This document shows positions 1 through 64,000 of a stretch of 64,000 nucleotides of DNA, piece by piece. This DNA comes from Balanoglossus misakiensis (Eukaryota; Animalia; Hemichordata). Numbering within the stretch: the first letter of the stretch is position 1; every line of letters starts with the position of its first letter. Made by a program: the position numbers and the translations under genes. The DNA lies in assembly GCA_040954595.2 (NCBI GenBank), contig CM082590.2:4402001-4466000 (forward strand). Direction: 5' to 3'. A model generated the notes under the pieces. The model saw only the letters and a list, made by a program, of their open reading frames with translations, ran no database searches and was not told the origin of the DNA.

Positions 1-101
1 GAGATCTAAAATCTGCAGTTGATGAAACTGCATTGCAAAGGATTGGTAAAATTTGTAATATTCATATCCAAGACAAGGTCATACATCGAAAACACATTTA
101 A

Positions 102-175
102 CCCTTTCACCCCTTCAAAGGTTCAACCCCACATAGAAAACAACAGGTTTGGACTGAACCATTGTGGTGAAAGGG
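102..175. mobile_element. tiny piggyBac-type MITE, diverged copy
   Basis: ttaa|CCCTTTCACC...GGTGAAAGGG; same family as 2719-2803 and 10086-10170; right TTAA degraded. Confidence 0.65.
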
Positions 176-1014
176 TACAAAGCACCCCAGTTTCCACAAA
201 ACATCCATTGTAATCTATGAAAATCAACAAGATTTCATTGGCAGGCTCCTGTAAGCTTTGCAGACTGTTACTTTAAAATTCTCGTTTATAAAAATGGACT
301 TGCAGGGCAATCACACGCTGACCATCAAATTCAGTGTAACTTTCATTAAGGATGTACAACTGATAAAAGTGAAAGTATTGTCATTTTTATGGTGGATTTT
401 AAGTTGCCCAGGCTTTTCTAAGTGTACCAAAAATCTGTAACAAAATATAGGGGTCACCGTGCTTGTTTTTGAAATACAAAGCTGTGAATTTAGTCAAACT
501 TAAAAACAGCTGAGTAATTTTTTTTACCAATGGGTGTCTATGGGCCGAAAAAAGTTATTTCAAAATTGAGTGTGTGCATGGTGACCACAATATTTTGTTT
601 GAGTTCTGATTTTAATTTCCATGAAATGACGATAGTAAAAGCGCGTTATCTGGTAATTCTCAATGAAATCCTCTGGGAGAGACATACATGTATTCCTTTT
701 GCTCCAAGTGTGCGTATGTCCTTAACTGACTATCAGCACCAATGCTACAATAGAACAGAAGTTTATGGTTAGAAATTGAGCATTTCAGACCCTAATTGCT
801 CTAGCCCTGGACTGGTCATTAATTCAAAAGGTATTGAAAACTATAAGTATATTGTCTATAAACACCGAGAAATTGACAACTAACAATGTTTCAGAGACCA
901 AAAATAGATTTAAGGGGACCACTTCCTTGCAAGGCTGGTTCATTTAAAGTCCCAAATTGCTGCTATTTCGTGCAATATTTTCGATTTACTTCAAACTGTG
1001 AACAGGCCATTTAA

Positions 1015-1967
1015 AGGGTCAATGTCTCTCCCTCACTGCCATTTTTCCATCAATTATGTTTGATATAAGACGCCGTTTATATTAAAGTAAATGTGTATAT
1101 GTAGTGAATGAATGTTCGACCACACACACCTTCCATCCCACTTGCATGATATGAGAGTAAAATTTGGCCCAAAATGAATAAATGGTAGAGAACGATTACT
1201 CATTTTGGTCAATTTTTTCACTCCTGTGTCTACAAGCGGGATGGAAGGTGTATGTCCTGTTTGTAGGATGAGAGTAAAAATGTCACCAAAATGAATAAAT
1301 GGTAAACACCGATTATTCATTTTATCGAGTGTTTCACTCTGCTCGTGTGAGTTGTGTGTGGAAGTTCTTTCGATTTTGTTGATCAACTGAAATGAATTTC
1401 ATTTGGCCACGCTATGTATGCCATCCCCACAAGTCTCGAGGATGTACTGTTACTCAGGGGTCATGAAAGTGGCCTATTCAATTTACTGACACTGTAATGC
1501 AATGCAAGTGAATGGGCGTATTCATCTGTACGTTTCAGTTCAAAACTTCTACAACCAGATACACAGGGACTTACCTCCATACGGACCACCGCTCTGACGA
1601 CCACCGCCACCGTAACCACCAGAACTACCACCGCTGCCCCTCATTGGTCCATAATTTGACTGTCCACTGGCATAATTGCTTCCAAAGTCATTGTAGTTTC
1701 CACCACTGTTGCTATACCCTTTCATTTAGGAAAAAAACAATAGAAATGCATTATCATAACAATACCTTGAATTGTTTTACCTGTTGAAAAAACTCGAGAA
1801 AATGAATATCAGTCTCTAAAATTTATGCATTTTGGACCAGATTTTACTCTCATATCATACAAGTGGGATGGAAGTTGTGTGTGGTTGAACGTTCATTCAT
1901 TACATATACACATGTACATTAACATAAACAGTGTATTGTATCAAAAAAGGGCAGAGACTTTGTCCCT
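1015..1967. mobile_element. composite of two inverted partial copies of a TTAA (Kolobok-type) foldback MITE enclosing a host exon
   Basis: TTAA at 1011-1014 and 1968-1971; ends AGGGTCAATGTCTCTC / CAGAGACTTTGTCCCT (13/16 inverted match); ~1060-1210 is an inverted homologue of ~1790-1940; a cargo-free copy of the family is at ~9710-10003. Confidence 0.65.
1575..1718 (-). pseudogene. isolated exon of an hnRNP A1/A2/A3-family gene (Gly-rich C-terminal M9-type region)
   Basis: AG|...|GTAAGT boundaries, 144 nt, phase 1-1; translates YSNSGGNYNDFGSNYASGQSNYGPMRGSGGSSGGYGGGGRQSGGPYG, matching the hnRNP A1 pattern YNDFG..Q.SNFGPMKGG..RS.GPYGG; no RRM exons seen upstream in the window. Confidence 0.8.
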
Positions 1968-2059
1968 TTAATGTTCAGTCAATCTAGACAAGAGGGACCC
2001 AAAGTTTAGGGACTTTATAGACGGGTGGCTTTTATAGACGGGTTGATTCGAATACACAC

Positions 2060-2187
2060 CTTGAAATTGTTGGCTGCCTGTTTCAATCAAACATCAGTAT
2101 CCAAGATTTGTACTCCAACAATTTGGCTGTGAAGTGCAGCCATAATGAACAAGACACAGGCCTTCTCAAAAGAGGATGATGTCATAC
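2060..2187 (-). pseudogene. PDCD6IP: isolated BRO1-domain exon, ALIX/PDCD6IP-like, with in-frame stop
   Basis: ttgttttgtatAG|...AAG|GTgtgt, 128 nt, phase 1-0; translates MTSSSFEKACVLFIMAALHSQIVGVQILDTDV*LKQAANNFK vs ALIX YEKSCVLFNCAALASQIAAEQNLDNDEGLKIAAKHYQ (Gly codon replaced by TGA); PTPN23 cannot be fully excluded. Confidence 0.75.
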
Positions 2188-2567
2188 CTATACAAAACAA
2201 GACAAATACAAGATTGAATCATTCATATGGATTACATTATGTTGTCATTAGGCCCGCAAAATTAACATGTGCTGTTCCGATTAGTACCATACTGTTAAAA
2301 AGTGATGAGGAATGATCAAATTAATTATTTTTAGATTTAATTTATATTTCTTGTGGTGGCTGGGAACACAGTTTACACTGTAGAAAAAGTTTTCAGTGAA
2401 ACAGTTTTAAACTGCGCCCTGTCCAATTATACCATGGAAGTTTTTGAGTGAGGTGTGATGTACGAGTGGTTGGGTATACTTAGACAACACGATTATCAAG
2501 TGAACAAAAAGCAATAAAATCCCAGGTAGTGTTTCATATCTCTTTGAAATACAGTAGAAGGAGGTCG

Positions 2568-2807
2568 TGTAACCTATTTCTCCCAACTTTTTGGTTTAAC
2601 CCTTTCACCCCCAGTTCCCACTATAGGGGTCCAACTTTATCATAGAAAACAATGGGTTTGGACTGAACCATGGTGGTGAAAGCTCATGTAACCTATTCCT
2701 CACAACTTTTTGGTTTAACCCTTTCACCCCCAGTTCCCTCTATAGAGGTCCAACTTTATCATAGAAAACAATGGGTTTGGACTGAACCATGGTGGTGAAA
2801 GGGTTAA
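2568..2807. repeat. ~119-bp tandem duplication containing an 85-bp piggyBac-type MITE (complete copy 2719-2803)
   Basis: gtaacctatt...ttaaCCCTTTCACC...GGTGAAAG present twice; second copy has TTAA at 2715-2718 and 2804-2807 and 10-bp TIRs. Confidence 0.85.
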
Positions 2808-3245
2808 ACCCGAGTGGACAGACCTACAATGCACAAAATCAGGGTTGAAAGTGTACAGAGTTAGATATATGTATTACATATATGAATTCTTTGCCATGAT
2901 ACATGTACGTGTGAAACATATATTGTATCATCTCCCTATTTACAATCAATGTGCCCTCTAAGCCCATATGACGCGCCACTGACTCAACAAACTCACTGGA
3001 GATTCAAGAAAATTATCCACTATACATGAAAAGGTATGGGGCTGACTCAGAGAAAGTGTTCAGAAATCTCGAAATCAATTTTGGAATATTTTGTTTGGCT
3101 CAGACTGAAATCTTTTACTTGTGGGATGAGGCAACAGCATAAGAATACCGTACAGCATAAAGTAAAAAGTGTCAAGGTACCCTACATTTGAATTGAATCA
3201 GATTGTGATAATAGATAATTTTTACTATTTGACAAATTGACTTAC

Positions 3246-3302
3246 CCATGTTGCATCATCATTCTCTGTGTTCCTTCACCACAGTTGATCAGATAACGGC
3301 AA
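3246..3302 (-). pseudogene. ELAC2: isolated exon of RNase Z long form (ELAC2-like), N-terminal motif
   Basis: tattttgttgttctAG|...GG|GTAAG, 57 nt, phase 2-2; translates CRYLINCGEGTQRMMMQH vs ELAC2 RYLFNCGEGVQRLMQEH. Confidence 0.75.
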
Positions 3303-6300
3303 CTAGAACAACAAAATATACGTACCATGTGTCAAATCCCTTTTTTATAGTCTTTGAAAAACTATCACTAGGGAATGATATGGTACAATTAGAGTTGCTA
3401 CCTATGATTTGTTGGTGTGAAAATTGTTTTACAGTTGCATGATTAAGTAAATATGGATGACCCACATCACGGGAACATTGCATGATTTAATTGAACTGTC
3501 ATTTGCAGTACTTATTTTTGTTACTTTACCCTCTGAAAGCTGATTGTATCAGACATATTATCAGGTTCTCTCTAACTTCTTAGTATCTAGCTGTGTTTTG
3601 TCCACTTTGCATCCAAAACTAATGTCTAGCCTTGTGGATGCCACTGGCCCAATAAAGCCTGACCCCTTGTTGGGAATTGTGATGTAATTAGTGTCCCTTT
3701 GAAGTCAATTACAGACTTTGTTTTTCCAATGATTGGACAGAGGATATACATATACACATGTGTAATTAAAGGTCTAATGCCATGCTTTGGAAAGTTTTCA
3801 TTTTTCCACGTCAAAAGCTCACCTAGGGTACCTGTCTATGCATTGCCTATTGTGTCGGTTCCGAAAAATGTGCGCGAATGCCGGAATTTGCCCCCTTTTT
3901 TCATGCCTGTGATCAGGGAGCCACTTCGCACTCGAGCCAGGCGAAGGTATTTGCATATGGACAAACAAGTACACTACGTTCTAGTGTACCATTCTGCTAA
4001 CAGTAAAGTGTAATTAGCAGTCCATGAGTAATTAAGTCCACAGACAAAGACAAGCTATATAAACAGTGTTCAAAGCAAAGGAAGCCCTTGCCTTACATTA
4101 CAGGCAGAGGATTTAGAAAGGTGTGAAAGACTATTTGCCCACATCAAGATAAGCCTTCGACTGAACTTCGAAAAGCCGAAAAAACTCGACTGAGTTGGGT
4201 TAGGGGTACACGCCCACCCGCCACTTTTACTTGCTTGTTATCTAAGCACAAGGGGCAAAACGCATTGCAAGATAGTAACATACGTTAACTTCAAGACCCA
4301 AATAGTGATTTTACGCGTGGTTGTATAGGGCATGGCATTAGACCTTTACATTTCAATGTAATTAGCCCTGCCTTTACTTTAATCTTACACTCTATCAACA
4401 CTGTTAAGTTAATGTGATTTTCCCACCTTTTCCTGCTTGATTCATTGTGGCTATGTGTATCTATGACAATTTGACTGTCAGTGATCCCCAGTTTATAAAT
4501 CCCGACCTGACCTGACCAGGTTGATAAGTATAAGAAAAACTATGTATCGATAATCCATGTTTTTCTTAATGGCACAATCATCATGCAAATTAGTGAAAAC
4601 TGTAAATAACCGTCAGAATAATCATGTTAATAGGTAATACAAAAAAACATTGTGTCAATCGAGAAATGCTAATAATCAAAATGTTGATCACGTCGATAGG
4701 AACAGCCATTCACGTTCCATTGATCACCCTCATTGCCATCAGCCACCCCCAATTCATAACTCTAACCAAATAATGATATAATGATAGTTCCAAATAAAAT
4801 TTTGAAATGTTGGTGATATTCTCACGCCGTACCCAATGTGATAACAATGAATGCAATGTGGATAGCATTCTACCCACAGGGAGCTCTTCTTCCTTGTTTG
4901 TAATGTGTGTGTGTTGATATTGATTAATATAATAAAACAAATCTGTGAAAATATATGTTCACCTTTGTTTGTTGACAGGTAAAGTTTGGGGTACACATGT
5001 ATTCAACAGTAAAGGCTTAGACTACCCTAACATGTCTACGAACAAACAAACATGACCATATTTGCAAACATACATATTTTTTTCAAACATTTTTAAATTA
5101 ATCAATCACAACACACACACTTTTACAAACAAGGACGAAGAGCTCCCTGTGGTCTTCCCACAAACGTCGGAATCATACTGCAGTGGTCGCCTGATTCAAC
5201 CAGTAAAGGCCACATGAGGTCATCAATTGTTATCGGTTTTCTGGTTGACATTTCTCTGAAAACACGCGTTTTTTTTCACGGACTTAACGTTGATATTTTG
5301 GCAATTGGTGTGAGTAGTCATAAAGTGTAATGTTTGGAGCATTGCTTGACCCTAGTTACTGTTGTGCGATAGGGTGAAATCGTCAGCTGAATTTTATTGT
5401 CGATCGTCCATAGGCTCCAGCTTATTATTCGACGTCTGTGTTTCTACCCACACACTAAGTCGTGAAAACTATCAGTGATATCTAAAAACCATGGCGGTAT
5501 CCCCATGCTAACAACACACAAAATACTGCAATGTTTCAATACTCACTCTGCCAAATCTGTACAGATGAATAGTGATGGTGGAGAGTGTAAGGGGGCCTGA
5601 ACCCATGACTTGCTGAGAAAACAGTTGCTCGCTCCTTGGCTTGGCATGTTTTGGAGAAACATGACACCATTCTGGATGTATAACGAACACAGGTCAAGCA
5701 CTGTCTTACCATAGAGCAGGCGACATTGGAGTTGATGACAGAAACACGTGCCATTAAAACAAACTGGCAGATTCGAGTTTATAGCCTGCATGCCATGTTT
5801 ACATCGAAGACGTTGTACGGGTCAAAGGCAAAGGGTCGAAGGTCAGCAACAGCGCCCTCTTGGGGTATATTCTGCGGAACTTTTGAAAGTTCCCGATCTC
5901 GTATCCTAATAAGGACGCCAGCAAAATTCCCCACAGCATTTTAATTCTCATTCAAATATGAAAGAAATAAAACTAACCAGCTCTGAATTAGTTGGTTTAA
6001 AGGGGAGAAATAAACCCGGTGAAGGCTGGTTGGTTTAAAGGGAGTTTGACTATGAATATGACTCGATCATTTGAAACTTCATACGACAGGTGAATTAAGT
6101 AACGCACTATATAACGCGTATCAACTTTCAAAGGCCATCTCCGAAAATGCCCATTGGAATTTTACAGGAAATTCAGAACTAATTCCCAGAATTGCACTCA
6201 GAACAGCGGGCATAGCTGGCAAACATACTTCTATCAATAACAATGTTTCAAGGACAATTTTGATTAGGCCTATATAAGAAATCGTTTTGTAGAATCGGCG

Positions 6301-6639
6301 GTCAAAACTATAAAACGAAGACTAAGTTTAAGGTAGAGGTCTACTCAAAATCGAAAATACAATCTAATAGAGAGAAAACTACACACCACTGATAAGTTAA
6401 ACTTTTATTTTTCTAGAAGCGTCTGAAAGCTTTAATGATGTCAAATATCCAACATTTATGAAAATTGCGCGAAATATGATGAAATCGCGCGCATCATGCA
6501 AGAACTATGACGTCATTCCACACTACGGCAGCCAGAGAAACAAAAAAAATTACAATATTAATAAAATTGCCTACCTACCTACCCTTTTTTGAAAACCATG
6601 TAATCGGAACACATATATTATTTTTCTGTTGCCTAAGAG

Positions 6640-6860
6640 TGGAAGAGTGATGTTCAAACTTCTTCGACACGGTGATGATTCTTGCTGCTGTGTTTTGTGT
6701 GCGCTGAAGTAGATTTATTGCAGATTGAGGAAGACCAAACAATAACGAATTGCAGTAATCAAGTTTGGTTTAAAGAACTGTATGAATTAATTTACAACAA
6801 TCATTAAAGACAGGTACTGAAATATTGATCCGATGCGTCGAAGATGAAAATAAAAACACA
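6640..6860 (-). mobile_element. L2/CR1-group LINE ORF2 fragment (region C-terminal to RT)
   Basis: paralogue of 15285-15505; encodes HLRRIGSIFQYL...KLDYCNSL.FGLPQ...QNTAARIIT. Confidence 0.75.
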
Positions 6861-6882
6861 AGTTGTAGGGCCTACTCTCTTG

Positions 6883-6991
6883 GAGTGAGGAGAAACCCGG
6901 CCAAACCCCACCCCTAACCCTAACCTTAACCCTAGGAGTGAGGAGGAACCCAAACCCTAACCCTAGGAGTGAGGAGAAACCCTAACCCTAA
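6883..6991 (+). repeat. telomere-like composite minisatellite, array 1
   Basis: units of GAGTGAGGAGAAA + (CCCTAA/CCCTAG)n. Confidence 0.9.
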
Positions 6992-9270
6992 TTAGGGTCC
7001 AAGTGGTCCTCCATGTAACCCAAATTCAAAGGTCTACCAAAAAAAAACCATTATGTTTTTTATAGGTTATAAACACTGTAAATGATAGATTTCAATGAAA
7101 GTTATTGATTTTAAGTTATTGGAGCTGTAACCCTTGTATATTTCAGGGTGATAAAATCTCAGGTAACATAGGGGACCAGTTTATCAGTTAAGGTACCTTA
7201 AGTGAATTTGTTAAAAGCCTTTTGGTTGACCCTAATAAGTAATCCAGGTGTTATTCAATTGTATAAGTGTCCCCTTCTACCCCCCTGCAGGAAAAAAGTG
7301 AAAAAATGTTGGTCGAAAAAATGCTGTTAAATTCTTATACTTACTGTGAACTGGCTGCATCAGAAAAAAAAAACGAATCTTCACAAGCATGATTTTTGGC
7401 ATAAAAATAGTTATTTCACCGAATTTTGAAAAACCTTTGGCACGTTTGTAATATTTTGGATGCTGATTTATTTTATATTAATTTTTTTTAAATTCATCAA
7501 GATTTAGGAATATTATTCAACAAACCTGTTTTGGGGACCACTTTGATGTTACCTGTGTATTGTCTATGGGCGAAAATGCGAACTTTCTAAATTGCTGCAA
7601 TATTTCATTGTTTTTAAACATACAGCTGTCAAACTCACATATGTATTAAAGTTGACACAACAGCTTTCAAAACTAGTTTCAGTTTTAAAATTGAAGGTCG
7701 CTAAGTGTGTGAGTTGTAGGTTACAAAATACATACCAAAGGTGAATTTTAAAATGTTCATGCTTGTTTTGTTCTGAGCACACCAGTTTGTTTATTTCTTA
7801 GGCTTTCACTTTGATTGTTCAATATGTTGATTTTTTTGATATACACTTTGCTTTTTTAAGATTATTTTTTTTATTTTAAGCATTTCAAAGATGAAACTTT
7901 GGGTAGACCATTATGAGATGTTAAAGAATATTGAAAAGTTTACACTATTAAAATTGGACACCATTAAATATTTCAAATAATGCTGCAAATTAGACTGAAA
8001 TAACTCCCATTGACTTAACATGTATAAAAACAAAGGAATACGTTTTTGGGGACACTTGGAGATTTTTCTATGTTGAAAACTCGGCGAAAAACGGGTTGTT
8101 TTATGCTTATTCTAACGAATATCTTACAATCCAATATATGTTTTTTAAGCTCAGATTATGGGCTCTCTAACCGCTGAAACCGTTTTTCAAAAATCGTAGA
8201 ATTGAAACCAGAGAGCCAACGATTACAATTTGTTACGATCGTATTTTGCACTCACTTCCGGGTTTCGGCCAATTGCAGACAAATACTTTTTATAAAAGGC
8301 TTCGTCTTATGCTTATTCTAACAATTATCTAACAATCCAATATATGGTTTTAAAGCTTAGAATCTTGGCTCTCTAACCGCTGAAACCGTTTTTCAAAAAT
8401 CGTAGAATTGAAACCAGAGAGCCAACGATTACAATTTGTTACGATCGTATTTTGCACTCACTTCCGGGTTTCGGCCAATTGCAGACAAATACTTTTTATA
8501 AAAGGCTTCGTTTTATGCTTATTCTAACAATTATCTAACAATCCAATATATGGTTTTAAAGCTTACAATTTTTTACCTTTTTTTCAAAAATCGTAGAATT
8601 GAAATCAGGGAGCCAACGATTAAAATTTGTTATGGTCTTTTTTCGTGTGTAGGGTTAGGTACTTAGGGATTTTGGCGACAGGCAAAATCCTCAGTTTGTT
8701 TAGGTTAAGTTTACATCACTTCTGACTCACTTAGAGTGGGCCGATCTTTAAGATGTAACGTGTTTTGAAATCGTCAATTACTGCTCTAAAACATATTACA
8801 GACCTGAGTTGCTCTCTTTAAGAATAAATTAATATGTTTGCTAAAAATAAAGTGATGTTTAAGTGATTCTTTTGTTTTTATGCATGTTAAAGAATAGGAC
8901 AAATTATAATAGTTGTGACCCTATCCTGATTTGTACAATTTAAGTAGCTTGAGTACTGTTTTTTCAGGATGTATTGACATTTGAATTCTCTATGCTATAG
9001 TACATTTTTTTAAATGTAGACAAGAAGTTATAAAACCGTAATTATGAAAATAATGTCAGTGCCCCATAGGCTTTACACTGTAGACAACAGGGTGTCATAG
9101 GTTAAAATTTTGGAAAGTAAGAAAACATGTTGTTTTATGCTTGTTATTTTCAGAATGTGTTAAGAACATGATGGGACACTCCATACATTTTTTTAAAGTT
9201 GTTACATGTACAGCAATGCCAGTAGCTATTGGGTCAAAATAGGTAATTCATATATCTCACAATGACATTC
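6992..9270. mobile_element. element B copy 1: left end of a YR-element subfamily, truncated
   Basis: starts TTAGGGTCCAAGTGGTCCTCCATGTAACC directly after CCCTAA; co-linear with 24629-26479 + 33803-34125; contains a ~206-bp tandem repeat at ~8100-8640. Confidence 0.7.
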
Positions 9271-9709
9271 CAAATATATGGTCAAGCAGTTACATAAGGT
9301 ATTAGGGGTGACCATTTACCAATGTGTGCAGCAATTTTGGCATTAGCTCTCGCAATTTTTTCTTCAATTTTATATACATTTTTAAGCTGCATAATAAAGC
9401 TTATGATGTTTAAAGACATGTTGTCTAGTTTACATCTATAAATATACATATGCACTTGCAATGCTATGAAATTAACAATAATTTTCTCTGTAGGATCGCC
9501 AAAAATCTTACATAGTTTCAAAGGTGGACAATTAAGTTTAAGTGGTCCCCCAAACATAAAAAGTAAATTGTATTGTATTGTATTTACCATCTGACATGTA
9601 AATTGCAACGTTTGGCTTTATTGTAGGCTATTTTGGTTGAAGGCAGCGTTCACAAACATCATTGGAGGGGCCATGATTATCAAGAAAAAACATTCTCGTT
9701 TTATTCTAA

Positions 9710-10003
9710 CAACACGTTAATGTACATGTGGATATATAGTGAATCAATGTTCGACCACACACAACTTCCATCCCACTTGTATGATATGAGTATGAGAGTA
9801 AAAATCTCCCCAAAATGAATAAATGGTAGAGACTGATTATTCATTTTGGCGAGTTTTTCACTCTCGTGTCTGCAAGTGGGATGGAAGTTGGGTGTGGTTG
9901 AACGTTGATTCACGATATACCCACGTGTAAAATAACATGAAGTTAAACAGTGTAGCAAACATAATTGATGGAAAAAGGGCAGCGAGAGAGAGACTTTGTC
10001 CCT
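9710..10003. mobile_element. foldback TTAA MITE (cargo-free copy of the 1015-1967 family, left end lost)
   Basis: inverted arms around aaaatgaataaatggtagagactgattattcatttt; ends GAGACTTTGTCCCT|ttaa. Confidence 0.7.
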
Positions 10004-10085
10004 TTAAAATAATTGTTTATGAATATTTCTAGTGTTTATATCCTGTACACCAGATATGAAATCAATATTCTCATCCATGGTTTAA

Positions 10086-10170
10086 CCCTTTCACCCCCAG
10101 TTCCTATTTAGAGGTCCAAACTTACCATAGAAAAACAATGGGCGTGGACTGAACCATGGTGGTGAAAGGG
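10086..10170. mobile_element. 85-bp piggyBac-type MITE
   Basis: TTAA|CCCTTTCACC...GGTGAAAGGG|TTAA. Confidence 0.85.
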
Positions 10171-11268
10171 TTAATAGATCCTGGAAAATTTACATTATAA
10201 AATACTAGCAACAAATTTTGATGACAGTACTGATTCTTAAAGATACACATAAAATTTATGAAATTTGGCAAGTTTCAAAAAACTGTTCAGTAAGTTCTTA
10301 TTTTGGGGGATTTAATTTGCACTAATTTGCTTCATATGCAAATAAGCATGTTATAAACATGACACTGGTAAATGTTCGGTCATATAATATCTCTGAAGGA
10401 TCAAAATACTGTTATATCAAGGTACATGTGGTAATTTCACAAAATATGTAACTAATCAGAAAGGTTCATCAAAAGGCCAATTTTTCTGGTCAAGGTTGAG
10501 TTAATTTAATCCTCAATAACACCTGTACTGGCAACTACTAGATTAACCTTGATTCTTGGGACCATCAGATAAATGGATATCACCAATGCCTATAATCCAG
10601 CTGATGTATTGATTTGGGGCTGGCTATTAACCCAACCACCCTTACACAGTACTTCCATAGAAGTTGATAAATTGTCTATGTAGTTTTATGTAATTTTAAT
10701 TTTGGCACATTTTTCTATTGCATTTTATGGAAATGTCAAAATCTAGGTACTGAACTCTATAGAACCAGGGTTTCAACCAAGATGGGGATATGCTACCCTT
10801 TGCCAGAATATTATTTATTTATTTATTTTTTTATTTTTTTATTTTTTTTTTTATTTTTTTTTTTTTTTGGGGGGGGGCACTTTGGTAAGAGGGAATGTAA
10901 TATCTCCAACATGTGAGTCACATCATCAAGTTAAGGGGTGTTGGTTCCCCCTGGCAATGTGCAAGGGGTGCCAACACGTCAAGAGGAGGTGAATCCCCCC
11001 ATCTCCCATCTAGATGAAACACTGTAGTACATGTTTCATAAGGGCAAAAAAAAAATCGAAAGTGATATTACAGTACAATAAAGTCACTGTAGTTCCAATG
11101 ATTCTGGTCATGGCTTTTACCCCAAAATGGGGCAACGACACAATTTTTTCGTGTAATTTTTTTTCCAGTCATTGTCAATCTACTACTAATGCATACACCA
11201 GTTGTTAAACAGTTAATAATCGCATGTTTTGGACAAAATTTTCGTCCTCTGCAGTTATTTTGGCTTAA

Positions 11269-11442
11269 AGGTATACAGTCACCTATACAAATTTAGCCAC
11301 AGTTACCATGGTAAATCGAGATCTAACCAATCACAGAATTTCAGTGGGTGGCACACGCGAAAATAAAGCGTTCTTTAGAACACTCAAATACGCCATTTCA
11401 ACTATATATGGCGATATGTAAATTGGAGGTGACCGTATACCT
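11269..11442. mobile_element. 174-bp Kolobok-type MITE
   Basis: TTAA on both sides; TIR AGGTATACAGTCACCT / AGGTGACCGTATACCT (15/16); RR...YY termini. Confidence 0.8.
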
Positions 11443-13588
11443 TTAATATCTATGCATTACATTGAGTTGAGTTCTGTCTGGCCGGACACAAACAGAAATG
11501 TTTGACAAGCAGTGTTATCAAAGTGATATGCATGATAAATTATTTTTTTCTTTGCCTAACTATTGTTGAATTACTTTGCCTCAAACTACAGTTCTTGTAG
11601 GAGAAGACTTACAAGTTCAATAAACTAAACCGTATAATATAAACGGTATACCAGTACACAATGTAACTTGAAATGCTCACAGCAAAATAACTGGTAGGTT
11701 AAAGACTCTGAGGTCCATAAGCTTAGTACAGGTCAAAGGTTAAGGATGATATTTATTTCAAATGAACAAATAAACGGTTATTGATTGCAAAATATTTGCA
11801 GGAGAAAGCTTTTGTGTATGCAGTAGTGTGATAAGACATGAAAAATAGAGACTTTTTCTCTTAAGTCACCTCATCCTTTTAGCTAGCTGCAACATTTTTG
11901 CATATTTGTAACTTTTGTGAAATTATCACGAAAGTTTTTTTCAAACTCTACTAATATACGCCAATCCAGATGTATGCACTGAAGTATATACAGGTTTTAT
12001 AAACCCCAAGTATGCGTGTATACAAGTTTTAATTGATAAATAATTAAGCCTTTTTTGCATTCTTCAAGACATGTGTGGTCTGGAGTATGTATTTACTGAA
12101 TTTTGACATCAAAAAGAGAAATTTTCTCTTAAATTACCTCATATTATAAAAATTCCTGAATGTTAGTGGGATACAGATTAAAATGTGTTCAAAATGTAGT
12201 GACAATATTTTGAGTATTTTTCAGGACCTGTTACATATAAAATTAAGTTGAAAATGTACATATTTAGGCCATGCAGTTATAAAACTCTGAACAAGATAAA
12301 GATAAAAACCTAAAGTAAACTTTGGTATCCTGTTTTGATCAGGGTTTTACCAGGTACATTGTTGACAAAGTCAACACACTGTCTTGATTTATGCCTGTTA
12401 TGACCTTCACTGTCGAAGAAATTTCTCTTATTTGGTTCATGTTAAGGTATTTATGTGCCCTAAAAATCAAAATCTTCAACTTTTTTTCACATTCAACTAT
12501 TCTTTGTTAAAAATGAGAATACAAACTGGGGGGGGGGGGGGGGTAACCATTCATGAGAGATTAAACCTTTCCAAATGTGAAATCCAAAATAAGTGTGTCT
12601 CATTTGGTTCATGCTTAATTTACTTATGTGCCCTGAAAATCAAAATCTTCAACTTTTTCTCATATTTTGCTCAAGGCAACTTTAGATTATTTTCTTTTAA
12701 AAATTGAAAATAAAACTAGGGGTCACTGTGCAAAATTTTGTATGGGAGATTGAACTTTAGTTTTCAAATTTAAAATCCAAAATGGCTGCCAGTGTATGTG
12801 TTAAGTCTATGGAGAAAAAAATAAATTATGAAAAACATGGTGGCAAACTTACACCATGATATTTTCTTTGATTTCTAAAAGACTCTTCACATATATACTA
12901 AAGAACTTAAATGTTTAAATTTTGTCATCTGTTCTTGAGGCACATATTACCTTAAAGTTTGTTAGTCCATAGTCCCTTTAGGGTCCTGTTAGTCTATATC
13001 TTTGTCTGGTTATCTGTGAATTTATGATTTCAGTGTAAGTACACAGTACATACTCTTTATCAATCAGGTTAGCAATAAAAACCTGAAGAAAAGAAATGGT
13101 GTTGTTCTGATAACATTATTTTCAAAAGTAGGTTACACATAGTAAAGTTTGTCTGGCTAAGATTTATGTAGAAAATGCAAACATGAAATATCAACTTCTC
13201 AAGATTTTTTTTTTATTCAACAGGTAAAAAACACAAATAAATTTAGAATATCTTTTCTCTGTAGTTGACCTAACTTTTCTCTGTAATTGACCACTATTTA
13301 GCGTCAGTTTTCATTTTCCTCCAATTTATTCTCTAAAATTTTCTGAGAGTCGCCAAGCAAAACTGAATAACACAGCAAAATTGTCTCAAATTTGAAATTC
13401 AAGATTACCTTAATTAACTCTTTGGAGAAAAATATATTGGTGAATTTTTTTTTTCAAAAGACAATGAAAACAATTTTCTTCTTTGTTTTCAAAAAGACTC
13501 CCCACATGCATTAATATATCAAAGAATTGACAGGTTTGGAGAACTATAATTTTTTCTGTACAGCTGACCCTGAAGCATATTACCTTAA

Positions 13589-14324
13589 GGTGGCATTGCA
13601 TGAAACCGTCGAGACTTTTTCAGAGGCCTATTTATCATCAAAGACAACGTTAAAACCCCCATAAACCATATATATTCTGGAAGCTGAGTTTTTGAACTTT
13701 TGTTTGAGTTGCAAATATTATTGATCCCCTGAAATGATGGCGATTTTGGGTGAAAAAAAAAACATTTTTTGATATTATGTCATTAAATTTAAATTAGGTA
13801 AAAAAGTTGACCATGCATCATGCATCTTAATATGTCAATCAAAACTAGAGTACACGTGCAAAAAAACGGTAATTTTGTTTTGCGTTATCTGCTTCTATTG
13901 AGGAGCAACAGCGTTTGAAAGTTAGATTTTTAGTAAAATTTGATCAAATTCACGGTGAGTTGTATTGAATCAGAGTTTATTCCCACCAGGGACACTTTAT
14001 CGACTAACAAAAATACCGTTTTGTTGGATGGGTCATACACAATCCCCTATTAAAATTTGAGCAAATTCGGCCAACGCAGAGTAAAGCTATTTTCGTCTGA
14101 AGTTGTCAAGAGCAGCGAAACTGCAAACTGAGAAAAACGGCCATTTGCATTGTTGACACCTATTTGTTAAGCTGTGAACTCATTCAGAAAAGTGTTATTT
14201 TGGGGTGATTATGCACCATTTCCGCCAAGACGTATTAGTCAGGATGTGGGTCAGTATTAGGCCTACCGATTTATGTAAAAAAGTAAAATTTGGCAAAAAT
14301 CACAAGTTTTCATGCAATGCCACC
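13589..14324 (+). mobile_element. 736-bp non-autonomous Kolobok-type DNA transposon
   Basis: TTAA TSD; 17-bp TIR GGTGGCATTGCATGAAA; second copy in opposite orientation at 53848-54580 (strand label arbitrary). Confidence 0.9.
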
Positions 14325-15015
14325 TTAATTAAGGTCATTTTTCATCTATAAGTAAATAGTTACCTTTAATTACCTGTTATTTATCAATGAAATATTATGC
14401 ACACATTTCAATCTACTCGGGAAGTGACTAATTATAACTTCACTCATATTCTGTTGAAATGACAATGATGTATGTAAATTGGAAATTTATCTTGATAGAA
14501 TAATTAATAATTAAATAGCATACTATTAATAAAATGAATGTCGTTTTATATATCATGAACATCTTTTTTAATCTACATAAATTGAATGCTATTAAAAAAA
14601 ATAATATAAATTAAGCTGCACTCCCCTAAATATAAAATGGTTTACCCCTAAGTCTAATCTGATGTATAGTGTGGTAAAATTTGTGGCAATAAAATGGCAA
14701 CCACTTTAGTGTTCAGTGAAAACAGTGTGGGACATATTTATCCACCTGACCAGTATTAGAAACATATTTTTTTTAAGAAATCGTTTTAAGGATGTACGTG
14801 CAGAACATAAACCGGAAAACTGCGCACACTCGTCTTATTCCCATAGGATTACATTTGATAATTGCTAGAAAACAAACTTCTACTCTTGTCATTTTCATGA
14901 AATTTCACACAAAGCTCAGTCCAGTAAATATAAATTCATTGGTCAAATAAAATATAGGGGTCACCGCGCTCAATTTTGAGATAAATTGCGCTTAAAAATT
15001 TGCATTCATTAATAA

Positions 15016-15609
15016 AGAGAAAACTACACGCCACTGATAAGTTAAACTGTTATTTTTCTAGAAGCGTCCGAAAGCTTTAATGATGTCAAATATACAAAAT
15101 TTATAAAAATTGTGTGAAATATGATGAAATCGTGCGCATCATGCAAGAACTATGATGTCATTCCACACTACGGCAGCCAGAGAAACAAAAAAATTCACAA
15201 TATTAATAAAATTGCCTACCTACCTACCCTTTTTTGAAAACCATGTAATCGGAACACATATATTATTTTTATGTTGCCTAAGACCGAAAGAGTGATGTTC
15301 AAACTTCTTCGACACGGTGATGATCCTTGCTGCTGTGTTTTGTGAGTGCTGAAGAAGATTTGTTGCAGATTGAGGAAGACCGAACATTAACGAATTGCAG
15401 TAATCAAGTTTGGTTGAAAGAACTGCATGAATTAAAGTACAACAATCATTAGAAGACAGGTACTGACGTATTGATCTGATGCGTCGAAGATGAAAAAACA
15501 CAAGTTGTAGGGCCTACTCTCTTGAGTGAGGAGAAACCCTAACCCTAACCCTAGCCCTAACCCTAACAGTGAGGAGAAACCCTAACCCTAACCCTAGCCC
15601 TAACCCTAA
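15016..15609. repeat. duplicated block copy 2, ending in telomere-like array 2 (~15524-15609)
   Basis: co-linear with 6371-6991. Confidence 0.9.
15285..15505 (-). mobile_element. L2/CR1-group LINE ORF2 fragment
   Basis: ORF 15220..15501: FFHLRRIRSIRQYL...LIHAVLSTKLDYCNSLMFGLP...LQHSQNTAARIIT, the conserved post-RT segment of L2/Crack-type LINEs. Confidence 0.85.
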
Positions 15610-17457
15610 TTAGGGTCCAACGGGCATTAGGGGACCTGAGATTTCGGGCTCTAACCCTACTGCCTTGCCAATGTTTTTTTTACCCCTCCTTTTGATACAA
15701 TGTAGGTAAACATATAAACAACAACAACAACAAATATCAACAAAAACAAGTCAACCCTTCCATGTTTTTTTAAGGTCGAGTCCCCCAATGCCCAACTTAT
15801 GTCTTGTTTGGCCAAAAAAAGAGGGTTAGAGAATATTGTTTGGATTTATTTTGTTATCTTTTAGGTTGTTGTTATTGATTTTGGTCCCCTGTCTAACCCC
15901 AGCCTTTAAAAAAACCATTTTTAGAAAGGCCAAAAAAATGCCTTGGTGGGTATATGCAAGTTGCTCCAGACGGCAAGTCCAAATTGTGCATGGACGGATT
16001 TCTTGGTAGGTACTTTTAAATTTTACATAAACCATAACAAACTATATATTTTCCGAAAGGTCTCGGCGAGTTCTATAACATACTAAAATTTAACAAACTT
16101 TGAACTTGACCTTGAAAAGTTATTGCGGAAAAACCTATTGAAAAAAACATACTTTATAGGGTACGCGGTGTCACCCCCTTAATATAGTTGGAAACCACTG
16201 AAAATTACAGGATAGATTGATAATAAGTTGTTATAATGTGGTGTGGTGAAAAAATTTTGAAATTCGAAGGTCAAGGTCAACTTCGCCATTGCTTATAGTT
16301 GTTGGTTTACCTATGTCGGATTTCATTATCCTTTGACCTTTGACCTTGATATTTGGTACACAAGTAGAGTGTCTATCTATAAACTCTTGACAAAAGTTAC
16401 ATTGAAATATTTTAACATAAAAGCACTTTTTTGACCAAAAAGCTAACTTCTGTAAATTAGCTGTAAATTAGCTTTTTTTTAATATACACTTTGCTTTTTT
16501 AAGATTATTTTTTTATTTTAGGCATTTCAAGGATGAAACTTTCCAGAAACCATCATGAGATGTTCTAGAATATAAAAAAGTTTACACTTTTGAGATTGGA
16601 CGCCATTAAGTATTCCAAATGTTGTTACAAAATAGACTGAAATAATGCCCATAGACTTAACATGTATAAAAACAAAAGAATACATTTTTTGGACACTTTG
16701 TAATTTTTTTTTAATGTATTTGTTTTGTCTTTTATATATGATATAGAGTAGTAATTGCTCTATTCAAAACACTATTTGGTTTAAAGATCTGATTTCATTT
16801 AGTCTTTTATTTTAATTTATTCTATTGTAATTATGCATGTTCAAGTATAGGGAAAATATTCAGTTTTGAGGTTAAGTTTGCATTACTTTTAACACACTTA
16901 GGGTTGGCCGATCTTCAAACTGTAACTGGTTTTGAGACCACCAATAACTGCTCTAAAACATATTGAAGACCGGATGTAAAATCATTAAGAATAAATTTAT
17001 AGGTGGGGCCACAATAAAGGGATGTAAAAGTAATTATTTCGCTTTAATTGCATGTTAAAGAATAGGAAAAAATGATAACATTAGAGAACCTATCATAAAA
17101 TGTAAAATAAAGGAGCTTAAGAGCTGATTTTTCCGGGAATGATAGACATTTAAATTCTCTATTCTGGGGTACCTTAATATCTAAGAAATGTAGACAAGAA
17201 GTTATAAAAATATAATTATGAAACAAAATGGTTGTGCCCCATAGGCTTTACACTGTAGAAAACAGGGTGTCATAGGTAAAAAATTAGGAAAGTAAGAAAA
17301 CATGTTGTTTAAAGCTTGTAATTTTTCAGTGATTGTTAAGAACTTGTTGGGATACTACCTACATTTTTTAAAGTTGTTACATGTACAGCAATGCCAGTAA
17401 CTATGAATACAAACTAGGTAATTCATAAACCTCATATAGAAATTTTCGCTATATTGC

Positions 17458-19385
17458 TACTTTACTTTTGGCACACCTTTTAATTTATTCTTAAAGATTT
17501 CACATCGGGTCTTCAATATGTTTTAGAGTAATAGTTAGCCATCTCAAAACAGGTTACACTTTAAAGATTGACCCACTATAAGTGTTACAGTAGTGTTGCA
17601 AACATTAGCTAAAACTTACATTTTCCCCTATACCTTAACATAGAAAACATCACTTTACTTTTGGCACACCTATTAATTTATTCTTAAAGATTTCACATCG
17701 GGTCTTCAATATGTTTTAGAGTAATAGTTGGAGATCTCAAAACAGTTTACACTTGAAAGATAGACCCACTCCAAGTGTTACAGTATTATTGCAAACATTA
17801 CCTAGAAACAGTGATTCACCCTATACTTTAACATGATTGTAGACATAAGATCCACTGTAACATCACTTTACTTTTGCCACACCTTTTAATTTATTCTTAA
17901 AGATTTCACATTGGGTCTTCAATATGTTTTAGAGGAATAGTTGGCAATCTCAAAACAGGTTACACTTTAAAGATGGACCCACTCTAAGTGTTACAGTAGT
18001 GTTGCAAACATTGGCTAAAACTTACATATTTTCTGTGTGAAATTTATGAATTACCTAGTTTGTATCAATAGTTTATGGCATTACAGTACAGGTAACAACT
18101 TAAAAATAATGTAGGTAGTATCCCAGCATGTTCTTAACAGTCTCTGAAAATTACAAGCTTTAAACAACATGTTTTCATACTTTACTAATTTTTTACCTAT
18201 GACACCCTGTTTTCTACAGTGTTAATCCTATGGGGCACAAACATATTGTTTCATAATTATATTTTTTATAACTTCCTGTTTGAATTTGAAAAACAACATT
18301 TCCCCTACAGCATAGAGAATTAAAAGGTTTATCTATTCTGAAAAAAATAGAACTTAAGCTTCTTTTGAAAAGATTTTACAGCAATTTCTAAACTTCAGTG
18401 ATTCACCCTATACTTTAACATGCATGTAGACATAAGATCCACTGTAACATCACTTTACTTTTGCCACACCTGTTTATTTATTATTAAAGATTTCACATTG
18501 GGTCTTCAATATGTTTTAGAGGAATAGTTGGAGATCTCAAAACAGTTTACACTTTAAAGATATACCCACTCCAAGTGTTACAGTAGTGTTGCAAACATTG
18601 GCTAAAACTTACATTTTCCCCTATACCTTAACATAGAAAACATCACTTTACTTTTGGCACACCTATTAATTTATTCTTAAAGATTTCACATCGGGTCTTC
18701 AATATGTTTTAGAGTGATAGTTGGAGATCTCAAAACAGTTTACACTTTAAAGATAGACCCACTCCAAGTGTTACAGTATTATTGCAAACATTACCTAGAA
18801 ACAGTGATTCACCCTATACTTTAACATGCATGTAGACATAAGATCCACTGTAACATCACTTTACTTTTGCCACACCTGTTTATTTATTATTAAAGATTTC
18901 AAATTGGGTCTTCAATATGTTTTAGAGGAATAGTTGGCAATTTCAAAACAGGTTACACTTTAAAGATGGACCCACTCCAAGTGTTACAGTAGTGTTGCAA
19001 ACATTGGCTCAAACTTACATATTTTCTGTGTGAAATTTATGAATTACCTAGTTTGTATCAATAGTTTATGGCATTATAGTACGGGTAACAACTTAAAAAA
19101 ATGTAGGTAGTATCCCATCATGTTCTTAACAGTCTCTGAAAATTACAAGCATTAAACAACATGTTTTCGTACTTTCCTAATTTTTTACCTATGACACCCT
19201 TTTTTCTACAGTGTTAACCCAATGGGGCACAAACATTTTGTTTCATAATTATATTTTTTATAACTTCTTGTTTGAATTTGAAAAACAACAATTCCCCTAC
19301 AGCATAGAGAATAAAAAGGTTTATCAATTCTGAAAAAATTAGAACTTAAGCTTCTTTTGAAAAGATTTTACAGCAATTTCTAAAC
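17458..19385. repeat. internal modular repeats of element A: ~200-bp units within a ~990-bp tandem duplication
   Basis: actttacttttg..cacacc...aagatttcaca..gggtcttcaatatgttttagag units at ~17458, 17652, 17863, 18451, 18645, 18857 (offset ~993). Confidence 0.85.
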
Positions 19386-20444
19386 TTGGCCCATAGGAAT
19401 ACATGCATTAAAATAAGCTAGAAGATAGGCAATTTTTAACTTGGCGACATTTTTTCAAAAAGGTTTAGTTTTATGCTTATTGAAACAAATATCTTACAAT
19501 CCGATACATGGTTTTGAAGCTTAGATTCTGCTCTCTCTAACCGCTGAAACCGTTTTTCAAGAATCGTAAGAATGAAATCAGAGAGCCAACGATTAGGATT
19601 AGTTACGATCTTAATTTGCACACACTTCTGGGTTTCGGCTAATTGTACGCACATACTTTTTAAAATAGGCTTCGTTTATTGCTTATTCTAATAAATATCT
19701 AACAATCCAATATATGGTTTTAAAGCTAAGAATCTTGGCTTTCTAACCGCTGAAATCGTTTTTTAAAAATCGTAGAAAATGAAATCAGAGAGCCGTCGAT
19801 TACGATTTGTAATGGTTGTATTAGGGTTAGGGTTTTACAACCATTTTCGGGTTTCGGCGACAGGCTGACGAATATGCTTTTTTTAAGAGTTTGCTTTAAT
19901 TATTTCACGAATCCAACATATCATGAGAAAGAGCAGATCTTGTGCTTCCCAACGATATACATGATTTTCTTATTTGTTTTTATTTTCAATACATAATTCA
20001 TTGATTTTGTAGCACACTGTCAAGCACGATGCTTGCTATTGCCATTTAAAATACGACTCCCTAACTTACTCTTAATCTTACTTCCCACGAAACCTCGGTT
20101 TTCTCGTCGACGAAAACATTAAATCTACGTTATAATGCATTAGAGATACAGTTTAAACCGCTAGCAAAAGGTACTCTATTTACTTAAGAGTCCATCTAAG
20201 GTTTTTCCCGAGTTTGTGCGCTACTCCAGTCACTCATTTGCTCAAAGTATTTCGTCCGTCAACCGCTATTCAAGGCACTCATTCAAGGCACTCATTTCTT
20301 AAAGGTCATCATTGATTATTTTGTTCTTAGGTTCGTCAAGAGTAAACCGCTATTCAAGGCACTCTTTTTCTGTAAGGTCACCATTAATTATAAGGTTCTT
20401 TCGTCCGTCAAGAGTAAACCGCTATTCAAGGCACTCTATTCACT

Positions 20445-22644
20445 ATGTCTAAGAGAGTATTTGGTAGTTCCTATTGTGATATTTCTGATTCTGGTTCACA
20501 CTTGTCAGGTGTTGAAGCTCTTCCAGTTGAATCATCTGACACAGAAAGCATAGAAATTCCACCAGCTCGCAGTGCAGGTAGGCCTAAGCGACTCTTTCCG
20601 GCTAAATATTTCTATGGGTCTAATAAGAAAAAGCAGAGGAAATCAAAACAGCCAAATAAACAGGATTTGAGGAAAAAAATTGACTGTCCAGTAGATGACT
20701 GCTCTGCCAAAGTGTTCAAGCTTAAAAGGCACCTAATGCAGATGCATGATGTCCCTGAAATGAGGGCGTTATTGATGACATCAAAGCACGCAACAACAAA
20801 AAGAATGGAAAGAAGGGCAAATCGAGACAGACCTTACCATCAATGTCCCCTCGATTGTGGTGCTACGGTTAAAAGACTGGACAAGCACCTGATGAATACT
20901 CACCGGTACGAGAGGGGGGATCCTCGTCTGGCGAATATTTTAGCCGACGCAAAAAAAAAAATCTTACAAAAAGGCCGCGTTAGAAAGGAAGGCTCGTAAA
21001 CAATCAACCGTATCAAACACATCTAAACAAAAAGAGCACAGGCCCAGAAGCCGAACAAGACCGGACCAGCAGGGCATAACGGAAAAAAGAAACCGCTCTC
21101 CCAGAAGCCCCCAGCAGGCCCCAGTTAGGGAAATAATCCCTGTAGTCAGAGAATCATCTGACGAGGAGTACATAGTACCACCTAAACGTTACCGGCGTAT
21201 CATTCCCCCCGCCGATAGTGATGAGGGTGAGGTCGAAGATGTGAGCGAAATATCAAATTCGTTTGAGGCCCACCTTTTGACTGCAGATGGAGGGCGCCGA
21301 TCACAAACTTCGGCCAAACAGAATAGGTCTCAGGTAGGCCGCCTTTTCCAGTCATTGGGGTCCCTTGAAGCAGTGGGAGATAGACAAAAAGTTCTTTAAA
21401 AAAGTTCATTGAAAACACACCCAATCTTAAAGCAAGTTCCGTAAGGAGCTATCTATTTTCATTTGGTATGATTTATAACTTTTGTTCATGCAGCACCCCA
21501 CCTCTCCTCCCACGCAAAGCAGATCTGATGCACAGATTAGTTTTAAAATGGGCTACTAGCTACAGGAAAGAGGTAAATCAAAGGTCTGCCGAATTCCAAT
21601 CCGAAGTGGTGCACCAGCTGATAACACCTGCCAAATTTAGATCCTTTGAAAATAGCAAAACGGCAAGAGATGCCTACAAAATTATTGCATCTGCTGGGAA
21701 GAAAACCAAAGTTAGCGAACAGGAATATAAAACTGCTAATGGGTATATACTGGTCTGCATAGCCCTGGATTCTGCCTAAAGATCTGGAGCGCTGCGCAAT
21801 GTAACAATCCGCGACTTCAATAAAGCGGTTGAAACCGACAACGGTCATGTTGTTTTAGTCGCAGAACATAAAACGGCCAGCTCCCATGGCGTGGCACGTT
21901 TGGTATTTACCAGGCCTCTATATAGAATAACATCACTTATGATTAGAGACTTGTTACCTAAAACACCAGGTGGAAATAAACCCACAAGGAGACTTTTCTC
22001 AAGTTTTTGTGGAGAGCAGCTAAGTAGCTCTACTTTCGCCAAATTCTTGGCTGATTCCTGGCGGAAATCAGGAGTTTCAAAAAAGAAACTGACAAGTACT
22101 ATTTGTCGAAAGAGTATGGTCACCATGGTTTTAGACACCCAGCCCGAGCTATCGAAGAAATTGGCTAGCCATATGAGCCACAGGGAGACGACCCAGGCAT
22201 CCTATTATAGGATTGCTGGAGCTGTGCAGGAAAGTTCTAATGTCATGCAGGAAACAAGAAAAATTAGAGATGGATTAACATCAAAAAGTAATGCAAAAGC
22301 TGAAATTGGTCAAACAGAACCAAAGGAGCAGGAGAAAGTAGAGCCAATGGACACTGGGGAGGATGATACAGCTGTAGATCCTCTGGAAATTGTGGATTCT
22401 GAATCCATACATGCACCCTCCACTACCGAGCAGTCGCACGTCTTCTCTGGAAGACGAAGCTTTTCAATAGACCAAGTTGAACTGATAGAAGGAAGATTTA
22501 GAAAAAAACATCTTGGAAAAATGTGTCACTGCTGCCCAGGTTAGGCAAGTAATGGAGGAAGACCCTGATTTTAAGGGCAGGTTCCATGGATATACGGTGA
22601 AGCAAATTGTAGACAGAATCCGGTGTAGTTTCAGAAAAAGATAA
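20445..22644 (+). pseudogene. zinc-finger + tyrosine recombinase (lambda-integrase fold), ~730 aa when reconstructed; disrupted
   Basis: joined ORFs give CPVDDC..LKRHLMQMH and CPLDC..LDKHLMNTH fingers; FEAHLLTADGG..AKQNRSQV; VRSYLFS; LDSA*RSGALRNVT (catalytic R); EHKT (K); TICRKS (R); LASHMSH..TQASYY (H, Y). Frameshifts at homopolymers ~20955, ~21398, ~22505 and TAA at 21777-21779. Confidence 0.85.
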
Positions 22645-23100
22645 GAGTAAATGGCTCTTCAAGGCACTCTTTTCCCGGTGTAGTTTAAGAAAAAAGTAAA
22701 GTTAGTTGTATACCAGAAAGCAAAAAAAAAAAAAAAGAACACTGGCATGACACATGCAAAAATACATTAACAAACATACTGAACACACATTCATATGCAC
22801 CAAACATACTTACACACACTGACATTACACATGCATGCACAAACATGTTCTTTGTTACTGTTTTTTGTTTTGTTATTAATGTTTAAAAAGGAAGACAAGA
22901 AGACTGTTGAAGATAAGAAGAAAAAGAAGAAGAAAAAGAATGTTATTTGTTGTAAAAAAAGGCACAGAGAAATAAAATAAGTGTGTCCAATTGGTGTCTC
23001 AAATGCTATGTCTGATATATTAAAAATAGAGACATGCATTTGATATCCCAGTTGAAACACACAAAACCTCAGCTACGGAGAGTACAAGCGCATATTGGAA

Positions 23101-23390
23101 CCCTCAAAAGGTAGACATTCAAGAAGGAATAGGTAAAAAACAACAACAATAAGGTGAGTAAAATGTGTGCTTTATTAGTGTAAACATTGCTTTATTTAAT
23201 CCCTCAAAAGGTTGAAATTCAAGAAGGGAGAGGCAAAGAACAACAGCAATAAGGTAAGTAAAATGTTTGCTTTATTTGTGTAAAACATTGCTTTATTTTA
23301 TCCCTCAAAAGGTGGAAATACAAGAAGGAAGATGTAAAGAACAACAGCAAATGGGTGAGTTAAATGTGTGTTTTATTATTGTAAATATTG
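23101..23390 (+). repeat. ~100-bp tandem repeat x3
   Basis: ccctcaaaaggt..a.tcaagaagg...caacaGCaa.a.ggt.agt units at ~23101, 23200, 23302. Confidence 0.8.
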
Positions 23391-23882
23391 TTTGAATAAC
23401 AATGGTAAATGAAGTTAATTATGTGTGACCTTGAAACTAACATTGCATTCAAAGACATTCAAACACATTTGAAAACTGTTAACACTTAAAATCCTAAAGA
23501 ATTTTATGTTTTTCAATGTTAAATACAAGACGAGGTGTGAAATAAACAATTTTTAAAAAAGGTCATTTTCAACAAATTATATGTTTTGTTTGATAGCCTA
23601 TAAAAAAATAAGTTGAGTGTAGTTGAGTATGGTTTTTTATTTATTGTAAAAGGAGAAGATTTGCTCTCTAAAACTGTTTTCAGAATGAAAATCGGAGATC
23701 ATTAAGTAGTCAAAAAAGTATGGAAAATAAATATTTTCAAATAAAGTTTTTTGTATCAAAAAAAAAAAATAAACTAAAGTTAACTAGCTAAAGGTATGTA
23801 TTAATGAAAGATGTATGAATTGAAACCAAATAAGGGACTAACCCTCTTGACCTTGACCTAACCACGCCTAAAAAAATAATTC

Positions 23883-24040
23883 GGGTCCCCTAATGCCCAA
23901 CTTATGACGTAAGTTGGGCATTGTGAGACTTGATGTTGGGCATTCGGGGACTTGAAGTTGGGCATTCGGGGACTTGAAGTTGGGCATTAGGGGACTTAGG
24001 TCCCTCAATGCCCAACTTCAGGTCCCCGAATGCCCACCGG
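23883..24040. repeat. subterminal 22-bp motif cluster of element A, in both orientations
   Basis: GTTGGGCATTCGGGGACTTGAA x4 plus three inverted GTCCCC.AATGCCCA copies. Confidence 0.85.
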
Positions 24041-24047
24041 ACCCTAA

Positions 24048-24628
24048 CCCTAGCAGTGAGGAGAAACCCTAACCCTAGCCCTAAAACTAACCCTAGGAGT
24101 GGGAGAAACCCAAACCCTAACCCTAGCCCTAACCCTAGGAGTAGGGAGAAACCCTAGCCCTAACCCTAGCAGTGATGAGGAACCCTAACCCTAACCCTAG
24201 CCCTAACCCTAGCAGTGAGGAGAAACACTAACCCTAGCCCTAAAACTAACCCTAGGAGTGGGAGAAACCCAAACCCTAACCCTAGCCCTAGCCCTAGCAG
24301 TGAGGAGAAACCCTAACCCTAGCCCTAAATCTAACCCTAGGAGTGGGAGAAACCCAAACCCTAACCCTAGCCCTAACCCTAGGAGTGGGGAGAAACCCTA
24401 GCCCTAACCCTAGCAGTGATGAGGAACCCAAACCCTAACCCTAGCCCTAACCCTAGGAGTGGGGAGAAACCCTAGCCCTAACCCTAGCAGTGAGGAGAAA
24501 CACTAACCCTAGCCCTAAAACTAACCCTAGGAGTGGGAGAAACCCAAACCCTAACCCTAGCCCTAACCCTAGGAGTGGGGAGAAACCCTAGCCCAAACCC
24601 TAGCAGTGAGGAGAAACCCTCACCCTAA
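24048..24628 (+). repeat. telomere-like composite minisatellite, array 3 (~580 bp)
   Basis: (CCCTAA/CCCTAG)2-4 punctuated by (C/G)AGTG(A)GGAGAAA. Confidence 0.95.
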
Positions 24629-26479
24629 TTAGAGTCAAAGTGGTCCTCCATGTAACCCGAATTCAAAGGTCTACCAAAAAAATCATTATGTTTTTCTAAG
24701 GTTATAAACACTGTAAGTGATAGATTACAATAAAAATTATTTATTTTAAGTTATTGGAGCTCTAACCCTTGTATATTTCAGGGTGAAAACAACTCAGGTA
24801 ACATAGAGGACCAGTTTATCGGTTAAGGTACCATAACGGAATTGGTTAAAAGCATTTTGGTTGACCCTAATAAGTAATCCAGGTGTTATTCAATTGTATA
24901 AGTGTCCCCTTCTACCCCCCTGCAGGAAAACAAAGTGAAAAAATGTTGGTCCAAAAAATGCAGTAAAATTCTTATACTTACTGTGAACTGGCTGCATCAG
25001 AAAAAAACGAAATCTTCACAAGCATGATTTTTGGCATAAAAATCGTTATTTCACCGAATTTTGAAAAACCTTTGGCACGTTTGTAATATTTTTGATGCTA
25101 ATTTTTTTTATACCAAAATTTTAAAAATTCATCAAGATTTAGGAAAATTATTCAAATAACCAGTGTTGGGGACCGCTTTGATGTTACCTGTGTATTGTCC
25201 ATGGGCGAAAATGCGACTTTTTTAAATTGTTGCAATTTCATTGTTATTAAACATACAGCTGTCAAACTCACATATTTATTAAAGTTGACATAACAGATTT
25301 CAAAACTAGTTTCAGTTTTAAAATCGAAGGTCGCTAATGTGAGTTGTAGGTTACAAAAAACATACCAAAGGTAAATTTTAAAATTTTCATGCTTGTTTTG
25401 TTCGGAGCACTCCAGTTTGTTTATTTCTTAAGCTTTCACTTTGATTGTTCAATATGTTGTAGATATGAAAATGTTCTTTTAAAAACAGGTTACACTTTTG
25501 AAATCGGTGGATGGGAAGTTGACCAATTAATGTCATGTATGTGGTGCACCCGAAATTAACTGTATCCTGATTTTTTTTTTAAATATACACTTTGCTTTGT
25601 TAAGATTATTTTTTTATTTTATGCATTTCAAAGATGAAACTTTTGGTAAACCATTATGAGATGTTATAGAATATTGAAAAGTTTACACTATTAAGATTGG
25701 ACACCATTAATTATTTCAAATAATGCTGCAAAATAGACTGAAATAACTCCCATTGACTTAACATGTATAAAAACAAAAGAATAAGTTTTTGGGGACACTT
25801 GGAGATTTGTTTTTATGTTGAAAACTCGGCGAAAAATGGTTTGTTTTATGCTTATTCTAACGAATATCTTACAATCCAATATATGGTTTTTAAGCTCAGA
25901 TTCTGGGCTCTCGAATCCTGAAAACCGTTTTCCAAAAATCATACAAATAAAATCAGAGAGCCAACGATTACAATTTGTTACGATCGTATTTTGCACTCAC
26001 TTCCGGGTTTCGGCCAATTGCAGACAAATACTTTTTATAAAAGGCTTTGTTTTATGCTTATTCTAACAGTTATCTAACAATCCAATATATGGTTTTAAAG
26101 CTTAGAATCTTGGCTCTCTAACCACTGAAACCGTTTTTCAAAAATCGTAGAATCGAAATCAGGGAGCCAACGATTATAATTTGTTATGGTCTTTTTTCGT
26201 GTGTAGGGTTAGGTACTTAGGGATTTGGGCGACAGGCAAAATCCTCAGTTTTTTTTAGGTTAAGTTTACATCACTTCTGACTCACTTAGAGTGGGCCGAT
26301 CTTTAAGGTGTAACGTGTTTTGAAATCGTCAATTGCTGCTCTAAAACATATTAAAGACCCGAGTTGGTCTCTTTTAGAATAAATTAATAGGTTTGCTACA
26401 AAATAAAGTGATGTTTAAGTGATTCTTTTGTTTTTATGCATGTTAAAGAATAGGATAAATTATAATATTTGTGACCCTA

Positions 26480-27007
26480 TGTTACGATCTGTATAAAGGT
26501 CAAATACGATTTCAAGGGTTAATTAATCCAGAGCTCGGAAATGTCAATGTTTGATAGTATTTGATTTTATGTATTTGAAGTAGATAGGGAGAGCGGGTGT
26601 TTAACTGACTGCTCTGGTTGTCAATCATCACCGAACTGACTTTGTTATATAACACTTTATGTAAATTGGTACGTATAGAGTTGACTGATGCCCAATGAAA
26701 TTGTAACACATTGTATTTGTGATATTTTACATTATTAACCACGCCTTGAGAAAAGTAATTATAAGAGAACTTTGTTTCCAAAGTTAGGAGAATAATCTAA
26801 CGGGAGATGGGAGTACCTCAGGCTACTGAGCTCGTTCCCTTCCTCATGTACTTTACTGGGCGTATTTGATGTACTATATAATTCCGGACAATAAATGAAC
26901 GTGAATCAGATACGTGTCTCCGTGGATCACTGTTCTCGTCAGAGCCCGATACCTCATCGCTACAGATTCCCCGATGCATGAACAATCATGAGAAACCAGC
27001 CGTAATA
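26480..27007 (+). repeat. 5' LTR
   Basis: TGTTACG...CGTAATA; AATAAA at ~26889. Confidence 0.95.
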
Positions 27008-27009
27008 CA

Positions 27010-27026
27010 TGGTGGAGATACGTGGG
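27010..27026 (+). promoter_or_regulatory. primer-binding site, probably tRNA-Ala
   Basis: TGGTGGAGAT is complementary to the ...ATCTCCACCA 3' end of animal tRNA-Ala; 2 nt after the LTR. Confidence 0.7.
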
Positions 27027-27084
27027 TAGACGAAACAAATCCATCGGAGACAGAAACGGCGACGTCCAGCGGAAAGATTACAGC

Positions 27085-30000
27085 ATGGATCGCGAGATGC
27101 TAAACGACATGAACAGTCAATTATCGGAAATACGACAGGTTACACTCAGAGCTGGAGGTCAGGTAGGCCCAGGTTTCTTTTCGGCTACAGAGACTGAGAA
27201 TGCACACCGATGGTGGAAAAAATATATAGACTTTGCTGACTTTAAGCAATGGTCAGACGAGAAACGGCTTAAAGGAATCGGACTATATTTGACTGGTGAA
27301 GCGGAGCGATGGTTCTACAGACTGTCTGCTGAAAAGAAAAATGACTTGACGACACTGCAAAATGTCTTCCTCGCTCGTTTTGATAAGTGCGGTCCGATGT
27401 GGCTGTATGACGAGAAACTGTTTCGCCTGAAGCAACTGCCGGACCAGACTGTTGAACAATATGCGGAATTAATATGCGAAAAAGCAGAAAAAGCGAAAAA
27501 GACTGATGAGGAACTACTATCTTTCTTCATGAACGGACTGAGACCGGACATACTAAAGTTCGTAGCGGGAATGTCACCTAAGGACTTCGAAACAGCGTAC
27601 AAACATGCTCGAACAGCAGAGGTCGTGGCAGGATTACCAGAGACAGACGAGCCAGAAGCGGGTCTTTTACAACAAATCTCGACACGGATTGACGACATGA
27701 AACAAGAAGATGAAGAAATGAAGACCAAATCAAGCGCGGCAGATCATCGAGGACGATCGACAAAAAGAGAGAAGAAATCGCCGAATTACAGAGCAAGAGA
27801 ACGAACAATAGACAATAAGGTAAAGAGGAACAGATATAATTTTACTGGACACTCTGCCCAACGTTTTCCTCGACATAGTCAATTTAATTCCCGTGCATGT
27901 TTTAATTGTGGGCGTTACGATCATATAGCTAGAAATTGTTCAAAATATGGGTTCTCTGGAAATGTTTCGAAGCCTAGTCGGAAATTTTATTTTGATGGAT
28001 CGTCCGACAGGAGGTCATGTACAGGTATAAATGCACTCGGGAAAGAGGGTGCCTATAATGTTAAAGATGGTGTAAACTTTGTTAACAAAGATGGGTGTGC
28101 TTTTCATGAGAATGTTATTCCAATTTCAATATGTCATGAAAAAGTGACGTCATTAATTGATACTGGAGCACATATTACTGTAGCTCCTATTCGGTTGTTA
28201 GAGCTAGTACCCGCTCTAAAGGATTATCCGATGTTCAAGTCCAGATATAATTGTGTACATACAGCACACGAAGACAAATTGAAGGTAATTGGATTTATGA
28301 AAATACCTGCTTTTATTGGGAATAAGCGTGTATTACTGTATGTTAATTTAGTTGAGTCTCTTCAGCATAATCTGATTTTGGGACTTGATTTTATGAAGCG
28401 TTATAGAGCTGTTATTGATTTCAAGGGTAATATTTTAAGATTACAATCAGACGTACCGTTAAGAACAAATGTTGATGTTAACATTTCACCTGGAAGTGAA
28501 ATGGTTATTCCAGTGAAAGTACCGTATAAATATCTTACTGGAGTTTTAGGTTGTATTTGTGATAAACGAACACGCTTAACCCCGGGTATTTTGGTAGCTA
28601 AGGGGTTGGCCTATTCGAATAAGAATTTTCTTCCCATGCGAGTTGTAAACACTTTGGATACTGTGGTCAAAATTAAGAAAAACAGTGTTGTTGGAATGTT
28701 TTCGCCTTTGCCCCGTAATAGTGAAATAGTCCCACTCGATAATACTGCCGTTAATTGTGTCTCACCTCAAGGGCCCCGTACACAGAAAGAGACGGATTAT
28801 TTGATGGGTCAATTGAAATTTAATGAATTAGAGATAACTAAGGCACAGCGTAAACAGCTTAGAGATGTTTTACTGCACAATATGGAAGCTTTTGTTGATT
28901 CTAGTGGTCGTTTAGGCAACTGTGATGTAATCAAACATACAATACGATTACAAGAGGGTGCTGCCCCGTTCCGTCGCCCACCTTACCGAGTAACGCCTGA
29001 GAAAAGGCGTGAACTTGAGCGACAAGTTGATCAGCTGTTAGAACAAAATATTATCGAGCCGTCCACTTCACCGTTTGCTAGTCCAGTAGTTTTAGTCAAA
29101 AAGCCTGATGGTTCGTGGCGTTTTTGCACAGATTTCCGTCATTTGAATAATATTACAGTGCCTGATTCGTTTCCCTTACCTAGAACTGACGAATCTCTTG
29201 AAATGTTAGGCAAGAATAAGCCTCAGTATTTTTCGACGCTTGATTTACAGTCAGGATTTTTTCAATTGGAATTAGATGAAGAGAGCAGACCAAAAACAGC
29301 TTTTGTCACACATCAAGGTTTATATCAATACAGGAGACTTGCCCAGGGGTTGCGAAATAGTCCCAGTTGTTTTCAGCGTACTATGCAACACGTGTTACGC
29401 AATATTATGTGGCAATATGTGTTATGTTATATCGATGATATTATTATATTTAGCAGCTCTTTTGAGGAGCATCTTCAACACATTGATACTGTCCTAACCA
29501 GGTTACGTCAAGCTGGATTGAAATTAAAGCCCAGCAAATGTCAATTTATGAGAAAGAGTGTTAAATTTTTGGGTCATATTATCAGTAAGAATGGAATTGC
29601 GGTTGACGAGAGTAAAGTAACAGCTGTTAAAGAATATCCCCGTCCTCATACTGTCACACAGCTGAAATCATTTTTGGGGTTGGCCAATTATTATAGAAAG
29701 TTTATAAAGAATTTCTCGATCATTGCAAGGCCTCTGCATAAATTGTTGGGAAAGGACACGAAATTTGAATGGGATGATCGATGCGAACATGCATTTGAGA
29801 AATTAAAACATGTCCTGTGTCAAGCACCAATTCTAGGGTATCCTGATATGAATGAAAATTTCACAATTTATACCGATAGTTCCACTCATGCCCTGGGGTT
29901 TGTTTTAGCTCAACGACAGAATGGTGTTGAACGAGTGATTTTATATGGGGGTCGAAGTTTAAACTGTCACGAAAGAAATTACTCAATTACAGAATTGGAA

Positions 30001-32253
30001 GCTTTGGCCGTCATTCATGCTATCCGACAATGTGATCACTATGTACGGAGCAACCATGTCACTATAGTGACTGATCACTCCAATCTGACTTACATGTTTA
30101 AACAGAAAATACCAAGGGGGCGTATTGGCCGTTGGATAATGACCATGCAGCAGTACGATTACGAAATTATCTATAGACCTGGTAAGAAACATATGAATGC
30201 TGACGGGTTGTCAAGGAGACCATATCAACAATGTGAGGGGTACAAGTCTGACGTCACTGATTTAGAGCATGCGCCTGAAATGAATTACAAGCCTAACAGT
30301 CAGCCAATGGTAGATAAGTGTGTAAACACTGAGCCCATAAACTCACCTTGTATAAATAATATACATACAGGGCAACAAACCGAACCTGAGGTTCATAATT
30401 CTGCTAATAGTGAGGACTCATCTGGGTATGGGATTTTACTTAACAGTTCTAACGACACTTCTAACACTGACGTGGAGGAAAATGCTTCCAACACTGAAGT
30501 GGATAAAACATTCGACAGTGAGGTGCAATCACGAATGAAGGGAGAACAGAGAAAGGATAATTATTTGAGTAAATTTCTTAATTATTTAGAGAATGATGAG
30601 TTACCAACTGATCAAAAGTTAGCTCGTAAATTTGTTAGTATGGCTCCAAATTATGACATTGTTGACGGGGTTTTGTATCATTTTTGGAAACCCACGGGGA
30701 AATCAGCTAGTAAATTAGATTGTGTTAGACAGGTTGTGATACCTAAGTCCTTAAGAAATTATGTTCTGCGGTGGGCTCATGATTGTGTTTTAGCGGGACA
30801 TTTGGGATACACTAAAACGTTGGGAGTTTTAAGACAGAGGTATTTTTGGGAAAGGATGCCCCGGGATGTTAATATGTACGTAAAGACATGCGCACATTGT
30901 CACACACGAAAGAGAACCACACCCCCTACTCATGCTAAGTTGTTACCTATTCCAGTATCAGGACCCTGGGACCGACTGGGTATGGATATTGTGGGACCCC
31001 TCCCTAGAACTTATGATGGTCATAAATACATCTTAGTACTTACTGATTACTTTACTAAATTTCCACTAGCATATCCATTACGTAATGCACGAGCTGAGAC
31101 AGTCGCTAAGATCTTGTTTGATGAAGTCATCGCTACTTATGGCAGTCCAAGAGTTTTGATGAGTGATCAGGGATCGAATTTTTTATCCCAAGTAGTTCGT
31201 GAAACTTGCAAATTTTTCAACATCCAGAGGAAAGTTTCGACCCCTTATCGTCCACAGACTAATGGCCTTACAGAGCGTTTCAATGGTTGCCTAGTCGACA
31301 TGCTGTCCATGTTTGTCGATAGTAAACAGAAAGATTGGGATCGGTACCTAAGTTCAGTGCTCTTCGCTTATAGAGTTAGCCCTCAAGAGTCCAGTGGGTT
31401 CAGTCCTTATTATCTGTTATATGGTCGGCATCCCACATTGCCCATGGATGTTGAATTCCAGCCAGTTGAGGGGAGGACGAGAAATATAGATACACACCTT
31501 AAACATTTAGCTGCTAAAAGGGAGATAGCTCATAAAATCGCCAAAGAGAATATAGATCGATATCAACAGAATATGAAGGACCGTTATGATCAAAATATCC
31601 AAAGGTCACAAAATCTAAAAGTGGGGGATCCTGTATATTTATACACACCATCTGTTAAACCAGGAGTTAATAAGAAATTCGTACATAAGTGGACAGGTCC
31701 TTACATTATTTCTGAGAAGGTGGGTCCTGTTAATTACAAGTTGCGTTTCATAAATAGCACCAGGAATTATCGTAAGGTCATTCATGTGAATAGACTTAAA
31801 AGAGCTTATTTGCGCCCCTCTGAGTTTGACTCATCCTCATCTGATGAGTCGTGTGAAGAAAACGATGTCCCAGAAACCACAAATTATGAAAATGGGACCG
31901 AAATATGTCAAAGTCCAGAAGCAGAAACATATGCAGAATCAGAAAATGGTTCTGATCAAATTGAGGGATTGAGAGATTTGTCGTCAAGGACAAATCCCAG
32001 TGCTTTCGATGAAACTGACAACAATGGAAATTGTCAGACTAATGTTTCTGAGCCATTTTACGATATAGACAATGTGTTAAAGGGTCGATATAGAAATGGG
32101 AAATTACAGTATTTGGTTAAGTGGAAGAATTATTCAAACAAACATAATACGTGGGAGGATGAAGACAATTTGAACGAAACTGCGAAAGAGTATTTGATAA
32201 GAAATCCTGTAAAGATACAAGGGAAACAGGTTATAGCACATTTGCACATTTAA
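27085..32253 (+). CDS. single-frame Gag-Pol polyprotein (Gag/CCHC, protease, RT, RNase H, integrase, chromodomain)
   Basis: CFNCGRYDHIARNC knuckle; LIDTGA; YIDD; YTDSS...ELEALA...TDH RNase H; H-H-C-C and D,D35E (MDIVGP, SDQGSNF, NGLTER); YLVKWKNY...NTWE; first ATG at 27085 (the track's GTG at 27022 lies in the PBS). Confidence 0.97.
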   Translation: MDREMLNDMNSQLSEIRQVTLRAGGQVGPGFFSATETENAHRWWKKYIDFADFKQWSDEKRLKGIGLYLTGEAERWFYRLSAEKKNDLTTLQNVFLARFDKCGPMWLYDEKLFRLKQLPDQTVEQYAELICEKAEKAKKTDEELLSFFMNGLRPDILKFVAGMSPKDFETAYKHARTAEVVAGLPETDEPEAGLLQQISTRIDDMKQEDEEMKTKSSAADHRGRSTKREKKSPNYRARERTIDNKVKRNRYNFTGHSAQRFPRHSQFNSRACFNCGRYDHIARNCSKYGFSGNVSKPSRKFYFDGSSDRRSCTGINALGKEGAYNVKDGVNFVNKDGCAFHENVIPISICHEKVTSLIDTGAHITVAPIRLLELVPALKDYPMFKSRYNCVHTAHEDKLKVIGFMKIPAFIGNKRVLLYVNLVESLQHNLILGLDFMKRYRAVIDFKGNILRLQSDVPLRTNVDVNISPGSEMVIPVKVPYKYLTGVLGCICDKRTRLTPGILVAKGLAYSNKNFLPMRVVNTLDTVVKIKKNSVVGMFSPLPRNSEIVPLDNTAVNCVSPQGPRTQKETDYLMGQLKFNELEITKAQRKQLRDVLLHNMEAFVDSSGRLGNCDVIKHTIRLQEGAAPFRRPPYRVTPEKRRELERQVDQLLEQNIIEPSTSPFASPVVLVKKPDGSWRFCTDFRHLNNITVPDSFPLPRTDESLEMLGKNKPQYFSTLDLQSGFFQLELDEESRPKTAFVTHQGLYQYRRLAQGLRNSPSCFQRTMQHVLRNIMWQYVLCYIDDIIIFSSSFEEHLQHIDTVLTRLRQAGLKLKPSKCQFMRKSVKFLGHIISKNGIAVDESKVTAVKEYPRPHTVTQLKSFLGLANYYRKFIKNFSIIARPLHKLLGKDTKFEWDDRCEHAFEKLKHVLCQAPILGYPDMNENFTIYTDSSTHALGFVLAQRQNGVERVILYGGRSLNCHERNYSITELEALAVIHAIRQCDHYVRSNHVTIVTDHSNLTYMFKQKIPRGRIGRWIMTMQQYDYEIIYRPGKKHMNADGLSRRPYQQCEGYKSDVTDLEHAPEMNYKPNSQPMVDKCVNTEPINSPCINNIHTGQQTEPEVHNSANSEDSSGYGILLNSSNDTSNTDVEENASNTEVDKTFDSEVQSRMKGEQRKDNYLSKFLNYLENDELPTDQKLARKFVSMAPNYDIVDGVLYHFWKPTGKSASKLDCVRQVVIPKSLRNYVLRWAHDCVLAGHLGYTKTLGVLRQRYFWERMPRDVNMYVKTCAHCHTRKRTTPPTHAKLLPIPVSGPWDRLGMDIVGPLPRTYDGHKYILVLTDYFTKFPLAYPLRNARAETVAKILFDEVIATYGSPRVLMSDQGSNFLSQVVRETCKFFNIQRKVSTPYRPQTNGLTERFNGCLVDMLSMFVDSKQKDWDRYLSSVLFAYRVSPQESSGFSPYYLLYGRHPTLPMDVEFQPVEGRTRNIDTHLKHLAAKREIAHKIAKENIDRYQQNMKDRYDQNIQRSQNLKVGDPVYLYTPSVKPGVNKKFVHKWTGPYIISEKVGPVNYKLRFINSTRNYRKVIHVNRLKRAYLRPSEFDSSSSDESCEENDVPETTNYENGTEICQSPEAETYAESENGSDQIEGLRDLSSRTNPSAFDETDNNGNCQTNVSEPFYDIDNVLKGRYRNGKLQYLVKWKNYSNKHNTWEDEDNLNETAKEYLIRNPVKIQGKQVIAHLHI

Positions 32254-33257
32254 ATCTATGGACAGAAAAATATATGCGTAACAGAAAAAAAAAAACTGAA
32301 AAGGGCGACACGTGGTTGAGTGAATTGAAAATGTGAATATGACTGAGAGGTATGAGTGTTGGCCGGCCTGTATGAGTGAGTGTACGATTGGCGTGTCCCT
32401 TGATTCGTTTAATGTTACGTAAGTTGTCGAATGACATTTTATTATCCGTTGTTTGCTGAGTTTAGTTGTAAGAGCTGTGCAACCTGGTTCCCGTGTCACT
32501 CTGTTGAAATGTGTTGATGTATTTAAGTTGTAAAGAAATTACCAGTGAAGTTTGAAGTTGCAGAGATTTTAACACTGGAGAAAAATGTTGTGAGTTGAAT
32601 TTGCCTTTCGTTTGATGACCTAAAATAGATGGTCCAATTTGTGTAAATAGCCCCTTTTAATGGCTATATGTTTGTACAAAGAAACCAAAGAAAATCCCAT
32701 TTTCGAATGAAGAAAATGCCATTTTCGAAGTTGTAAAGAGTGGATTTTTGACAAAACGCTAAGATGTTTCAGTTTTAAAAATTTTAAAGGTTATTGAATT
32801 TGCCCGACATGACGTAACTCGAGAATAAGGAATGTCGGATGATCGTTCGATGTAAAAGAATGCAAGAGTGTTTCTTTTGAGTCAATAAGACAACAGATAT
32901 TCAGATTGTGTTCAATGATGGATACAACGTTTTATGGGTTTACAGAAGGAGTTGTGATTTTATTGGTTATATTAGTAGGTGGATATGTGTGCGAAAGTTT
33001 TATGAGCACATACTATTTTAAGTTTATATGTACTTTTATTCTGTAGTAATTTTTGTATTGTAATTTTATAATTTTTCAAGACGATCACTTCATAGACATG
33101 ACTCGATTTTTTTACTTCAATTTTGTTATATATATTGTACTCTTACATTTCAAAATCATACGGTACATCTTAATATATTCTTGGGGTGGAATTGAACGAT
33201 TACCCTTGGTGTACTGCTCTTTAAGAGATTTGTGTCCAATGCGGGACGCATTGGTTT

Positions 33258-33270
33258 AAAAGGAGGGGAG
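33258..33270 (+). promoter_or_regulatory. polypurine tract
   Basis: AAAAGGAGGGGAG abutting the 3' LTR. Confidence 0.9.
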
Positions 33271-33798
33271 TGTTACGATCTGTATAAAGGTCAAATACGA
33301 TTTCAAGGGTTAATTAATCCAGAGCTCGGAAATGTCAATGTTTGATAGTATTTGATTTTATGTATTTGAAGTAGATAGGGAGAGCGGGTGTTTAACTGAC
33401 TGCTCTGGTTGTCAATCATCACCGAACTGACTTTGTTATATAACACTTTATGTAAATTGGTACGTATAGAGTTGACTGATGCCCAATGAAATTGTAACAC
33501 ATTGTATTTGTGATATTTTACATTATTAACCACGCCTTGAGAAAAGTAATTATAAGAGAACTTTGTTTCCAAAGTTAGGAGAATAATCTAACGGGAGATG
33601 GGAGTACCTCAGGCTACTGAGCTCGTTCCCTTCCTCATGTACTTTACTGGGCGTATTTGATGTACTATATAATTCCGGACAATAAATGAACGTGAATCAG
33701 ATACGTGTCTCCGTGGATCACTGTTCTCGTCAGAGCCCGATACCTCATCGCTACAGATTCCCCGATGCATGAACAATCATGAGAAACCAGCCGTAATA
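33271..33798 (+). repeat. 3' LTR
   Basis: direct repeat of 26480-27007 at offset 6791. Confidence 0.95.
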
Positions 33799-35784
33799 CC
33801 TATCCTGATTTGTACAATGAAAGTAGCTTGAGTACTGTTTTTTTCAGGATGTATAGACATTTGAATTCCCCATGCTATAGTACATTATTTTTTTTGAAAT
33901 GTAGACAAGAAGTTATAAAACTGTAATTATGAAAAATAATGTCAGTGCCCCATAGGCTTTACACTGTAGACAACAGGGTGTCATAGGTTAGAATTTTGGA
34001 AAGTAAGAAAACATGTTGTTTAAAGCTTGTTATTTTCAGAGTGTGTAAAGAACATGATGGGATACTCCATACAATACCAGTAGCTATTGAGTCAAAATAG
34101 GTAATTCATATATCTCACAATGACATTTTTGTTATATTGTCATGTGTTTGCAAAGTTGCTTTAAACACCTAGCATCATCCAATTTAAAAAACGTTTTCTG
34201 TTTTGAAAAGGGTATAAAAAACTACATAACAGAATGAAGAATCAAATTGATAGTGTTAGGAATAAGAAAACCGCATTGTTCCAAGAAAGGCGCTGTCAAT
34301 CGACAAAGTAGACAATGCTGTTTGACCCCTTTTAATTATCACCCAAAATTTACATTGTTTGTACCACTCTGGTTTCTTGTTTATTCAGCAATGAAGTTCT
34401 CACTTTAACAATATATTAAATACATAATGTTCTTTATAATACATATGAAACAGTTTTCAAATCGGATGATTCTAAGTGTTTAAACCAACTTTGCAAACAT
34501 ATATTGCAATATAACAAAAATGTCATTGTCAGATTTATGAATTGCCTATTTTGACTCAATACCAATTGGCATTACTCTTCATGTAACAACTTTAAAAAAC
34601 ATGTATGGAGTATCCCATCATGTTCTTAACACATTCTGAAAATAACAAGCATTAAACAACATGTTTTCTTACATTCATAAATTTTTACCTATGACACCCT
34701 GTTTTCTACATTGTAAAGCCTATTGTTCACTAACATTTTGTTTCATAATTATACTTTTATAACTTCTTGTCTACATTGTCTCATTTAGAGTGGGCCGATC
34801 TTTAAAGTGTAATCTGTTTTGAAATCGTCCACTACGGCTCTAAAACATATTAAAGACCTGATGTGGTATCCTTAAGAATAAATTAATATTTGTGCCAATA
34901 AAAAATTGATGTCTAAGTGATTCTTTTGTTTTTATGCATGTTAAAGAATAGTACAAATGATAAAATATAAGACCCTACCCTAAGATATACAATAAAGGAG
35001 ATTAAGTACTGATTTTTTCATGAATAATAGACATATAAATTCTCTATTCTGGAGTACATTAATATTTAATCAATGTAGACAAGAAGTTTTAAAAGTATAA
35101 TTATGAAACAAAATGTTTGTGCCCCATAGGCTTAACACTGTAGAAAACCAGGTGTCATAGGTAAAAATTTAGGAAAGTAAGAAAACATGTTGTTTAAAGC
35201 TTGTTATTTTCAGAGACTGTAAAGAACATGATGGGATACTCCATACATTTTTTTTAAAGTTGTTACCTGTACAGTAATGCCAGTAGCTATTGATACAAAC
35301 TAGGTAATTCATAAATCTCACATGGACATTTTCGTTATATTGCCACTTTATTTTTGGCACACCAGTTGATTTATTCTTGAAGATTTCACATCAGGTCTTG
35401 AATATGTTTTAGAGTAGTGATTGGCGATCTCCAAACAGGGTACACTTTTAAGATCGACCTACTCCAAGTGTGTAAGATCTGATTTAATAACATGCATCCA
35501 CTGTTCATGTAATACATGGGCACGTTTAAATTAGGGACCAGTGTTTATCACTTACCCTTAGCTTCATTTCTCTTCATGATTGCATTGGTTCATTTCCTGT
35601 AGATTATTGTGCATGTTACAACAGATTGACTTCAAAAGTACTGCATTTTTAAAGTCGCCAGTACTTAGGAAGTACACCTATTGGACAGCACTTTAAACCA
35701 CTGCATCTTCTTCAAAACATGTATATATTTATTGAGTGCATGTGAGTGTGTGTCAGTGTTATGATAATATTAATTATAATTATA

Positions 35785-37495
35785 ATGTTACAGAGACATT
35801 ATAAATAAATAAGTACATTGAAAATGATCTGTTGAAAAGTATTCATATTACATTACAACATTACAAATATTAAATAAGTGACTTAATAATAATGCTTTTC
35901 AAAAAAATATGTTACAGAGACCTTATAAATAAATAAGTACATTGAAAATTATCTGTTGAAAAGTATACGTATTACATTACAACATTACAAATATTAAATA
36001 AGTGACTTAATAATAATGCTTTTCAAAAAAATATGTTACAGAGACATTATAAATAAATAAGGACATTGAAAATAATCTGTTGAAAAGTATACGTATTACA
36101 TTACAACATTACAAATATTAAATAAGTGACTTAATAATAATGCTTTTCAAAAAAATATGTTACAGAGACCTTATAAATAAATAAGTACATTGAAAATGAT
36201 CTGTTGAAAAGTATTCATATTACATTACAACATTACAAATATTAAATAAGTGACTTAATAATAATGCTTTTCAAAAAAATATGTTACAGAGACATTATAA
36301 ATAAATAAGTACATTGAAAATAATCTGTTGAAAAGTATACGTATTACATTACAACATTACAAATATTAAAAAAGTGACTTAATAATAATGCTTTTCAAAA
36401 AAATATGTTACAGAGACCTTATAAATAAATAAGTACATTGAAAATGATCTGTTGAAAAGTATACGTATTACATTACAACATAAAACAAATATTAAATAAG
36501 TGACTTAAAAAAATGTTTTTCAAAAAGATATGTTACAGAGACATTATAAATAAATAAGTACATTGAAAATAATCTGTTGAAAAGTATTCATATTACATTA
36601 CAACATTACAAATATTAAATAAGTGACTTAATAATAATGCTTTTCAAAAAAATATGTTACAGAGACCTTATAAATAAATAAGTACATTGAAAATTATCTG
36701 TTGAAAAGTATACGTATTACATTACAACATTACAAATATTAAATAAGTGACTTAATAATAATGCTTTTCAAAAAAATATGTTACAGAGACATTATAAATA
36801 AATAAGGACATTGAAAATAATCTGTTGAAAAGTATACGTATTACATTACAACATTACAAATATTAAATAAGTGACTTAATAATAATGCTTTTCAAAAAAA
36901 TATGTTACAGAGACCTTATAAATAAATAAGTACATTGAAAATGATCTGTTGAAAAGTATTCATATTACATTACAACATTACAAATATTAAATAAGTGACT
37001 TAATAATAATGCTTTTCAAAAAAATATGTTACAGAGACATTATAAATAAATAAGTACATTGAAAATAATCTGTTGAAAAGTATACGTATTACATTACAAC
37101 ATTACAAATATTAAATAAGTGACTTAATAATAATGCTTTTCAAAAAAATATGTTACAGAGACCTTATAAATAAATAAGTACATTGAAAATGATCTGTTGA
37201 AAAGTATACGTATTACATTACAACATAAAACAAATATTAAATAAGTGACTTAAAAAAATGTTTTTCAAAAAGATATGTTACAGAGACATTATAAATAAAT
37301 AAGTACATTGAAAATAATCTGTTGAAAAGTATACGTATTACATTACAACATTACACATATTAAATAAGTGACTTAAAAAAATGTTTTTCAAAATAATATG
37401 TTACAGAGACATTATAAATAAATAAGTACATTGAAAATGATCTGTCGAAAAATATAAATTCTACAATACAACATATTACAAATATTAAATAAGTT
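35785..37495. repeat. AT-rich 124-bp satellite, ~14 units
   Basis: atgttacagagac starts at 35785, 35909, 36033, 36157, 36281, 36405, 36530, 36654, 36778, 36902, 37026, 37150, 37275, 37398. Confidence 0.97.
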
Positions 37496-37599
37496 CAAAA
37501 CAATATATAACAAAGACATTTAATATGTAAGAATACGTGTGTGTATATGTGTGTTTGTTAGTTTGTCTTTGAAGTTGCTTTTTCTCTCTTATCCACCCT

Positions 37600-40100
37600 A
37601 TTAATTCTGTCCTTTCTTATTCTTAATTGACAAACGGACACAGTTTCAAATTTGTTTGGTTGAGAATTCCGCCATTTCATCAGCCAAAGTTGGGTTGTCT
37701 TCTTGTACTTTTCAACATCTTTGCTGCTAACTTTACCAACTGCTATCTCTTCTGCAAACATTTCTTCAATGGCTTGCTAAAAGTGTGACGGCCGTGATTA
37801 ATACTTTGGCCTGAAGTTTGACTTATATTGTCCCCCCCCCCCTGTACCAGGGCTGCCAGTCATCTCCACACCACCCTCATCTGTATTGTCAACAAAAGGC
37901 CAGTTTTGAAAACAACTGATTTGGGCGGTGGTCAATGCTGGGTGGTGCTATGCTTCCCACTGAACTCTCATCATTTTCATATTGCTCAGTTGCACCCACT
38001 TTCATTTTTTCTCTTCCATTTTTTTATTCGCATCTATCTTGGGACACAATTAACGCGTTGAATAGGTAACACTCGCAGATTCCTGCACACCTATTGTCAT
38101 GGCATAAAAAGATGCCTGTGTGCGGGAACTATGTGCCATGTGTGACGCGAGGGGGCACTGCAAGATCAGGATCGTTCAGCAAAACGTATGTAACGGTGGA
38201 TTTGCGTAAAATTGTTGTGGTCAGTTCTTTTGAACTGACATCCACGAATCGTCAGGCAGCTCTCAGCGCCTTCGCGAACAAACTCGTGTTAAAATCCCCG
38301 CCATGATACATCCCGAACAACCTGGTAGAGTTATCATTCCCCCACCCCTCACAAAAGGGTAATGCGTGTTCAATATACATCATAGCCTGTTTATACAGTG
38401 TAGACGAGAAAACAATTCTCGTGGGCTGTGATGTTACTGAAGTTTTATGTGCCGAATTGACACAACCAACCCCTTGTCAGTCTCATTGGCTGCTCTAACA
38501 TCCCCAACTGTTATGTTTTTATAGGCACAATTTCTTTGCGCATTGTCTAGGACTAGTTGCACCATAATGTGGCCTGACATTAAGTACAAATCTTCTCGTG
38601 AAACCCCTTGTCAGTCTCTTTAGCTGCTCTAACATCCCCAACTGTGAGGTTTTTATAGGCACAATTTCTTTGTGCATTGTCTAGGACTAGTTGCACCGTA
38701 ATGTGGCCAGACATTACGCACAAATCTTCTCGTGAAACCCCTTGTCAGTCTCTTTAGCTGCTCTAACATCTTCAACAATTATGTTTTTATAGGCACAATT
38801 TCTTTGCGCATTGTCTAGGACTAGTTGCACCATAATGTGGCCTGACATTAAGTACAAATCTTCTCGTGAAACCCCTTGTCAATCTCTTTGGCTGCTCTAA
38901 CATCCCCAACTGTGAGGTTTTTATAGGCACAATTTCTTTGTGCATTGTCTAGGACTAGTTGCAACTAGATTCTCTGTGAGAGAGTCTAAGCTGCACCATA
39001 ATGTGGCCTGACATTAAGCAAAAATCTTCTCGTGAAACGCTTGGTCTGCCCTCCCCCACACAGCTAAACTCCACAAAAGCCCTGTTGGCGTGGATCGCCA
39101 CTTCGCACACCTCATAGGATGAAATCTCCTCAGGAGTCAATATCTTTTCCTGTTCTGCATCATAAAAAACACTTCTTCTTAATGTTACTTCTTTTGTCAG
39201 ACTCTGAGCCCAACGTCTACTATGATCTATTATCTGGCGTGCATTTTTAATAAAACCATTATGTTCTGAATCGAGAAAACGATAAAGTCTCAAAGAAAAA
39301 TATATGACCGAACTGTTGAAACTTCATAAGGCTTGAGCATGGCTTCAAGACATTCCCTGACTTTTCCCTTTTCACTCAAACCTTCCACCCCCCCACCCTT
39401 CCCAAACAGACTCAACCAGTTTTTCAGCCTGAGCTGGATGCTGGATGGCTGCTTTCCCAAAATTTCTCCCCCCACCCATTCCCTGTATCCACTTTTTAAA
39501 ATCAGTTATAAGAATATTTTCTGTGCTTTCCATCACCCCCTACCCTCTTTCTCTCTTATTTCTGCCTCCAATTCTCCGTCTGTTTCAATAACCCCCACCC
39601 CTATCTCGCCTTCTGAATCACTTCTATTTTCTGATTCGAAATCTCTTTCTCTTTCACTAACCCTCTCCCCCATATCACCATCACTTTTATTATTTCTGAC
39701 TTCTAAAGATCTCTTCCCCCCTTCCCTACTACTTTATTTTGCGATCTTCCTGCCCTACATTGCCCTTTTTCCTGTGCTGTGTAATGTATTCCCTTTTGAG
39801 TCGCAATGCAACTCCAGAAGTTTGGGCCAGTAGTATTTTGTATTTGGCGTGTCTGTTGTGAACGTTATGCAGGTGATGGTCCATTCTTTTTTTTACTTTT
39901 TTATTACACTTGTCGAATGGACATGTTTTATACAGTCGCCCGCTCCCGTGTTCTTTAGACAGCTGTTTGCGCTGAATTTTGCATTTTGTTTCAGCATCAC
40001 CATACTTATGCCATTGAATGAAGTGGCGTTTGAGATTGAAAATTTGCCACTTACATTCGGGGCATGTCATCTTTGTACGCTTGTTTTGTTGATGACCCAT
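37600..40100 (-). pseudogene. second zinc-finger + tyrosine recombinase, heavily disrupted
   Basis: CPEC..LKRHFIQWH and CPFDKC..MDHHLHNVH; FKKWIQGMGGG..AIQHPAQ; STVRSYIF; LDNAQRNCAYKNITVGDV; AHKT; TTILRKSTVT; LASHMAHSSRTQASFY (vs LASHMSHRETTQASYY in A); 3' end approximate. Confidence 0.85.
38470..39038. repeat. 134-bp tandem repeat x~4 inside the YR coding sequence
   Basis: ccccttgtca.tctc starts at 38470, 38604, 38738, 38872. Confidence 0.95.
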
Positions 40101-41789
40101 ACGCGTACCAGATACACCAAACTGTTTGTTAAAGTGTGAACTTCATTGCTGCATAAATAAAGAAACCAGAGTGGTACAAACAATGTCCATTTTGGGTGAT
40201 AATATATGCTGTTAAAGGGGTCAAACACCATTGTCTACTTTGTTGATTGACAGCGCCTTTCTTGGAACAATGCGGTTTCCTTATTCCTAACACTATCAAT
40301 TTGATTCTTCAATCTGTTCTGTAGTTTTTCATGCCCTTTTCATAACAGAAAAAGGTTTTTAAATTTGACAATGCTAAGAATTTAAAGCAACTTTGCAAAC
40401 ATATGGCAATATAACAAAAATGTCATTGTGAGATATATGAATTGGCAAAACAAGAAAAGTGGGGTGGGGGTGGGCATGGGAGGGGGTGTCCCTCTCCCAC
40501 ATAAGAAAATGTTGTAAAATATGTAGTGCAAAGTTGCATTTTAATGAACTCAAAAGCAAATTAACTCAATGTTAGGGAGGACAAATTTTAATTTTGCCAC
40601 TCCACTCAAAGTAAGCATCGGGTTGGGGTGGCAAGAAGTCTGCCCTGGTACACTAGACAAACCTGCGAAAAAATGAAATGTGGCGGAGAATGAAGGGGGT
40701 GGCTGTGGGAGGGGGCACCCCCTCCCACATTAGAAAATTTTGTAAAATAAAGGGCGCGAAAATGCAATTTTATGGACTTAAAAGCAAAAGTTCGGTGGCA
40801 AAAGTATGTGACCCCCCCTAAACTTTAAAAAACCCAGATGACCCCCCTTTTGGACTTCAAAATTTAAGTGACCCCCCTGGATTTTGCCGCCCCCCCCCCC
40901 CGGCCGTAAAAACTGAATGGTCCCCTAGATCGGAGATACCCTTCAGACCAATGGTCACAAACCACGGCCTCTTTACGGCAACAGTTGAAGCCAGAAGAGG
41001 ATTCGCGTTCCAAGTTAAACTCACTCACAGCCCCTCTCGCCGCCCACGCAGACCTATACATGTCATCTATATCACTCGACCAACACCGGTGTTATCTTCA
41101 TGTATCGAGTGCCTTACCTTTGCTAAACTGTTGAGGGCGCGTCAATGTGCAACATGTAAAGATCCTAGTCTCGGTTACCCAGACTCCTCTGCTTCATCTG
41201 CTGCTCTCCAGAAAAGAGTCTGGGGAAATGCTATAGAACGATTTGTAAAACAAAATGGCCGCTGTCAGGCTTTCCATCAGCCGCTGATTGGCTGATTTGT
41301 CAGTATGACCTGGGTCACTGCAACTCGACTATACTAAAATGGCGATGTAACATGTAGTAAGTGACTCTTGGCAATGTGTGAGTTGTTGTCTTGTCACATC
41401 AAGAGACTGGTACTTGTTGGTTGTTGTGAACATTTTAGTTGAGTTACAGGTTTTAAGCCGATTTTTTTGTAAACATTTTCTTGTAAATTTTCCATGCACT
41501 AAATTTTTCTTGCACGACTAGGATTCACTTTTTTTCAGAAAATATGGCCCATTAACTGATTATTTGACATTCACAGTTTGACTCTTCCATTTTAATGATG
41601 TGATTTTGAGGTTTAAGTATAATAATAATATTTATTTCGCCAGAAAAACATAATGGACTGATCAGTTTCTTCAGCCTGGGGTGGATTCTATTTTGTTGAT
41701 ATCATAAAGTGACTAACCACCCCCTCATTGAATATTGAAAAGTGGGTGAGCACCTGTGACCGCCATCACCTGATTCCAAAACAGGATGA

Positions 41790-44700
41790 CCAGTATTCAT
41801 AAAATTTTCAGCCAATATTGATTTTATTGCTGTTATCAACGCTCTCTCAGTGGTACAAAGTAAAGGAGTATGTATGATATTTGTGACAACACATGACCAC
41901 TATAAAATGAATTCATAAATTTGACCTTCCAGCTAGGTTGTTTGGGACTGTATGTACATGAAGAATTGTTGTTGTGGATATTCCGATCCGTGGAATCCGT
42001 TTTGAAATTAATTGTAATACAAACAACCTATTCAGCTTGTAATAAGATTAAATTTAATTTGGGTCTTAAAGATTAAATACATATATATTGTTTATTGTTT
42101 TGGATTTATGGCATACCGAAACCACTCAACACATTTTATAGCACAGGATGTTTTAGGTGGTAGAGAAATACTCTGCCATTCAAACACACAATAAATCAAG
42201 CAGGACAGAAACACTTCTCAACCAGATCGCGATAAAGTCAGGATTATCATGAGCTAGAATTCATAAAGCTGTTTTGCATTCAACATATTGACGTAAATTA
42301 TACCCCCACCCCCTTGTACAGTTTCTGCGTTGCCAGAAGAGACCATGTTTTATTTCTCATATTTAGAATTAATCAATCATTCATCGGCCAGTTACAGAGT
42401 TGATGAAACGGAGCCAATCAGAATTTACGTCTCACAAATGTGTTCACATATAAATTAAACCGTTACTTGTCCAGTACTATTCTATTTTGACTGCAGATCG
42501 CTGTCTTATGTGAATGTTGCATGATTGATTTGGGGTTTTGTGCTACTACCGCATTGATAACAGCGTCACTATCCATGGTTTATTGCTGTCCATCACTGCC
42601 TTGCACAAATGGATTTCAACTGAAACCACTCGACGTCATTTATTGCAACTAGTGTTTACCTTTACACACACAAAATACCCATGCTGTAAACTATCAGCAT
42701 AAAGTTTGTCTAAATTTACAGTCAGTCAGGAATTATCGTGAGCTACAGGTCATACAGCTGTTTGGCAAAATATTGTCGCAACAATGGCCCCTTTAGAGCA
42801 CTACATCTTCGTTTTAAAATCTCGAATAAATTCAAGAATCCTTGTTGCAACTCCCACAAACAAACTAATAATTGTAACATTAGCTGACTTTAATCTTGAA
42901 CTGAATACATTCAACATAGAATTCTGAATGACACGCCGTCAACGCCACTGGACACCGACCTGCATACACGGTCAGAAAACTAGCTGAATGACAGAGCAAA
43001 CAACTTTGATAACAACGCCGCTTTGCAAGGTTTATTGCTGTCCACGCCTGCCTCGCACAAATGGAATTCAACCGAAACCACTCGACAACATTTATTGCAA
43101 CTAGTGTTTACCTTTACAAACACAAAATACCCCAGCTGTAAACTATAAGCATAAAAAGTTTAAGTCTAAAAATGTTCTTCTCTATAAAAAACAAGTATGA
43201 ATTTTATCAGCTCTCTTGTAATGCATATTGTTGATTATTTTGTACCTATATATGTTGGAATGTATTAGCATAGCGGGGGGGGGTCATTCCTGGACTTTGG
43301 AGATATTACAAAAATGGGGAAGATAAATTCAGCACAAATGGGGGGGGGGTGATGAGGCTCTCAAATCTAGAATTTGTGAGGTTAGACATGTTCGAAGAAA
43401 GGAAATTGACACAAGACCACAATACACGCACTGATAAAAACAGCGGTATAAGACCTAACATTGACCAGTTGTCAAAAAAATGTCGGTCAATTGTATTGCT
43501 CTTATCAATAGAGAATGGCCTTCTTACATGTTGGAGTCAGTGAGACTCCATGTGTACCAGTGTCCAGTGTGTAATTGTTATCAGCACTGCTCAACTGCAT
43601 TCATACTTTTAGAATTAAAACTTTAACTTTGACTATGGTTCCTATTAGCCAACATCGAATGAATTGTTGTTCATATCAGCGCGTTCACACTCTTTCATGT
43701 ACTATGTAAAGAAGTGTAAATGACATCCCTGTCCACACAAGACCACTATAAAAGTCATAAGTTTGGCCTTCCATTCATGAGGATTATGTGACTTGTTTTA
43801 GGTATTGTTGTTTTCGATATTCTGGTGGTTTAGTTTGAAGTTTATTGGTATGCTGTCTGTTCAGTTTGGTATGTACAGGTACGTATCAGAAGCAATTTAC
43901 TTTGGGTCGTAAAGATTAAATACTGTTTGTTCTATTGGCTTTACGCGTATAGACTTTGACGGAAACCACTCCACACACTTAATATATAGCACAGGGTGTT
44001 TGTTTAGTCGGCAGAAAAACACTCCACCACAATCAAGTAGCTACAAACATTGTTTTCAGCAAGATCGCGATAATCTCAGGTGAGCCACAGGTCATACAGC
44101 TGTTTGACAAAATATTGTCGCAACCATGGCCCCTTCAGAGCAACAGTTTCTGAGTTGCCAAACGAGGCCGTCGTTTATTTCGCATGTTTTTAAAGTCTAG
44201 GGCCGGTCAAAATGGTCATATTTATTTAAACAGGAATAAACGATGTCATGTCCACGAATACTCTTTTTTCCTCAAAGAGGGCAAATCAAAATCCAAAAAC
44301 ATTGGGCCGTGTGTAAATGCACATTATCGTAAAGGGGCATGCATGCGATAACAGAAAAAACATGGAGACTAAAGTTATAAACTAAAAAACTAATAAACTA
44401 AAAAACAACAACATCAATCTAGAATTTGTGAGCTGAGACATGTTTAAAGAAGGGCAATTGACACGTCACCCACAACAAACGCACTGATAAGAACAACAGT
44501 ATATTCAACTGAAACCACTCGACGTCATTTATTGCAACCAGTGTTGGATTATGCACACACAATAGAACCGCGGCTGTCCAGATAAAAATAAATATATACA
44601 GTTTTGTAAGTCTGATTTCCCCTCTCTATAACATAAAAGTATGAGTTTGTATTCCCATCAATTATCTGGCAATGTTAATTGTTAATTCGTGTAGAAATAT

Positions 44701-47700
44701 ATCTTCTGGACTATATTATCGTAAACGGGCATGCATGCGATAACAGAAAAAACCATGGATACTAAAGTTATTTACTAAAAAACTACTAAACTGAAAAAAA
44801 TCAACATCTGGAATTTGTGAGCTGAGACGTGTTTAAAGAAGGGCAATTGACACGTCGCCCACAACACACGCACCGATAAGAAAAACAGTATAAGACCCAC
44901 GTTGATAAAAGTTTAGACGGTTCAGCGTAAGTTTGGATTTCTAATCCTGTACTACTGTTGTCCTCCCTCTTGTCGCTACCAAGTCAATCGGATTCAACGC
45001 CCTCCTATGTGCAACGAAGATAACTGTTTTTATTACTCAACTGCTTCCAACAGTATAAGACCCACGTTAGCAAATATTTTTAGGCAAACATTGGCCAGTT
45101 GGCATAAAACTGTCGATCAATTTTATTGCTCTTGTCAACAGAGAATGGCCTTCACCCGCATCTGATTACATGTTGGAGTCGGTGAGACTCCATGTGTACC
45201 AGTGTCTTGTGTGTAATTGCTATCAGCACCGCTCAACTGCATTCAGACTTTTTAAATTAAAACTTCAACTTTGACTATTGTTCCTAATTACCAACATCGA
45301 TTGAAGTGTTGTTCATATCAGTGCATTCACACTCACTCATGTACTAAGTAAAGAAGTGTAAATGACATCCCTGTCCACACAAGAACATAAGTTTGGCCTT
45401 CCATTCATGAGGTTTCTGTGACTATTCTTTAGGTATTGCTGTTCTAGGTATTTTTTTGATAATCCGATGGTTTACTTTGAAGTTTATTGGTATGCTGTCT
45501 GTTCAGCTTGGTATGTACATGTACGTAGCAGAAGCAATTTACTTTGGGTCTTTAAGATTAAATACTGTGTGTTCTATTGGCTTTATGCGTATAGACTTTG
45601 ACGGAAACCACTCAACACACTTAATATATAGCACAGGGTGTTTGTTTAGTCGGCAGAAAAACACTCCACCACAATCAAGTATCTACAAACATTTTTTCAA
45701 CCAGATAGCGATAAAGTCAGGAATTATCATGAACTACAGCTGTTTGGAAAAATATTGTCGCAACCATGGCCCCTTGAGAGCAACAGTTTCTGAGTTGCCA
45801 AAAGAGGTCGTGGTTTATTTCGCATGTTTCGAATTATACTAGTTTAGTATCTAGCCGTATTTTGTCCGCTTTGCTTTCAAAATTATGTCTAGAGTCATGC
45901 ATGCTACTACATGCCACTGGCCCAATAAAACCTGGGAATTGTGATGTAACTAGCGTCCCTCTGAAGTCAATCCCAGACTGTTTTTCCTAGGATTGGACAA
46001 ATGATATACATGTGTGTAATTAAGGATGGATAATTTTTTTTATTTCAAATTAGCCCCACCTTCACTATAATCTAACGCCCAATCACCAGTGTTCAGGATA
46101 TGTGATTGACTACAAGGAGGTGCTAGTTACATCACAACTCCTGGACTATTCCAGCGCTGGCGAAATGGAACCAATCAGAACGTGCGTCTCATAAGTGTAT
46201 CGAAATGCAAATTTTAACCGTTACTTCGCCTTGCCGATTGGTATTATTTTTTTTCTACTGCAGATCGCTGTCCTGCATGAGTGTTGCGTGATTGATGGTG
46301 ATTGGCTGCTCTGTTTCGGCCTTGGTGTAAATAACAGTCGAGGAGTGACCGTGTGTAAATGCATGTGCCCGTGTCCGCTTATTATCCGGAGACTTCAGTG
46401 GAGTCGCTCAGGTCTGACTGTCAAAAGGACACCGCTCGAAAAAGTATGCAGTAAATCATGACATATTGGGTAGAATATTGTATTTCAAGGGGTATATATT
46501 TTTAGAAAATTGGGCCAGGACAGGCCTAAATTGCAGGCCCAGTCAGACGAAATTGTTTCTACAGCACATTATATAGCTATGTCAGCCCAGCTGTCACATA
46601 TATTGTGAAAGGCTGGCGCCAAACCTGCGTCACCTTGAAGGAACTCATGTCGGGTCAGAGGTCATCATTCATTTATATTGCATGACTCCGGTCTGCCATG
46701 TTTATAGACACACTGTCAGAATGACTACAAAGTAACACAGGCATGTATTTCACCAGGTGTTTTATCTCAAGCTAGGACCAGCTGCTCATAAAAAGTTAGT
46801 TTACAACAAATCAGCGAAAGAGGTACTACGTGTAACCAGAAAAATTATAAATAAAATGTCGTGATGAGAGACCGGGACTTCTCTGTTTTTTGTCACACGT
46901 TGGATAACCGCGCGTGTATTGAAAAAAAATTAACTTAAACATTAACTAGGTCGTGAGACGGATAAACGCCAACTTGAAGTAGGTTAATTCAAGTTTACAT
47001 ATAATATCCATAAATTATAAGACCCACATTGACAAGCAGTTTTAGACAGGTCAATCCTATTTTTGATTTCCATCCCTGTACTACTGTTGTCCTCCCTCTT
47101 GTCGCTAACGAGTCAATCGGATTCAACGCCCTAACACGTGTAATGTAGATAAGCAATTGCTTGCAGTTATTATTGTCGTAGAGAATGGCCTTCATCAACA
47201 CCTCCATCTGATTATATTTGGAGTCAGTGAGATTGCATGTGTACCAGTGTTAATTGTGTCATCTTTATCAGCACCGTTCATTCGCATTAATCCTTTTCGA
47301 CTAGGATTTATTAAAACCGAGACCAGTATTCATAAAATTGTCAGCCAATATTGATTTTATTGATGTTATCAGCGCTCTCTCAGTGGTACGAAGTAAAGGA
47401 GTATGGGGGATGTTTGTGACCTGGCCACTATAAAATGTATTCATAAATTAGACCTTTCAGCTATGATGTTTGGGACTATATGTACATCGAGAATTGTTGT
47501 TTTGGATATTCCGATCCGTGGAATCCGTTTTGAAATTAATTGTCATACAAACAATCTATTCAGCTTGTAATCAGATTAAATTTAATTTGGGCCTTAAAGA
47601 TTAAATACATATATACTGTTTATTGATTTGGCTTTATGGCATACCGAAACCACTCAACACATTTTATAGCACAGAATGTTTTAGTTGGTAGAGAAATACT

Positions 47701-50700
47701 CCGCCATTCAAACACACAATCAAGCAGCATAAAGAAACACTTCTCAACCAGATCGCGATAAAGTCAGGATTATCATGAGCTAGAATTCATACAGCTGTTT
47801 TGCATTCAACACATTGACGTAAACTATCCCCCCCCATTGTACAGTTTCTGCGTTGCCAGAAGAGACCATGTTTTATTTCTCATATTTAGAATTAATCAAT
47901 CATTCATCGGCCAGTTACAGAGTTGACGAAACGGAGCCAATCAGAATGTACGTCTCACAAATGTGTTCACATATAAATTAAACCGTTACTTGTCCAGTAC
48001 TATTCTATTTCGACTGCAGATCGCTGTCTTACGTGAATGTTGCATGATTGTTTTGGGGTTTTGTGCTACTCCGTTTTCTTGGCAAGCTCAGTCGAGCAGT
48101 GATGACTGTGTTCTAACCAGTACAACGGTAAATCCTGACACGTTAAGTAGATTCATGAGTGTGAGTACACATATGTTCCACAGTAGATTGCATCGAGGAC
48201 ACACTGCACTGTCTACAGAATCGCGTGTCAGAATAGTCAAGTATCTAGTATCTAGCCGTATTTTGTCCGCTTTGCTTCCAAAACTACGTACGTCTAACCA
48301 CTTTGCAAAGTAAACACAAAGTGTCGCAATGCAATGTGAACTGCAATGTGAAGCAAATACGTCCACAAATTACAATGATCATTCATTGCAATACTGTTTT
48401 AGATGTTCAGGATATTAACTGAGAATTTACTTTTGCCAGCCAACATCATCTTTTTATAATGTCAATTAAATTCAAGACTCGTTGCATCATTTCAAAACAT
48501 TAATTCCTACATACAAAGTAATAATTGGTAAATTAGCTAACTTAAGTCTTATTACACTTACCGCCGAGTTCTGAATGACACGCCGTCAAAGGCACTAGAC
48601 GTCGACCTGCATACACGGTCAGAATAGTCGCAGTATGACAGAGCAGACAACTTTAAAGGAACCGCATTGATAACAGCGTCACTTTGCATGGTTTATTGCT
48701 GTCCACCACTGCCTTGCACAAATGGAATTCAACTGAAACCACTCGACGTCATTTATTGCAACTAGTGTTTACCTTTACACACAAAAAACCCTGCTGTAAA
48801 CTATCAGCATATAAAGTTTAAGTCTAAATTTTGTTCTTCTCTATAAAATGCAGGTATGAATTTTACCAGCTGTTTTGTAATGCAAATTGTCCATTCTTTT
48901 ATGCATATATGTGTTTGAATGTATTAGCGTAGCGGGGGGGGGGGGGGGGGGGCATCTCTTAAAGATTAAATACTGTTCAATCTATTCACCTGCATCTGAT
49001 TACATGTTGGAGTCAGTGAGACTCCATGTGTACCAGTGTCATTGTTATCAGCACTGCTAATTACCAACATCGATTGAACTGTTGTTCATATCAGCGCATT
49101 CACACTCACACATGTACTAAGTAAAGAAGTGTAAATGACATCCCTGTCCACACAACACCACTATAAAAGTCATAATTTTACCTTCCATTCATGAGGTTTC
49201 TGTGACTATTCTTTAGGTATTGTTGTTTTCGATAATTTGATGGTTTAGTTTGAATTTTATTGGTATGCTGTCTGTTCAGCTTGGTATGTACAGGTACGTA
49301 TCAGAAGCAGTTTATTTTGGGTCGTAAATATTAAATACTGTTTGTTCTATTGGCTTTACGCGTACAGACTTTGATGGAAACCACTCAACACACTTAATAT
49401 ATAGCACAGGGTTTTTGTTTAGTCGGCAGAAAAACACTCCACCACAATCAAGTAGCTACAAACATTTTTCAACCAGACCACGATAAAGTCAGGAATTATC
49501 GTTAGCTACAGCTGTTTGGCAAAATATTGTCGCAACAATGGCCCCTTTAGAGCACTACATCTTCTTTTTAAAATCTCGAATAAATTCAAGAATCCTTGTT
49601 GCATCATTTCCAACTTCCACAAACAAACAAATAATTGTAACCTTAGCTGACTTCAGTCTTGAACTGAATACACTCAACATAGATTTCTGAATGAAACGCC
49701 GTCAACGCCACTGGACACCGACCTGCATACACGGTCAGAAAACTCGCTGAATGACAGAGCAAACAACTTTGATAACAACGCCGCTTTGCAAGGTTTATTG
49801 CTGTCCACCACTGCCTTGCACAAATGGAATTCAACTGAAACCACTCGACGTCATTTATTGCAACCAGTGTTTATCTTTACGCACAGAAAAGTACCCCAGC
49901 TGTAAAATATACACATATATTGTGTGTTTTAGTCTGAATTTGTTCCTCTCTATGAGTATAAATTTTATATCCGTCGGCCGTCCAGTAATGTTCATTGTCG
50001 ATTCGGATATAGAGACATATGCTGGAATGTATTAGCGTAGCCCGGGCATGTGTCGAATTTCAAATATAAGAAAACAACTGAGATTATTATATATAATCCC
50101 ATGATATTTTTATTTGTTTGATGTCATCGTATACGAGTGGTTTTCGCGGAGCCGTGCAACTTCGAGCCGTAGATGAGAAGTTGTACGCCTTCGCCAAAAC
50201 CACGAGTATAAGATGACGTCAAAAAAAGAAAAATATCATGTGATTATATATTTATCACATGAACACTCTTCTTATTTTTTCGTTAGAAGAGGCAGGATAA
50301 AAATATCTAATATCTTGCTAAAATATTTGAGCGGCCTTGTAGTTTAATTAGCGGGATTACGTTCTTTCCCCTGTGCAACGATCTGTAACTCTCACGAGAT
50401 ATGCTAATTCATAAAGTGAAATCGACTTTCAAGTTTTATACACTTTGCGTCTTGTCTGTTGTCAGGCGGAGTAATACACCGTTTTATACTTGTTATGCGA
50501 CACTTGTCGCACTATACGTTGTTCTTGCCCAGTGCGCTTACGCTGGACAGAAACACAATGACCGGTCGGAAATGAGCCAAATTTTGACGGGTAGTTTTGT
50601 TATACATGTACAGTTAAACGTAGCATGACGGATGTTTATAAAACACTATCAATCAGATTCGCGGAGTCAGTCACATGGGCCAACTTTGACACATTTTGCC

Positions 50701-53085
50701 TGTCAATCATCGTCTCGCGCTATGTACGTGTAAACAGAACTTTCTAGCAAGTCATCGCGTCGAGTTCGTCGAGTTGCTGTTTGACAGAAAAAGTGACACG
50801 ATTCATGTAAAACTTTATGAAAAAATAAACACGAGTCTATTGCCATATATCCTAAAACCGTTATTGTGACAGGATATTAAAAATTTTAGTCCAGGAACGG
50901 TGTTCAAGGTTGCGTTTGCGTCGGCCTGGCTAGTCAGCGCCGTTGTGTTTCCGCAGAAATACAAGCCCCGTACAGATCTCAGCCTCGGACCCCAGAGACA
51001 TGTTTTCGACTCTTTAACAAACGAACTGCGACGTTTTTCCACGTCTTATACATTTTGTTGACCGGTGGACAGAATACATGTACAGAGTTTTAGTCGTCCC
51101 ACTCAGCTGATTCGAAACCATATCCGTAATTTCCGTAAGCCTAATATCAAGTCTGCCGGCTCGCTCGGGACCAGGCTCGCTAGCTGAAAGCACACATCCA
51201 CGATCGTAGCGTCGACTTTTCAAATTCTACCTTTCTCGAATTGATTTTACCCAGCGATATTCTCATGGGACTGTCATTTTTATTTCAAATATGTACAACC
51301 ACAGGTACACGCACTTGTTATTCCGTTTTACAAGAAAGTTACAGCTACGGCCGAATCAGCGAAAATAATTCCAGTTGATGACGTAGAACAGGGGGTAAAA
51401 TCGGATTTTTTATTCGACCTTTTTACGGCACACAGGTAGCTAAACGGGCCAGTTCATGTGATAAACTATAACATTCAGCACAAAGAGGGAACTAAAGAGG
51501 CTTATCAATCAAGTATTTGTGAGGCGAGACATGTTTGAAGGGCAATTGACACCTGACCCACAACACACGCACTGATAAGAACAACAGTATCAGACCCACG
51601 TTGACAAACAGTTTTAGACAGGTCAGGCCAATTTTTGATTTCCATCCCTGTACCATGTTGTCTCCTGTCTGGGCGCACACCAAGTCAACCGGATACAACG
51701 CCCTCACATGTGCAACGAATGTAAATGTTTTTGTTAGGCAACTGCTTGCAGAATCTGGCCTACACCTTCATCTGAATACATTTGGAGTCAGTGAGACTCC
51801 ATGTGTGCCAGTGTTAATTGTGTCATATTTATCACCACCGTTCATCCACATTAGTACTTTTGACTAAAATTGATTAAAACATAGACCAGCCACTATTCAT
51901 TCTTATCAGCGCTCTCCTACTGGTACTAAGTAAATGACATCACATTACCACTACAAAATTAATTCACAAATTTGACCTTCCAACTATAATGTTTTGGACT
52001 ATATACATCAAGTATTGTTTTTGTTGATATTCCAATCTGTTGATTTGTTTATGAATTAATTATCATACAGCCTATTCAGCTTGTAATCAGAAGCAACTTT
52101 CTCTAGGTCGTAAAGCTTAAAAACTGTTTGTCCTATTAGATTTATAGCATTCGAAACCACACAACACATTGTAGCTCAAAATGTTTTAGTTGGTAAAGAA
52201 ATACTCCACCATTCAAACACACAATCAAGCAGCATAAAGAAACACTTCTCAACCAGATCATGATAAAGTCAGGATTATCATGAGCTAGAATTCAAACGGC
52301 TATTTGCCATGGATTTACAACAACAAACACAAAGATGGGTTTGGCAGTTAAGGCAGTGATTTATTGAACAATAAACTGTCAACAGTAAAGCAGTACACCA
52401 AATATCATAGACAAGGAACCAGAAAAGGATTAGCAAGCTGAAGGAAACAGACAGAGAGAAAAACAAAAACGACATAGAAATGAGCATGAGAAAGTGGGAA
52501 CAAACAAGATGGGGATGAGGTGGGTAGGTGACAAAATGAAACAGCTCCCAAGATGGCGGGAAGCCAACGTGAGGCTTATCTTACTGAGATGTGATAGAGG
52601 GCACTAGACCAAGCTGATGATGTTGCGATATATACCAGTATTCAGAATATGGAACAGAGTTGTAAATTACACAAAATTATTACACCAATACATCGTCTTA
52701 AACCACGGCCCCTTTACGGCAACATTTTCTGCGATGCCAGAATATGCCGTGGTTTAATTCGCAGTTTTATAATTATTAATCGGTCAGTTCCAGCACTGGC
52801 GAAACTGCGTCTCATTAATATATCCTCATGAAAATTAAACTGTCACTTTGCCTACAACCGAGTATTTTGATTTATACTTCAGATCTCTGTCCTGCGTGAG
52901 TGTTTGGTGATTGATGGTGATTCGCTGCTCTGTTTCGGCCTTTGTGTAAATCACAGTCGAGGAGTGACCGTGTGTAAATCCTTCTGCTCGTGTCCGCTTA
53001 TTATCCGGAGACCTCAGTGGAGTCGCTCAGGTCTGACTGTCAAAAGGACACCGCTACCACAAGTATGCAGTAAATCATGACAGGT
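41790..53085. repeat. degenerate tandem array, ~6 units of ~1.6-2.8 kb with reshuffled sub-blocks
   Basis: core gaaaccac.caacac...aacca.gat..cgataaagtcagga at ~42118, 43962, 45604, 47647, 49377, 52153; near-identical pairs 41790-42550/47320-48070, 42780-43140/49535-49905, 46260-46462/52880-53080. Confidence 0.85.
50089..51465. mobile_element. ~1.4-kb non-coding insertion with terminal hairpin and offset inverted repeats
   Basis: ~160-bp imperfect palindrome 50089-50251; perfect 14-bp IR TTTATCACATGAAC (50251-50264) / GTTCATGTGATAAA (51452-51465); absent from the sister unit at ~43300. Confidence 0.7.
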
Positions 53086-53847
53086 TAAGTAGCTCCATGA
53101 GTAAACACAAGTACTACATTAGATTACATCTGAGACACATTGCACTGACTACATGATCATGTGTCTGCATGGCCACGCAATTGACAATTTACATACATGT
53201 AAAAACGAATAACCTTGAAACGTTGAACACACATAAAACATACGTAGTGCATGGAAAAGCTAAAACAACTTCATTTTGGCTAATTGTAATCAACAAAATC
53301 ACGAAATGGTGAAATAGTGAAATTATTAAATAAAGTAACCGAACAATGGGGAACTTCATAAACAAAGAGAAAAATAAAGCCGAGAAACGACAAAACGGAC
53401 GGTCGACAGGATGCACTGTATTTAACTCTTGCCATCGTCCCCTTATACAGCGCCCCCATGTGGCTAAGGGAATTGAAAGAAATTACAGGGAGTGTGGAGT
53501 ACAGGCTCCATGGATAATTAAAACACCCGCACAGTAAGCACAATTTCTGGATGCAGGAGGAAAATAAAACAAAAGAATAATCATTAATCCTATAATGAAA
53601 TTCCGACATGTCTAGACTATCTCGTCAAACCAACTCATCCACATAAAACCGACTGAGCTTTGCATGTTCACACAATTGAGTGCAAAGAAAGCTAACAGAA
53701 GACGGGTAGATACTGTAAGTGTTGACGGAAAGCGTTGGACACAAAGACCAAATCTCACACCGAAATTCTCATACTGAATGTGATAACATATACATGCACC
53801 ACCCTCATTCATGTTAATTGGAATTTATATGAACAGAACCATATTAA

Positions 53848-54580
53848 GGTGGCATTGCATGAAAAGTTGTGATTTTTGCCAAATTTTACTTTTTTACATA
53901 AATCGGTAGGCCTAATACTGACCCACAACCTGACTAATACGTCTTGGCGGAAATGGTGCATAATCACCCCAAAATAGCACTTTTCTGAATGAGTTCACAG
54001 CTTAACAAATAGGTGTCAACAATGCAAATAGCCGTTTTTCTCAGTTTGCATTTTCGCTGCTCTTGACAACTTCGGACTAAAATAGCTTCGCCCTGCGTTG
54101 GCCGAATTTGCTCAAATTTTGACAGGGAATTGTGTATGACCCATCCAACAAAACGCTAGTTTTGTTTGTCGATAAAGTGTCCCTGGCGGGAATAAACTCT
54201 GATTCAATACAACTCACCGTGAATTTGATCAAATTTTCTGAAAATCTAACTTTTAAACGCTGTTACTCCTCAATGGAAGCAGATAACGCAAAACAAAATT
54301 AGCGTTTTTTTGCACGTGTACTCTAGTTTTGAATGACATATTAAGATGCATGATGCATGGTCAACTTTTTTACCTATTTTAAATTTCATGACATAATATC
54401 AAAAAATGGGTTTTTTCACCCAAAATCGCCACCATTTCCGGGGATCAATAATATTTGCAACTCAAACAAAAGTTCAAAATCTCAGCTTCCAGAATATATA
54501 TGGTTTATGGGGGTTTTAACTTTTTCTTTGATGAGAAATAGGCCTCTGAAAAAGTCTCGACGGTTTCATGCAGTGCCACC
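53848..54580 (-). mobile_element. 733-bp non-autonomous Kolobok-type DNA transposon, inverted copy of 13589-14324
   Basis: TTAA TSD, GGTGGCA(T/C)TGCATGAAA TIRs, full-length reverse-complement similarity. Confidence 0.9.
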
Positions 54581-54649
54581 TTAAAACACCCACATTTAGA
54601 AACATTTAGACACTTTGTACGCAGCAAACGTTGAATGACGTCAAATGTG

Positions 54650-55186
54650 TGTTATGGAATTGCTATTCCATGTGAATTATTAATTTGCATGGTGTTTTTC
54701 TTTGGCTTCATTTGCGTGGTGGTGTTGCCATGGTGACCATTACTGGGCTGACTTGTCTGGCAAGCTAGAGATGGAGGGGTTTCCCCATCTCTCCCCTGGT
54801 GAATCAATCACCAATCAGAAGTGCGTTCTGGGTCACGTGATGAGCCTGTCTATCATGTATATTTGAGGGGGGAATTAGCGTGGATCTGTTGAAGGAGGAA
54901 CCTCAAGTTTCAGTTCTGTGCAACTTTACCTGATTAGTCCAGTTTTATCCCTATCGGTTAGCCAGGCCCGGGTCACCGATCGGAGATCTAAGACGTGGTT
55001 ACCTTAGCAGCTCGGTGTGGGCCGATATCTTCATCAAGACGCCTGCTTTCCGCGTTCTGACGAGTTCTGACCGCTGTGTTTAGAGACAGCGCTGTTTGTG
55101 AGAGGCTCACTCCGGTCCGCCTGCGCCCTACCAGTTTTCCGAGGTATACCGTTCGGGTTTCCGTCACAATTGGTGGCATCTTCGGG
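54650..55186 (+). mobile_element. orphan 5' LTR plus PBS of a third LTR retrotransposon
   Basis: TGTTATGG...CCGTCACA (54650-55168, 6/8 inverted ends) followed 2 nt later by TGGTGGCA (tRNA-Leu-like PBS); no second LTR or ORF found. Confidence 0.5.
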
Positions 55187-56070
55187 ATTGTTACGGCAAC
55201 TTTGGTTCAGCTAAGCCCCTTTCGAATATTCGCTAAGCTCTGGGTCGTCATCAATCAATCATCAATCGAAGGGATTTATAGAGCGCCAAACTCCACTGCA
55301 ATAGTGTTCAACGGCGCTTTCAAATGTCAAAAATCCAGGTTGTATTCAACAGTAACGTTGATTCCGGGTTCGAGAGAACAGACGTTAATTCTACTGTCAT
55401 TTCTGCAGAAGCCCTGAAAACTCCGATCGTTTCATCGGGCTCAGGGTGGAGGTCAGGCAGGGGTCGAAGTAGACATTTGATGTTGTCCTAGGAAATACAA
55501 CGGATGAACGTGATATCGGTAGACAGTGAGATACAGTGGAACGATCAATTTGTGATATGACACAACAACTTCAAACATTTATGCAAACGTTTGGGGAAAT
55601 GGAGTGACCGTGGTTGAAACAAGTTTAGTTTTTGTCCATAGTACGCCTAAGCAGTGGTGACGTACCAATGACTGGTGCGCCTGTTGTGTTATCACCCTGT
55701 GTTAGCTATCTTTGCTATAGCGCCCTCGCTAGCGCCCTGATTTCTAGTGCATGTAACCCTGCTGTTACTTCGCTCTCTTGCTGTTTCATGGCGGACTGTT
55801 AGACACAGTCGCGCACATCTACCCTGAATAAATGTTGTGTTAAGTTACTTGCAATAGTCAGTCCTGGTCATCGATCCACCCCACGGTCTCCCGAATAATA
55901 ATAGTCAATAACATAACATGGTGTCAGGAAAGGTGACTTTAGCCGACAACTAGAAACCGTCGCTGAAGTGGTGATCAGAAGAAACCAACGGACTCGACTG
56001 CACAGAACATTGCCAGGTATTGTAACACACACTGAGACGCTCTCCGCGCCGAAATCGAAACAGCATCAGC

Positions 56071-57237
56071 ATGGCAGAATTAAGTGGTCTCCCAACACCA
56101 CAGATGGACTGGAACTCTGACGACCCAGTCACTGCACTCACAAAGTTTAAAGACTTGTGTGAGCTGTACTTTGATGGTCCATTAGCGAACCTAGACGACA
56201 AAAGAAAACTCAGATATCTGCTGATCTGGATTGGTCAAGACGGTCGTGACATACAGAAATCATGGGGACTGAAAGGCGATTCCCTGAACGATCTCGCCAA
56301 ACACTGGGAGATGTTTGAGGCATATGTGAAGCCACACAGCAATTTTCGAGTTGCCAGATTCAAATTGAGAAACCTGAAGCAAGAAACCGATGAAACCGTG
56401 GACAGCTTCAAGAAACGAATCAGACTCATTTGTGCTGATTGCAATTACAAAGAGCCTAACGAACACATGTTAGATACACTCATTTATGGCATCAACTCAC
56501 GTCAAGTACAATTGAAATTGCTTGAGAAAGGCGAAAAAACAACGCTACAAGACGCCATACAAGTATGTCAGCGACACGAGGCCACATCTCGTCAACTGAA
56601 TGACATCAATAGCGCTGAACCAGAGACAGTTCACGTTATACACAGATCCCGTGGTGGAAAACCGAAAACCCACAGAATGACTAGCGCCAAAAAGCGTGAC
56701 ACGAGGTCACCGCCTAGGTCACCAACCCAACTCTGCCGGAATTGTGGTAAATCTCATAAACGGGAGGAAAGATGCCCTGCCCGTGGATCAACCTGCCGAA
56801 ACTGCGGTAAGCAAAACCATTGGATAAAGATGTGCAGATCAACTCGCTCGAGAGTAGCACCGAGCACAGTGAAGTCAGAGCCGACTACTCGTGTTCACAC
56901 AATGAAAGAGACTGACTCAGGAAGTCCAGTCAACGCTGAAGCAGCTACCGTTTACTTTCACACGGTTCATGAAGACCACAGCTGTCAAACCGTCACCCCT
57001 AGCAACCGTAGCGACAAGCAAGCCTTCGTCACGCTCAGCGCCAGATCCGATTACAAAACAAAAGCCATCAAGTGCAAGATAGACACTGGTGCAGAGGGTA
57101 ATGTCATGCCCGCCTCAGTATACCGAACACTGATTCCCACTGGTACGCAAACTGAGCAACCTCAGTTCGAGATCGATCATCAACCACATGAAAGTGATGT
57201 TCGACGAGCATGGAATATGCCATCGCTTGATTTCTGA
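56071..57237 (+). CDS. intact Gag plus N-terminal part of protease, running out of frame past a deletion junction
   Basis: CRNCGKSHKREERC and CRNCGKQNHWIKMC knuckles; KIDTGAEGNVMP protease active site. Confidence 0.9.
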   Translation: MAELSGLPTPQMDWNSDDPVTALTKFKDLCELYFDGPLANLDDKRKLRYLLIWIGQDGRDIQKSWGLKGDSLNDLAKHWEMFEAYVKPHSNFRVARFKLRNLKQETDETVDSFKKRIRLICADCNYKEPNEHMLDTLIYGINSRQVQLKLLEKGEKTTLQDAIQVCQRHEATSRQLNDINSAEPETVHVIHRSRGGKPKTHRMTSAKKRDTRSPPRSPTQLCRNCGKSHKREERCPARGSTCRNCGKQNHWIKMCRSTRSRVAPSTVKSEPTTRVHTMKETDSGSPVNAEAATVYFHTVHEDHSCQTVTPSNRSDKQAFVTLSARSDYKTKAIKCKIDTGAEGNVMPASVYRTLIPTGTQTEQPQFEIDHQPHESDVRRAWNMPSLDF

Positions 57238-57943
57238 CAACGGACCGCAATTCGATTGCAAGGAATTCAAAGAATTCGCGAGAAACTACGGATTTGAACA
57301 CATCACGAGTTCACCTCACTTCCCGTCCAGCAATGGCTTCATCGAGAAGCAGGTCGATACGGTGAAAGATCTATTCACGAAAGCCCGCGAGACAGGCACT
57401 GATCCGCATTTAGCTATGCTATGTCTGCGCACAACGCCGATTGATCACAACTTGCCGTCGCCCTGCGAGATGCTGAATTCACGCATGTACAAGTCAAACC
57501 TACCGGGCAGGATGCCACACAATGCAAGCCGCCATAGCGAAGCATTACAACGCCGTCAAGACGCGTCAACAAAACGCTTTGAGAGCAACCGTCCCCTGTC
57601 CGAGCTGAAGCCACACCAATCCGTCCGTGTGCAACACCCCGTCAACAAGACATGGGAACCAGGCAAAATCATCACGCGCACCGCCGAACCGCGATCTTAT
57701 ACAGTAGAGACAACGCGAGGTGTGTACAGGCGTAACCGACGCCACATCAGGCCTACTGCAGAGATCTTCCGTGATGAAGACCTACGTACGCGCCGTCACG
57801 ACAACGACATCACCGTAGATGTACCGGGACCAGCCAGCACTGCAATCTCCACACCCACGAAGGAAAACAACACCGCTGCTGCAGCACCCGCGTTACGTCG
57901 TTCACAGCGTACGATAAGGAAACCAGAGCGCCTAGACTTGTGA
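57134..57943 (+). pseudogene. C-terminal part of integrase (first catalytic Asp, zinc finger, RT and RNase H deleted)
   Basis: FPLVRKLSNLSS...ISDNGPQF...HITSSPHFPSSNGFIEKQV...PRSYTV...RRNRRHIR. Confidence 0.9.
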
Positions 57944-60900
57944 ACTCTTATGAGCTCAACCAGTGACACTTAAGTTTCGAGTTCATTTATTGATAGACAT
58001 TGTTATTGACATTCACAAGTTCAGATTTTGCCAAACTGTGTTCTATCACTTTTTCTTACAAAGGGGGATGTTGTGTTATCACCCTGTGTTAGCTATCTTT
58101 GCTATAGCGCCCTCGCTCGCGCCCTGATTTCTAGTGCATGTAACCCTGCTGTTACTTCGCTCTCTTGCTGTTTCATGGCGGACTGTTAGACACAGTCGCG
58201 CACATCTACCCTGAATAAATGTTGTGTTAAGTTACTTGCAATAGTCAGTCCTGGTCATCGATCCACCCCACGGTCTCCCGAATAATAATAGTCAATAACA
58301 TAACAGCGCCCCCAACGGTAGATTATTTTGTCGCATTACTCTGTAGTGAGAGGACAGATAAATACCCCCTGACGTTTTATTACTTCACCTTCAACATGAG
58401 TAAATTGAAAGGTATAGAAAGTTCAAGTGCGAAGGAAGAACCACACATCCGGGAGGGCAGTAAAGAACATTCTACAAACATTACTCTGCAGTGAGAGGAC
58501 AGATAAACTGCAAACACATTTACAGTGTATGTCCCCTGACGTGTTATTACTTAATATATTTTCTATCTAGTTGGAAAATGCCTCGTCCCTTCATCCAGAG
58601 AGCAGCGATTCTTCTCTGTCCATGTTAAGCCAGACAGCTGATACGTCCAGATAATGGTGCAATCCAAGCTCCCTCCGCCGTCCCTTCATTATAACCGACT
58701 ACAGAATGACAATTCACACTGCTTCACAGATAACGCTTTTAAGTGTATTGGTCAAAGAGGTTCTACATAAATGTTTTAAGTGGCTCTTCTTCTAGATGGA
58801 ATGGTTTTGTGTGAATATAGCAGTGGCGCGCGAAGCGATCGAAACTACCGCATTGAACGAGCCCTCCTACCCAGCGTTCCCGGATGTCATTGCCTGAGCA
58901 TGCGTAGAAGTAGTACGAGATAATTTGTCGTGCGACGACGTGCAGGCCACATTTGCTCGAGTGAATTAAGTTTGGTTGTTTTTCGGTGTTTTGCCACGCA
59001 TTTCCTTCTGAAGTAGAGAGTGTGGTTCCGTATGACCTCAGACATTTACCGATTGTGTTCAAGACCGGTTTTTAAACGAACCAGATGAATTATTCGTGAT
59101 TGAATTAGGGCCAATGCCCACTGTCACATTGTTGACTGCCGCGCTGGCCGCCCTATAAACTAACTTCCGCCCAGGGAAGTGTGTTACTATGTAGGCATAG
59201 TCTGCACTGGTTAGGTATAATTTTGGTGTGGCCTGTGGTTGCACTAAGTGTTGTCGGAGGTGCCTTGGAAAGCTAACTTCAGCGTTCTGGGTCGCTAGCA
59301 ACTTAAGTTAGAGATCTGGTTCGGGGCACTAGCGTCAGTGCTGGTTCAACCTTGGGTCAACATGGGTATTTTCATGTTTTTTTTTGCTGGGGTCCGTTGT
59401 AATAGCAACGGGCCAGTCTACTCTAATGGCGATGTAAATATCAGTCGATAGTGGTTAGGTCAGAGTGCAGTGTTGATGATATTTCAAGTGACGGAAGGGC
59501 TAGTTCCTTGGAAAATTGACGCAAAACTTGCAGTAGAATATAATTGCATGAATATATCAGTGATAGTCTGCACATAAAATTAAATTGAAAACTCAAATTA
59601 CCGAGTTGAAAGTAAAACTTCTGGGCGCATTTATTAACCTGTAGACGTGTAAATGTTTCTTGATTGGTGTATAGTAGGCCCGGGGTCGTGTTAATGGAAA
59701 TCAATAGATCGAATTTCCCTAATAGTACGAAAAGGGAGGGATCTACATTCAGCGGTCAGTTGCGGTGCCTGAATGCAGTGAAGCAGGCCGTCTGACCGGA
59801 AACACTGAGGAGACCTTATTGGTCCATTGCAGGTCACGTGACAAACATGTGACTACGAATAGCAAGGGTGCAGACGTATCGAGTATGGGAACTAAGGGAT
59901 GGCCCATTAAATCTGAGTGTGTTCATGAATTATATCGGATATTTTTCATGAATTTTTTTATAAATCTGCTGGTCTAATTGCTTTGAAGTTTGGTAGGTGT
60001 ATTCCTTGTGGTGATTGAAGTAAGATATTGTAAAATTCTGGCAATATTTGCAAAATTGTGTTTTTTGCCACTTTTGAACAAAGTCGTTTTCTCTGAAACT
60101 GCTTGTCTGATTGCTTTGAAGTTTGGTGGGAATATTCTTAGAATTATGTAAAATATTGGTGAAGTTTATGTTCTTGGTGCCTCTTTTACTGTTTTTGGTC
60201 TTAAATCATGTTTTCTCTTATTTTTTGAAATTTGGGATACAGGTTTTATAACACATATATGAGAACTATTCTGATATCACAATTTCTTTGTAATTTTCTC
60301 TTTTTTTCAACAAATTTTCTTCTAAGCCACTTGTCCAGTTTCTTTGAAATTTACTCTTTACATGAGGTGGGTGAAACCCCACTGAGATTTTACATTATTC
60401 ATGTTTACATAACTTTACTAGGCCAGCTGTTACAGAGACCACCAGCTATTCTTTTATTAACTACCAGTGGTAGGTCAGTGAGTGTCTCTGACTGTCTGTC
60501 CCAGGGCTGCTTGAAAGAAGTTGCACTGCTTGTAAGATTGCCTTGACACATGACACTTGATTGGGCGTGTTCCTATAGTTTATTTCTTTTTACATTTCCA
60601 TATTTATATATGGTTAGGTCATATCTGCTTGCCAATGTTACCTGCAGTTTTCTCTAAACAAACATAATTTTTTAAAGCTTTGAGTCAATTTGAAGATTTG
60701 TAAAAACATTCTCTGAATCTGTACTTTGCATGTATTGTGGATAATTTCCTTGAGTCACTAGTGAGTGGTGCATCATATGGGCTTAGAGGGCACACTGACA
60801 GTGACAAAACTATACCCCAAAGCATTGCATAATGGTCCCAAGCAGACATACATTTACACAACTTCGCCCCCACAGGCGTAGGAACCAGGAGTGGGTGGTC

Positions 60901-63695
60901 ACTTGCCCCCCCCCCCCCCTCCAATGCTGAAGTGGGGGGGGGGCAAAGAAATACTTTTGCCCCCAACTTCAGGGACAAAACATTGTGGTTTGGAGATTGT
61001 TATATTACAAAATGTTCTAATGTCAGAGGGGGACACCCCTTCCCACACCCACCCCTTTCATTCTTTCACACCTTTCATGTATTGCCTGGTGTACCTGGGC
61101 AGAGTACTTGCCCCCCCTCCCCCACCAATGCTAACTTTGAGTGACGAAGGTTAAATTTGTCCTCCCCAACATAGTTGAGTTAATTTGCTTTTGAGTTCAT
61201 TAAAATGCAGCTTTGAGATCTGTATTTAATAAAATTTTCTAACATAGGAGGGGGGCACCCACTCCCAAACCCGTCTTTACCAATTCTACTAACTTTTGCA
61301 ATGACTTGTCCTTTTAATTTTTTCATATATTAATTTAATTATTTTAATTTATTCATATATGCACCTTTCCATTGTAAGTCATTCACCACCAGAACGTTGG
61401 TTACATTTGCCCTCCCTCCCCCAACCATGAATTGCTCCCTACGCCCCTGGACTCGCAAATTATTCGTACATTGTGCACTTTCATCCATTTGGGCATAGAT
61501 TATTCCTGAAATAATTTAGCAAAAACATAAACAGAAAATCATTTCAAACAAATGCAACACAATTTGAATGACATCCAATGGGCTATACATTGTCCTATCA
61601 TAGAACATTGAAAGGGTATATGAATAAGGCTTTCCAACAAAAGGTACAACATAATTAGATTTAATAATTATTTTTCGCTTAGAATGAATATAGTGGAAAC
61701 AAATTCTGAAAATATTGTCTCAATTTTATTCAAACCAAATTGCCAATATTGAAATGAATTCTTCAAATATATGTCATCAATAATTGAAATATGAGGGGTA
61801 TTAAAATTCAGTATGTTCTAAAATAATTCAATACAAACAAAGTTGTCTTAATCATGACAGCTGTCCCTGACACAGATGTACACATGGCCAATACGGGCAC
61901 TGGCTTAACACATGTGTTTGACCCGCGTCTATTCACTTTACAAGTTTACCTTCACACTGATAAACTAGGAATTGACCAACCAGGTTAACATATTCGGGAG
62001 AAAATGTGCTTAAAGCATAGAAGGGATGCTTTTACAGGAACAACATTCAAAACAAAAGGATCAGATCAGAGTGAATAATCCAAGCTGGCCATTTTCTGTG
62101 TGGGGAGTATTTGTGAGGTGAATTTACAAGCTTCATACTTCACACATCTAGTTGTTTAAAACACAATATAGATTTTAAAAGGAAATATTACATTACAATA
62201 AGCTGTGGTTTAAGTATTTTATCGACAAAATTATCAGATTGTACAGATGGTCTTAGAAAAACCTTGGTTATTGAGCTGTTTTAAACACAAAAACTCCTGA
62301 AGTTTTTTGTCCTATTACTGAATATTCAAGCAGATATTGTCATTGCAATTAACCTTGTCCCTGTTGGATCAATGAATAAAGAGAACACTGAGTTAACATG
62401 AAATAAAGTCTGTCCACACATGTCTGAGTAATGGTTCCATACAAAAGGATTCACTGACAGACGGAATGTTATCTTTAAGATGGATGGTTTTGATCCAAGG
62501 GAATTGAAAAGAAATCACTATTTGCCATTTCTGTCAAGATTGTTAGTACATCAATTAAATTTGGCATATATCACATGTTGATATGCATAATTAAAGACAT
62601 TAAATCTGTGACAGAAAAAAATTAACATACCACATATATTTTCCGCAAAAAATACAAGTCACAAAGAAAAAAAAGCAAGTATTATATTAACACACCAAAA
62701 ACTGCCGTATATTGATAAACTTGAAATTTACAAATGAATGTTTAAATGGAAACAATCATAATTCAAGAGGACATTAAAAACATGAAATTTTTGATAGTTT
62801 TAAAAACGCAAGTTATGTAATTCTACATTGATGCACAATTCATAATAGTACTTGGTGTAAAGACAGACAATCTCCTTCTCTCTCTATTAAACATAGATTT
62901 GGCTACACATCAACAGAATGTGTTTAATGTCAGTTGTGGTATACTAGTCCATAAAAGAAATCACCACTTAAAATGCAAATATAAATTGAGATACTCCAAT
63001 CCAATTAACCTGGGTCATTTGATTATGTTACAAATGCAACCTCAAAGTGAATTTTCTCACAAGAAGATTGAAAGGCCACATTTTTGTTTATCAAATCATA
63101 GGATTGGTCTCTGCACAGAGGATACTGTATGAGCATTGTTCCCATCATACAGCGAGTGATTAAAATGTCATTTCATCCACTTATCTGTGACCATGTTTTT
63201 TGGCCTATGAACATATGGTGAAGGAGCATCTAACTGGAAGATCTATTGTATAATTTCCTACAGTCACCTAAAAACAATTCCCACTATCACTAAACGCAGA
63301 TCAAACATGAAATATTTCACTCTTTTGTCTAAATTTGACATTGTTGGAACTGTTCAGGGGATATATCCGAATAAAATGTATATAAGTAGTATTCCTTGTA
63401 TTTGGAAATAATGTCACAACTCTGCCATTATACCTATATACACAATGGGAAATGCAGTTACTGTGTAGTATATGTGTGGCCAGATCCAAATTCTGTAGTG
63501 TTTGGAATCTACCAGTCTTGCGCCCTCATGAGATGTTTGAGAGTACATTATGGATGCTAGGGTGTATTGATGGAAATATTAGATTTATGTTTTGGTAACA
63601 TTCATGCACATGTATTGTGGTATCACAGATACAATACCGTATGTTTACATAGAGTATTGTGATAATCTTTGGGTGACACCCACATCAGTATGTCT

Positions 63696-64000
63696 CTATT
63701 GTTTACTTGCCAGGTCACGAAAGTGAGTTTCACAAACCCAAATGACACCTGTGCCATATGCTATTGGCTGAAGGTGCCCAAACTGTCCATCTTCATCAGC
63801 TTTACCGAGAAAGCGTTGGAAATCTCTACGGTGTAGTGATGATTTCATCTTTTCTAACTCCTCCATGGACTTTTGTAGTGGCTCTCTGGATATGTCATTC
63901 AATTCTGGATACTTGCTTCCAAAATCATCCAAGAATTCTGACAGTAAGTTACCTGCTTTCCCAGCGATTGCAGGAACTGTTTTTGCTGCTGCAGCAGCAG
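63696..64000 (-). CDS. 3' end (partial last exon) of a probable Roco (LRR-Roc-COR) family gene
   Basis: frame open from the window edge to TAG at 63696; RDFQRFLGKADEDGQFGHLQPIAYGTGVIWVCETH fits the FL...D...FG.L.......W.C..H tail found after COR in Roco/TORNADO1-like proteins. Confidence 0.55.
   Translation of the reverse strand, partial: AAAAAKTVPAIAGKAGNLLSEFLDDFGSKYPELNDISREPLQKSMEELEKMKSSLHRRDFQRFLGKADEDGQFGHLQPIAYGTGVIWVCETHFRDLASKQ

What the first reader, a model, noticed from the sequence alone, without database searches (positions are those of the whole stretch)
15610..24047. TIR-bounded tyrosine-recombinase transposon whose ends are telomere repeats and which sits in a telomere-like array
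Seen: 8438-bp unit with 30-bp TIRs (26/30) beginning TTAGGG and ending CCCTAA, flanked on both sides by CCCTAA/CCCTAG minisatellite, no conventional TSD, and a ZnF-YR gene as the only coding content (no DDE transposase, RT or DNA polymerase). Established: eukaryotic YR DNA transposons (Cryptons) typically have short terminal direct repeats rather than TSDs. I recall some Repbase Crypton groups being called target-specific, so novelty needs checking. Inference: a site-specific element that recombines into telomeric-type repeats through ACCCTAA (present at 15603-15609 and 24041-24047). This is the best candidate for an undescribed system here.
Basis: partly seen in the sequence, partly recalled or inferred. 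Interest (0 to 1): 0.85.

Follow-up and report, generated by a model that had tools for sequence, protein, structure and literature searches.

The report
Transposon homing to telomere-like repeats
This is a broken 8.4-kb jumping gene with inverted ends, lodged in a short telomere-like repeat inside another repeat rather than at a chromosome tip, and its DNA cut-and-rejoin enzyme likely belongs to the same family that shrimp viruses are thought to use to insert into telomeres.

Summary
The anatomy is real: 8,438 bp, TIRs 26/30, no TSD, a 7-bp ACCCTAA shared by flank and right end, and one broken zinc-finger tyrosine-recombinase (YR) gene. The 'telomere' framing is overstated. The array is a 31-43-bp minisatellite with no run of three pure hexamers. 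It belongs to another dispersed repeat that also occurs in the window without the element.

Target preference gains independent support. A sister element has the same 11-bp terminus right after CCCTAA. A diverged copy in sequencing-run contigs also ends beside a CCCTAA tract.

The YR belongs to a large unnamed animal family (974 clusters). By eye it matches, motif by motif, protein 022p of the telomere-inserting nimavirus Nimav-1_LVa (no score computed). Microsatellite-targeting CryptonV is already known and may be this family; I could not test that. The scan earlier noted a similar element inside true telomeres of another genome (not checked here).

Verdict: a new variant of a known kind; interest 0.55.

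The parts
15610..24047 (+). Element A, 8,438 bp; the right boundary is ambiguous by 7 bp (ACCCTAA)
   Evidence: absent from the paralogous locus
15610..15639 (+). Left TIR: 11-bp terminus TTAGGGTCCAA, then the family motif at +12
15780..15794 (-). Inverted copy of the family motif at +170 (likely protein-binding site; inferred)
23885..24036 (.). Right subterminal cluster: 7 copies of the 15-bp motif in both orientations (22-bp tandem plus hairpin)
24018..24047 (-). Right TIR (26/30)
15603..15609 (+). ACCCTAA in the left flank, identical to 24041-24047; inferred crossover region
20445..22644 (+). Broken gene: 2x C2H2, SAM-like core-binding part, YR catalytic domain, helical tail. Pieces 20445-20999, 20944-21399, 21384-21779, 21780-22544, 22489-22644; three frameshifts at poly-A runs and one in-frame stop
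   Evidence: the last piece matches the family tail only weakly (E 0.15)
16473..19898 (.). Non-coding internal modules, with a 993-bp tandem duplication (95.6%) and long inverted repeats; 3,087 nt have homologs in B/B-prime
23093..23393 (+). 101-bp tandem repeat downstream of the gene
15525..15609 (+). Left part of the target minisatellite
24048..24628 (+). Right part of the target minisatellite
15010..15524 (+). Repeat X, which carries the minisatellite; deeper than A in run contigs
6365..6991 (+). Paralogous X plus a short array without element A (element-free locus)
6992..9269 (+). Sister element B, left end and modules; same 11-bp terminus, different motif at +12 and +170; no right end found
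24629..40443 (+). B-prime, paralog of B (92.8-95.3%), interrupted by a Gypsy element; its extent beyond 34127 is inferred from shared modules; no right terminus found
38053..40142 (-). Second broken ZnF-YR gene of the same family
   Evidence: (tblastx E 1e-25)
26480..33799 (+). Intact chromodomain Gypsy LTR element nested in B-prime; not part of A

Best explanation
Element A is a broken, multi-copy 8.4-kb unit with inverted ends and one zinc-finger recombinase gene, and it is likely a tyrosine-recombinase DNA transposon that inserts by preference into CCCTAA tracts wherever they lie. Inferred mechanism: the enzyme binds the repeated subterminal motifs and the TTAGGGTCC termini and excises the unit as a circle. 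The predicted circle junction is the palindrome GGACCCTAA-TTAGGGTCC. It would re-integrate by strand exchange within the ACCCTAA shared with the target, leaving no TSD. Here the target was a telomere-like minisatellite of a dispersed repeat (X), already next to the sister element B. The enzyme likely belongs to the family of the telomere-associated nimaviral integrases. Shown: boundaries, TIRs, element-free paralog, junction sequences, family-level YR identity. Inferred: circle, crossover site, binding sites, link to the nimaviral family.
For: Element-free paralog: X-array-B occurs twice, only one copy with A (89-95% identity). Four ORF pieces match one family profile in order (E 1e-15, 3e-8, 2e-29, 1e-52). 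The catalytic motifs R..G, HKT....G, RK and H...T....Y are present in A and in 125-134 of 150 top homologs. The model of homolog P0004 matches Xer/Cre/lambda integrases (Foldseek best E 9.4e-6; Z 14.7, rmsd 5.1, 296 aligned to XerH). Independent junctions: B starts TTAGGGTCCAA right after CCCTAA (7 pattern matches against 0.27 expected, three of them these junctions). B has A's end layout (+12, +170) with an unrelated motif. A second copy with 5-6 differences in 45-54 nt ends at the same terminus, followed by CCCT, CCCTAA and non-array DNA. Nimav-1_LVa protein 022p shows the same two C2H2 fingers, catalytic motifs with equal H-to-Y spacing and helical tail (by eye 9 of the 12 invariant columns). 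That virus inserts in (TAACC)n without an obvious TSD.
Against: Few junctions were seen: A, B (one event, duplicated) and one further copy. Summed contig depth at the right junction (177 and 107) is far below the interior (755 and 442), so most flanks are unseen. No circle or head-to-tail junction appeared. None of 80 metagenome loci of relatives has the CCCTAATTAGGG junction. None of the 39 with 800 nt or more on both sides shows TTAGGG-type TIRs; these loci were found with patterns of another subclade and many are duplicates. The link to 022p has no computed score, 3 of 12 invariant columns were not matched by eye, and no named nimaviral protein appeared. B has no right end in the window. 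The arrays of the two loci differ in unit number, so the element-free locus does not fix the crossover.
Confidence: 0.72

Rival explanations
1. Self-stacking: X plus array is itself the right end of a third element of this clan, and members pile up on each other's CCCTAA ends rather than on host repeats. Same enzyme, different biological target.
For: B sits at the very last CCCTAA of the array at both loci; X is a deep dispersed repeat; array units resemble subterminal repeats.
Against: X-array lacks B's motif and the GGACCCTAA terminus, so it is not B's own end. The second copy abuts a CCCTAA tract followed by non-array DNA.
Confidence: 0.1
2. A DDE-mobilised TIR element (Zator-like GG..CC ends with a TWA TSD, or Kolobok-like) that carries the YR as passenger or resolvase.
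For: TIRs and subterminal repeats are typical of DDE elements (established knowledge); MarCry and Tec combine YR with DDE (PMC3212892 passages).
Against: No DDE ORF among 27 other ORFs and no TSD. A TWA reading needs an unexplained extra TTA at the left end of both A and B. A control TIR element in the window has TTAA at both ends, unlike A.
Confidence: 0.08
3. The element integrates by host homologous recombination through short telomere-like tracts carried at its ends (as for HHV-6), or inserts at random and is retained only in repeats.
For: Both right junctions share GGACCCTAACCCT, so the end may carry more than one hexamer; PMC7016691 raises the same alternative for Nimav-1_LVa.
Against: Shared identity is only 7 bp, too short for homologous recombination (established knowledge); the family keeps its catalytic residues.
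Confidence: 0.07
4. An assembly artefact joined unrelated repeats.
For: Repeat-rich region; all three frameshifts lie in homopolymers.
Against: A run contig spans the right junction with no differences (it may be the assembly's own sample). The end layout is shared with B, and a second copy has the same terminus.
Confidence: 0.03

Closest known systems
Telomere-associated YRs of endogenous nimaviruses (Kawato et al. 2023, PMC10871703: abstract, passages, sections 15, 26, 35; Nimav-1_LVa, Bao et al. 2020, PMC7016691: passages and supplement passages)
   Same: C2H2 + SAM-like + YR architecture; motif-by-motif likeness of protein 022p (by eye; that 022p is Kawato's YR is my inference); target shares the 5-mer CCTAA; no obvious TSD.
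   Different: A is an 8.4-kb single-gene element with TIRs and no viral genes, against viruses of about 280-580 kb with tentative CAG/ACC termini. Its target here is a degenerate internal minisatellite, and its gene reads as one run of frames whereas g022 has 5 predicted exons.
CryptonV (Kapitonov & Jurka 2012, Repbase Reports 12:2034; seen only as cited in PMC8869645)
   Same: YR-only animal DNA transposons, some inserted specifically in microsatellites, described from cnidarians; this family has many cnidarian members.
   Different: No CryptonV sequence or end structure was available. Whether it has TIRs or targets CCCTAA is unknown to me.
CryptonA/F/I/S (PMC3212892 passages; PMC13465315 passages)
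   Same: YR as the only enzyme, short terminal identity with the target, proposed circular intermediate.
   Different: Described as lacking TIRs. CryptonA is tied to DUF3504 and CryptonF to GCR1_C, neither seen in the 25 of 35 Pfam families listed for 42 homologs. Animal CryptonA/I have no C-terminal domain.
TATE of Leishmania (PMC6681497 passages)
   Same: YR element inserted at a fixed position in telomeric hexamers.
   Different: A retrotransposon with gag and RT/RH; A has neither.
Starships (Captain, DUF3435)
   Same: YR-mobilised, short direct repeats, asymmetric TIRs; atlas feature likeness 0.89-0.91 for homologs (lead only).
   Different: Fungal, giant, cargo-bearing; no DUF3435 hit listed.

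Membership tests
Tyrosine recombinase superfamily | Catalytic R-K-(H)xxR-H-Y set and integrase fold | tested here: met
   R, K, R, H, Y motifs in A; the first His position is T/S in 131 of 150 homologs; fold shown on homolog P0004
Nimaviral telomere-associated YR family | C2H2 + SAM-like + YR domain order | tested here: met
   against the description
Nimaviral telomere-associated YR family | Significant sequence or tree grouping with majaniviral YRs | tested here: inconclusive
   By-eye motif match to 022p only; no score; no named nimaviral hit
Endogenous nimavirus | Nimaviral core genes, genome of hundreds of kb | tested here: not met
   8.4 kb, one gene
CryptonV | YR sequence groups with Repbase CryptonV | not testable with these tools
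   No Repbase or Dfam access; one search found 3 papers with the name; passages read in two of them give no sequence
CryptonV | Insertion into microsatellite-type targets | tested here: met
   Three independent insertions beside CCCTAA; small sample
Crypton (A/F/I/S) | YR as the only enzyme, no RT or DDE | tested here: met
Crypton (A/F/I/S) | No TIRs | tested here: not met
   TIR 26/30 against PMC3212892
Crypton (A/F/I/S) | Short direct repeat shared with the target | tested here: met
   7-bp ACCCTAA
TATE/DIRS/Ngaro retrotransposons | Reverse transcriptase and gag | tested here: not met
DDE TIR transposons (Zator, Kolobok) | DDE transposase and TSD | tested here: not met
   autonomous relatives elsewhere in the genome were not examined
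Telomere-targeting element | Copies inside true terminal (TTAGGG)n arrays | not testable with these tools
   No genome held; the laying tool skips repeats and drops human-like contigs

The most novel reading that the evidence does not exclude
A widespread animal clan of compact TIR-bounded transposons uses the nimavirus-type recombinase to home to TTAGG(G) repeats, true telomeres included. It keeps a fixed end layout (11-bp terminus, motif at +12, inverted motif at +170) while swapping the motif between families, is distinct from CryptonV, and is the pool from which crustacean DNA viruses took their telomere integrase.
Probability: 0.25. Interest if true: 0.75.

Novelty: new variant of a known kind. 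Interest (0 to 1): 0.55.

Why it matters
PMC10871703 reports that the telomere-associated nimaviral YRs are not close to DIRS, Enterprise or Cryptons; its tree used CryA, F, I and S alignments, not CryptonV. A free single-gene element with this enzyme and defined ends names a candidate donor family. It also gives a small substrate for testing how a eukaryotic YR element excises and picks its target; PMC13565253 says Crypton transposition has not been shown experimentally. A repeat-targeting, TSD-free animal recombinase could be of use for safe-harbour insertion. This copy is broken and the idea of microsatellite-specific YR transposons is not new, which caps the score.

Tried and rejected
No whole genome was held, so the genome-wide end census was not possible.

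Sequence searches with no result: a word-index search with the catalytic ORF found 0 of 1,190 candidates, and P0002 found only itself. Viral contigs gave no relative with three queries. The 20-nt junction pattern is absent from viral and prokaryote contigs. Rfam gave 0 hits. No RNA holder was listed, which says nothing on expression. A PDB sequence search gave only XerA at E 0.19.

Metagenome loci: 7 of 80 have a tract of 2 or more telomere-like units, none as a paired flank or TIR.

The idea that the helical tail is a TRF-like telomere reader stays inconclusive. It folds as a three-helix bundle; top Z is 5.2, TRF1 scores Z 4.5 tied with homeodomains and FF domains, and Foldseek has no hit at E<=0.001.

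The tree is a quick one only. A groups with P0002, P0003, P0006 and P0028 at SH-aLRT 87; 155 rows with a detectable catalytic stretch were kept, the rest dropped.

Rejected: 'the array is A's own end', because the array exists without A; 'the array is a telomere'; 'X-array is B's right end'.

Literature: (listings; passages read as cited) found no paper describing a free TIR element with this YR. Kojima's 2020 review was not held, and Repbase was not searchable. Kawato's supplements gave no recombinase or integrase match outside the review file.
Full report
Observation. The unit 15610-24047 has 30-nt inverted arms with 26 identities. Without the terminal hexamer they match at 20 of 24, which 3 of 2,000,000 random window pairs reach. 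The inner part of the arm is a 15-bp motif found nine times, twice at the left end and seven times at the right, in both orientations. The left flank and the right end share exactly ACCCTAA, and no direct duplication of 2-12 bp flanks the unit. The flanking array is a minisatellite of 31-43-bp units, 23-56% CCCTAA, and the window has no run of three pure hexamers. It is therefore telomere-like but not telomere DNA.

An element-free paralog. Self-comparison shows 6365-7002 matching 15010-15620 (89%) and 6903-7829 matching 24540-25459 (91%), continuing to 9269. So the order X, array, B occurs twice, and only the second copy holds A inside the array. This fixes A as a discrete mobile unit and shows that the array belongs to X. 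In contigs of two runs of one sample X is deeper than A's left end (about 500-23,000 against 50-2,100; the tool warns this is no copy number). A's interior differs from the dominant contig at 9 of 431 nt, which fits a family of similar copies. The two arrays differ in unit number, so the exact crossover cannot be read from the paralog.

A sister family at the same kind of site. B (6992) and B-prime (24629) begin right after the last CCCTAA with the same terminus as A: TTAGGGTCCAA in B, two changes in B-prime. The junction pattern has 7 matches against 0.27 expected: the three junctions, their three palindromic reverse reads and one other site. A and B both place a family motif at +12 and its inverted copy at +170 (+168 in B-prime), although the motifs are unrelated. 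A shares 3,087 nt of internal modules with B/B-prime at about 73-87%. A second broken YR gene of the same family lies at 38053-40142 on the minus strand; that it belongs to B-prime is inferred. No right end of B was found.

A third insertion. Laying run contigs on 23998-24066 gave one contig identical across this junction, possibly the assembly's source. It also gave a diverged copy, seen in both runs, with 5-6 differences. That copy ends at the same terminus and continues CCCT, CCCTAA and then non-array DNA. No head-to-tail or circle junction was listed. Junction depth is far below interior depth, so most flanks are unseen; the tool drops human-like contigs, which could include pure telomere flanks (inference).

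The enzyme. Four ORF pieces match one profile in order; three frameshifts at poly-A runs and one stop break the gene. The family has 974 clusters at E<=0.001. The best hit is a Ptychodera flava protein (36%, E 3e-43), with others from Hydractinia, Clytia, Desmophyllum, Paramuricea and an eel. The host is likely a marine invertebrate, perhaps an acorn worm (inference). Pfam gives Phage_integrase in 25 of 42 homologs and SAM-like domains in 9-10; DUF3504 and DUF3435 are absent from the 25 of 35 families shown. A homolog's model matches Xer, Cre and lambda integrases. Catalytic motifs are kept in 125-134 of 150 homologs and in A. The helical tail is a three-helix bundle of uncertain kind.

Link to known systems. 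PMC8869645 cites CryptonV as YR transposons inserted in microsatellites; no sequence was available. PMC10871703 describes telomere-associated nimaviral YRs with C2H2 and SAM-like domains, unrelated to the Cryptons it tested. The supplement of PMC7016691 prints protein 022p with two C2H2 fingers, the R..G, HKT....G, F....G, RK and H...T....Y motifs and a similar tail, in the order seen in A. By eye 9 of the 12 invariant columns match and 3 do not; no score was computed, and the authors did not call it a recombinase. That virus inserts in (TAACC)n without an obvious TSD; its repeat and A's target share CCTAA. TATE also targets telomeric hexamers but encodes RT. Cryptons A/F/I/S are described without TIRs.

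Results against. None of 80 metagenome loci of relatives (80 of 128 confirmed were kept) shows the junction or, in the 39 with enough flank, TTAGGG-type TIRs. They were found with another subclade's patterns, many are duplicates, and elements may exceed the contigs, so CCCTAA targeting may be limited to A's subclade. No named nimaviral protein surfaced.

Mechanism and verdict. Most likely (0.72) A is a YR DNA transposon that leaves as a circle and re-enters by strand exchange in ACCCTAA; the circle, the binding sites and the crossover are inferred. It works like a target-specific Crypton and like the nimaviral integrase system. It fails the no-TIR feature of CryptonA/F/I/S. CryptonV membership is untested, and from the description alone I put it near even. 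Two earlier scan notes (e1-7880006, e1-9855138) describe a 15.7-kb YR element inside true telomeres of another genome; they are leads, not support. The listed paper searches found no description of a free TIR element with this enzyme, but Repbase and Kojima's 2020 review could not be seen. New variant of a known kind, interest 0.55.

Noticed in passing
window 26480-33799 (+): Intact Gypsy element with one 1,753-aa ORF including a chromodomain and LTRs identical at 529 of 529 nt: a very recent insertion into B-prime.
   Followed up: partly
window 38468-38963: A 134-bp tandem amplification (3.7 copies) inside the second YR gene repeats the stretch around the first catalytic arginine.
   Followed up: partly
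window 33799-35490 and 40126-40443: Foldback modules; 34103-34411 and 40126-40443 are inverted at 90%, which could have flipped the segment holding the second YR gene.
   Followed up: no
window 13585-14329 and 53843-54584: Two copies (95%) of a 745-bp TIR element with TTAA at both ends; Kolobok-like by recall.
   Followed up: partly
window about 1575-1720 (-): A Gly/Tyr-rich exon-like stretch resembling the hnRNP A1 C-terminal region (recalled); no RRM exons found by motif search. It suggests a host gene nearby.
   Followed up: partly
window 56026-57943 (+): Fragment of another LTR retroelement with a zinc knuckle and an integrase core.
   Followed up: no
window 35785-37494: 124-bp tandem array, 13.8 copies at 94%, downstream of the second YR gene, in the same position as A's 101-bp repeat.
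   Followed up: no
window 15215-15281 and 6570-6636 (-), 2245-2320 (+): X contains the end of another repeat that reads TTAGGC outward-in, also seen near 2248, so X is composite.
   Followed up: no
window 6992-7235: B's left end has a near-perfect inverted copy of its terminus at +235, so this 244-bp piece could move as a miniature element.
   Followed up: no
L059:4146-4468: An insertion of about 320 bp holding a CCCTAA run interrupts a YR-family locus relative to L026.
   Followed up: no
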